Shown piece after piece: positions 1 to 64,000 of a stretch of DNA of 64,000 nucleotides. The notes beneath the pieces were generated by a model. The model was given only the letters and a program-made list of their open reading frames with translations. It did not search any database and had not been told where the DNA came from. Every line of letters starts with the position of its first letter. Within the stretch, counting starts at the first letter, position 1. A program made the translations under genes and the position numbers. Source of the stretch: Raillietiella orientalis (lineage: Eukaryota). The stretch spans positions 6,014,001 through 6,078,000 of the forward strand of contig JAYWIR010000005.1 of NCBI GenBank assembly GCA_036172245.1, in the 5' to 3' direction.

Positions 1-1709
1 ACGAAGAAAAAAAATCGAATTTTTAAGTTTCGTTGAAATGACACGTAGCATTTCCAGCTAAGGTGCATTGAATCAGGGCGCTTATTTTGAACAGAAAAAT
101 GATGCTCAAAAGCCTATACTTTTATCTTTGTTCTCAGTTCCCATTTGCAATTTCTACATAAACTCTCTCTGGACTCACAAACTCATTTAGGTAATTTTAA
201 TGATGTCCCAGGAATACAAAGATCTTGATAAAACGTGAAACTGGTGAATTTTAAATATCCATAATCATCTCAAGCGGATGACTACTTTTGCTATATCATT
301 GCTCATGTATGCTTTTACGAATATTCAGAATAAGTGATTGCAAATCTCTCGTATTATTAAAGTCCACGAATAGATGGTCATGTGTCTACAATAGATTCTT
401 AGCACGGTAACAGTGAGTAGAACACAGAGGACAACGAGCATTCACATCAGTAAACATCAGTTGGTTATAAATCATCGAGCATGAAAACGTTTAACATTCA
501 GTGAACTGACAAATTGTTTTGATGCATATCCAGTTTGTACCCACAGATGCATATGTTTACATCAACGATCAAAATAATTTTGAAAGAAATGAGAAAAATG
601 AGGCATGCGTTGGCTAGCCTGCACGACGAATCGTCACGTAGACCAGGAAGACGAGCAAATTTTCGCATTCAGGTGGGTAGCACGGTTTCTTCGCAACAGA
701 TTTATGAATCAACGATTTCGTACATTTATCTGACAATAACGGGTGCATATAATGAGCAAACACTCTATATGGTTCCTCTTTGCCACGAAATCTCGACGTG
801 TTGAGTGAGCACGTAATCTGATGGATCATCTGCTTAAACAGCAAAGACGTGCATAGATTTGTATGAAACGTCACGAAAACAATGAGGGCAATGTGTAATT
901 CAGGTAACAGAATGTATTCTATGGAGTAGCTCACACATTGCGTTGCCTGAATTACATATTACCCTCAATGTTTTCCATTTATTCCTAGTAGTTGAAAAAA
1001 ATTCATCGTTCCACATATTACAGCCTGAACGTGAGCTTGGTTGTGTTGGCAACACTTCCGCTGACTCCAGGATCAGAATTGGTGGGTTCTGTCTTCCCAG
1101 AAATGCCATATTCTTTGTATTGATATTTTTTTTAAATGAGAGCATTTGTTGGACTTTCTTTATAGGCATTTATAGTTTAGATCGCTTGCATGATGCGTGA
1201 TTATGACACCGAAAATGATCAGAACTCTGTTGTCTACTCTCATTTTTTCTCAGAAATGTCGAAAAGCACGTCAGTTTTTGAATCAAATTTTCATCAATCT
1301 AGCAGTTCCCTCAGACAAAAAAACGACAAGATCAGGAAGAATGCAGTATGTGACAAACAATCCCTCTGTATGTTAAGACCATATTTACAAGGTCACGACA
1401 AGGAATCGTATCTTATCAGGAGCAACTCCTAACACTCATACGAGCACCTGATCGCAATCAGGTAAAACAAAGATCGACTGCTGGAGGCACATAAACTCAT
1501 CTAAGGGACCTCAGGAAAAAAACAGCATTGCTAGCGATTTTTTTTTTTTTTTTTACTTCAGTCTACAGATACATTGCTAACGTGGAGCCGCAAGAAGTTC
1601 CAGTGTATTGTCCTGAAGACCAGAAGCAAACATGGTTTTACGCAACAGCGGTTCCTAAGGCTCCAATCTGCAGAAATCTAGAGGAAATTTGGAACCAGCA
1701 GAAGAGCAC

Positions 1710-3770
1710 CTATTCTACTTGTCTAAGACACAAGATGAGACTGGTGAGGAGCGCAAGATCTGCACTCACAAGATGCGCAAAGTGTTGGTATGTCCCTTTC
1801 CCTTGAACCATCCTGTGAGGGCAATAACGGTGTCTCCTCGATGGACGAATCCTTCTTCCTTCCCGACTTCGATGCCATACAAAATCCTGGAATGGGAGTA
1901 CTCTGCCCATGAGAAATACGAGTCCTCTGAAAGAACAAGATTCAACCTCGTGCCCAGACCTCAAGGGATGAAAAAGAAAAGGTGAGCACTCACTTTCCAG
2001 GAAAGCAGGGATCAGACTTCTTCGGAGGTTCAGTTTCCTGGCTACTGATTCGTCGTCCGTGACGGCCACGACGGGGCAGGCGGGCTTGTACCTCGCCACC
2101 AGTTCCGCCGACCGACCGCTCAGGGTCAGTATCACGATCGAAGTGGCCAGCACCTTGAAGGACGCCTCCACCGCTGCTATCGCCACGGAGTGAGTGATGT
2201 CCACAGGGGGCTTGACGAGCGTGACCATTTCGTAAAGGGAGCGCTGATGCCACACCGTGGCTTCGGCCTCCCGGACGACGTTCCCAGTGTTCTGGACGGC
2301 TTCGACGGGGAAAAGACCGATGGAGGTTTCATCGGACAGCATGATGCAATCGGCTCCGTCCAGGATGGCGTTGGCGACGTCGGAGACCTCGGCTCTCGTG
2401 GGGCGTGGCTTCTCCACCATCGACTCCATCATCTGCGTCGCGCAGAGCGCCGGTTTCCCAGCCTGCACGGAGACCGCGCAAGAGAAACATCGGATGTTCG
2501 TGAGTGGGAAATGGTGCTGACCAAATTGCACTTGGCAATGATCTGCTTCTGCACCCCGAAGACCTTCTCCGACGAGATTTCAAGGGAGAGGTCGCCGCGT
2601 GCCACCATGATCCCGTCCGAGGCCTCGATGATCTCATCGATGTTGTCCAGGCCTTCCTGGTTTTCGATCTTGCTGATGATCAGGATGTTCTTCCCTTCCT
2701 CTCCTGGAAAGGAAGAAGGGAACAGAGCGCCGTTCTCCATCTCGCTTTGACCGCCTCCCGCGTCCCGGACTTCACCTAGGCAGCTCCTGATGGCTCGCAC
2801 CGCCTCTGCACTGCGGACGAAAGCCGGGAAGACCATGTCGAGGCCCTCTTTGACCGCGAAGTGCAGGTCGGCTTTGTCCCTCTCCGTGACCAGAGGCACC
2901 TTCAGACTTATCCCCGGGAGGACGACCTCTTTGAAAGAACCGAGCTTGGCCCTGTTCTCCACGACGCAGCAGACGAAGTCTCTCCCTGAGGCACAGCCGC
3001 CGCCATAAGTGGGCGCGGCGAGGCGCGACGCGGCCGAACCGACCGACTTCTTCGACGATCAAAGACACCGATCCCTTGTCCACGTAGATGCGGAACCCCG
3101 GGACGACTTGCTCCGTGATCTTGTCGTAGTCCACGTACACCTGGCTGGGGGACCCGCTTTCCCTGTAGTCGGGATTGGTTGTCAGGGTGATTCTGTGACC
3201 TGGTTCCAGAGTGATCTCCTTCAGCTCCTCCTGGAAAGGTCAATAACGGATCAGAGCGCAACCATCCTCCTCCTCTTCCTCTCTCGTGACGAGGATGCGC
3301 GAGGCCGTACCTTCGCGAAGCCCCCGGTGCGTATCTCTGCTCCCCTGATGTCGATGCCTATGCCGACGGAGTGGACCCTGCGGATCTTCCTGGAGTAGGC
3401 GAGGACAGCGTCTCTGATGTTCCGGATGGTCTCGGAGTGGTAGCAGAACGCGTGGCCGTGCAGGTTGAGGCGGGTGACGTTCATGCCGGCAGAGAGCATA
3501 CGCACGAGGACATCCTTGCTCCTAGACGCGGCACCTGGAAAAAGGGAAAAGGCGAGACTGTAAAGGAAGAGGGGTGGAAGAAAGGAAGAAGAGGAAGAGA
3601 GAAAGAAAGAAAAGGAGGAGAAAGGGAGAAGGGGAGGAAGTAGAGGAGAAAAAACACTCCTAATCACCTATGGAGCACACTATCCCGGTCAGTCTCCTGT
3701 TGTTCCTCGCGTCGTTCACCTTCAGGGAGCAGAGGTACTCCAGCTGGCAACTCTGCGTCCTGTCTGTCAT
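1710..3770 (-). CDS. Pyruvate kinase-like protein, divergent paralog (8 exons, 514 aa)
   Basis: Exons 3770-3668, 3534-3311, 3230-3044, 2985-2776, 2703-2522, 2462-1994, 1926-1770 and 1722-1710, all with GT-AG introns, join into an open 1545-nt frame. PK motifs: [82 protein letters not shown]. Confidence 0.93.
3535..3667 (-). repeat. GA-rich polypurine low-complexity tract forming intron 1 of the divergent PK
   Basis: Nearly pure G/A on the plus strand (aaggaagaagaggaagagagaaagaaag...), bounded by GT and AG on the minus strand. Confidence 0.8.
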
Positions 3771-3949
3771 GTCTTAGTCCAGTGGTCAGCGGCCTGAAAA
3801 AGTGGAAAATTCCAAAATCCTCAGCCTCGCGCAGCACCCGGAATGATAACTCCATCGCTGGATAGTGGACGCAACGGATGAAGAAGCAACCTGATCCGTG
3901 TCTCGGGTCAAGAAATCGCAAGCGGTGGAAGCAAACGTCTGTATCCCCA

Positions 3950-5230
3950 CTCTTCTCCCCTCCTAGAGACCTGAAGAAAAAAACGTCTTCTCCGGGTCAC
4001 CTGTTTCCTGCTGGTGGCTTTGTTCCGCGGACTAGGGATCCACCCAGACATCGCTTCGAAGCGGACCCGATCGGAAAGGATCCGCACTGGGTGGATAACC
4101 AGTCTACCCATGACGACTCACCTTCTGCTCCATCTGGAAACCAACCACAGGATTCCGAGGAACGATCCCCCCCCCCCCTCCCTCAAATTAGAAAACAACA
4201 CAAGAAGAGAAACCCAGAAAGAGAAAATGGCTTAACAGGACGCAGCAACCGATACCTTCACTCCCAGCCGCAAGCGGTGGGGAACACACATCCGGGTTTC
4301 CTTGGAAACCCAAGGGGTTCTCCGAATCGGGATAAGCTGAGTGCAGTTCGCATCCCGGAATGGCTCTCGTTCGGCACTGCCACTGCCCCGTGCCCCTCCC
4401 AGCTCTTCGTGGACCTTGGTTTGCCGACGGGCAAGCAGAGGCAGTAGCACCGTCTCGCGTCTTACATCCACGCTCTCACCGAGCTCGGCTGCCTTATACC
4501 GAAGAATGCACGAGCGAAAACGGAAAGTGCGGAAAACGAGCGAGCGATCACGTGACTCCCACCCGTTCGAAGGCGGAGCTCCGGCGATTCCTTGCCCGAA
4601 AATTCCTCCCTTCGGCAATAGCAGCAGCTCCCCTCTGCGATGGGGGACTTGAGAGCTGGAGGAGGAAGGGGGGGAGAGAGGGAGAAAGAAGGGAGGGAAT
4701 GAACGGGGATGGGGGAAGAGAGGAAAGGAAGGACTCCTGAGAAGAAGAAGGGGAGGTGGAAGGGAGGATGGAAGAACCGAGGTTCACGTAGTCGAGGAAG
4801 GCGTGACGACACGCGAACCAGCTTCGAGCCAGTCAGGCGCCGACACTCGGCAGCTGTCCCGGACGGTGTCGCTTTGATGCCGCTCATCCCGCCGGTGACG
4901 GGAGCGAGGAAGGCGCGAGGGGGGAAGAGAAACCCTCAGAATGGCTGTCGCCGAGCAGAGAGAGAGCACCCACCCACCTCTTCCCTTGGACCTGGACCGA
5001 GAAGGGGAGCTGAAGTACTCGCACGTCATGAGGAGCAAGGACGCGCAGCAACGCAAAGGCCGACGTCAGCGCTGTCTTTCCCTTCCTTTTTCCCGGAGCG
5101 GAGACAGGGACACGCGCTCCTTGTCCTGCCCTTGGGAACGAAGGAACGCGAGGGAGGGGAGTGGCTGAAAGCGACGCCACGCTCCACGAGATCCCGCGCT
5201 AGGCAGCAGGGCAGGCTGCGATACCGGTGA
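3950..5230 (-). mobile_element. Decayed non-LTR retrotransposon 3' portion
   Basis: A zf-RVT-like remnant (GSCCYCRREE at ~4600-4640) is followed by a T-rich 3'UTR-like stretch on the minus strand. GC-rich and frameshifted. Confidence 0.4.
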
Positions 5231-5399
5231 TGCAACGAAAGCGACCGCCTCGGCGAAGCGCAGGACAAGGGACCCACTCGGGCGAAAGCTGACGGGAAGG
5301 GTGACTTGAAAACGGGAAAAAAGAGAAGAGAGCGCAGGTAACGAAAGGGTTCAGGAAAGAAAAAGGGTCCCCAGCACACTGACTCCACGGAACGACACG

Positions 5400-6800
5400 G
5401 AAGTGCACCACCAAGGGACACATCAGATCGGAACGAAACGAGCACTCCCTGACACTTGAAGGGTCGCCGCCACCATCCCTGGAAGGACATTCTCGAACTA
5501 GCCCGCAAGGTCCGGGAAACGATCCCCAAGCAGCGCTGACCTTGAAACCTGCGGTGCTTCTGCCTTCCAAGAGATCGTTCACCCGCAGTCAGCGACGTTC
5601 GCACTTTTCGCCGCCAGTTGCTGGACATGAGGGCTCTAGGAAAAGTTCCTGGAATCTCTTCCAGAAACGTCCCAGAGTTCTCCTCTCACTTCAGCATCAT
5701 GTTTTTTAAATGCTCGGCATCGGAGCCGCCTCTGATACGACTTGAGGATTTTTTTTTTTACCTGCTGGCAACAGGGAAAAACCCGCCGTGCACAGGGGCA
5801 ACGGCACCGGACTACGCCTCCGCAGGACCTGGCATCACGGAGTACACGTTGCACCCTCCCCTTCCCCCTTTCTCTGTATCCACTGTAGAGTGCTGAGCCC
5901 CTCAGCATTTCCAGGTCCCTGTTCGAGTGACCGCAAGGGCAGGAAATGGAACAGTGCCACCCTCCACACCCTCCTCCTGCCAGAAGCCCCTCCGCACGCG
6001 CGCTTACGCCGTTTTCATCTTCCTCCTCCTTTCTGTCACGCGCGAGTGCAGCAGGAAGCATCAGGACGGCCCGTCCTCAGACAACGCCCGATCCCTTGGA
6101 GCGGGTTCCGCGTTCCCAAGGGCCGCGTAAATCCTTAAAACGCCTCACCGTTTTTGTTCTCGTGCACCCCCTCGTTTGCATGAACAGAAACGAACGTCCT
6201 TGCGACAGCCGTGACCTTGAGCCTCATTTGTGTGTGTTTTTAAATAGTCTGAGGGATTCGGGAAAGGTCTCCCGTAAAAGTTTGCGGGACGCACCCGAAA
6301 GACGGGACGAGGAGGAGATGCAGGCGCGGAGGAGGGAAGGGAGGGGGTCGCATGGCAAAGCCTCCTCTCCAACACTCCTGCAGCGAGCGCTACCGAAAAG
6401 CCCTGCACGTACGGAACGAGCTCTAAAAATACGAGCTCTGGAAAGGGGAAGAGGGGGGGGGAAGCTCTTGGACCCTGTTGATGTCTTTGTGTGTTCCCGA
6501 GAGAGGACTTCGGAGCTGTACGCATCTCTGCTGTGCCCTGCGCTGCCGTGGAGATGCCCTTGTGCGGATACCAGTCTCCAGAAAGCCAACTACGTTTTGC
6601 GGACGGAAGTTGCATCGATGCTCGAGCAGACACTGTTTCAAGAACACAATCGAAATACCTGCAGAGTTCTTCCTTCTTTCTTTCTTTTTTTGTTCTTCCC
6701 TCGGTTTTTTTAAAGAGATCGGAGGTCAGCTGGCACTCGGCACGGTCAGCTGCCACACTAAAAAGGGAAGCCAACTGAATTTCACGGGTCCGACTCCATA
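5400..6800 (+). mobile_element. Decayed LINE fragments (APE endonuclease-like end plus T-rich tail)
   Basis: ARLRRFHL...SDN at ~5995-6085 resembles the endonuclease RLDRxxL...SDH. T-rich tail at ~6665-6710. Confidence 0.3.
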
Positions 6801-9800
6801 TCTCTTCTTTCAGGAAAGCCGAGTTTCAAGATGTGTGAATCCATAGCTGCACGGGAACTGTGTGCTGGCAGGAAAAAAGAAAAGAAAGGCAGCGACTGGA
6901 CTGGCACTCTCTGGATTCACTCGTCCGATCGAACACACCGCACTCACGTATCCACATCGATCCCGGAGAACACACTACGCCCCGCGAGCACTCTCTCCCC
7001 CCCCTCTCTCCCTCTCTCTCTCTCTCCGGCTGCGAGAGGCAGCAGCCGAAGCGAAAGCGCACACCGTCAGCAGCCACCGTGGAACCTGTGTGCGAGGAAG
7101 GAAGGACGTTTTGCTTTCCTTTTCGGACCCGCGTATGGGTAAGAAAGGATCGCTCCCCCCTGGTCTTGGCGAGGCACCTCAAACGCCACACATCTCTGCG
7201 ATCGGAATACCTGATGGGGATGCAACTCTTCCTCAGGACACGAGATACTGCTGGCACCCGGAGCGACACCGAATGCCCTCCTTTGTAAAAATAGTTCCCG
7301 TAGGATCACGAGATTGATTTTCCATGGAGGCGCTTTGTTTGTGCATCAGGTAAAAGCGGTGGAGCGCTCGGTCCGGATGACTCGATTTCGAAAAAACGCT
7401 CCCGGATGACGGGTGATGTATCGACGATCCTTCTCAATACGATCTTCTCAATGTGCGCGTTTACAAGGTGATCTTTGTGCGCTGATGCGAAACACAATAC
7501 GTCAACAAACGCAAAACACAAGTACTCGTTTCGAAGCATTTTTTTTTTATGCGTACACGTAAGTGGACATGCGTACATACAACTGTCTCAGCATATAATT
7601 TCTAAGTAAGCATAAAAATATATGAGCGTACGTATTCCTCTGCCATACAAAATCGTACTTTCACGTCTTTAAATCTACAGACTGATGCTGCTTATATGCC
7701 CGTGTACAAACGCATGTAGATCTATAGCACCGACCGAGAGAAATAAAGAGAATAGCTGTGTCTGCAACAGGAAAAAGGCTTTTCAAAGAAAATCATTTTC
7801 GATTTCTGGAGAAAAAACTCCCCCCCCCTTCCCGCGCTTCTGTGAAAGCAGGAAGTATGAGGTTATAAGAAGTAGAAGAATGGAAGCGCCTAGAAAGCGC
7901 AGCAAAGCAGTGAATCCACAATCTTATTTTAGAAACCCTGCTTCCACAGGAATATGGCTTTCACTCTGCCAGATTAGAGTCCACAGCCGAGGTAGGACCG
8001 CAACGAAAAGATTGAGGAAGCATCCGGAACGCTCTCGGCACTACTCCGTAGCAGTGCCTACGCTCCTGACTTGCCTCGTGTCAGCGTGAGCCGCACTACC
8101 AGGGCGCTGTTTCGAAACCATGAGCTCAAGCTGAGCAAATCTCACGAGTGAAGACAGTGCGTATCCGGAAGCCCTCGTGATGGTGGCACCTGAGAAACAT
8201 GTCTGCGAGTATTTAGTGCAAGTACTGTATGTAGGATGCTGGCGTGCGCGTGCGTTCCGTTGGGTACTTGAAGAGATGCATTCGACGGCTTGACGGACTT
8301 CCGCCTGCCGAACTCTTCCCCCGTACCAGCAGCTTTCAGCAAAACGATTCTTCCCTAGGGCTCCCATGCGCCGTCCATACCAACTTAACATCTTGCTTGC
8401 GAGCACCTTCCTTCTCCCACTTTCCCATTACGGAATTTCGTCTGCTGATCTTTGAATTTCGCTTTTTTCGTATGGAGAGCAATTATTCTCTTGGATATCT
8501 CTTCAGCCGACACTGCTGTTAGTAGTGGTACAATGGAATTAGTATTACCTTGTTGCCATTGGTACCACCAATGCCGTAAACGGCCTTTGCGGCTCAGGGT
8601 CGCACGATTCGCTTCTTATTCATTCTGTTATTTCGTGTAAAACTAGAAAGCAGCTCTAGCTGCAACATTCGTTGCAACTGAAATGTCTTCTTTAATTTTA
8701 TTTAAGGAAGTGGAGCAGGAAAAGCAAAAATTTTTCGAAGGTCTGCTCTAAGAACGCGAGCCAACAAGACTACGAGGTACAAGAAAAGACATGACCACGG
8801 ATGGTATCAAATGTTTTGGCATACCAAAACTTTCGAGTGCAGCTGTCTCGGACATCAACTAGCTGACCATCGTTCTCTCCAAAGTCTCATTCCCCTCAAA
8901 ACCCTCCAGATGAGTTAAGCTTGAGAAAATCCACAGGAGCCAATCGGTTTCAGGACTGCAGAAGGGCGAAGAAGGGGAGAACAAGTAAAACATATTTCAC
9001 CAAGAAACTTGATTAAGACCGAGCTACCAAGTAAAGCGTTCCTTAGGGTGGTACTCGGATGCAAAGCTTTTAACTTTTCGAGAGAAATAGGTGGGATAAG
9101 AAAATCCCATTCAGGGCATTCCGAAACTACCTGAGGATGAGCATAAGCTGGAACAAAATTTGTTTCGTCAGACGTCATTCTTACGCTCTTCCTGTTTGAA
9201 ACGGGAAGAGCGTGAGAATAAGTGATCACTGTTATGCAATTATGAGAATTTTCGGCCGCCTGTAGAAAGGTCTTGAAAAATTTCGGAGCACGATGCACAC
9301 TGTGCACGCCGAGCCACGGAATGCCATGTAGGTCTGGTGTTGCCGATCAGCTGGGCTGCGCAGGCAGCAGCGTGTTGACGTCTTCTCCAGGAGCTCACGT
9401 GTTCAGCTACCACTTTCAGCGGAACACAGATGACTAAGGAAGCCAGCTGACGGAGAAACAGGTATCTGGCTGCGGCGCCCAAGGACGCCTCGGTAGGCAC
9501 ACGGAATATGGATGTACACAAAGAGCAAAGAGCAGTATAGGTGCGACACAACCACACCCTAGATGATGCTGCATTTTATGCATGAAACGCCGGTTTGCCT
9601 TTCTTTTCTGTCACTTCCACGCCGTCGGCAACTTCCCAAATCAGTTGTGACAATTCCATCATACAGTAGTGACGTTCAGTGCTGTGGTTCCTTGACGAGT
9701 GTATAAAAAACAACAAAAAAACCCACCGTTTCCGCTTGTTAATATCTAGAAAAAAGAACACTCTGCAGTGCTCGCATTGTGTGCACGACCGAAAGGCCTG

Positions 9801-10475
9801 TGAACAAAACAGGAGGAATACAGAAAGGCAACTCGAGCAGCACGCTTAAAGTTTCGAACATTGTATTTCATAGTGTACTTAGGAAATCTCATCTGCTCAC
9901 TCTCCACTCAACTACCGACTCGTGTATTGACACGGGTTACGTTTTCGACACAATCTTCGACTCCTGGATCCGTGGGTGTTCTAGCGGTTGCTTGATTGCA
10001 AACGGCAACGTTGGTAGCGTATCAATACACCAGAAAAGATTCTACCTTTATACCAAACATGACTTAAAGGGATGGGATTTCGTAGAATATATATAATTAC
10101 CATAAGGAACGCAACTTCACTCTCGCGAAAGGCTGACATTTCATCCACCTTCGTTCGAAAGTGATTGAAAAAATCAACAGATTCAATCTAGTTAACTTTT
10201 TAACTTGAAAACAAATGAAGGTAGGTGAATGCCTGTATCAATCAAGGAAACGCTAATGACACTAGGTACATTCAACTCATATAATTTATTTTTTTCTGAT
10301 GTATTGCACTGGCACACAATTATCCGAATGTACTTTTCAAAGAAGAAAATTCCTTGTCTTCAACACAAACATGTAACAAAATGCAGGTTCTTGTAAAACT
10401 TGAACATAAGCATTTTGAATGAGGAAAAGCATTAGTAGTTGCTCCACTTGTGTACATTTGTATGCTATTATCTAA

Positions 10476-10481
10476 TTTATT
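10476..10481 (-). terminator. Candidate polyadenylation signal (AATAAA) of the canonical PK
   Basis: TTTATT on the plus strand ~160 nt past the stop. A second copy lies at 10285-10290. Confidence 0.35.
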
Positions 10482-10639
10482 GAATAAGTTAAAATCAACT
10501 ATTACAGTCTCTAGAAACACTGCAATTTACTGGAAAGCATGTCAATGCAATTTCGTGAGTAATTGCATTGAGTAATTGCTGTTATACTATTATGAAACTC
10601 CTACTATCATCCTGTCTGCTGCTGCCACCAAGACAAGCA

Positions 10640-12631
10640 CTAATCCACCAAGCTAACAAATAACTCAATTATTAGTGCATACAGAGATACTCTTTACTTA
10701 CTTAATTCGCATGGTATTGGTGAAACCAGAGCCTTGGCGCCATCCAGTCACAACTACAACAGGGTCTCCTGAACGAATAAAGCCATCTTTTTTCCCTAGC
10801 TGAACACCAAGTTGGACACGTTTATCCACATCTTGTATCCAGTCATGCAAACGATCTTGCTCAAAAAAGATAGGAATGATACCACGCCACAAATGTAGCT
10901 GACAAGCCACTTGTGCTGTACGAGTTACAGCTACAATTGGGCAACGTGGTCGATATTTGGAGATCAACTGAGCTGATCGGCCAGAAGTTGTGATGAGGAT
11001 GATGGCAGCAGCCATGGATTTAAATGAAGCTTCAACAGCAGCAATAGCTATAGTATGTGTAGAATCAATAGGAGGGAGAACATTGATGAGAAGTTCCTGG
11101 AACAGCTGGTTATGCCATAAAGTTGACTCGGCTTCACGACAAATGTTGGCCATTGTCTGCACACAGTGAAGAGGGAATTCTCCCTTAGCAGTTTCTCCGG
11201 AAAGCATCACACAGTCTGCTCCATCCAAGATGGCATTGGCCACATCTGAAACTTCGGCTCGAGTTGGACGTGGCTTCTTTATCATAGATTCTAACATCTG
11301 TGTAGCACATATGACTGCTTTGCCAACCTACAACCCTGTTAAGTAAATCTCTTGATTACAACAGATCCTACTTTGTTGCATTTGGCAATCATTTGCTTCT
11401 GAGCTACAAATACTTTTTCAGGACGTATCTCAATGCCCAGGTCACCACGTGCCACCATGATACCATCTGATGCCTCAATGATACTATCAAGATTGCGCAC
11501 TCCTTGGTGGTTCTCAATCTTGCTCACCACCAAAATGCCCTTTCCTTGAGGGCCTAACAGATACATGATTCAGTTTCAAATAAAACAGTCATACCCAGAA
11601 TTGAGCGTATTTCATTCACAGCTGAAGCTTCACGAATGAATGATGCAAAAATGATGTCAACATTGTGTTTTACACCAAACTGCAGATCACTTCGGTCCTT
11701 CTCAGAAACAGCTGGAAGATCTACGTCAGCTCCAGGGAGATTCACACCTTTCTTGCTGCCTAGCAATCCTCCATTTTCAATAACACAGTCCACCCATGTA
11801 TCTCCTGTATTCACAAAAGCAAAATCAAAAAGAAAGCATTTACTTCTGGATGTACACTGCAACATACCCACATCTGCCACAATTAGAGATATGAGGCCAT
11901 CATCAATAAAAACTCTTAAACCTGGCTTCACCACTTTGGTAATGTTTGCATAATCCACATATAACAGCTTGGCAGAGCATTGGTCCATATGTTTGGCATC
12001 AGTTGTTAGCTTAATGGGTTGAGCTTTTATGAGCTCCACCTCTGCTGTGGCACCCTGAAAGGAGAATTTGCTCACTAAAATTCCTCCTTTTGAGTTTGAA
12101 GAATTTAAAGGGATAGACTGTGACTATCAACTTCCGTGAAATCAGTTTATTGTCAATCCAAGTTTACCGAATCGACTTTCCAATAACTTTGCAAGTCCGT
12201 TTAAACCTGATAATGATGATATATTCACTTACACCTTCCAGCAAGCCTGTTCGTATTTCTGGTCCCTTAGTATCCAATGCAATAGCTAAGGGATATTTGC
12301 GGCCTATGTTCTGAGAATGCAGACTGATTGCTTTGTGAATGTTTTCAATAGTTTCTGCATGATATTCATGTGTTCCATGGGAAAAATTTAGACGAGCAAT
12401 ATTCATCCCTGTTTCCATCATCTGCACCAGCATTGCCACAGACCTGGAAGCAGGTCCTAAAAGCTACAACAATGAGCTGCCATTTTTATCTACACCCATT
12501 TTCTGACCAATGGTGCACACGATTCCAGAAAGACGCCGATCATGTGGCACAGATTCAATATCCAAAGCACAGCGATGCTCTAATTGAGAACGCTCCATAG
12601 CAGCCTGCAGCTGCATCCCTTTGGTACCCAT
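10640..12631 (-). CDS. PyK: Pyruvate kinase, canonical copy (7 exons, 521 aa from the ATG at 12631)
   Basis: Exons 12631-12508, 12456-12233, 12054-11868, 11804-11595, 11553-11372, 11327-10702 and 10652-10640, with GT-AG introns, give 1566 nt in frame. Motifs intact: [82 protein letters not shown]. Confidence 0.97.
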
Positions 12632-13225
12632 CTGAAAGATCCGTTATGGTTTTTGCTGAAAATGCAATTTGCACATACGTTTGGTGGATCCCGAGCAACA
12701 ATATCAGAAAATGCACAATGTTATGCTGCACAACTGTAAGCTGCAATCTACGAAGATTTGACTCTGATCAAGAAACTTATGTAAACAGCTACTTGAAAGC
12801 ATTCGGTTTCGCATAAATAACTGGCCAGTTGTAGAAATCATTAAATTAAGAAATTTAATCAACAATTTCAAATTGAGCCCCACATGCATCCCCGACCGAT
12901 ATATACAATTTTGGACTCTTCACTAAAGAAAATGAGCTGCCATCTGGGAAAAATACGATTACCACAATTCTTGGGCATGTTGTTCTGCAGGGCTACGGCC
13001 TGAACACAAGTACGTTCCACGATGGATAGGAACTAAAGTGTCGACCCTTTCAGGGTGCTTTGGGTCACACGGGGGAACGCACGCGTGAAGCACACCGCAC
13101 GCAAGAGGACGAAAGCGCGTCAGCACGGGCTGCGCTTCGAGCACTCTGCCGTGCCGCTGCTAGGCGACCGGAGGCGGACACCATCGGACGCGAAAAAGTG
13201 CACACCTCGAGCCCAGATGACTCAC

Positions 13226-13237
13226 CTGCAGTAACAT
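13226..13237 (-). other. Possible upstream coding micro-exon (MLLQ) of the canonical pyruvate kinase
   Basis: The minus strand reads ...ctcttagaATG TTA CTG CAG|GTGAGT. The PK ATG at 12631 directly follows an acceptor (ctttcag|ATG), so a phase-0 splice would be in frame. Confidence 0.4.
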
Positions 13238-16200
13238 TCTAAGAGGGCAGAAAATGTACCTGCTACTCGTGTCGAGACAAGATTACTAGTTTCAATACAT
13301 TTGGATCCGCTTTGCTAGAAAAACATCCTTTTAGTTTGAACGTGACTTTGATCCCAGACTTCCGCGCTAACCAATGCCGTCGGATTTCACAGTTGCAAAA
13401 ACCGTATACGAATTTTACAGCCCCTTACGTGAACATTCGCATGTGAACCGTGAGCACTGCATGTCCCACAGGAAAGTTCGTGACCGTGTTCAACCGTTGC
13501 CATCACGACGCCCCAAATCTTAGCGAGAAAGCACGAGGCTGAAAACACTTGAATTTTGCTTTGGCCAGCAAGCAGTTTCCGCGTTCCACTCTCAAAAGGT
13601 AATTTTAACGTGAAAGGATCACAAACAACTTCTGCGCGTGCTTAGTTCGCTCCATTTGTTCCAATTCTCAACATCGAATTTGCCGTTTGGACCGATGCGT
13701 TTGCCAACCCTGTCGAAAGAGAATCGCGTGAGAATAGCATTGCCGAAGTTACGTGGGTAACTTTATTGATCCACATTCCGGGCTCCTAAACACGTGGTCC
13801 ATAACTTTCACTCCCCAGATGTACTTCGCGAAACTGAGAGTGAAGTGGAAGTGCCCTGGATGAAGGATTCTGCGTTATTTTTGCTGCAGCAGTCAGGCAT
13901 GCCAAAACGAAACGAAACGCACTAAAAAGGTGCAACGCAGAAGGCACATCGGTGCCTTTTACACCTCGAACTGCCGGGTGCACCAATTGATACACTTTGA
14001 TACGCAGCTCGAAGATAGTGGGAAGCAGTTTCCTTAAACAAAAAAAAACGTTTCAACTGCTTTCTGAGAAAAGATTCCTGGTTACGAAGAAATACTTAAC
14101 CTAAACCCGAACCACCGTCAAAGGAAGAAAAAAAAAACTTTTTTTTTTTTTTCCACGGGAATCCGGCACTTTGAGTTTAGGAAGCATCTTCAAGTTTCAT
14201 CGGATCTCTGTGGTTGTAATTCGGACGATCGACGGGGAAAAGAAAAATCTGAATTGGTGTTTTTCACGAATTAAATCGCCCCGTCGCTTACAATGCGAAT
14301 GCAGCTTCAATGGTCCATCTGTTTGTAAAGCACCTCTTTGCTTTAGGTGCCGAGAATCAAAGCAGTTATCCAAAGAACGATCTTTCTCGGTAAGTCATCG
14401 CCCAGCTCAACAAGTGAAATAATCCATTTGAACGAAATATTTTTCGAGAAAGTAATTTCCCAAAAGTCTTTGTTTAGAAGCTGCAGCTCACACCCTTCAG
14501 GGAAAAACTACCATTCTGAACTCCTGAATGCTTTGCCCAGCTATGCATGTCCTGCCAAGGAATAGATGAACAACAAAAACTGTCCCAAGGTCATCCACGT
14601 GCCCTTCCGCAGAAGATGCAATACCTCTTGTCAGATTACAGAAGTAGAAATTCATAGATCATGATTGCGTACATTAAAGATCCGCCTCAAGTGCTCCCAA
14701 AACACCATGTCTTCGAATAGAATAACACGGAATTGAGCTCAGCTGAAAGTTTAAATCATCCCAACAGCTTTCCTATCATGTAGCCCAGCCTCAAGTCGTA
14801 AGGTCATGATCTGTGACTTTCTGACATGATCATACCCATCCCCTCTGCAAGTGTTACGGTGTCCTTGGTTCCTGCAGTTACCAACTTCGCCTTCGACTCA
14901 CTGTTAATACATTTTAGTGTACTGCAAAAATCAAGGCTGTTATATCTACTTTTTCCTCAATATCCTTTGCAATGGTTCAGCATCAAGACTTGATGACTTT
15001 CTTTACTTTTTTTTATGTGCACGCCAAAAAGCAGGAAATGCAAATCGTCCTTCCTAGTACGAATTCAATCCGTCGTGCTTACCGTGGACACTAACCAAAA
15101 ACCACTTCACCCCCCTCGGCAGTTTCTCTTTGGGGTGTTTTTTTTTTTTTTTCTTTTCTAAAGAAAAGAACACTCGCGTAACATTTCAGCCGGGCAATTT
15201 TTCGTATATGAGTTACAAATGGAAAAGGCACAATGAAAATTGCACTTTTCTTGGAAGCAAGTGAATTTTCTCATAGACGTATTTCGGGCTTGATGTGCTC
15301 ATTTCAGCTTTGTCTGCAGATCTCGAGCCTTTTGTTTCATCCCGTTGGACCAACTCTCAATCCCTGAATTTTCCTTTCGTTCCGCTTATAATGAGAAACA
15401 ATTTACTGAACTGATCACTGAGACCCACAGTCAAACGAATGAGGTTCTCACAGTGTGAACCACAAAATGACCTTGAAATTCAAAGAGAGAGAGAGAAACA
15501 TCGTGAAGCAGAGAAACATCGATTGTACACAAACCCAAGAGTTCCATCGTGGAAACCCAGGCAACAGTTGGGCGGACTTCCGCACAGCAGTCGTGTACAA
15601 CACTAAAAGAAACACCTCCCAGGGAGAATATGGAACATGTAACGCATGACAAGCGTTTATAAAGAAATGGAAACGAGATTCCAGTACCATTGTGATTCTC
15701 GAGACGTTTCGCGAAGGTCCCACGGGAATGAGACGAAGAACCAGAAGTCTGAGAAAACACCCGTGCATATGAGCGATGCAATTTTTTGGCATGTCCTGCT
15801 CGTTCGTGAAATAGGCGGCATTGAATATGTAAAAGCCAAGTGCAAGCACCACATTTTTCGATAGGTTTAGAGGGGATGCCACTCGCTTAATGAGAACTCT
15901 GTTGAAGATGGATAAATTGCATTTGTTTGCAGATAAGAGCTGAGACTCGGGAAGTTCACTTCTCTCGAAAACCAGCAGCTTCGACACAAATCCGATTAAA
16001 CCATTTCGTGATGGCCGGAAACCAAGAGTGCCAGACAACGCGCGCAAGACCTCAGCTTCCAGTGAACCAAACGGGTGCTGAAAGAGACGTGGCGCAAGGA
16101 ATTATGAAATGCTTTGATAGATGGTTACATGAAGCAATTAGAGGGTTGTGATACAAATAAAATGACCCGAGAAATAGTGAAATGCGTCATTTAAAACGAA

Positions 16201-17199
16201 ACAATCATCGACACTGCATTGTGAAATCCCATGGTAAGCAGGGAATATACATCAGGGATTTTAGAGGAATTTGTAAACAGAAAAAAGAAAGGAAGAATCA
16301 CCGACACGACTACGACAACAAATGAGAAGGGCGTGATTTCTCTCTATCCGAGTCATGCAGCGACTCCACAGTTCGAGAATACTTGAGGTCCACTTGCACT
16401 GACGAACTTCCGCAAACGGGAAGCGAACAAAGCTGCGCCGAGATGCTGACATTTCTGGACCAACAAATAGAGAATCGTCTCAGAGCGCAGGGAATACAAC
16501 AGCTTGCAACGGGGAAGCGGGCGGCGAGTTAAAAAAAAAAAAAAAAAAAAAGAAAAAAAATTCTTCCCATCTTGGATATCAGTGAGTAAACATGACTAGT
16601 CAGACTGTTCCAATTCCCCCCTTCTGTAGGGCTAAAAGCGGAATGGGGAACGAGAAAAAAAAAAAAAATACAAGCTCGCTGGTGGCGCAAAATTTGCGGA
16701 GGATCGAACAAAGCGCACAGAGAACTGGATGCAAAAGATCGAATCCAACCCGCCTCATACGTCGCCGTCTATCTGCGAAGAAATACCCGGCTACATGGCA
16801 AGGAAATTCTTCAAGGGAAAACACCACGAAGGAAGGAACGTTCAAACAGATCGACTGTTTTGACTGTCTGGTAACTTGACTGAGGCTTTCGGCTGCTGCA
16901 GTGGGATGAAAAACATCAAAGCAAAAGAGTGAAATTCCAAAAGTAACATTATGTGAATCTTCCCCCCGTATCTCCCCCCCCCCCCCTCTATCTCTCTCTC
17001 CTTTTCGAAGCTTTGATTCGATAAGGAAAGAAGAAAAAAAAAACTTCCGAAAACGATTCCAAACTTTTGCATTTCGTAAACCCAAGCAGCCCGACATCCG
17101 TATTGATCCAGGAAGAAAGACGCTCCATGACGCATGAGGACAGCACATGGGAGAAGTACCGAACCCTCGGCAGAAGAAAAAGAACAAAGAAAAGAAAGA

Positions 17200-17540
17200 A
17201 ATCAGCATTCGGTTCTTTCAGCATCCAAAGCACGTGGACACTTCCCGTACTGAATGAACGGGAAGTCTCCACACGCTTTGGATCGTTCTGTGGAATGGCC
17301 TCGTTTGAAAGCAAGAACTTTTTCGTTTCCTCAAAGCTTCCTTCCTGGTTCTTTTCCGAGAACGAGAATTCTGCTACCGTTACTGTGGAAACGATCACCA
17401 ACGGAATCATCCTGTTTCGGATGCGTCCCGCATCCGATTGCCCTGCTCGAAGGAAATCACTGGGCGCCATGCGCTTATGGCGCATTCTTAAGAACTGGTG
17501 GGTGTGGACTCATCACGCGCTTTCACGGAAAAGTACCACC
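17200..17540 (-). mobile_element. Decayed LINE RT thumb-region remnant
   Basis: LRAGQSDAGRIRNRMIPLVIVS...KKFLL resembles the L1/Tx1 LSxAGRxxL...IPxY...FLW region. Confidence 0.3.
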
Positions 17541-17989
17541 TAATCCCCGTGGGGCTTTCGAGCCACCCCTCTTCAGTCACTGCGCGAACGTCCTGCGGGT
17601 TCCCATAAACGCTCCCTGCGCGCAGTGGAGCATTTGATTTTCTTTGGAGGCGATTCGGGCGTAAGCTTACCTTCACAGGACGTGTGCCAGCCCGGAGAGG
17701 AATTTCCCAGCACGCCACACACACTCGAGCTCACGTGGAAACTCTCCAGACTTTCACTAGAGGAACACTGCCGACGTGCACCGCGCATGCGCAGACGCCG
17801 GTGTCGTGAGAAGAACCCGATAGAAAAAAAAAAAAAACTTTGATGCAGACGGCGCTAATAATATACGAAGAGGACGCAAATCGTTCGACCCAGAGCGTCC
17901 CACCTTAGATTTTAGAGGAACTGCATTTCTGAGATGCAGAGCTTGCAAACCTATCACCATGAATCTACGGAGGCGTGTAACTGCATCTG

Positions 17990-18350
17990 CACTGTTAAGC
18001 GAGGAAGCTGACGGAATTCCGGGCCCTGAGAAAGCATAAGGGCCTCAAATCCCCCCCCAGTTGGATGGCATTTTGTTAGCACTTTATCGTTCGTGCCCAT
18101 TCAGATGATGTCCCTTGATCGTTTTAGGAAAACGATATGAGCGAGAGCACCTGTCTGCTCACAGCACATAATGCTCCGTAATCCAACCCAGCTTGGCTCA
18201 TGAGGGACTCTCTCTTCTCCGTCGCGCAGGGTGTGAGTCTGATGTCTGCCAACAGTTGCTAGATAAAACAGTGAGATGAACAGCTAGATGGCAATTCGAA
18301 AAGTTAAGTTGTTGGAAAACATTTGTCCATCCCCGAGCTCTCTACAGCAT
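17990..18350 (+). mobile_element. Decayed LINE RT N-terminal remnant
   Basis: ALRKHKGLKSP(fs)QLDGILLALYR resembles AL....KSPGxDGxxxEFY. Confidence 0.4.
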
Positions 18351-19799
18351 GCGGCTATCAACTTAGAAAGAATAGAGTTTAGGCTTTTAGTTGTACATCA
18401 GTAGAGGAGAAAGGTATAAAAACAAGAATCCAGGGAAAAGGAAGATAAGCAAGGAGCTCTCTCACAGCCGTACAAACGACAGCAGTGGAGGAAAAGTCTC
18501 TGCGCACTACCGGGTAAACCATCTACGAAGAACGCTAGCGGCGGTGATCCAAAACACGCACTGAATCGGCAACTCACTGTTGAAGTGTCACTGAAGCCCA
18601 GAGGAGATTTTAAACATTCCGGGGATTCGGATGTTTGTTTGTTTTTAAATGCAGCGAACGGATTTTCGGAAAAACATCGGAAAACTCCAAAGACCTGAGC
18701 TCTTGCTGACAGTCACCAGTCTCCGCGTTGACTCTCAAATAGATTTTTTTTTTTTTTCCCCTCCCTCGAACACACCTTCTCGGCAGATGTGATGTGGATG
18801 TGGAGACCGCCCTGAATTTGGCAGTCCCAAAGCTGGTTGGCAACTCTACCCGACACGGCACGTTTCTTGTCCGGTGGATTCTTTTCCGAACGAAGAGGGA
18901 AACACGGGAAGAGTCCAACCCGTCTGCAATACTCGCGGCTCTTCCTGTCTTTCGGTAAGCAATCTGCAGAGCAGTCGCTGTCACAGGTTTTCTTAGAAAC
19001 ATCAGATAAAAGAGATCTAAATGGATAAACAAAGATAGATGCGTGATGCAAATATTTATTTAGCCATTTGTTTGCTTTTGCTTCCACGTTTTCCTGCTCC
19101 CTTAGCTCGTCATTGGGCATCATACTTTTGGAGTTCCGATGATTGCTGCACGATTTGTATTTCCATGATGCACGCGTAATCCACGCTGCATCTAATCAAC
19201 GCCTCTCCCGCGTGGATTCCCGTTCTCGACCTGTGGCAGCATGCAAAAAGTTTTGTGAAACTCTGGGATCTCGGACAAAAGGCTGTGCCCACGATGGCGA
19301 CATCTAGTTAGGAATCAAGGAGTTTTCTTTAAACCCTTTCTTGGGGTTCTCTCCAGTAGACATTTTAACCAAGGAAATGGGAAATCGCATTAGGGGCCTT
19401 GACACTTTCGTCTGGCATGAGGATGAGGAACTGAACGCACATCCTAAACTGCTGGTCATTTATGTTTTCTTCGAGACATCCTGAATACCTGAGGCTGCTT
19501 AGCTTTACCGGGAGGCTACCAAATGTCATGGGAGTTCGGTTGAAGATTACTCATGGCTTTCACACCCGATACGGGATAATGACGCACTTCTATCTTATTT
19601 GGTCAACCATAAAGCAGACTTCCGACACAGTTGGACAGGAGCCGGGAAAACTAAGCCATTTGAGGAGGAAAAAAAAAACGGCTTTGTGAGCTTGGTAGAC
19701 GCCGCTCGGCTGCGGAGACATCTAGTGCAGTATAACTGCACTAAAAGAGACAAAGTCCGGATTCTTCACCGAAAGGGCTGCTGATCTGTAGAGCATCAT

Positions 19800-21560
19800 A
19801 TGGAATAGGCAGAGAAATAGGAAACATTGGTCAGCATTTCTGGTGGACATGCCATGAAGCAGTGCACGTGAATGTCACTGTAGTTGTTTGCGCATGACAC
19901 CAATCATGCGCGTGAAACTGCATACCTAGTAGATGATTACCCGATAATCGGGGGGGGGGGGACTTCTCAGACCCAGAGGTCACACATGAAATGTGCATTT
20001 TTTTTGTTCCTTCATTTGTCTGTCTTCTATGAGACTCACTCTCGCAGCGTTTGAAGGCTACCAACGAAATTGACTGGAACTCTGGATGAGAGAAAGAACG
20101 AGAAGTGGACGCACAGTAAGCATGGAGCTCATTTGTCCCCAATTCCTCCCTACAAAGGCATCTGTTTTGCCGACAGGTAATCTGTTTTCTTCAGTGTTTT
20201 TCCGCCTGCAAGATACTGGTCAAAGTTCGAGATCCAAGAGCAGGCGCTGACCGAGGAGACGAGAAACCTCCAACATGCGGTGCAAAGGGCGAGAGATGCC
20301 CAGAAAAGGAAACTCCTCATCTAAGCACTACGTGTTGAAGATCTCAAAAGTCTCTAGAAAGCAGAAGACTTCGGCATCTGAGGGAACGAAATCTTCTTTG
20401 ATACTACAGCACATCACTACTGCATCCAACAGGTCTTGGCTTTCTTCAGAAAGGGCTAGTTGCCAAGAAGTGGAGCATAACTCTTCAGGGAGGGATGCCA
20501 ATGATGATGGGTTTGAGCCTAGGAAAGACTCGCTCGAGCGGCCCAAGAGTCATCAAATTAGAGGTACCTTCTACTTTGTGGCTGTTGATGTCGCCGTTAA
20601 CGATGGCGTCTCACTGCTGCATCTCCTTCCAACTCCCTGACGGGCAGGAGCGAACCTGCTTTGCCGAGGGAATCCTGATGCATCACAGACACCTCAGTCA
20701 AAGGAGATGAGTGCAAGAAGTGCCTTCATCCAAGGCAGAAATAGAGTGATTCAGGCCAGGAAAGTAATCTGACCAAAACTTGCAGGATGCTGTCCCGTGT
20801 GAAGCAGCCCCTAGAATGAGTGCTCTAATGGTGAAAGGCACGTTAACAGAAAAGCGTCATTCCTGCCTGAGGCAAGATGACCCGGATGTAGGCTCAACGG
20901 AGAAGCTTTTGGGACTTCATCGGGATGCTGAGTCTTCCCCAAATTTGCAGGGAGCGATCAAGAAGTTCACCGGTTCTTTCGCAAGAACCTCGGCTCTGAC
21001 TCTGTCGGGAGATCTGATTGGCAGGCGGCGGCAACGATCCTACGCACTCTCCGATCTCTATCCAGGGATGCTCGATTGAGAAGCATTCGCTCCGGTACTG
21101 CCCCCCGGGTTTGTGTGGAGCCTCCTCGCGTGATCTTCCGCTGTTGCCGATCAACGCCAGTGCGCGTTTGCCAGGCAGAAGATTGGATGACCCTGGTAGC
21201 CCCGACACGACAGAAGAGAGGAGCTCGGCTCTTAGTGTAGCTTCCAAGAGCGGAGGCGGAGAGCGTTTCCAGGTCTGCATGCCGTCACCATAGGGAAGGT
21301 CGCTTCCGTGGTCATTTCCAGCTCGCGCGCTGATCGTGCGCCGTTCGTCGGAAAACGAAAAAAGGGAAAGCCTGAGGGCTTCTTGGTTACAACGGGTGGT
21401 TTTCTAGCCCATTCGCGCTGCTCCTTTATCTTCATGGGTGTAAGCAGGGTACGGAGGTTTATTTGGTGGACGTCTGTCCACAATGAACCCGGGGTAGGAA
21501 TGGTTTCTGAACTGACAAAGGCGGAAATCGAGTTCGTAAGTGTCCGAGGAAAACCTGACA
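19800..21560 (-). mobile_element. Decayed LINE ORF2 fragments
   Basis: Linker-like LALSEESQDLLDAVV. Segment 21389-21510 is an inverted homolog of 23026-23147. Confidence 0.35.
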
Positions 21561-23250
21561 TTCAACTCTCTTCGCAACCACCGATTCACCACCAAAGGCA
21601 CGAGAACAAACAGAAGCAGCGTCCCCATGGAGGAAGGGGACTCCACTGGACTTCCAGTTGACTCACGAAATGCGGCGTTACTGAATTCCTTTGGAGGGTT
21701 TCCCTCCTTTCGTTCTAGCTTCCGCTCCCGAAAGCTCCCGTGAAAGTGCCGTGGTTCAGCATCGCAGCAGTCAAGTGTAGTGGTCAGGAGGCGCGCTTCC
21801 GAAGAGTGAAGCATCCCAGCCTTCGACTGAGGCAAACAGAAACTGATTCGGCACTATTCGGGACTCTCCCTTCCAGTTCCCTTGCATTCTGGATGATGTG
21901 ATTGGCTCTCATGACGGGGAGGCAGTTAAAGTGCTGCACTCTGTGTCCCGGGTCGCGTCTGCATCATCTGTCCCGGGATGCTCCCAGTCTTCCTCGAAGG
22001 ATGGTCCAGCTGCTAGCAGATACACCGCGTTGCGACAGGTGCCCCCTTTGACCACCGCGACAACCTTCAAGAGGCTCGGGCGGCAGCGTCTCGGAGCAGC
22101 GACGACGACCCGGCAAAGTCCGCCCGGAGCTGCTTGCACTCCTGCTGGCGTTCTTACCGGCACCGCCCACAGTGCGACGTGCTCTGGCGTGACATGCCCG
22201 GGATCAACGACTCCTTCCCGCAGACGGCGCTGCTCACGACTGGGCTTCCGGTATCCTCCGAACTTCGAAAGGATCAGCAGCCGTCGGCATCAGCACCAGC
22301 ATCCTCAGCGGCTGTACGAGCACCAGCAGGAGCAGGACCAGCGACACGGCCAAGATCGGGACTCTCAGTGGCAGAAGGAGCATCTGCAGGGCCGGCGATG
22401 AGAACCTCACAGGCTGCCGTGCCGCCAGTGGGGCCACCAGCATCGGAAGCATCGCCTCTGGAGCCAAGAACATCAGAGGTGGTACTATCAACAGGGTCAG
22501 CAGGAACAGAGTTGACAGAAGTATCGGCCATTCTGCGCCGCGTTCGTGACTGGTCTCTGCTCCAAGAGATCCCATGAAGGAGGCAGCTGGATTCCCTTCT
22601 GCCTCCACCTACATCAGGAGTGTTTTTCTCAACTTTCTACCACTTCGGGAAGGGAGCGGCAGCCGGGAAGCGAAGGTCACAGCCGGCAGCAGTAGGGAGG
22701 TTGACTCTGTCCAGGGAAAGCACACGTGTGTTACAAGAGAACGGAAAATTCTAGCACTCTTGCCGCACGAAAGAGCGTCACGAATGGTGGCGAATTGCAG
22801 TCACCACCCCTCCCTACCAAGAAAAAGGAATTCCCGTATTGCGACCAGATCCGCTTCACCCGGGAAGACAAGGCCGACTCTCCGCACGAGGACGCAGGCG
22901 TGGAGGCGTGTCCGCTGGGAGTGTCCTGAGCTCGCCTGAGGCTGCTCAGCACTTGACGACAGGACTGAAAGGCACGCGTGCAGATTTCCACTGCACGCAT
23001 CAGCGGTGCCCAGACCCTTCCCGTTCTGAATCCACCCCTACCCCGGGGTCATTATGGAATCGCGCCCATCAAGGAAACCTCCGTACCCTGCTCACACCCA
23101 CGAAGATAAGAGGAACAGCGCAGATGGGCTGGAAGAACACTCGTTGCATCTCACGCCAAACGCTGCAGCAGAGCTGCAGCTCGCGAAACTTTGACGCCCT
23201 GGCAGCGGCTTCTTACGGCACCAGAGGGACGCCAAATGCTCTCTTAGGGG

Positions 23251-25123
23251 GAGAGTCGAAGAACTGAGCCTGCGTTGGTGGCCACGTGGCACCAAGAGTT
23301 ACGGGTTCGAACCCCCAGGTGGAGGATCGACGCTGAGAAATGAGTGGGTCGTAAGTTTCGAGTTCCCCCCGCAAGATGACGCCAGTTGGCATATGCGGGT
23401 GCGGCACTAGAGGAAGTTGAAGATGCCCCCGTGGACTGAGCGGGACTGATCCTACGGGGTCCTTTTAGGAATCTAGGAGCCCTTTGGAGTTCCCCCCCGG
23501 TTGTGAAAATGTAACCTCCCTTCATTGCGTTCCACGGAGCTGGTTGATATCCCTTCAGGGAACTGTGGGGGTGCGTCTACAGAGTGTTACAGCAGTGCGC
23601 TGCTCCCTTCGGGGATTTTCCTTTAGAGAAATTTGGAAGCGTCCCCTCGAGGTTCTCTTCAGAGGAGGAAACGAGGAACAGATTTTTTCTGGGGGGGGCC
23701 TCCGGAGAAGAAATGAGGAACGCCCCCCTCAAGGAGACCCTTCCAGAGAGAATGAGGAAGGGATGCTCTTTGGGGTTTCCTCTCAAAGCGCAGGAGAAAC
23801 GGATTACCTTCTCCAGAACCTTCCTGGATTCAAAGGTTGGGCCTACGGGGTTACCCCCTACAACTTGAAGAACTACACTTCTCCCTCGGTTGGTGCGGAC
23901 AGTGCTGAAGAGCTTCGCAAGTCACCTCTGAGGAGGCAACCCGGGATTCGAAACGGGAAGGCGGGTACACTCGGTGCTGCCGGACCACCCCGGGATCAGG
24001 ACGTGATTTTCCTCCTCCGGAAGAGTGCTCACGATTCTTCTGTCCTGGCACGCCCGACTTGGTGGCTCACCCAGGCGAACTCCCTCGTTCAGGTCCACCA
24101 TGGCAGCGCTACGAGAAGAATTTCCCGAGGACATCCGTCGTGGAAAGGGATGTGTGGGCGGAAGGGGTCAAGTCGACAGTCAGACCCGACAACGCTGATG
24201 GTCCATCATCAGAGCCTCACTGCATAAGATCTCCTTCGGTGCACCGTCGGCTGCAGGGGACCAGCATCCCTCGTCTCCCCGAGACCACAGCAGGTTAAAG
24301 ACCGGGAGTCCCCTTGAAAAACTCGTAAGCTGAGGAGCGGATGGACCATGGGGCAGCTGGCGGATTCTGCGAGTCCAAGTGCCCTTCCATGAGGACTCAG
24401 CACTGGAGCGAGCTGCTCGGTATTCCATAGAAATACCTGGAGTGGCCCCCAGAGCTCAAGAACAGCAGCGCCGTCTCCCTGAAGTGGCAGGAGTCATCAT
24501 TTCTGCTGTTGCACTGGGGTCTTCCCTGCAAAGCGCACCGATACCACTGGACGCTGGGGAGAGCGAGCCCGGAATGTCGCATGTGAGGGAAACGGGAATC
24601 TCTCCCGCACCTGCTTGTGGGCTGATGCCCTCCGGCCCCTATGAGAACGTTTCAAAACCACCTCCGGATCCCGGTTGGCACCCCCAGGGACGTTTTAGGG
24701 CTCCCTCTCATGCGAAAAGCTCTACAGCCAGCCGCAGCCCCAGCAGCGCTTTCCTGCATCCGCTGGATCGTGGCGGTCTGCAGAGAAGCCGACGGAAGAA
24801 GAAACGGGAGGGACGCTGTCCGGTTCACAGTTCACTTTCTGCGGATGGAGGCCAAATGACCCCACCTGGGACCTGTTCGGACGGACCTAAGATGCAGACT
24901 TCCTCCAGCGGATAGTGGTCCCTTCCCGACCTTCCCAGAGATTTTTATTCACTCTTTCTTGTTTTCTTCCATCCCTTTCCGCTACCGAGGGGAGCCCTGC
25001 CGGTCTGTGTACCGGCAACCCGGCAGGTCCGTGGACAAATGGAGTGTGGTAGAACCACGTGTCCGACCACAATTTGTGAGTTTCTTTTAAATTTTAAGAA
25101 TTTCCCCGGTGTCCGGATGGAAA
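23251..25123 (+). mobile_element. Internally deleted non-LTR element: tRNA-like head, ORF1-like region and LINE 3' end
   Basis: B-box GGTTCGAACCC at 23304-23314, with head homology to 63613-63790. 24410-24900 is homologous to 30640-31130 (LLHWGLPC motif). Terminal CCGG-TGT-CCGG hairpin at ~25104-25117. Confidence 0.55.
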
Positions 25124-26149
25124 TCGAAAAACTCGGCCTCTCTCCCGAGGGAGTCCCCACGGACAATCTACCGGACGCTGGACTGCAGCGCGTGGAGAGG
25201 GGATGCTGCGATAGGATGCTCAGGTATGGCTTAGAACCGCGCCTCCACCACGTCCAACGTCTTGGAACGGTGCCCCTGCTGGAGGCACAGCTGGATCCAA
25301 AGTGTCCACGCGCCGCAAACACCGTAACCAAAGAGCCGCCTCCCTATGGGCGAGCAACGAAGGTAGCCAACCAGCCAGGTGGGAGGCGTCTTGCCACTTA
25401 GCAGGAGTCAGCGAACCCACGACCAGCTGGAGGGTCCGGTAACTTTCAGCCTCCTCAGGCACTCGGCGTTCGCTCCCAGGGACCGCGCCGATGGACAGAC
25501 AGTCTGGACATCCCCCCTGGACGAACTGGCGGACTCCGCCCGCCTCCCCAGGACAGTTCGATGCCTCCTCTCCGGTGGCAGCAGGAGGCAGGAATCGTCC
25601 TGCACTATGGTTTCCCGTGCAACCAGCGCCGGCGCCTTAGAGCCCACGACCACGACAGGAAAAAAATGAGTTGAAAAAGCGTGCGGCTGCTCTCTCTGGG
25701 AGCGGCAGTTCTCCGTCGCTACAGGGATGCAGACAGGCTATGACGTCATCAGCTGAACGGACCGCACCTCCCACGGGGAGAACGAACCCATCGGCCAAAT
25801 GGGAACACGCATATTTATTGAAAAAATTCGTAATGTGTATTAACATACATTACTAAAGATTATAAAAAATCGGTACAATAATGTACATTTATGTATATAA
25901 TAAATATATATTGAAAGAATACACGAATATCTAGAAACATACGTACCTGTCCATGGATCAAAATCCCGAAAACAGAATTCGCCGTTTCCTGGGAAAGGCG
26001 TTTTCGATTGTTGAAAATGGCGGAAGCATCAAATACAAAAGGAACTCCCTCTTTGCTCCCCTAAATTATTTGGCTTCTTTGTTTTTTTCCGCTGTTTTAA
26101 TTGCCACCATTGTTTTTTATTTCTTCATGATCCCATATTTATAAATTCA

Positions 26150-26502
26150 TTTAATAGATATTTACCATATATATAAATTATGTAATAAACACATATGTTT
26201 ATTTTTATAACCTTTAATAAACATAGTGTTAATTATGTCAATAACATGCAAGTCAATGAATTTCAATCAATGTATATGTTAAAATAGTATTAATATTAAC
26301 ATCTATGTTCACAAATAGTAGTAAATACATATGTTAAAATACATTTGTATATATATGTATACAATAAGCACATGTATTTATTTTATTGTATGTATATACA
26401 TATACACACAATAGTAAATACATATGTTGAAATACATTTGTGTATATATATAGATATATATGTGTGTATGTATATATGTGTACATATATACGTGTATACA
26501 CA
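26150..26502. repeat. AT-rich TA/TACA minisatellite-like tract
   Basis: Imperfect repeats such as tagtaaatacatatgtt(a/g)aaatacatttgt at ~26318 and ~26413, plus (TA/TG)n runs. A related unit recurs at ~27145-27217. Confidence 0.7.
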
Positions 26503-26596
26503 AATGACTGTTTTTCCTCTTACTAGTTGGCTTTTGTTTTTTTTATCAATAATTTCTTTTAACCTACTCAATACGATCTCGCATAGTGCCCGGGTC

Positions 26597-26695
26597 GATC
26601 TTGAAATTACCTTAGAAGACGCATTTAAGGGAATACAAACGCCTATACATTACGTCACAAATGTAAAATGTGACACGTGTCGAGGTACAGGCAGT
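26597..26695 (+). pseudogene. dnaJ: Bacterial dnaJ fragment (Wolbachia-like), 33 codons
   Basis: Translates to [33 protein letters not shown], the segment before and including the first CxxCxGxG zinc-finger repeat. As recalled, this is near-identical to Wolbachia DnaJ. No further dnaJ sequence on either side. Confidence 0.88.
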
Positions 26696-26848
26696 CGTAA
26701 CTGCCTTTTTTCCTTGAATTCCTGCTCAAATTCTACAACCCTGTTATCTGCTGACAAGAACCAGCCTCCTTATTAAAAGTACAGAGATTGCCACTGTGGA
26801 CCCCACCTACTCTAGTACAAGTGCTTTCGCTCGTTTTCATTTTTACCT

Positions 26849-26915
26849 TATGCTATTGGTGTAGCAAAAGCTTGTACAACAAGAGTGGTCAATGGTCCAT
26901 TCCCTAGAGCTAAAA
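26849..26915 (+). pseudogene. purA: Bacterial adenylosuccinate synthetase fragment
   Basis: Translates to YAIGVAKACTTRVVNGPFP, then (after a 2-nt loss) E-L-K. This matches the PurA signature G(I/V)xKAYTTRVGxGPFPTE with two substitutions. Confidence 0.8.
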
Positions 26916-26979
26916 TACTATTACATGTTGACAATAAAGTTAAGTGAGCTTGATCAAGAAGGATGACAAAGATTACCAT

Positions 26980-27057
26980 AGGATTCATTGCATGCAAAGT
27001 TTTTACCGTATCCTTCAAATTTTCTCCTTTATTAACAGAAGGAGGTTTTATCGGCAG
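26980..27057 (-). pseudogene. pyrB: Bacterial aspartate carbamoyltransferase fragment
   Basis: The minus strand translates to LPIKPPSVNKGENLKDTVKTLHAMNP, matching the alphaproteobacterial PyrB motif SSxxKGExLxDTxxTLxAMxP. Confidence 0.75.
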
Positions 27058-27727
27058 GGGGTAGAACTTCAGTCATTCGAGTGGAATTATAATGAGGCGG
27101 AAAATTATATTACTACAGCTTTAAGGTTTGACTTTCAATATTTTAACATATTTATTTACTATTGTATGTATACATATATACACACACATACAATAACCAC
27201 ATGTATTTATTTTTTATGATCTCTCGTGATTTTGATGGACACCGGTACGCCTGCTGCCATTGCCTTCACCTTCCCTGAAATCTCACGGTCACAAGTGTTC
27301 CCTTGATCTCTCATCCAAAGCCCTCTCGCAAGTCACCATTTTTCTGCATTAATGTTGAGACCAGTTGGTATGACTGTGTATTCCTCCCCCCCACATCCCT
27401 GACGCTCATCCGTGTTAGCGTAGGAAGAATTTTCGTCCTTTTCTCGTGCGAGAGATCGGTCGCCTTAGCAAATCGCTATCATTCTGCTCTCCACCGCCGC
27501 TACCCCCCTATCCCTGTATCGTGCTTCCCCGGACAGTCTTCCGGGCTCTCCTTGTGTCCTCGAGAGTCTCCTATCCAGTGCTCCTCCTACCTCGTTCAAA
27601 AGACACGGCATTCCGTGCGGACAGGCGAGCGAGCGAAATTCCTCCTGCCCTGCCGCCGTTCCCTCGAACTGCCCTGCTTCCACGCGGGTGTTGGTGGGAA
27701 GCTGGCCCTCGACTGCGATGAAGAGAG

Positions 27728-28670
27728 CAACCCGGTTACACCGGGGCGTTTTTTTTTATAAAAACTAAACTAGTTGGAAACATGCCGGTTCCCAACCGAA
27801 TACAATAGAAGTTCAAGGGGAGGGTCCACCGACACGCAGGATGGGAAAACAGAAAGTCTGGAACGGGGGAGAGGATCGGGGGACAACAACTGCAACAAAA
27901 ACACGGCGGATTGGGCAGGGATCTTTGGGTTCGCTCCGTGTGCATGAAGATAAAACAAAAACACCAGGGAAGTAACGGAGCGAACGTAATGGGGAATGAG
28001 AAAAAATAATAATGAAGGGGGTGCAAGGGACAAGGGTCACCGGAGTCCGCCGTTCGTAACTCTCCTCAAGCCGCCGCTGGATGTCGGCGATCTCCTCCTT
28101 CACTTCTTGTTCCAGGTGAGGCCACTTTGCTGCCGCCCTCATGTAGGCGGCTGCAATCCTGGTACCTCCCTTCGTTGCGTGGTCGTCTCGAGAACATGGC
28201 GAGCCGTGACGATGGTACGGCTCTAACCCATGGCTGCGACCACCGGCGTCCGTCAAGAATCCTCAAGGCGCGAAGAACCGTTGCAGCACATCTCGGGCGG
28301 TGTTCTTCTGGTGCAGGAACTCTACATCTAGCCTCCACCACAGTCACTGAAAGGCACTGCAGCCCAAAAGCAGATGAGGCGGGAGCGACTCCGCCGGCTC
28401 GCGCCTGGCACGCTGGCGCGCTGAGGTGGGGAGTTTTGTCGGGGAGTCCATCTTCTCAGCTCGATTCCGCAGTCTCTCGTCTGGCATCAGGGGTGTTCGC
28501 CAGTGCCAAGTCCCACATAATGCGGGACCAAAGGTGTCCTCTGGTTTTGGGGTACACACATCCGTGCTCTGTCGTTCAAAGACTCCCTAGACGGTGCGTC
28601 CAGGGAATGTCTCGTCTTTGCATCAGGAGCGAAGAAACCGTTGGGCCAGTGGAAGGCGGACCGGTTGGCT
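27728..28670 (-). mobile_element. 5'-truncated L1/Tx1-like LINE copy
   Basis: ORF2 C-terminus MRAAAKWPHLEQEVKEEIADIQRRL, homologous to 36100-36250. T-rich 3'UTR and terminal hairpin CCCGG-N5-CCGGG at 27731-27745. Confidence 0.6.
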
Positions 28671-28723
28671 GACGCGACCCGACACCCAGCACACGCGCTG
28701 AAGGCAGCTAGCTGCTAGTTTGG

Positions 28724-29345
28724 GTTTATCACCTGGTCACGCCGGGGTGTTTATTATAAAAAATAAACATACACATGTAGGGCCATCGGCCCTACATCAT
28801 CCGAAAATGTTCGGAACCTGCCGAGTAGGCGGCACGTAGGCTGTCGGGGGTCGCCTCGGCAGCGGAGGGGAGGGCAAACAAAAAGAAAAATATATACGAA
28901 AAAAATTGGGAGGGATCACCGTCCGTTGGAGGGCGACTTCTACATCCTCTCCAGGATGCCGGCAAGTTCCACCTGTGTGTGTCCCAGGTGGGGACATCTT
29001 GCTTCCGTCTAAAGGAGGTGCAGGGCAAAGCAGAGGGCGTCCTTATCGTACCGTCCTCTTCTTGCGTGGCTCCATGCCTCCATAATCCCACGTAGGCTAC
29101 ACTTTGATCTCGGCCAAAATGCCGCGCTCAGAGACGAAGATCATGAAGATCCCAAGTAGGCAGCAAAGAGCTGCTGGGGATGCGGCAGGCGAGAGAGCGT
29201 CGCGCACGAAGAGTCGCTTGGTCACGTCCCTGAGATTGTCCGTTGGTTCACCAAGGGCCGTTGCATGAAGCAACCACAGGGGCCGGAGAACAATACAGTC
29301 CACAGGCAGGCATGGGAGGGATTCCCGTTCTCCGCACCACCATCG
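28724..29345 (-). mobile_element. 5'-truncated L1/Tx1-like LINE copy
   Basis: ESLPCLPVDCIVLRPLW...KRLFVRDALSPAAS is homologous to 30830-30990. Ends in AATAAACACCCCGG-CGTGA-CCAGGTGATAAA. Confidence 0.65.
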
Positions 29346-29349
29346 TTCT

Positions 29350-31556
29350 TTTCCCAAGGGAACCCGGAAAGGAGTGGGCCAGCTCATGAACTCTGCGACT
29401 TCAAGTGCCCCACCGAAGGGACTATTGCGCTGGGGTGAGCTGCTGTTGGGAATCCTACAGGAAGACCTAGAGTGGCCCCCAACGCTGAGGGACAGTCGTG
29501 CCCTCCCCCTGAAGTGAGAGGAGTTGGCACTTCTGCTGTTGCACTGGGGTCTCCCTTGCAATGCTCGCCACTCCCACTGGATCCGCCCTCCCACCCCTGT
29601 GGCAACGTTTCGGAACGACCTCTGGGTCCTGTTTGGCACCCTCAGGAGGTTTTACGGCTCCTCTTTGTGGGGGATGTCCTCTTTGTGGACGGTCAGACTG
29701 GATCCGCTTGGGGATCCCCACAGGCGGGTACATCAAGTACCTTGGAGTTCCGTCATGATCACAATTAGAACACCTCGAAGCCAGATAAGTATGGGACCGT
29801 TGGGGGACTTCTGCATAACAGAAGGTTTGTCCGGCCACCTTCAAAAAGTAGAAATGGAGCTCGCCCCGTTCCAGGACAGCATGGTCTACTTGCTGGAACG
29901 GGTCGTCGTGTGAAATGCATTCGCAACCCCCCTCCTCCGCCCCTTGCTTTTTGTTTGCCCGTCCGAGCAGCTATTCGCAAAAGGACCAAAGACCTCCTCA
30001 GAAAAGCTCTGTGGGGCAAAGGGAGGTTCAGAGTCCGTTTAAAAGACCTCTGTGCTCCGCGTAGGGATGGTGGACTGGGCCTCCTCACGCTGGAGCGGAT
30101 GGAGCGACAGCTCCCATTCCGTAAACTCGTTCTTGCGTCGAAGCTCTGAACTACACCTTGGTGCGCTCAGGCAAGAATTTTCGCCAAACAGGCAACCGGT
30201 TGCAAAGGAGTGACCTCGATCGTCGTGGCCACCGAGTGGAGTCTGGGCCATCTCGGTCCACAGCCCCGACACATGGTTGCCTTTGTGCAGAAGAACCCCT
30301 GGATCTCCGTCCTCCACGCCAACTGGACGGCCTGGCTGCAGGAGTCCCATTTTCTCATGGGGAAAAATCAACGACACGGGCGCGGCAGAGTACATCTGCC
30401 TATGGAACAGCAGATACTCTCTCCAGCCGCTGAAGGAGAAACTGGGGAACACAAGGAATCTGTTGTGGACCTCATTCACCCCCCTCGCCCCAGTGCTGCC
30501 CTCCCTAAGGCTGACAGCCAACTGCCAGCGAGGTGGTAAGTGACCTGCGTGATAGGGAGCAGGAAAAAACATCTGGGTGCGTAGACAATTCGGGAGCTGG
30601 CGGATGCTGCGACCCCGAGTGTCCCACTAAACGGACTGTCACGCTCGGGAGATCTACTACAAATTCCTCCGGAGGAGGTACAGAGGTCCCCAGCGTTCTG
30701 GAACAGTGCAACCCTCCCCTAAAGTGGCAGGAGTCGGCGATCCTGCTCTTGCATTGGGGCCTCCCGTGCAATGCCCGCCGAACCATTGGACCCGAGGGAG
30801 GGCGAGCCCCAACTGCAGCAGGTGTGGCAAAAGAGAGTTCCTCCTGAACCTGCTCGTGGATTGTGTTGCCCTCCGCCTCCTGTGGGAACGCTTCGCCGCG
30901 ACCCTTGGAACCCCCAGCAGCAACCCCAGAAACGTTTTGAAGCGCCTCTTCCTGCGCGACTCCCTCACGCCGGCCGCGTCCCTAGCAGCACCGTGCTGCC
31001 CATGTGGCGGGACCATGGGTGCATGGAACTACGCCGGAGGAGGCCACGACGACAGGGACGCCATCTATTTTGCTGTTCTCTCCATGAGGATAGCGTCAAG
31101 ATGGCCCCATCTGGGAGTCTTGAAATAGAAACCTGCCGGCATCCTTACAAGGATGCAGAGGACAACCTCCAGCACACAGTGATTCCTCTCTGAATCCAAT
31201 CCCTATTTTTTTTTTTTTTTAAGACCAGTAGCGACCCCACGAGGAGATCGTTACTATTGGCCTATGGATGATGGAAATCCTTTTGGGTTCTTCTCTGTCT
31301 TCGCTGTTTTTCCCTTTCCAGCTTTTTTTTTTCTTTTTTTTTTCCCCCATTTTTTGACTGTATGTTTTTTGTGTTATTTTTTTCTTTTTGTTTGTCTTCC
31401 CTCCCCCTGTGCTGCCGTGGAGAACCTCGCCGGCCTGCGCACCGGCTCTCGGCTGGTTCTTGCTGTACATTTTGTAACGTGACAGGAGCATGCATCCTGC
31501 CGCTGAGGTCTAAATTTTTTTTTTAATACATAAACGCCCCGAGGTGTCCGGGTATT
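29350..31556 (+). mobile_element. L1/Tx1-like LINE ORF2 3' half (two adjacent or nested copies)
   Basis: IKYLGVP; LWGKGRFRVRLKDLCAPRRDGGLGL (RT thumb); LLHWGLPCNAR; CSRCGKREFLLNLLVDC (zf-RVT); MRIASRWPHL; T-rich 3'UTR and terminal hairpin at 31538-31552. Confidence 0.8.
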
Positions 31557-31599
31557 AATCCGACTCGGTGCCACGTCAGAAGTCTGAGAACTGGTCTGC

Positions 31600-33550
31600 G
31601 CATGACGTTCACGCCATCGTGCGCCACTCTTCAGTTCGCAACAGGAACGTCCGGAGGAGCAGCAAGGCAGCTCTTCGGAAAACGAAGAGGAGATCCCAAT
31701 CCTCCAGCTCCCAGGAGCTCAGGAGGTTCAGGCAGGACTATTTCTGGTCCAAACTCCCTGGAGAGCAGATGCTCGTCAGAGAGGAAGCAGTTTCCGGACT
31801 CTCTCCTCCCGGCAGGGAGTCGATGCTTCGGAGTTTTCTCCCGGTTTCCTGGGTCCTCAGGGACCGGATGCGCAAGGAGACAGTGGGTTGCTAAGCGGTT
31901 GACTGAAAAACGCCGGCATCTTCTGGGTTCTCGCTCTGCGAGTTGCACAGAAGCTGGCGGTGAGATGACCGTCCGCTCTGCCACCATGAAGGTCCGGAGG
32001 TGGCGGCTCCTGGGGCCTTGTGCGATGGAGCCAACCAGATTCTTCGAGTCCACTCCTTTATCCTGCTCTTCCCTATCATTATCGACATCACCACCATCAT
32101 CATCCCTTCCCCTCCTGAAGCAGATCTTCAAGGAGTCTGTACGTACCAAGGGAGAGCTCCATCCGCCCTCTTTGCCCATCTGCTTGCTTAGCTCCGGAGC
32201 CCTTCTCCAGTTTCAGATCGCCGCAAGGAGGGTGATGGGCAGGGGTGTTCCTTCGTCCTTCCATCTGGGACTTGCTTAACCTTCTACAGGGAGGTGAGTG
32301 GAAAAGCTGGAAGAGGTGGACAGGACAGGCAGACGGCGGGTCTTTCAGTCCGGTGGGGCTCGGTCCCTCATCCCTTGGCGCGCGCAAAGTACCTGATACT
32401 GAGGAGGAGAAACTCAGGCAGACTCGGAGGCAACATGACCTTCCTGCGGAGGGTCGTCAGCGCGCGCTCTCATTCTGCAAACAGCTGCCGGAGCGCTCCC
32501 AGGACGTGGCGGTCACTCTCGTAAGCTCCGCCTCCAAAAGGCGAGCTAAGGTGGCGCGCGAAACATAGGGGGCGATCGCTGGCGTTTGTGCACGCCGCGA
32601 GATCGCCGCACGACATGGCGCGCCACCGGCGAGCGGTTCGTCGCGATGCCACACCTGCCCTCTGTGACGCGCACTAAATTACGAGTAGCAGCAACCACAA
32701 TCTACTAATCAATCAATCCGACGGGTTTAGCAATAGAGGGTGCGGAACATCAGGCGGCGTGCCTTTTGCGGACGTCGGCTTCTTTCACTCCAGGTGATGC
32801 AGCAGGACTCTCTTCCGGAGGAATTGTGAGCTCCGAAGTGTTCTTGATGTTGGCGACCGCTGGTTCCGGGGACTGTCTCGGATCCTTCCGAAACACGCAA
32901 AGTTTGGCCTTTGGTCTCCGGAGCCCGTTTCAGTCCTTGGGAGGAGAGGAACCAGGATTCGTTGCAGAGGGTGGTGCTAGTGAAGAAAAGGGAGGAAGAC
33001 GTGAATTTTTCAAAAGAAGGGTGGCTGAGGAGAGGGAAGATGACAGGAAAATCAGCTGGTTCGTCGCCGAGACTCAAGGCAGAGGGAATGGCGGCGATAA
33101 CAGACCGGGAGGGAGTGCTTTGAGCAGAGAGAGAGAGAGAGATGAAGAAGGAAGGTGGAGGATGCTGCCATGGTGGAGTGCCACGAGAATGCTGGTGCCT
33201 GGTATGACGCCAGTATGATGCTCTGTTTTTTTAAGAAACTTGTTGTCCCTGTGATTCGGGAAAATGGGAGGAACAGGGTTGCATTCGAGTATGCTTTTCT
33301 AGGGAAGCTTGGGGACGAGTTGTCACTCGGAGGGGAACTGCGGGTTCAAAGGGGTTGGAAGAGAAAGAAGAAAAGGGTGCAGGATTAGAGAATTGTCTTC
33401 AGAATCATACAAACAAAGACCCCCTGAGGTGCAACTTGTATATCAGCTGGCCTGGAGAATGGAATCGGCAGCTGCTGAGCGTTTGTTGTACGTAAATGGC
33501 GAAGGAAAGCATTACAATCGTAGCTTTGGCATGGAGAAAACATGATGATG
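31600..33550 (+). mobile_element. Decayed LINE endonuclease and linker remnant
   Basis: RNVRR...SQEL resembles NVRG...LQE. MEPTRFFE...IIIDIT resembles YAP...FF...ILGDFN. Linker-like EEKGGRREFFKR. Confidence 0.4.
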
Positions 33551-34870
33551 CTCCTGCCATTTCAGAGAGCGTATCACCACGAACGGATAGGCTATTTTAA
33601 TCACAAACCATCAGCATGTGCTTAATATTGTGGTCATATTATTCATATGAAGGTGTCTTGGGTGGTTCGCCACTGTATCCACGGGCTCAGGGAATCTCAT
33701 TCGTCTGTGTCTTGGCTTCGTTATATCTCTCTCAACTAACAAGCAACTTAAAACATGGAGGAGCTTGATGCAATTGAGGACGAACTAAGTCAAATTCAAG
33801 GTGATCCAAAATATGGACTCGGTTTTCGATTCCTCTTAACCTGCTTCTGTAGGGGGCCCAAAAGGACGTGATCCCGTCTGCACAAGTTTCGGTGGTTGCA
33901 ACAGGCTGAAGGTAATTTCTCTGAATTCGTTCCAAGTGGAGGCACGAAGACTGGCATATCGTTCGGTTTATCTTCCCGGGAGAGGATTCGGAAAAGGAAA
34001 CGCATGAAGCAGAATCTGCTCCAGATCGTACTGCCTTTAATCTGCACAGCGTTGAACAATCTAATTCCCTGCTGAAGAGTGTTCCCTCGTATGTTGGGCA
34101 GGCGGGTGAGTCTTTCACCCGATAAAGCTTCCCGAGTTCAGTCAAACCTAGGGGAGGGGGGGGGGGGGGGGACAGATGAATCTTTTCAATTGATGCATGG
34201 AACTAAAGGGGAACTCTGCGTCCAATGCAGAATCTTCCTCCGTCCTCATAAAGTCTTCGGAAACACAGCTTCGTGGAACGACCGGCGTCCTCTTCGAAAA
34301 GTGGACTCCGCTTTCGCTCAGGGCTGTCTGATCCGGGGCGAAAGCAGGTTTCCGAGAAAGATTTCGCTTCGACCTTCCCCGACCTAGGCTGGCACTTCTG
34401 GGCACTCCTGAGGGAGAAGAACATCACTTCCACCATCGATTTTCGAACTCTCTCGCCTCCGTTTACCGCTACACTAAGCCAGCCACCCTTCATCTGGACA
34501 TTTGCTCATCTTTGAGAGACAGACCGATGTCTAGGGGTGGCTTCGGTGAATTCTATAGCGGACGCGCATGTCAGAAGCAGTAGGTGACCTCCACTCACAC
34601 TGCAACGAGGGAATTTTTTCTTCGTGGAGTCTGGAGAGCTCCGCTCATCAAGTAGGATCGATAGGTCCTTTGCAGAAGCAAAGAGATGGAGTGCGAAGAC
34701 TATTCAAAGGCGGGCTACAGTTTCTCTTCCACTGCGCTAATGAAGGAGTAACAGGGGGACTCGAGTGCTGCCCCATAAAACGTTTCCGTAGGCTGTGCGT
34801 CAGGCTTTGTTTTGGAGGAAGAAAAACGTGTTATACGCAAGGTGCCACTGCAGTAAGTAACTCCTCACAA
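33550..34870 (-). mobile_element. Decayed LINE 3' portion
   Basis: SPACPTYEGTLFSRELDCSTL (zf-RVT-like) and CPDEGWL (a PxxEGGLG-like remnant). Confidence 0.4.
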
Positions 34871-34929
34871 TGAACCGCCTCCACTGTTTTTTATTTTATC
34901 TAATTTTTTTCACATTTACCGGCCTATCG

Positions 34930-35090
34930 ATGCTCCGTTCACCTCAGCATTAAAGCTTTCACACTAAAGACCACGACTACCAATCTTTAATAATTCTTGT
35001 GGACGCTTCTATGTTTTCCTGCGTTCTATACCTTCGTGGTATTCATAAATCAAAGCATACCTGGTTTTCTCTTCCAAACATATAATGATA
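34930..35090 (-). mobile_element. Possible Ty3/gypsy integrase zinc-binding (HHCC) remnant
   Basis: RYALIYEYHEG and, after a frameshift, AGKHRSVHKNY*RL resemble LIxEYH...GGHRGxxKTYxRL. Confidence 0.3.
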
Positions 35091-35319
35091 AATGGCATGT
35101 CAGATACCAGGATTATTTCGAAAGGCATTCCACCAAACAATAATTAATCAAATCTATTCATGCAATAGGATTCGTGCTGACGTCTATTTTCAATCAATCA
35201 GTTGAGATATTGCTTTAATCTCATACATGGAAGCCAACTGCCATAAAAGGACACTCAAGAGTACTTCTATCCATTTTTGTATTAATCCTTAATTTAATTT
35301 ACTAATATTTCGATGTCGT

Positions 35320-35990
35320 GCCTCCCGCACGAATTCGTGGACGAAGAACTCTTTGGAGCCTGTGTGGTTCTTTCCTTGCCTCCATCCTGTCACCAAGGAG
35401 TGGACTTCCACTTTCTTTCCCAGGATCAGATGGAAGTGCAAGCATCACCCTGGGGACAGTCTCTCTCGGAAAAACTAGCGCAGCTCTCCCGGCGAGCATT
35501 CCTGCCAAGAACAGCAGCGGTGGCAGTAGGGAAGCGCAGGACTTCTCGGGGACAACCAAAGACGTCTTAAGCTTTCTGCTGGTAGTGAACCGAGGACCGT
35601 TGAGAGATGCCATGTGGATTTCTTTCCGCCCAACGAACAGGAACGCGATGGAGACAGGAAGCAGTCCATGCCTACGATCTTCTTGGAAGAGTCCCACAGC
35701 GAAAGCTACCGATCTACTTGGTCAAGGCCTCTCCTTTGTCACCGATCTCGTCGACGACACGCGTCCGCCTCCTTCAGCATTGCTTCTTCTCCTTCAAGTA
35801 CGGAAAACAGAAGATTTTCTCCTGCGACAGATTTCGGGAGATCAAGAAACTCACTGGCCAAAGCGGAATGGTGCACACGGAGGATGAAACCCGACTCCAG
35901 AAAACTGTCTTTCACTCTCGCAGATGGGGAATCTTCCTCACTTCCGAGAGCGATGGGGCAGGGATCTTTGGTGTCGCCCCTTCTGGAGAA
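35320..35990 (+). mobile_element. Decayed LINE reverse transcriptase domains
   Basis: Motifs in the expected order: FPGSDG (KSPGPDG), SFRPTN (WRPISL), DLVDD...ALLLL...KTED (RDLI...LDxxKAFD), MGQGSLVSPLL (VRQGxPLSPLL). Confidence 0.6.
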
Positions 35991-35999
35991 AAAGAAAAC

Positions 36000-37540
36000 C
36001 GAGAAAGTTCCGGAGAGATGGAAGGAGACAATAAAAAAAACAGAAATAAGCAAAAGGGGAGGGGGAACAGGGGACACTGGTCCCGGCCGTTCCTTCCTCC
36101 TAGAACGGGCACTGGATGCCGGCGATCTCCGTCTTGATCCCCTCTCCCAGGTGGGGCCACCTTGCAGCCGCCCTCATGTTGGCGGCTGCCATGCAGGCAG
36201 CCTCCCTTCCCTGCGCTCGCGTCCGCAAGACACGGAGGGCCGTGACGATGGCGCGGACGCAACATCTCGTCGCGACCGCGACCACTGCGCCGGTCGAGAG
36301 TCGAAGAACCGCCGCGGAGGTCACGGGCGGTGTCCTTCTGCGGCAGGAGCGCTGATGCCAGCCTCCGCCGCGGCTCTTGGAGGACGCTGCAGTCCAAAGG
36401 CAGGTGCGGAGGGATCGACACCTTGTGGAGCCGAACGGGGATACGGTAACACAGGGAACGAACGAGGTGGCGACGCTGATCGCACCGGAGTCCCCAGTGC
36501 AGGAACAGTGGTACCTCCCGTTCCCACGTCGTAGGGAGCGCGGAAGTGTTCGCGCACTGGGGAAGGACCTCAAGGGGGGCGGAAGTTCACGCCACCGCAG
36601 GAATCTGTCCGCCTGGATGCGCGGAGCGGCGGCATCCTCCAACTCGCGCGTCTTCCAGCTGCCCAGGAGTTTCGTTTTCCTTGCAACGGTCCAGGAAACG
36701 GAGACTGGAGGCCGGGAGCCTCCGGCCCCTGGCATCTTCCCGACGGCATGCGCCACCTTTAAAAGAGGTCGGCAGTGGCGCCGTGCCCTTGCGCGAAAGA
36801 GAGAGAACGCCGCCGGCGAGGGTTCAGGGGTTGGACGGTGTGTCTCGCCCCAGAAAATGCGTCTCTGGTATGTTCGATCTTCACACTGTGCTCTGGTGGC
36901 TATTCTTTTCATTTCAGTTCGATGACACATGGTAGGACTGTCTTTCGGCGAACACCATTTCACGCGTCATAGAACTTTCAGGAGAATGGATGTCCCCCAT
37001 GAGGAACTCTTGGTTTCCCCCTTCTTCCCTGGACAGCTGCGCGCTGCCCATCCACATGCAACGGACGCTTCTGCTATTCATGCATTGGAAAGTCCCATGC
37101 AACAAAGAACGCCAAAGGGGCTGGCCGCATTCTGAAAGTTTCCCTGGACTGTGCGGGGTGAGCGCCGGAAGAAACCATCCCGCACCTCCTCTTGAACTGC
37201 AGCACTCTTCGTGTGGGTTGAGAACGCGTCCCACTTCCAGAAAATAGCTCAAAGAACTTGTGTAGGGCTTCTTCCTCCAAGGTGGACTTTCTCCAGCCGC
37301 AGCGGTCGCGACCTTGTGGCGCATGCACTCGTCTTGCGATGGAGTCCCACTAACGGCGGCGAAGGATGGCCATCCTCCCAATCAGCTCCATGCCAGGGGG
37401 AGCAGCAAGACAGCCTCACGTGACTCCAGAAACAAAGGTGGACACCTTGTCTGGACTGATGGAAAGAAGGTTGGATCCCGGTGACTCTTCTCCTTTCCGC
37501 ATCCCCTCCCATCACTCTCGAACCCTCTCCCAGGACTGAC
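36000..37540 (-). mobile_element. L1/Tx1-like LINE 3' portion
   Basis: MRAAARWPHLGEGIKTEIAGIQ, homologous to the 28066-28250 copy, followed by a T-rich tail on the minus strand. Confidence 0.55.
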
Positions 37541-40500
37541 CTGCACGTAGGATGACTTCCCTTTTCCTCGTCACCGCAAAGACCTTATGCATGTTTATTT
37601 ATTCGATGTAAATAAACGGCCTAGTGCAGCCAGTTAAAAAACACTTCCCTATCTATGCACTCCTCTGCCTTCTTTCTACACTCTACACTCTCTTTCAAGT
37701 ACTCTCCAGCATGAGATTTGGCCTGCATGTCAGACAAGTCAGACTGTCTGACATGTCTGGCATGTTCTTACATATTTGTATCTATTTTTCATAAACAAGT
37801 GGTTCCACACATTCGAGAAGAGGAAGTCTCAGAGTTTTCTTCCAGGGAGGTTTCATGGATGGATGTCTTCACTCTGTGTTTGATTCGAAAGATCTCCAAG
37901 TCTTTTGGATGGCGCTGCCTAGCTTCACTTGAGAGGTGGGCAGAATCATGCCATCAGTAGGAAATCAGCCGAAACCCAATCTAAGATAGTGGAGTAAATC
38001 ATGATTGTTTTATGTTTTCCACGAGTACGGATCATCTCGGGGTGTCCTCAACATCCTTTCGCACCACTAGCTCGAGGCTCCATGCTTCTGATCTCACGCA
38101 CAGTAAGAAAGAAACGCCTAGATCAGTCTGTATCCGCACTTGTGATGGAAAACACCTCGACTGCGCGTCTGAACTCTAATTTTTCTTTCTCCTCAGGGAA
38201 GAAAAATCAGAATTGGTGTATCCTTGGCGTACCCTTCGACTCGCCAATCGCTAGAGAAAATAAAACATGGATAGCTTCCTGATGGTGTTTCCCGACAGTC
38301 TCATTGGCATTCTGGTATGCCTAAGGTAACGTTTGCTGTGGGCGGTCACACCAAGTCCGAGCTCGAATCCAAACCACCTCTATCCCTGCTGCCATGCCAC
38401 AACCAGCATTACCTGCACAAGAAACCCCGCCTTTTCATTGGTTCATGTTGGCTATTGATTACTCGAGTAATCCCTTCATGATGGTTAGGTACATCCATGC
38501 TATTAGTCGAGTGATGGCGAATGTCATTTCCTATGATGATATAGATTTATTTTTAAAGAGAAGATAAGTTGGGAGAGGATGCCTTCAACCCATTGCTCAG
38601 ATTGGAAACATCCCTAAGCATCCTGGAATTAGGCACGCTGCAAAACTTCAGGAGATTGCTACTTACTTTGCATGCGACAAAAACGGATCTACCTGATGGC
38701 TGTTTGTACAGTACTCACAACTTACTTATTGTATATCGTCTCCAACACCTGTAGCTTTCAATGCCCGTATAGTAATCCTAGGAATCTGTACCTGTCGAGG
38801 CGCATCTTTTCGAAAGTTCCAGAAAAGCGACCAACATGTCAATAACCAAACTCGCCTCATGTAGTGAACATGAAAAGAATCAGGATTTCGTCTACTCTTT
38901 AGCCGTGTCTGCTGCTTTCGTTGATTAAACGGTTGGTCATTACTCCGTCCAAGTTTTGCTTATCTGACGAAATCGCCTGCTGGATTTCCTTTCTTTAACC
39001 TTCTCTTATATGGAACCTTCTCTTGAGGTGTTGGTTCGTTTTTCATGGCATGATGCTCAGCAAAGAAAACCAGCTGCGGACACTGCACGGATCGCGGCCG
39101 TGGTGAATGGGGAAAGATTGCACATCCCTACTGAGTGTGTGAGCACATACTATAGATGAATTGCTATTCAATCTTTTTAAGTGCCCTGAACGAATTATGT
39201 GGCATCGTGGTGGTACGAAGACATTTAAAAAAATCGAAAGCAATTTCTTTTCTTATCAAGAACGCCCTTTGCCCAACCACGCTTGTATCTTCTAAACTTT
39301 TTCACCGTTCACACTCCTTTCTCTCTGCATTCTCACTTTGATTCTGAGAAGATTTGGTGCCCCTCAGAAGTTCTGGTTACAGGACACTACGCACTGACGG
39401 GAGCAGATGGGAAGCGAGCCATGATGATGACAGCACCGAGTGTGGGCTATTGGTGAGAACAATTCAAGATTGACTGGGAACGTAGTGGGCGTACTGGCCT
39501 TCGGAGAGTGTCCTGGAATAGGGATGCCCTCTTTACACACAAACTGCTTTTGTCCTCTGATTTATCCTTGTTTATTTGAAAGGATCACTTCGGAGGACGA
39601 GGTCTCAAGCCGCGATCAGCAGACAGATTTCATTCGCAATTCGAGTGAGTCACTTGATGGCTCCATTTATCATAGAACAGCTGTTCTATCTCGAAAGTTC
39701 AGCCTAGAAAATGAGCCATCTTGAGCTATGCAGATGTCTCGCGAATTGCGGATTTTCACACAGAACACGCCTTCCTCTCCAAGGAGAACATCCGATCCCC
39801 TGTAGCAAAAAAACTGCGTGACCCTACGAACATTTCCAACTCTATGCACCTCCCGGTGATTTCCAAGAGATGACAGGAAAACGCAAGCCATTTCTGATGT
39901 CATTTGTTTGCACGAATCTTTTGAAAATGATAATTTGTCAATCGCGGATTGGTTTTCATGTCCGGAAGCCGGGATCGAATCCTACAGCAAGAATCCTCTT
40001 TCCTTAGTGCGATCTTTTGTCTCGGTAAATCAGTAATCTCATGATCTTTGGTTCGTCAGGTCTGAGATGAAAGTGTGCTTATTTTTAAAGCACTGTCAAA
40101 CGGTTGGTGATGACTTCGAGTTACGAAAGTTCTGCTCCCGATCGTTCTTTATAATAGCTATTACGACCAGCGTGAAGCTGGGTTGCCAGTCCAACACATC
40201 TCTCCTGGACGTGTGAAAGTAGATAATGCACTTTTGAAAAAAGTTTTCACGTCTAGTTCATTCTACGTCAACACAACTACAGGACTGAAGAGAATCGGAG
40301 AATAGCGCAGTTGCTTTGCAGAACAATCCATAGATCACTTCACCGTTGTGACGCTTGTGTGTTTCGTGCAAGAATTCTTCCGAGATGAATCTCGTTTTCC
40401 TAGTGTTCCTTTTGTGGATTCATTCCACGATCGCATCTGCCTTTGGTCCAATAACTGGATATCTCGTCCAAATTGTCGTTCGGTTCCCAAGAGTGTTTTT

Positions 40501-41418
40501 TGCCTTCGTGTACCTACTGACGTCTTCACTTTATCAAAACCACCTGCCATTGGTGCAGCCCACTTCATTTCCTACTTTCCTAAGTCCTTGAGCATGAAGT
40601 ACTGCCTAGTTCTGTCTCGAAATTCCAAAGAGCAGCGCTGAGCCCTTGAAGCCCCAACTGTCTTGCATTGAGATGACTACTACATTCACCACCTTACAAA
40701 TCCTCTTCGTGACGACCCAGAATTCCCTGGGATGATTACGGGAAGAATAATCGCATTGTCCTTCCCGTTGATCTGATTTCCTTCCTTAATACTGGCCTGG
40801 CTTTAGGCAGAGGTAAGAAAATTAAATGGAGAGCACGCCATCTCTAATTATCAGAGGAACAATTATCAATTACTCACATTGTCTATAAGGTTACTGGAGT
40901 AAAGAAATGCATCTAGAACTGAAAAAGATCTGAACCAAAACTCCTGTAAGATTACTCACCTTTCAATATTAAGAGTGTATTGTGTTTATCTTCATAACTT
41001 TCCATCCAACTTTGGCTTTGAACTATCAACAGTCAGTTCTAATAGGGACAAGGAAAAGCTACAGAAGCACTTATAAATTATTTATGAGGTGACTCTTAAT
41101 TATGAACATATGCAGGCATTAAGACAAACACAAGGGTTATCTCAATGGAATGTAAAAAAATAGTTAAGGAAGCAGTAACTGGTAGCAAAGTTCTGACAAG
41201 TAACAAGGAGATGAATGATTTCTCTGATGAAGAAAAAGTGACTGCCAAATAAAAATTACTGCTCATTTCCGAGATCATGGAACATTAAAAGTGCATTTTT
41301 CCGATAAATCTGTTTTCAAGTTCGAGATCAAATTACCCGTTTCTTAGAAGGGCACTTCATTGGAAATACTGAGTGCATATGAAAACTCAACTTCTTGCCC
41401 ATTCTAACCATTCTAACT

Positions 41419-41455
41419 AAGTGCGATATTCTAACTAACTTAGAATATCGCACTT
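41419..41455. repeat. Perfect 16-bp inverted repeat with a 5-nt spacer
   Basis: AAGTGCGATATTCTAA-ctaac-TTAGAATATCGCACTT. Confidence 0.95.
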
Positions 41456-41518
41456 TGTATATTCAAATAGCAAGTTAAGAATATAGCACTTTCATCTTCA
41501 GGTACATGCTAATCTGTA

Positions 41519-41769
41519 CAATCTGTACAATGCTTCCCAGCGCTCGCCTCCCCTTGGTTTTTTTGTTTGATTTTTTTTTGTTCCTTCTTTGTGGTTTTTC
41601 CTTCCCCATCGCCTTCAGGGAGGACCTCAGCGGCCTGCGGGCCGGCAGCGGCAAGTGTGTCAAGACAGGCAGAACCACGTGTTCTGCCTGCACATAATTC
41701 AAGACTTTATTATCAAATTTTTATTATAAAAATCTTAATAATAAATGCCTCGGCATATCCGGGTGATAA
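41519..41769 (+). mobile_element. ~250-bp 5'-truncated retroposon insertion with a 15-bp target-site duplication
   Basis: Exact direct repeat ACATGCTAATCTGTA at 41504-41518 and 41770-41784. The interior matches the LINE family 3'UTR (ggacctcagcggcctgcg..., agaaccacgtgt) and ends in CTCGG-CATAT-CCGGGTGATAA. Confidence 0.75.
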
Positions 41770-41849
41770 ACATGCTAATCTGTAAGCAATTTTCGGTTAT
41801 CCATTTGGCCATAAATCAGCTTTTGAATTTGTTGTGGATGGTCAACCGA

Positions 41850-42550
41850 ACAAGCATCTGAAAAATTACTCTTAGCATTATATCAGTGAAAATTGGCACA
41901 AGAAAGCTCCAAGCTTCATCAGGACTGCAACTTTATGTCCACGAGGATCCCTTCTCATCTATCAGCTGATAATCAATAGAACGCGAAATACATTTTTAAA
42001 AAAATTCATCATGTGTACACATGGCTCAAGATTTTCTCCCCTGAGCTGCCAGGTTCCCAGAAGAGGGATCTTCTTAGGATACAAAAAAATCCTTCGAAGA
42101 GAGCCTTGAACTACGCGATGAATCGGTAAATTCCTTTGCAATATGCCTGTCTAGAAGCTTCTGTCAGCTTCGATCTCTGACGGTATCTGATTTAGCTCTG
42201 ATTTGAAACCCACGTCTTCAGACTTCTCCCCGTCTTGCTTATTGTGTCTCCCAAAAAAATTTTGCCAGGATTTTCTGAAAGATGCTTGAGACTTGAATTC
42301 TACAGTCCGGAGAGTCCCAGTGACCATCCACGGATTCCCTTTCGCACCTACCTGAGGACAGTTCTTTCCGTGAAAAAGGCTTTTCCATATTAATACGTTG
42401 TGCAAGGTCAGAAAGTGCATGTTCGATGGCGTGGATTGCTCGGCAGTTGCCAAACGAAGATATCGTTGATTCCGTGAGAATCTCTTGAACCACTGCTTCG
42501 AGATAAGTTCCCACCGGCTCTTCCATAGGCTTCTGCTATGTGTTGTCCAC
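41850..42550 (-). mobile_element. Decayed LINE linker/RT-start remnant
   Basis: LAQRINMEKPFSRKEL and VEF...SWQNFF resemble LxxPITxxEL...EFYxxFW. Confidence 0.3.
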
Positions 42551-45500
42551 TGCTACGGCTGCCTCTTTTCAGTGGAAGGTTCATAATGGCCTGACCACCT
42601 TTTAACTATTAGATTCATTCGTATGCATCTTTTTTTTTTTTTTTTGAGACAATCCCTACTCTGCAAGCTGTTGAGGCACGTCTTCCGGAATCTCTCACCA
42701 GAGCAGAAGTCTTCCTGGATGAAGACTCGCCCTATTGCACCCCATTGCAGTGAAGATGTGTTGTTATTCTTCGAAGGTATAGCACGAAGATCGGCTTGGT
42801 GGTAGCAAATGATCAGTGTACAGAGTATGTTATTGTTTGTTACTGCAGGGGCAATGTAATTGCTCTATGGAAAATAGCAGCTTTGTTTAAAAAATTCAAA
42901 AATAGCTGGTTGGATCTCTCAAGCTGGAAAGCAATCGTAGGAATATCGAAACATTTGAAAACCACATTGGAATGTTCATCTCTATCCTACTTGAATTGAT
43001 TCCATTGGGTTATCACCAAGGATTGCAACATGCTACGGGATGCATCTGAAAAATAAATCTTCAGACCTTTTTAGAGAACTGTGCAAAAGCTTTCTCGCCA
43101 CCCGTTTTTTTTCCTTCTAAAGAAAGGAAAAAAAAAAAACCTCCATCGTAACCTCAGAAATGAGCAACCTCGGACACTGAACCCTTGCTTGGCTTGTTTC
43201 TGTGCATACATGCACACACACACATATATACAAGAAACCATCGTTTTTTCGTGTACAGAGTACAAAATACAAATTGAAATTGTCAGATCACAGTGATGAC
43301 TAGAACAGTTTCCCTATGCAAGTTCAGTGAACGGGTTCAGTTCAAGGTTGATATAACAGTATCGCAAATTTTTTTTTAGTAATAAGCACAGCAGCCAAAT
43401 TTGTTCCTTACTTGGCGGTTTCAAGTGAGGAAAACCTTTTTTCTGTCTATACTGCAGGATTGTGTATGTATATTTATGTTCTGAAATTCCCGATTCAAGA
43501 GGCAGCAAGCTCAATTTATGCATTAAACTTGGGAACCTCACTCTCAATCGGTATCCCACAGATTTTGAATTTCGGTACAGAACATTTGTCAGCTTAAGTA
43601 ATGTTGCTTTTAAGTAAATGAAAAGATGCAAAATTCCAGTCTTGTATGCACGTTTAAAACAGCCGAAGAAATTAAAGATAGAAATTTGCCCTTGCAACTG
43701 ATTCATTTCAATAAGCTGAAGGCATGGAAGCTATGGATGGGTGAGATCAGCATTGATGAAATCCTCTTGAAGTTTTTCATAAACAAGCAATGAGGATGTG
43801 AAGAATGTCAAGAATAAACTTACATAAATCTTTTGTGTTCACATACATGCCTGTACACAAGTAACAACATGAGTTCTAACCACTTATCTGTGTAAAGCTG
43901 ATCATTATCTATTGAATGTAAAACCTAATTGAATATACTGTCTCTATTAATTTAATTGTAAGAATTATTATAATAACAAAACTACATTTTTCTCAGAACG
44001 AAGATATTGCACTCACATCATTCAGCCACATGCATTTTAAGCAATAAACTTGTTTATATAGGCTAATTCATGCCAATTAAAACCTGTAATCTTTGATACA
44101 CTGCAGTTATCAGACCATAAACAGGGACACAAACTATAGATCAAGTTGAAAATGGTAGAAGCCTTTTAGGGTAACAAAACTAAGGTCATAAGGAAACCGA
44201 TTGATGAAATTGGATTAACATTAAATTAAATAAGCATTACTGCTCAAGCAAAACTGAAGTGTGTATGCTGTCTGCTGCATTTAAGACAATAAAATAGAAG
44301 TGCACTTTCTTGATATTCAACAGTGCAACACACTTGAACAAAATTGGTGAAAGTTAAGCTTTGCACAAATATTTATCGATTGTACCCTAAGGGAGGCTGG
44401 CTTGATATGTTTGCAATGAAATCCATAGAGCCAACACAGACAAAACACCTGTCTCCTCAATTAGTTCTCTTTACCGATCGATTCTGACATCGCCTACACA
44501 TTTCCATCAGCACATTTACCTACTTTGCTGTTCTTTGCCTTCCTCGTCCAACTTTTACGCCATAAAATCTGTACCATATGATCTTGCATGAATGATTTGT
44601 TAGCTCATACAACAAATAGAGCCCATTTACCCTATCCATGGCTGTTCGAAGAAACAAACTGTGAAGGTCATTCTCGTGTCCTTAAAATACTTATGAATGA
44701 GCAGAAATTTCTAAAGTTTCCGGTAAAGTTGGCCTTACAGTCTTCAAAGCTATCACTCGTTTTAAAATCTGATAATGATTAGGGCGTTTGTCACTTGAGG
44801 ATGTACAATCGGAACACAACGAAGTTTATCCCTTACGAAACAGAAACCCCATTATGATTACAACGAAGTTGAATGTGGAAAACCAGGACCGCGGAATCAC
44901 GAACGAAATGAATAGATAATACCTAAAAAACTCTTTTCTACAGAACAATGTTATACTTCAAGGATCCTTGAATATGCAATCCAGGAAGACATGGTTCAGC
45001 TTATGTGAAACGAAGACACCACTATGTAACGCATCGGGAGTTGCTTGAGCTGAAGCTTTTGCAGCTGCACACTCGCCCCAGTAACGCGATCACCTTCGAG
45101 ATTGAGACTATGATTTATCATATTTAAGAAAAAGATTTGAAACATTCCAAGCAGCATTTGTAATACAAGGCCGCGTTGAAATTGAAAACAAAACACCTTG
45201 GAACCACATGAGCACGAGGGAGGCAGCTCCCGGTCGCAACGAGTGCCCGGAAGTGTTTTCCCAGTTGCACTTCCTGCAGTTCAGAATCATGTGGTTTGCC
45301 TCTCTTACAGCTTGCTCGTTGTCTTATTTTGAAAGGATTAATCATTTGAAATTAATAGATCGTTTCTTTCTTTGATTTTATATTCAAGACTCTCACCTCT
45401 AGATATCAGGGTCACAGATATAACAACCAAGGCTCCCAATGTAAAGAATTGCATGTGAATTACTCTTGAGCATCTTTAGGAAATGACGATCGTAAATTTG

Positions 45501-46199
45501 TAAAGTGGACAAACACCGACCAAGATAGCAAACACAGAATACAGATATAGGTATATAAACAAAATAAGAATCTGACTATACCTTGAAAAGCAAGATTTGA
45601 TTCAGAGTCTAGAGAAAAAGTGAAATGAAGTTACCTGAAAACAATCGTAAGTGCATGCTCAAGCAAGCGACTGGGAGATAAATACAGGTTAAAATATTCC
45701 TCTTAACGTATGAGATATCCTCTTCAAAGGGATTCCAACAGGGAATAAAACGTTTCGGTTCAGTTTTAAAGACAAATGAAGGAGACAGCAGAGTAAGGAA
45801 AGCTTGATTTTAACTTGTTTAACAAATGAGAAGTTTGCATGAAGAAAATTATAACAAAGACTTCTCAAAATGAACAAATTCTCCTAGCTATATAAAAATG
45901 GCAGAACAAATGTTTCAAAAAGTGAGTTTGACTTTTGCTTCTTCTTTTTTTTCCTATTTCGACAACGAAAGGACATAATACATGTACACAATACATGTTT
46001 CTTCCTGAACTACATACTCGATGTAAAAATCATTGCTTGTTTTGCCCCAATTCATGCTGCGTGAATTGAACCAGTTCTTTTAGATCTCTGGTTTTATCAA
46101 TTTGTTTCAAACAAAAGCTTTGGAAACGCGAACAATTAGTTAAAGAACAATTAGGAACCAATTACTGTATTAGCGGAAATACGTGTTGATGTTTTCACA

Positions 46200-49100
46200 G
46201 AATGGCCGATTCCTCCATGAGCACATTATTCACTTTCCTATTTATAGCTTGTAAATCCTGTCCACCAAAAGACGTTTTCGCTCGTCTTATGCGGTTCTGA
46301 CTTTGCAGAATGTAATGGAATATGCTGTGTATTCTGGAAGACTACTCTCCAACATTCTTATTCATCCACACAGGTCGCAAACAGTTTGTAACGTGACAAG
46401 TACCATCCTTAGTCTGAGGTTGCTGAACTATTCGATCGAACTGCTTGACCCCGTATAATTCCAAGTGAATCTTGCTATAATTTGAATAAATTTACTTATC
46501 ATCATTTGAAATGAACTTATGATATGAACTTATGCTTGATTGAAAAGTAGCATGTCATTCCTCCAGTTGGATGTTCCGTGATAGAGGGTATAAAACAATA
46601 ATATGAGGGAGCTCAAAAGTCTTCAGTCCATTAAGATTGGCCACAAACTACCGAAAACAGCAAATTCGGCCTCAGAAGAGAAGGCTGAGTACTCTTCGTG
46701 GCAACTCTTGTTTACCGAGTAAACTTACTGTTTCACATTTTCTGAGTAGTTTGCTTTCTACACTAAATTTTAGGCTCGTAAATGTCTTACTGTTCTCACA
46801 TTTGTGGCGTTAATTTTTTTTGAAAAAAAAAAAAATCGAAAGCGTCTTTGTAGAGTAAGAGTCGCTATCATGGATTTATATAGGTTGCAAGCTTATATGT
46901 CACTTTCTCTCTAGCGAGAAGGATAATCTCAATTAGCATTTTAGTGATTACTTTCACTCAGTCTGTGATGATCTTTAGCAATTATCAGCAAAGAGGAACG
47001 AAGTAAAAGAGCCAAATCAAATCTGTAAGAAATGATAGTCGCTTTGTAAGAAACGATGCAATCAACTCAAGTCCACAGAGTTTCCATCTTTTATTACGAA
47101 TCGTCTTGCACAGCAGAAAAGTTTTCAGTGAAAAATGAAAAACTTAAAAATGCATTTTTGAAAGCTACAGACAAAGCATGATCTGAAGATTAACGACGCC
47201 TAAACCGAAATTGCCGATCGATGACGTTAGGCCATGAAGACAAACAGTAAAGGAAAGAATTGGCAACCATGCCTGTTGGTTTTGAGAATTTACAAATTAA
47301 TACAAGGATCTTTTTTCCCATCACGGCACTCTGATGGTTCTTGTGCTTGGGCATGGCTCAATACTGGATGAGAGTATTTGTACATTGCACTCTTTCCGTT
47401 CTCACTGTAAAGGAAGAACCCGGAATCCTTCTGTTGAAGGATTCCGGGTTCTGCAACGTCTTTCGAAGCTCCATAGCATCAGAGCAGCCCCCGACCAAGC
47501 AGTTTGCGCTCCTTAAGTCAAACGATGTGTCTTGTGAGGTCATTGCGAGAGCGGCTTTTCATCATGAAAGTTCTGGGCTCTTACTGTTCATCGCTAAACA
47601 ATTCCTATAGGGCTAATTCAGGCTGCAACAACAACCATGCAAATCTCAAGCTCTGTTCGGGAGGAAGAACTACGGAGGAGGCTGCTTGAGTCCCCTCTGT
47701 AAAGCAGTTGCATATTTTAGTGTAAGGATCATTCTTCTGAGACTGCGGGAGCTGTCACTACATCTGAGAAATTTCCACTCCGGCGGAAGCCAATGTAATT
47801 TCCTATGGAAAACGAGAGGCGACTAGAGTGAATGGCCATATGCATCGGATCAAACGGCGAGGGAATCTGGAGCTGCAAAGGAGGAGAACCTATGTCCTTA
47901 CCACCTTCTTTGGGGAAGTCTGGAAATGTAGCCATTTTGGTCTCGCAGAATGGACCCTGAACGCCATTCAAGTCTGGCTGACGAGCTGTGCTTTCACGTG
48001 ATGAGTTAAGAAATGTCGGAGTATGCACTGCAAGTTCTCAACTCCATCTCCACTTTCCGCCTTAATAAAAGGCTCCTTCCAACACTGACCTCCAGGATCC
48101 AGAGTAACACTAGAACTCTGACCGGAAAGCTGGTGTGATGTGAGACGAGCATGAGCTGCTCAGGATGTCAACCTTTATTAGCACAGAGAGGAGCTGCTCT
48201 CCAGATCACGACAATCACAGCATGGACCCTACTTTTGAATGATGTGCACACGAGAACTCCTTCCAAGCACAACAGTTCGGAAAGGGCTCTCTCTACAGAG
48301 TTCTTATGGAACCGGAATGCCGCACCCATTTGGTGGATATCAATGATTGGGTGCGTTTAGATTCCAGTTAGCCACGCACTGCGTCATCCAAAGATCTCTG
48401 GCGGCTTTTCACGTGACATCTCTCGCTTTATTTAATGAATGTTCACATGCCTTTCTACCTTGTTTTAGTACTTTTAACTCTGGTGTTACCGATGTAGGTC
48501 GATTTCTATGCCAGTGGGAACTAAAGTGTAGCAAAACCAAAGGTTGGACAAGTCTGCCTTGGGCACTGCTCATTCTCTGCTCTCAAGCATTTTATCGCCT
48601 AATACGGTGATCCGGAGACACATATTCCAAATCAGTCTCAGTTAAATCATCTCATTGGAGTCTCCCACTTTCACAGAGTCTGGAATGATGCCAACACTTG
48701 ATGGAAAAGATTATCGTGGCATGCCGTAAAGAGAAGTTCAATAATCTTGAACTACTTGACCAGTCTGGCGCTCCTTACACTTTCCGGTCAGGTGATGGCG
48801 TAAACTTGTGATTGCAGTCCGATTCCTAAGAAAAAGTGCGTGTGTTCCCTGCAATTTAGAAGACTGAGAGTAGCATGCAAAGAAATTTAGATTAGGATCA
48901 GTTATCCAGTGAATCTACAGAATAGGAACATGAATTACAGGAGCACATTATGTTTATCAAGTATCGTCTTCCAGAATATTTATTATTGGTTACGATTTGA
49001 ACGATGACTTCACTGGTGGAAGCTTTCAATCGGAAACCTCCAACATTCCCTAATGTCCACAACATGGAGAAGATCCCATTTGCGAAAGTGAAATATGCAC

Positions 49101-51500
49101 ATCCTTAAACTAAAATCACCATCGAGAGCATTAAAAAAAAATTAATTCATTAAATTCCACTGTACCATTGCGGTCCTCTTGAATTAAATTATTCCTTTTA
49201 CAGATGCTTTTTTCCTAAGGGGTCAGCAGAACATTATCCACATGTAATCCTGCCTGGACTCATCCCCAGGAAATGGCCTCCCCGTGCATGTTCACAAATA
49301 TAAACAACGAATGTAAGGGTTATCCTTCCTCTGAATACGCACTGAACGCAGAATTGCATTTAGGAATGTTTTCATCTTGGCTGCATAACTGTGATATCCG
49401 TAGCACTATTTGACGCCAGGAGTCTTCTAGATCTCTGTGTTGACACCGAAGCGTGCAAAAAGCGTGACAAATATTTAATTATATGTGCATTTATGTATCT
49501 GCATCCCAATGCTGCTCTGCTACGATGGCAACATTAACGAGAGTTTTTTGCATTCCTGGATTCTAATCTGTGCCACCACACTGCAAAAATACTCCCCTGA
49601 AATACTGTGCTCTTTAAAAGGTTGGAGCTCCGGTTTGTGCATTGCGACCTTTGCTTGTGTCTCTCTGTGTTGACTGTGCTCCCGTTTCTACTTTGGTCCC
49701 ACTTTGAAGAGTTCTATCCCTGGGAGGAGATTCTTGTTTTGCAATGGTAGATTTTGTCTTCCTTTTTTCCCCCCTTTTTCTGTAGGAGTTCTACCACCAA
49801 GAATCGAGTCGGCTTCGCAGAGTAATCTTTCAGATCCTCTTTCAAATTTTCTTCATCTGCAAGCTGTATTCTCAAGGTTCCTCAGTGTTTTTCTCGGTCT
49901 TTTCTTTATGCAAAGGCGGCTGTGCTAACTTCCAATCTCCCACTTGGTTTTCTGCCTTCTGTTCTCAGATGCTGCATGAAAGCGTATGTCGCAGATTGAT
50001 TGCAGCTTCTATAGCTGATATTACAAATATTGCCTTGAAATTTCACCACTCGAAAGATGGTGTTTAGAAGAGGTTCTGATTCCTGAGCATGTTTTAGAAG
50101 ATTTACACACTTTACACTCTTTACAAACCACGCATACATGGTGTGTAAAGGAATCTAGATTAAAATCATCAATGTTGCAAAAATTTCGTTTTTATAATAA
50201 GTCATTATTATGAACCGCTTCCAATTACAAACAAAAAGAGAAAAAAAGGAAAGGTCCAGTTCATAAGTGGTTTTGGAAAAAAGAATAAACTGAAATTCAG
50301 ATAAATTTATTTCCATTTCCATTCCCTGGCTTTCGATTTCAAACCCCTTATTTTAAACAACCATAGAAGCAAACTATTAAGCCATGCTATGCCGCCTACG
50401 TATGAAAGTGAAAAAGTATGAGAATCTTCATTATGGGTTTTCTTTGAAAATCTTTCAGAAGAACCTGATTCGTTATACATACAAATTTCCAACGACTTTT
50501 GGATTGCACAACTAATCACGAAGAGTAAACTTGGTTTATTAAGCTGCCTTTTGTGATTTTTGAACAGAAAGTCCCCCCCCCCCCCTCAAAAGAATACAGT
50601 GCAGCCTAGCTTACGGCTGATACGTGTTGTAGCAGTCATTTCAAAATTACGGTCATGTGAGCCGATAACATTTGGTATTCCTGGGTCAGTTTCAGATTAC
50701 AATAGTCACACATCATTTCCATGGTCCAGGTAAGAATGGCATGCCATTCAACTGAGTCACACCCTCATTTCCTTTAAAATAAATTTAGAGAACATGCATT
50801 AACGAGATACGCAAAAACTTTGTGATAAAACACTTTTATCAGTCTTAAAAATATGCACATGATTATAAACTTCTAATCGTTAACTCGCTCTTGTTGCAAA
50901 GCCACATGACGGAAGTTTTTGGTGATAATCTCATTTGATTTCTTCCATTCTCTTTGTTTAGAAGCTAGGAAAACGAATGCATGCAAGTGCCACAAATTCC
51001 GTGTTATCTCTCTCTCTGAATCCTCTGCCACGCCACAAAAATTGAAAGAAACGTCGTACGAGGTTCGATTTTTCAATTTCCTTGAAATGAATCAGACAAC
51101 AGCCGATGCTTTCATCATGCCGGCACATCTGCCAGGGTGCACAACTATCCTGCTGTTTTTTAACATACTCTGCTCTGCAGAATCGAAGATCACCCCTTCA
51201 TCGAAACCAATAAAGTTCCTGCAGGCAAATTGGTTTGTGCGCTTCATAGAAGACGCTTTTTTTTTTCTTCCAGAAAGGAAGACGCTAGGTAGAGGTTGGG
51301 AATCAACGGGCATCACCTTGGTTACGTGGTTGATCTCGGATCTCTATCTTTCCAGATGCCTGCCGTACAAGATTATTTCAAACATGGAGCAACTTGCATG
51401 TATGCAGTTACATCTTTGGATGTTTCGGCAGGAGGCTTTTGATCCATGTCACACGTGCCTTCCATACTCGTGAAATTATCATCGGAAACCATTTGCAGTG
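46200..51500 (-). mobile_element. Old, heavily decayed near-full-length LINE ORF2
   Basis: Remnants in the expected order on the minus strand: NLYL...EK..FYE...GDL (endonuclease, ~51290-51185), FPKEGG..IG (thumb, ~47900) and CDLCG (zf-RVT, ~46375). Confidence 0.4.
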
Positions 51501-53214
51501 TTGCAAATATGGCACCTATGGTCCAGCATATGCTGCAAAGTGTTGTTCGGGATGAATGGAAATTTTCTCGTATAATGTGGCACTTAATGTTTACACGATT
51601 AAGTTCAGAGGGATGTGCTGCACAGTACTCGGTTTTACATTCAAAAAACTTTTGTGAAGTACATCGAAGGCTCCACAGTGAACTAGGAGAGATTTTGAAT
51701 TCAGCTAAATGCCGAAGACACTTTTATTCGAATGGAAAATCCAGTGGACGATCTGAATAGTACAAAATTATTGACATGGAAAGAAAATTACACTATGCTA
51801 TTTTTGGATTCCAATAATGTTATTTTTTTCTCCTAAAAATACATTTCAGTTTCTTTTTGACAATAAACCTTGTTTTCTTATGTGATAAAATCACATGTTT
51901 TAACATACATTGTTTAATATGTCGATCGCATGTTCATCGTTATAATCATCAAAAGCTGAGAAATTTTAAAGCAACTTTGAGAACAATCCAGGGGACAGTA
52001 TTCTTGTTTACGTTTTACGGTTGCACTGCTGAGAAAAGAAAAATGAAAGATGTGACAAAGACGTTGAGGACCATTCCGGTATTAAGAACTTTGGTTCTTT
52101 TTGTAAAGTTCGAAACGATGAGCATTCTAATGTAATCTAAGTTACTCCTGCTCTATCGATATTCATTCTTGGACGATCGTGCTTATCTCAGTAGGAACAT
52201 CTCAAATTCCAGAGGAAAAAGCAACAGCATGTTTAACCGAACAAGAGCGAGTTACAGATCGGAAATTATCCTCACAAAATGGTACTCAAACTGCTGTTTT
52301 TCGTGCATGCTATCATTGGAATCAATGAATAATTTCGACATTTTATTCCCGGAAGGAACTAAATCACAAACCTTATTTAGGTCAGCTAAACGCTTTTTGT
52401 TTTGGTGAGAAAAAAAACCAAAAAAAACTGTAGAAAGACAATGGCAGTTGTGTTTGTACAGTTTTTTTTTTTTGTTCACACGTTTAATCACAAACAATTT
52501 GGTGGACATTCAGCATTTACACAATAGGAGTTATCAGTAGTTTTTGAGTGTAACTTGCTCTGTCCAGAGTTGACTGTTTATAATGATGTATTTCCTTATG
52601 CACTTTCCATATCACAATTAGTTATTTTGCACATTATTTTGCAATCTGTTCAGGAGATATGATAGCTTGAAAAAGAATCGTCCAACTTTCAGATAAAAGA
52701 AAACGAAATAAAACTATCAGTAGCACCTGAAAAACAAATTTTTAGATGAAAAGCCTCGTATCTGTAATTTAAGTATAGTGAATTTTCATAGAAATCAATC
52801 GCTTCTAAAATTCTCCTTGCCTATGTACTGCTGCCTATTCGATAATATTCCAAAGAATCTGTATACGTTTATTTCTAGGAATATAACAAGAATATTGTAA
52901 AATTCACTTCGTGAGTTCTATATGATAATCATTCTTTTTGGTTTTGAAATATGAAAAAACAGTAGAATGAAGTGAATAATCACTTCATTTTATCTATTCA
53001 ACTTTGAAACACAACAAGTTACCCACATTTCTCGAATGCCGACGAATGTTTGAGCCTTTCAAGAAATTGAATGTAGAATGCAGAAAAAAAATGCTACTTT
53101 TCTGAGAGTATCCGGATGTGCAATAGAAGTGTGGCGTTTGTCGTGCTTCGGAAGTCGTTTATTTGGAAGCGTAGAATATTAAATTCAGAGCTTTAGTTTT
53201 TCACTGATAAATTG

Positions 53215-53685
53215 GTAAGTCGCCTGCAATTTTTTCTTTTCTTTCTGCCTGTGGTGCAAAATTTTGCATTTGTTCGCGTTCTGTCGGTTATATTAAATAA
53301 TGGGTTCGCAGCAAAATTCGAAAATTTCCGTGCATTGCCCACGTCAGTTTAATAAGGTTTTGTGAATCGGTTGAAGTAAGCAGTGTAAAATTGTGGTTGT
53401 TTCGGATCATAAATTGGAAATATTGATACTAATTGTGATTACTATTGTAAAATCCGACTTTTTTTTTTAAATAGTTCCTGCAATACATAACGCTTGCAAG
53501 CAGTAAAGGCGTAATTTTATTTTGTGTGTGTGTGTTACATAAAGAAATGATTTTCTTAGTGTTCGTTTTCAAAAAAAAAAAAAAAATATGTACTCACACC
53601 CTTCTGTTTAAGTGTATGCACAAACAAAGCCAACAGAATTCAGTATTAGCAAGTGTAACTCAACTAAGTATTGATATTCTTTCAG
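53215..53685 (+). other. Probable 5'UTR intron of BZW
   Basis: Consensus donor G|GTAAGT at 53215 and acceptor ttctttcag ending at 53685, 13 nt upstream of the ATG. Confidence 0.5.
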
Positions 53686-53698
53686 TTTTCACTGTTGT

Positions 53699-55189
53699 AT
53701 GAGTCAAAAGGTTGAGAAACCCACGCTACAAGGTCAGCGTATTAAAACTCGCAAAAGAGGTTTGTACTCATTTCAAAACTAAAAATGAATGTAAGCCTTC
53801 AGATGAAAAAGAAAAGTATGACCCTCTTGGATTTCGTGATGCAGTCTTACAGGGGTTGCAAGAGGCTGGTGATGATTTGGAAGCTGTAGGACGATTCCTA
53901 GTTTCAGCTGGGGATCGGCTTGATTACAAACGCTATGCGGAGCCACTTTTTGATATCCTGATTGTTGGTGGCTTGCTGGGTAACTAATTAAATTCAGCTT
54001 TGCATCATCATCATGATTTTTGTCTTCAGCACCAGGTGGCTCAATATTAGATGGAAATGAGCCATCCAAAGTAACACAATCATGCATTTTTGGGATGCAG
54101 GTTGGACCTCGATTGATTCTGTTTGCCCAACTGTTCACAAGACTCATTCGTCGCTATAAATATTTGGAGAGAATGTTTGAAGAGGAAATGAAGAAGGTGT
54201 TGGCCTTTTTAAAAGGCTTCCAAGAGGAGAATCGTCCTAAACTAGCCCAGGCCCTAGCTTGCTGGCTTTCACAAGGAACAGTGCCTGTTGCAGCCCTTAC
54301 ACATCTTCTGCAAGAGCACCTTGTGAAAGACGGTGTGGCACTTGAATTCTTGCTGGAAGTGCTGAAATGCTGGAAGGCATTGGAACCATCTGGAGGGTTA
54401 AGGACAGCTTTGAAAAAGGCTTCACTGGATGGACGTCTCTTGGATTTCTTTCCCTTTTCCAAGCGTTCAGCTGAGAACTTTCAAACTGTTCTTAGAGAAC
54501 ACAATCTCTCAGAAGTGGCAGAACTACAGCGAGCCCAGGCCAATGCAGAAGTTAGAAGAGACCTTCAGAGAGAACTGGAAAGCTTGGTGGCGGAAGATCA
54601 GCCAGTCCCTGTAATGGTGGAAACCATAAAGGGGCGCCAAGCTCAATATGGTTTAGATGACAAAGATGTGGTTGTGTTGGTGAGTTACATGCATGAATTG
54701 TGTGTCTTGAGCTCATGATGAGAAAATAAGGAGATGTTGATGATCAAGGTGCACTATTATCTGATCGTATGTGTAGACAAAATAAGCAAACACCATTGCA
54801 GTTGTATTGACAATTATTTCTTGTAGCTCTGGGCAGCTGCCATGGGTAGCGTGGAGTGGAACAAGAAAGAAGAACTGGTAGCAGATCAAGCTGTGCGTCA
54901 TCTACAGCAGTTGGCACCTTTGTTTGCTGCATTTTGTGTGACTGATCGGGCAGAAATGGCACTACTCCTTCGTGTGCAGGAATTTTGTTATGATAACATG
55001 AATTTCCTGAAAGTATTCCACAAGATCGTAATGCTGTTTTACAAGAAGGATGTATTATCAGAAGATTGCATTCTGCGCTGGTATCGCACAGCCCATCTAC
55101 CAAAGGGCAAATCCGTATTCTTAGAACAAATGAGCCGGTTTGTGGACTGGCTACAGTATGCAGAGGAGGAATCCGATGGGGAAGTGTAA
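53699..55189 (+). CDS. BZW: Basic leucine zipper and W2 domain protein (5MP/eIF5-mimic, krasavietz-like; 4 exons, 416 aa)
   Basis: Exons 53699-53759, 53803-53979, 54030-54679 and 54827-55189 (introns 43, 50 and 147 nt, GT-AG). N-terminus [28 protein letters not shown], internal RRYKYLE and [15 protein letters not shown]2 end [24 protein letters not shown]. Confidence 0.96.
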
Positions 55190-55490
55190 ATCACAAATAA
55201 TTTGATAATAAATGGTGTCACTGGGAGATGTGTCCAGGAACTGGGCAGGCCGGGATTAGTGCAATTGGATCCTTTACACCAATTTGCACTAATTGGGACC
55301 TGATCAATCCCGACATTTTCGCTGGAACTGAACTGGCACTTCACGAGAAGGGCATCCCGTCACTAGGCCGGGACAAGTGCAATACTGTTTCGACATCATA
55401 ATATTGCCGCATGACCGGGCCTGGTCACAGGTCCCACCACATCACAATCCCCGTGACTTCTCCTCTTCAAACCACTTTTCCATACCGGGG

Positions 55491-55523
<33 letters not shown>

Positions 55524-57408
55524 CACACAAATATGATGAACTCCACGCTTTCGTTCCCGCAGGAATTATTGCAACACCACCTCACCGTATTTTATCGTTT
55601 GCCGTTTTTCACGCTTTTCTGACTGCGCAAAAACACCACGGTTCGTCGTGCCTCGCGTTTGAACTGAAAAGTTTGGCACGCCGCTGCGGAAAAAAAAACA
55701 CGAGGACTAACGAACGAAAACGTATTACGGCAGATGGTCAAACGCAACGACAGGAAGGAAGCTCCAACGTACTTATCGCACCTACAAACGTCACAAACAG
55801 TTTTCTGTGTTGAATTGCAGCCGTGTTGGTTTGGCGCTACCTTTGCTGGTCACGTGAGCACTCCCGCGCTCATTGTGGTTGTACGCAGAGTTAATGGACC
55901 TTTTTCTTTTTTCCTTTTTTTTTTTTTTTTCCTTTTTTTTTTGTTGCCGTTGCAATTACCTCGAAATTATATTAGCTGTTGCATTTTTGGTGTCCTCAGT
56001 GGCCAACAACCACTTTTTCTCCTCCTCCTCCTCCACTTTTTTTTTTTTTTTTGTTCCCCCCCCCCCGTGTTCTGCATGCTTTTCTTTGTGTTTCTGGGAT
56101 CACTTATAAAGAGCATTGTCTCAAATGCATCGTTTCCCGTACTTGTTGGCCAGGAATGCCTGATGCAGTGATAACATTCAATTTAAATTTGTCCGAGGAT
56201 TGGGTTGGATCGATAGTTTGAGCTTGGAGAAAATATATATACATATGTTTTTTTTTCTAAGAACATGTTGCGTGGATTCAGACAGGGAAGACGATCTGAA
56301 GGAATACGGAGAAACCACCACAGGATTGCTTATGAATGAAAGAGTTGAGAACGGCGTTGCCATTCCTGCAGGTTGCCTTTAAATGCACCCCTCCCAACTT
56401 TTGAAGCCCCGCTGGAATGTAAGTTACATTCTTTAATTTATAGTGTGTATTTAGACCTGCACATAAAGTTGGAACTTGATGATGTACATACCAACCTTCG
56501 TTGGTTCAACGATGACTTTTTCCCATTCCTTTTTTTCCTTCCAGCATCAGTCATTTCTTTAGAATAATCGATTTCGTTGTAAGTGAATCCTGCGATGCTA
56601 CCAGCGCGAAACGACACCAGCAAGGGCTTCCATAAAGAGTATTCTTCTGCTTGGGGCTTTACGGTCCCCGGCAGGCTTCCCAACTAGTGTTCGGTTGACC
56701 TTGAAATCAATGTTCGGATCCAATTGTTATTTCCTTGCTTTACCATAAAGGATTCAGCGCTGCAAGATTTCAATGTCCCTCGATGTGTGCACTCCCCTTC
56801 TTTTGTTGTAGTCTCCGGAGAGAGAAACCACCCCAGTTTCCTTTGCTGATGTTTCTAAGCAGCTGCACATTTACATGCATCGGCGTGAGAGTATCGAGGA
56901 AACGGGGTCAAGTGTAACCTTAGCAGGAAAACCTTTTGTGTTTGTCACCTGGCTTGGAAAACAGAGAAGCGTTGCATCAATTTTTGCCTGCTGATCTCGT
57001 AGACGGTGGTTTCCTTCGCCAGTTCCACGGTGATCTCGAAAACGAAGTTTCGGGAGCATCTCCGAGTCGGTGCAGCACTTTTTTGCCCGAAGAGGCAGTC
57101 GCTGGGCATCTGTGGAGTGCAGGGACTCGCACAACGCGAAACCGTGCTGCAAAGGACGCATTCGATTTCGGACCGTGATTTCCAGTCAGGACCTTAGGCG
57201 CTGGAAGAGACCGTGCTGTTCCTTCCTTCCCGATTTTAATGCCTCTCAAAGTTTCCCGGCCTTAGCGAAAGATAATTTGTAACTCGCACTCCCTTCGTAC
57301 CAAAAGAACGTCGTCCTGTGCAATGGTGAATTTACGCCGTGAATCGAATGTTAGGAAACGTATTTTGGGAAAAGAAAATATTAAGAGTTACCACACTTTT
57401 TTTTTTCC

Positions 57409-57440
<32 letters not shown>

Positions 57441-60067
57441 ACGCAACGTACATTCCGGGTGAAACCTAACGAATCACTTGTCTTCTCAGGGGAAAAGATT
57501 TGAATGAAGAATATTTGGGGGGAGGGGGGGGGAACCTGCCTGAATGATTGCATTAAGCGGTAAAAGCATGAATGGGAAACCACGTCGGTGGTAAAAAGTT
57601 ATTTCCTCAGCAAATGCACGTTTTTGGTTCTCCCAACTGCCAAAGTTTTCTTAAGGGTGAGTGATTGCAAACATCTTTCAGTCACTCGTGCAGTCACTAA
57701 TGCACCGTCGTACTGATAGGCAACTTCAAGAGAGAGAGAGACACGAAAAAAACAAAAACAAACAAACAGCCATCGCAGATTCCCTGAAAGTAAACCGCTC
57801 TCAATTCCAGTAGGTGTAAGGATGAAACCGTTTATTCAGTTTCCAATTCTTTTATTCCCCATCCGCGAAAGGAATTTCCCTCCCTTCCTCCCTCCCCCTC
57901 CCCCCCCCGTACAGTGACGAGCAGAGATGTACGTTTTGCAGCGGCAATCTGTGCTGGAGCATCCCTTGAAGTCCCGCGTCGCGCGGGAGCTCTCCCGTTC
58001 ATTGGCATTCTAAAAATTTGTAAACTGCCGAGTCGTCAACAAGACGCGTAACTTTGAAACCGTCGTCTAGATGTCAGACACCGGCATCCTAAAACACTGA
58101 CCTATCCGGGACATCCACAGAGAACACGCGTGCAAAAAAATAAATAAAGGAAGGAAGGAAGGAAAATAATAATAAAGATAAAAAAAAAAAAAGAAAGCGT
58201 TTTCTCTTCGCTCATCCATCAGAAGTGCCGACATATTGGGAAGAAGAAAGGATTCTTTGTTTAGCCACTGGCAAGGTCACTGGGAAAGTAGATGCGAATT
58301 CAAAAGCGCTGTCTTCTCCAGGCTTGGAAACATTTAGCCAGCAGCAACGCGACAACGACTTTCCAGTCTGCTGGCGGTTCCAAGAAACGGGGAGAGGAGG
58401 AGGCAAGCGCTGAGCCAGAATTTGCAGAGGTTCCTTCCGGTGGCAAAGAGCCGGCCTTTCTTTGCTACCAGAGCGAATTCCCCGGACATTCCCGGAATGC
58501 TTCCCAGCCAGAACGACGCGGAGGCCTTGCTGTTCTTTCCCCGAAATGGGAACCGTCCGTCCACTAAGGGTGGCCGTCGACTTTGAAACGTTTTCGCTCT
58601 ATGGGAGAGAAAAAAATCTCCGCGAATGAAATCGAAAAAGGGGGACCATTTGCCTGCGCTCAAAAGGGACAGAAAAAAAAAAAAAAAACTTGCCAGCCTA
58701 CGCATTTGCGCTACCTGAAATCGTCTGTCAACTTTTCGCCCGCCGATGTCCTCGGATGCTTGTCAGGGAAGTTCCTATGGTAACATAAATAACGGTCCCC
58801 GCTATCAAAGGCACGCGCGTTGCTGGTCTTTCTCGAGTCTTCAAAGAGATGACGGGGTATAAGCCAGCAAATAAAGCGAAACCAGCAACTGTTGTGATTA
58901 TTTGATCGGAGACAGTTGAAGTCTTTTTTTTTTTTCGGCTTCGCTCCGTTTTTTGATAGGCAGCCGAATGTGTACACTAGACCACGGTACACACGGAAGG
59001 AGAAAATCAGATGAGTCTGCGCTTTCTTTCAAGACGTTCCCGGCTCAGTTTTACCGATTACTCCTTGGTCGGCACTGCTTGCTCCTGCTGCAAAGTTTTC
59101 TTTGAGATTTCGGCACTGCAGATGCATTCGAAGGGGAACCGAGAAGAAGAAAAGATCAGCTGTCGCGGGAAACAACTTCCTACGTTCGACACGCGGACCG
59201 AAGGGATACAGAAGAGTATGGAGGGCTGACGTCACGGATCCGTTTGGGACCAACATCAAACGGTTTCCGTTTTCAAACGTCGCGTCTTTTGTTCACCGAA
59301 GCGTTCTTTCTATGAGAAACAACAGCTGACAAAATTGCCCCTGCATTTTTCAGCCGTATTCATAATGCAGCTGTATTAAAGACGAAGGAGTTGAGGGGGG
59401 GGAGGAGGGGGGATCAGCTGGATGTTTCTCGTTTATACGAAAAAAAAAAAAAAAGGGAATCAATCCCAACTCCCTGACTGATGAGCGATCACCAATTTCG
59501 TGGCGTCACTTGATCGTGCCTACTTGCCCTTATGCCGTCCCCACCCCCTTTCGCTCGGCAAGCGCGACTGCCGTCTTTTTGGGCGCACTGGCGGTCGAGC
59601 CACGGCGAGAAGACAGACAGAGCGGGAAACAAACACAGCTTTCGGAATTCCATCCCTCATTAGCTCGAAGGTTTTTCTCGTCTGAGCAAGCTCTTTGAAT
59701 CGAGGTCCACGCTTGAGTTGAGATTTGCGCCACTGTTTTTGAGGTCTTCGTCTTTCTTTTCTTTCCTTTCCAGACAGAAACTCGCTTCGGATTGCCAAGG
59801 TGATGGCATCAACTGGAAACTGCAAGTCGTATCCTTTGATTCACTGCTCTTCCTCGACTCGCGACCAGCCTGGAAGTTTTGCATGGCGGGAAAACTGGTA
59901 GCCGTCCTCCTCGTTCAGAATCGTGCTGTAACGATTGCTTGAAAAGCCTTTCAATTTGCAGCGGTTCGTTCATCTACGGCACCTTGGAAGTGCGGTCCGT
60001 CGCCGAACCTCATTCCGACCTTTTTCTCGGAAAGTGGTCCTTTTCAAAGCTGTTTCCGAGACCGCCA

Positions 60068-60104
<37 letters not shown>

Positions 60105-62039
60105 CGATCGGAGGCTGAACCAGTGGACCGTTCGGTCCACGACCCGGGCGGCACGGGCCACGGCGGGCAGCTCGTTTCGGAAACAACACCGTACACGCAA
60201 CACTTCGAGGAACTGGCAAACTTCGGTCACGTATGGGATCCGTGTAGGAGAGGTCTGCCAAGTGCTGATTCCGACGTCACAAGAGAAGCGATAATCCGTG
60301 GAATTTTTCTTGGTAGCAGAACGAGGATGCGATCGAAACGGGGGCACGGAAGACTCTAGGGTGGTGTTTTTTTTTTTTATACATTTTTTTTTTCCTTTCT
60401 GGAAAAAAGGGAAAAAAAGAAGAGAGAGTTTGATTACTTCTGAATTGTACCTCACCGACAGCAAACTCGAGCCGAGTTTGAGAGGAGACTGCGGTCAGTG
60501 CAAGTTTTCCTCATTTGGATGCAAATCAAGTTCGAGAGTGAGATAGACTCCACGTATTCTGTGAGAGATGCTGCTGTGACACTTCGAGGATCGGCTTGAG
60601 GTAGCAATGATGCTGAAGGGCAATAAACCGATATACCTTTGCACGCGTTACGAATACGTATCGAGCACCCAAGGACCGGAATGCATCTCATGAGTAACAC
60701 TATTTTATGTCACACGCTTAAGTACTTGATGGTTTCAACCAACATTCGTAGCAACTGTCAAGTGGACCCCATACTGGCATCGCCGAAGCACGCGTGATTT
60801 TCGTCGCAGTGATCTTTCGATCCGAAGCAGACATTCTGGAATGGAAAAAAAAGGAAAAATGTGATGCATTCGAATGGACCATGTTTTCATTGATCCACTG
60901 GTCTCGTGTTGCCCCTACCACAGGAAACTCATTTTTTCAAGATTGCCACAACCATTTCTTTGTTTTAACGTTACAGCCCGTGTGGAACAGCAATTATTAT
61001 CCTCACTTCATTCAGTGTTCAGTAATTTTTCTTATGAAATACGTTCTTTACCAGTTTTCGGTAACCTTTGCCATATTATAGAACATCGTACGTTTCTTCA
61101 TATTCCCTGCACTTGGGGTTTCGTAAACCTGAGTTTCTTTCTCTGCGATGTGAAATTATAAATGTTACACAAAGCTTCGTATGTTGTATAAAATGCACGT
61201 AGTTCAATGATAATCAGTTGAAGACACGCAACAGTTTATCTGTTTTTAATTCGATTTGATTAAAACCTTACAGCTCTTTATACATAAATATCAATCCTAG
61301 AAAAAATAATGCTTGTAATTACCTGCTTCACTGCTTCTAATCCACAATTGGATTCTCTAATCTTTAAATATTAGATTTGACTCCGAGACCTGCTCTGTCC
61401 TCGTCCTTCATGCCTCACTTCGATCTAGGCACTAGAAGAAAGTCTTTGGAAAGGATGCTTCCCTTCACAAGTCAAATGGGAAGATCTGTCCTTTTTATCA
61501 GCATCCCGAAATTATCGTCCTGACAAAACAAAACGATGGCTCAACGCGAAGCTGCGTTTTGTTTTTTTTTTTTCTTTCAGAACGGAAAAAAAAAAATTCT
61601 GAAGAGCGTTCTGCCTTCTGCCTTCACATGTTCTGTGTACGAGTTTCCACATTCCCATGCTGGCATATCTTTAAGCCGTTATCTGAAACTGTAAGATCGC
61701 ACACGCTGACTCGAACTACGCCGGAACTTCTTCAGGATTTGTCTCAGATGAGTCTGTTTTCCGATCACCTTAGCAGACTGTTATCGTCGCATTCTTGGCA
61801 TCGTGCGGCCTTCTTAGCGGCTTCCCGAAACGCGGGATCAGTGGGATCGAATGGACGGAGGTGCGCTGTTTCGCGACTTGGGATCTCCAGCTCCGGTCAT
61901 GCTGAACGTCCGAAGAGTGTCGGCGCATTCCGCCGAAAGGGATTTTGTCCAGCGAGTCCAAATCCACGCGGGGAAGGCAAAAAAATAAAATAATAAACGC
62001 CCCTGGGAACTACGCCGCTCAAGGAACACACGTCACCGC

Positions 62040-62400
62040 TCAAGTGTGCTGCTCACCCTGACCACATGGAGCGTGATCATTTCCGTCATCACGAGCCGCC
62101 TTCGCAGCTGATCGGGTCTTCGTTCGGGCAAAACTCCCGACACTCTCCCTGTGAACGACGGCGACCTCGGCAAACGCTGGTATGCCGAGGTCGAAAGAAA
62201 ATATAGGTGCTCTTCTGCTCCCAGCGTGAAAATATCGGTCGAAAAGACCACCCCTTCGGCCATCAGGGAACCCGAAGTTCAAAGCACGCGGAAAATTGAA
62301 ACTGGGAGCGATCAGACGGACCTTCCACCTGGGAACCCGCATCCCTGGGGATACAGACTCCGTCACGAGTGATGCTGTCACTCGTGACGGAAGTCACCGC
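62040..62400 (-). mobile_element. Decayed APE endonuclease remnant
   Basis: LIAPSFNFP (cf. IAGDFN) and terminal NDHAP (cf. SDHxP). Confidence 0.4.
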
Positions 62401-63612
62401 CTCCTGGGATCACACAACCATCTCCTGGAAGACATGAGGAAGGACGCGTGAAGGGCATCCAGAGGGAATTCAGAGGGAATCTTCAGCCGCCTTGAAAGCT
62501 GCCGCGCTCTGCCCCGTGAAGGGGCCTTCGAAAGAGAAGGCGTCGCCTCCCTTCCATTCTGGACGGCCTTCTCTGCCACGCGTTCGGCGGACCGGACCCT
62601 CGCGCTCACCATCCGCTTGCTGTCTCCCGGAGGTCTGCTCTTTCAAGGTATCCTGGTGGAAAATCGGGAGTTTCCCAAAGCAGTGGTCTTGCAGCGTTGT
62701 TCGTGGCACGCAGATGAAGAGGGTGTTTGGTCCTTCAGGGGATGTCGACGGAGGCGCCACCACCCCTGACTCCGAAAAGAGCGCGCTCGTCCCGCGATTC
62801 GAAGGTGGCGCGGCTCGAGGTTGCCTCGGTAACGGGAGCTGGTGTGCCTTGCATGCGGGCCTGCATCGCGCTCGCATCTTCTTCGGACCGAAGATGCCCA
62901 GAGATCCATTCGCACCGCCGCTCCCTCGTCGGCGAAGTCGCTGAACGGCCGACCTGGAGACGTTCGCTCGCTGGATGGGAGGGGAAAGGGGAGAGGCGCT
63001 AGAGTAGGGCACCGAGGGCAGACCGCCTCGAACACTCGGTCATCACCTCGGGACTCCTTTCCTCGTGGTTACTCCTCGGCGATCCCACAGATCGGGAGGA
63101 AGACCGCTCTTCCTGAGCGCCCGGCGCTGCTCCCGGAAAGCCTCCGAGGGCGCTCTCGAGCCCGCTGCCGACGCGGGCCTCACCTTGGTGCCATCTCGAC
63201 GTCAGTTCCCGCTCTCACGCTCCGGTGAGGGGGGGGCTCTCCGCTGGCATGACCTTCTTCCCTTCCGCAAGTGGAGGTTCCTCTCCTAAAGTCCAGAACC
63301 TTCTTGAGTGCGGTCGTCTGCGAGTTGCTCCGCTGCGCAAAAGGCGGACCGCGGAGGACTGATTCGCTCGATAGGACCGCTTGCACTACGCCCCCCCTCC
63401 TTCCTCGCGGAACTCGTCCGGTCCCTGGGAACGGCGGACGGGCTTTTCCGACTCTCGCCCACGGGCGGGGAAGCTCCCGTGCTCGCGCCGCCCGTCCTGA
63501 AGTCAGGTGCGTCTTCGCGGACTCGCACCCTTCTCCCGAGGCCGGAGGACGAACCCGTCCAGAAGAACAGGCAGGCCGGCACCACGCACACGCGAGCGCG
63601 CCAAGAAGAAGA

Positions 63613-64000
63613 GCCCACGTTGGCGACAGTGCGTCTGCGGCGGTCCCAGCGCGCATGGCACCGAGCGTAGCGAGTTCGAACCCCTCCGGGGAAAGGGTCG
63701 ACTCCGAGAACGGGGGGCGCATCACGGGGGTTTTGGTTCTGTCCCTCCCTCCCTCCCGCAGGATGACGCCGGTTGGCCCCCGGAGTTTTCGGGTGCGGCA
63801 CGGGAGGGAGCCAGTAAACCCTCCGGGAGTTCTCCCGTCGAGTGCCGCCCACGCGCACCTTCTGTTCCTCATCTGCGCGGAAGTCCCGAAGGCCCGTGCG
63901 GATTCCGCGCGGCGATCCTCCAAGGCCCACAGTAACTGCGGCGACGCGATTCTCTCCCTGCTCCCTGCGCACGTGGGGAGGACCATACTGCCGGACACTC
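63613..64000 (+). mobile_element. tRNA-like 5' head of a retroelement (runs off the window)
   Basis: A-box-like TGGCGACAGTG (63621) and B-box AGTTCGAACCC (63673-63683). Shares CCCGCA(A/G)GATGACGCC(A/G)GTTGGC with the 23.3-kb copy. Confidence 0.5.

Follow-up and report, generated by a model that had tools for sequence, protein, structure and literature searches.

Palindromic AT-rich repeats (such as human PATRRs) are hotspots of chromosome breakage. In yeast, Ricchetti et al. and Yu and Gabriel reportedly found in 1999 that double-strand breaks capture short fragments of mitochondrial DNA. Organelle DNA in nuclear genomes can also form mosaic insertions through non-homologous end joining, and their fragments must meet before or during integration (PMC6215612; PMC2567098). 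Transfers from symbionts to their hosts are usually catalogued as sizeable blocks, whereas at the locus described here tiny concatenated scraps of Wolbachia DNA would have patched a chromosome break.

We analysed a 64-kb stretch of a Raillietiella orientalis contig (the window, whose coordinates are used throughout). It includes a mosaic, with probable limits at 26507-27138 (632 bp), that is built from at least seven shards of Wolbachia genes, each 63-111 nt long. In order, these come from murB (-), dnaJ (+), rne (-), a large unnamed protein (-), purA (+), pyrB (-) and an unnamed protein of 488 aa (+), with 83-96% DNA identity per shard to Wolbachia genomes. We consider it likely, at a probability of roughly three in four, that end joining captured degraded symbiont DNA here and so produced a nuclear Wolbachia transfer, and that the insert is a functionless repair scar. 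The insert and the host repeat around it are composed as follows.

26387..26460, unstranded: left arm of an AT-rich host palindrome, about 74 nt (inverted repeats I1 and I9; direct family D1)
26481..26506, unstranded: proximal 26 nt of the right arm, ending at the left host/insert junction
26507..26509, unstranded: filler ACT, 3 nt, at the left junction; matches neither the palindrome nor murB
26510..26581, minus strand: shard 1, internal fragment of murB (UDP-N-acetylmuramate dehydrogenase); 86-94% identity, E to 2e-20
26582..26584, unstranded: filler CAT, 3 nt, between shards 1 and 2
26585..26695, plus strand: shard 2, internal fragment of dnaJ; up to 94% identity over 98 nt, E 6e-37
26695..26757, minus strand: shard 3, fragment from the N-terminal part of rne (RNase E/G family); up to 94% over 63 nt, E 8e-21
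26758..26771, unstranded: filler of 14 nt; no match found in blastn against the Wolbachia genomes
26772..26849, minus strand: shard 4, fragment of the gene for a large Wolbachia protein; 83% over 78 nt to genome G006, E 8e-17
26847..26915, plus strand: shard 5, internal fragment of purA (adenylosuccinate synthase); 86-94% identity
26916..26979, unstranded: 64-nt piece, of a size within the shard class
26980..27059, minus strand: shard 6, internal fragment of pyrB (aspartate carbamoyltransferase); up to 90% over 78 nt, E 2e-23
27057..27139, plus strand: shard 7, fragment of the gene for the 488-aa Wolbachia protein; up to 96% over 82 nt, E 2e-32
27139..27186, unstranded: distal 48 nt of the right arm (I1, 88% complementarity), resuming exactly after 26506

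Each shard is of Wolbachia origin. A blastn search with 26450-27200 matched all 60 of 60 Wolbachia species-representative genomes at E<=1e-4, and the best E values by segment were 6e-37 (dnaJ), 2e-32 (the last shard), 2e-23 (pyrB) and about 2e-15 (purA). All seven shards are internal fragments of genes. The corresponding reference ORFs belong to NCBIfam PRK13905 (murB), TIGR00757 (RNaseEG), PRK01117 (purA) and PRK00856 (pyrB). Shard 4 encodes a peptide colinear with its reference ORF and is also 89% identical to genome G001 over 36 nt; neither its reference protein nor that of shard 7 has an NCBIfam or Pfam family. With the 45-aa DnaJ read-through as query, 14 proteins among 15 candidates matched at E<=0.001, and the nine of these 14 that are named are all Wolbachia DnaJ (9/9). 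In the alignment, 32 of 35 residues of the DnaJ piece are those of the Wolbachia consensus. Pfam gave no match for the DnaJ peptide and, for such short peptides, weak sub-threshold matches to Adenylsucc_synt (E 0.006) and OTCace_N (E 0.034).

The sequence-only reading had placed peptides of DnaJ (26597-26695, +), PurA (about 26849-26905, +) and PyrB (26980-27057, -) within 26503-27140, limits that nearly coincide with those of the insert. All three peptides lie where it put them, the reference ORFs and blastn matches agree with their assignments, and the near-identity to Wolbachia that it noted for DnaJ holds at the consensus positions and in the named protein matches. The pieces match Wolbachia instead of host or mitochondrial paralogs. 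Having named three shards it was right as far as it went, but it undercounted a mosaic of at least seven; the spacers of 60-150 nt that it described are present, but most of them are further Wolbachia shards (murB, rne, and the large and 488-aa proteins).

Altogether, 84 of the 632 nt have no assigned source, including the 64-nt piece. The sole Wolbachia match of this piece covers 36 nt at 83% identity (E 1.9e-4) in 1 of 60 genomes and falls in a stretch with no frame of at least 40 aa. The piece matched 0 of 301 Rickettsiales genomes, no metagenome contig in a motif scan and nothing in a phage search. An exact-pattern scan of metagenome contigs for the dnaJ/rne junction likewise returned no match. 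The phage-collection search paired 50 nt of the insert with an unannotated gut phage at E 1e-3, a weak match that we treated as chance.

In the complete reference chromosomes the source loci of the shards are hundreds of kilobases apart. The six mappable shards fall at about 209 kb (-), 474 kb (-), 318 kb (+), 1247 kb (+), 810 kb (+) and 1048 kb (-) in the complete genome G014, and at 364, 1277, 1305, 1448, 104 and 30 kb in mixed orientation in G033. The smallest distance between donor loci in any reference is 8.2 kb (dnaJ-purA in G001), so that the spread runs from 8 kb to more than 1 Mb. The pieces thus come from widely separated places on the bacterial chromosome and in both orientations, with no single contiguous locus as their source. 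A single large block of Wolbachia DNA, inserted whole and then eroded in place by deletions and inversions, would be a familiar kind of history: it is well established that large nuclear transfers of Wolbachia DNA break up with time (PMC12693587; PMC4046930). Here, however, the loci are scrambled in every complete reference examined, and such a history would require at least six very large, precise deletions, plus inversions, that left seven abutting pieces of about 75 nt within an exactly restored host palindrome. We regard it as very improbable.

The host palindrome is present on both sides of the insert in the assembled sequence, and GC-rich host DNA lies further out (about 26000 and 27300). 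When 26507-27138 is deleted in silico, the right arm becomes a seamless inverted copy of the left arm, with arms of about 74 nt and no host base gained or lost; the left arm itself belongs to a local repeat of about 93 nt. The restored 184 nt folds as DNA into a hairpin of -45.9 kcal/mol, versus -11.8 +/- 2.5 kcal/mol for 200 shuffles (z = -13). Since removal of the insert restores the palindrome, the host repeat that broke was one able to form a hairpin, and the internal symmetry of the repeat suggests what the empty site would have looked like. This palindromic target site was not part of the sequence-only reading. An AT-rich flank also matched contig C125 of Wolbachia assembly G046, a similarity of TA/TG microsatellites only, which we rejected.

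An inverted repeat of 48 nt (88%) that flanks the mosaic could also be taken for the termini of a host transposable element (foldback, MITE or Pack-type) that had captured the bacterial pieces. Yet the right repeat continues unbroken from the 26 nt that precede the insert, so the insert sits inside one hairpin arm and not between element termini. Moreover, the insert ends have no target-site duplication, and neither the insert nor the repeat has a second copy elsewhere within the 64-kb window. Capture by a transposable element is hardly credible here.

The junctions are either direct or contain a short filler. Direct joins with overlaps of 0-3 nt are found between shards 2 and 3 (0-1 nt shared), shards 4 and 5 (up to 3 nt, CTT), shards 6 and 7 (up to 3 nt, GGG) and shard 7 and the host (1 nt, T), while three other junctions have fillers of 3-14 nt; no junction has long homology. 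Overlaps of 3 nt occur at two of about nine junctions, only mildly above the expectation for blunt joining. This anatomy agrees with the end-joining capture first proposed from the letters of the insert, and the broader claim of an endosymbiont-to-nucleus transfer built from many joined chromosome shards draws support from the Wolbachia matches, the distant donor loci and the junctions together.

Replicative template switching (MMBIR/FoSTeS-like, or synthesis-dependent end joining by polymerase theta) could also produce such junctions. A broken host end would prime on Wolbachia DNA in the nucleus and copy 50-110 nt per hop, and pre-cut fragments would not be ligated at all. The 1-3 nt overlaps at four junctions, the untemplated-looking short fillers at others and the narrow size range of the shards (mean 76 nt, sd 17) are in keeping with this. 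Nevertheless, chance alone would occasionally produce overlaps of this length, and ligation accounts equally well for the 64-nt piece and the 3-14 nt fillers. Inserts templated by polymerase theta are usually shorter and copied from nearby sequence, which counts against this route. Because the overlaps barely exceed those of blunt joining, ligation and template switching are not separable from sequence alone, and both lead to the same end product with the same meaning. We think template switching unlikely.

A second mosaic of two shards (12068-12204) lies 14 kb from the main insert, inside a gene for pyruvate kinase, and is a second, independent event. It is not mentioned in the sequence-only reading. 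Its parts are as follows.

12055..12232, minus strand: intron of the pyruvate kinase gene, GT-AG, 178 nt, located by tblastn; holds the second mosaic
12068..12146, plus strand: shard A, fragment of carB (carbamoyl-phosphate synthase large subunit); 78-88% identity, two 1-nt indels
12158..12204, plus strand: shard B, fragment of a multi-copy group II intron reverse transcriptase/maturase, antisense to the ORF

By tblastn, pyruvate kinase residue 121 is encoded at 12235-12233 and residue 122 at 12054-12052, and the intron between them begins with GTAAGT and ends with TTTCAG on the minus strand. The surrounding gene appears intact, although some 70% of the intron derives from Wolbachia. Shard A matched 46 of 60 Wolbachia genomes at E<=0.001 (best E 4e-20), and its reference ORF is PRK05294 carB. 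Shard B is 94% identical to six copies in genome G013 and 87% identical to seven copies in G007, and its reference ORF is TIGR04416 group_II_RT_mat. Gain of the intron through the filler insertion was considered and rejected, because a GC-rich paralog of the pyruvate kinase gene is interrupted by an intron at this very codon boundary. This paralogous intron and the colinear pyruvate kinase protein together point to the probable empty state of the site. The window as a whole has a eukaryotic context, with intron-bearing pyruvate kinase genes and a krasavietz/BZW-like ORF.

The reverse transcriptase shard also raised the idea that the shards had been joined by template-switching reverse transcription of bacterial RNAs. 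We disfavour it because the shards mix sense and antisense: dnaJ, purA, the 488-aa protein and carB are sense to the plus strand, and murB, rne, the large protein, pyrB and the reverse transcriptase are antisense. Further shards were sought across the whole window with five Wolbachia genomes, and in 12300-26450 and 27200-47199 with 60 genomes and five candidates scored per genome, a search that very short or diverged shards may escape.

The bacterial genes in the main insert carry damage. Frameshifting deletions are found in dnaJ (13 nt, after 26597; the 13 nt upstream match dnaJ at 12 of 13 positions when the deletion is allowed) and in purA (2 nt, after 26906). Among 457 compared sites there are 13 substitutions particular to the window, with six, four and three at codon positions 1, 2 and 3, and 11 of the 13 fall in columns that are invariant among 8-33 reference sequences; a damaging example is G->V in the GNGPFP motif of PurA. 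Ten of these changes are AT->GC and one is GC->AT, a marginal bias (p = 0.045). The two frameshifts, and the lack of a concentration of substitutions at third positions, indicate that the insert has decayed neutrally in the host. Judged by these changes the genes are disabled and evolve outside bacterial constraint. Some of the substitutions may stem from an unsampled donor lineage, as the nearest reference genome is only about 91% identical overall. The indel in purA that had been seen at first reading is real, namely the 2-nt deletion, and the decay in the host that it suggested is supported by the two frameshifts and by substitutions over all codon positions.

Such decay also bears on whether the mosaic could be an artefact of library preparation or assembly, in which chimeric molecules, such as those formed when scarce DNA of a Wolbachia-infected animal is amplified, ended up in the host contig. 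The search for public sequencing runs found one DNA run, with a 0.14 share of sampled words, and no RNA run, and this leaves some room for the idea. But frameshifts and non-synonymous changes at invariant columns would be unexpected in fresh bacterial DNA, the insert is seamless within a restorable palindrome, and the second mosaic lies neatly within a GT-AG intron. Seven shards of 63-111 nt in 632 bp are, furthermore, not the usual form of amplification chimeras. An artefact is distinctly unlikely.

If the mosaics arose by end-joining capture, Wolbachia cells would have lysed in a germline cell and their DNA would have been degraded to roughly 50-110 nt before any joining took place. Pieces from unrelated parts of the chromosome would then have been joined end to end in random orientation, and the concatemer ligated into a host double-strand break through non-homologous or microhomology-assisted end joining. 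At the main site the break would lie inside one arm of the AT-rich palindromic repeat, with no loss of host bases, and the palindrome itself may have caused it; at the second site the break would lie in a short intron of the pyruvate kinase gene. The repair scar would afterwards have decayed neutrally in the host, and the insert has no sign of a function of its own.

Scars of this kind would record past infections in hosts that have no current Wolbachia, the places where germline chromosomes broke (here an AT-rich hairpin palindrome and an intron) and the degradation of symbiont DNA in host cells. It is possible, if doubtful, that this poorly sampled arthropod lineage routinely uses a standing nuclear pool of endosymbiont debris of ~50-110 nt as filler in germline break repair, and that its genome is peppered with micro-mosaics. 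Scaled up from the two events in 64 kb, there would then be thousands across the genome, including in introns of working genes, and the narrow shard size would be a readout of how the host cell degrades bacterial DNA.

Like the nuclear Wolbachia transfers (NUWTs) already described in arthropods and nematodes, the insert is Wolbachia DNA, non-functional and neutrally decaying, and in the assembled sequence it appears to lie in a host chromosome. A NUWT usually consists of one fragment, whereas here at least seven pieces (63-111 nt), drawn from loci across the bacterial chromosome, form a concatemer, and our full-text literature search found no description of such a mosaic architecture for Wolbachia. 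One NUWT screen required matches of >100 nt (PMC4046930) and another required E<=1e-30 (PMC12693587); screens with these cut-offs would mostly miss such shards. If insertions of this kind are common, published counts of Wolbachia transfers would be underestimates, because shards this short lie below the usual detection thresholds.

The architecture resembles complex numts, nupts and 'numins' more closely in that several non-contiguous donor fragments share one nuclear site with the hallmarks of end joining: seven non-adjacent fragments occur at the main site and two at the second, with overlaps of 0-3 nt. Unlike these organelle mosaics, however, the donor is a bacterial endosymbiont, and an insert of this length contains unusually many fragments of unusually small size. 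As in the yeast capture events, a break is patched by one or more short pieces of extranuclear DNA that share little or no homology with it; those events were experimental and involved organelle DNA, whereas this one would be a natural germline event with symbiont DNA. Finally, the main site shares with the PATRRs a long, AT-rich, near-perfect inverted repeat capable of forming a hairpin or cruciform as the place of breakage. It differs from them in that the break lies 26 nt into one arm and not at the centre, that the outcome is a filler insertion and not a translocation, and that the part played by the palindrome in breakage is a presumed one.

The insert at window positions 26507-27138 (site 1, 632 bp) derives from Wolbachia, and direct comparison of its peptides and of the insert itself with this genus is unambiguous. 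Short DnaJ, PurA and PyrB peptides lie where, and on the strands on which, a sequence-only reading had placed them (window sequence checked). Pfam gave only sub-threshold hints for these short peptides. The DnaJ piece, extended in frame to 45 aa, matched 14 of 15 candidate proteins at E<=0.001, and all of the named ones (9/9) are Wolbachia DnaJ. In the alignment it agrees with the Wolbachia consensus at 32/35 positions; of the three differing residues, two also occur in individual Wolbachia sequences. Genomes were reached via DnaJ, in species-representative sets of 5 and then 60, and every one matched window 26450-27200 (5/5, then 60/60). The original observation is confirmed and extended.

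The matches form seven separate segments (shards), whose limits are constant across references. Shards were named from the reference ORFs beneath each match, scored against NCBIfam and Pfam.

Wolbachia shards of site 1 (window coordinates, strand, gene, best identity)
26510-26581, minus: shard 1, murB, 94% over 53 nt, 89% over 72 nt
26585-26695, plus: shard 2, dnaJ, 94%
26695-26757, minus: shard 3, rne, 94%
26772-26849, minus: shard 4, large protein of no family, 83% over 78 nt (E 8e-17)
26847-26915, plus: shard 5, purA, 90-94%
26980-27059, minus: shard 6, pyrB, 90%
27057-27139, plus: shard 7, 488-aa protein of no family, 96%

Of the 632 inserted bases, 548 belong to shards; what is left comprises pieces of 3, 3 and 14 nt and one of 64 nt (26916-26979). 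For this longest piece no donor was assigned among 60 Wolbachia genomes, 301 Rickettsiales genomes and a motif scan of metagenome contigs. Thus the proposed mosaic holds but its count does not: the three fragments first recognized are part of a denser mosaic of at least seven shards, and the AT-rich spacers between them are mostly Wolbachia shards themselves. The mix of sense and antisense shards speaks against a template-switching reverse transcriptase having strung them together. A 158-codon stop-free frame (26300-26776, plus strand) begins in the AT-rich host repeat, crosses antisense murB and sense dnaJ and extends into antisense rne; it is accidental and represents no chimeric gene.

The donor loci are scattered. 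On the complete chromosome of Wolbachia reference G014 they lie at ~209 kb(-), 474 kb(-), 318 kb(+), 1247 kb(+), 810 kb(+) and 1048 kb(-), and in reference G033 at 364, 1277, 1305, 1448, 104 and 30 kb. The nearest pair in any reference (dnaJ/purA in G001) is 8.2 kb apart. Every shard comes from the interior of its gene, so a functional bacterial genome could not hold the shards side by side, and origin from one contiguous bacterial locus, which would have spoken against a mosaic, is ruled out. Given these donor coordinates, erosion of one large Wolbachia insertion would be a very unparsimonious explanation.

A 48-nt inverted repeat (88%) is found on both sides of the mosaic. Deleting 26507-27138 in silico joins the preceding 26 nt to the following 48 nt as one unbroken inverted copy of 26387-26460, with 0 bases lost and 0 duplicated. 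The repeat was rejected as element termini, since the flanks join into a single palindrome arm once the insert is removed; transposon capture of the shards fails its defining test. As removal restores the symmetry, the pre-insertion locus was probably an AT-rich palindrome with ~74-nt arms and a 20-nt spacer, belonging to a local repeat of ~93 nt, and the break would lie 26 nt into the right arm. The restored 184 nt, as single-stranded DNA, are predicted to form a long hairpin (-45.9 kcal/mol, versus -11.8 +/- 2.5 for 200 mononucleotide shuffles). This palindrome may have caused the break, a reading that draws on the behaviour of AT-rich palindromes. No other copies of the insert or the repeat were found in the 64-kb window.

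Base composition of the whole window is extremely patchy, with ~18-20% GC in the AT-rich palindromic tract (26100-26506, 27139-27215) and 60-67% in blocks such as 2001-3000, 36001-37000 and 63001-64000. A 4351-bp contig (C125) binned with Wolbachia assembly G046 contains a TA/TG microsatellite resembling the AT-rich flank; true homology was rejected in favour of low-complexity similarity only, and contamination with host DNA may account for the contig's presence in the assembly.

Junctions were read by extending alignments beyond each shard limit. Shards 2 and 3 abut with 0-1 base in common, shards 4/5 and 6/7 have up to 3 bases in common (CTT and GGG, respectively), and shard 7 and the host have one T in common. 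Filler of 3 nt occurs at the left host junction and between shards 1 and 2, and of 14 nt between shards 3 and 4. End joining is expected to leave this pattern. Overlaps so short and so few do not tell apart the ligation of pre-cut pieces and replicative template switching; that template-switching synthesis built the mosaic, giving the same product as end-joining capture, is improbable.

Decay in the host, also proposed from the sequence, is borne out by frameshifting deletions in the dnaJ (13 nt) and purA (2 nt) shards and by substitutions. Compared with all distinct references (8-33 per shard; shard 4, with one reference, left out), 13/457 sites carry bases seen in no reference, with 6, 4 and 3 of them at codon positions 1, 2 and 3. 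Eleven of the 13 fall in columns invariant among references, and several alter conserved residues (PurA G->V in the GNGPFP motif; PyrB S->P twice). Ten are AT->GC versus one GC->AT (binomial p = 0.045 given 63% AT). Relaxed constraint in a host richer in GC would produce such a pattern, which fresh bacterial DNA would not show. Since even the best references reach only ~91% identity across shards, some changes could come from a donor lineage outside the sampled ones, and ~2.8% thus sets a ceiling on divergence since insertion.

A search of the whole window against five Wolbachia genomes, and of two large parts of it against 60, found one further shard site (site 2), with two shards 11 nt apart.

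Wolbachia shards of site 2 (window coordinates)
12068-12146: carB, matched in 46/60 genomes, up to 88% identity, two 1-nt indels
12158-12204: group II intron reverse transcriptase/maturase (multi-copy gene), 94% to six copies in Wolbachia reference G013

Both lie within a 178-nt GT-AG intron (12055-12232, minus strand) between pyruvate kinase codons 121 and 122, without coding loss. All exons of this gene read open; a neighbouring intron is far shorter (51 nt, 12457-12507), and another short intron appears to lie further 3'. The gene (10698-12640, minus strand) is apparently intact, and its GT-AG introns are very short, the shard-bearing one excepted. The insertion leaves just 13 nt of non-Wolbachia sequence ahead of the 3' splice site, which would place any branch point in bacterial-derived DNA. 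A GC-rich pyruvate kinase paralog (1710-3667, minus strand) has an ~80-nt intron at the same codon boundary; the 178-nt intron is therefore ancestral, with Wolbachia DNA inserted into it, and intron gain was rejected. The paralog is ~45-55% identical to insect pyruvate kinase (tblastn). It has at least one intron position in common with the AT-richer copy, which lies 8 kb from it and differs strongly in base composition. Site 2, a second, independent event in a spliceosomal intron, is strong evidence at the sequence level for placing the shards in nuclear DNA of the host.

The window is eukaryotic. Its site 2 pyruvate kinase has 70-75% identity to many insect and crustacean pyruvate kinases. 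A krasavietz/BZW-like (eIF5-mimic) frame (54017-54718, plus strand, 233 aa) finds its best match in an ostracod at only 51%, so public protein data cover the host lineage poorly. These matches point to an arthropod host of a sparsely sampled lineage.

An assembly artefact is unlikely in view of the restorable palindrome, the intron setting of site 2 and the decay pattern. In the best-supported account, Wolbachia DNA in a germline cell would have been broken down into pieces with a mean length of 76 nt (sd 17, nine shards), these would have been joined in random order and orientation, and the concatemer would have been captured by end joining at a chromosome break. At the sequence level, this supports the original interpretation as a mosaic endosymbiont-to-nucleus transfer, and by origin and context the feature probably belongs to the nuclear Wolbachia transfers (NUWTs).

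Yeast chromosome breaks capture short mitochondrial fragments. Nuclear Wolbachia transfers are common and sometimes short, according to PMC12693587 and PMC4046930; the former gives a mean of 434 bp for supergroup C transfers in Onchocerca, and in the latter fragments reach down to the limit of specific detection. Wolbachia gene parts, confirmed by PCR, occur in a mite genome (PMC5467014). Full-text searches, supplements aside, yielded no description of many 50-110-nt Wolbachia shards of chromosome-wide origin in one small insert, and term searches of PMC3849323 and PMC12693587 did not find a micro-shard mosaic architecture. Frequent micro-mosaics in a genome-wide census would raise the interest of site 1. 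Multi-fragment insertions of organelle DNA via end joining are well described (PMC6215612; PMC2567098), and such mosaic organelle insertions are the closest known form to site 1.
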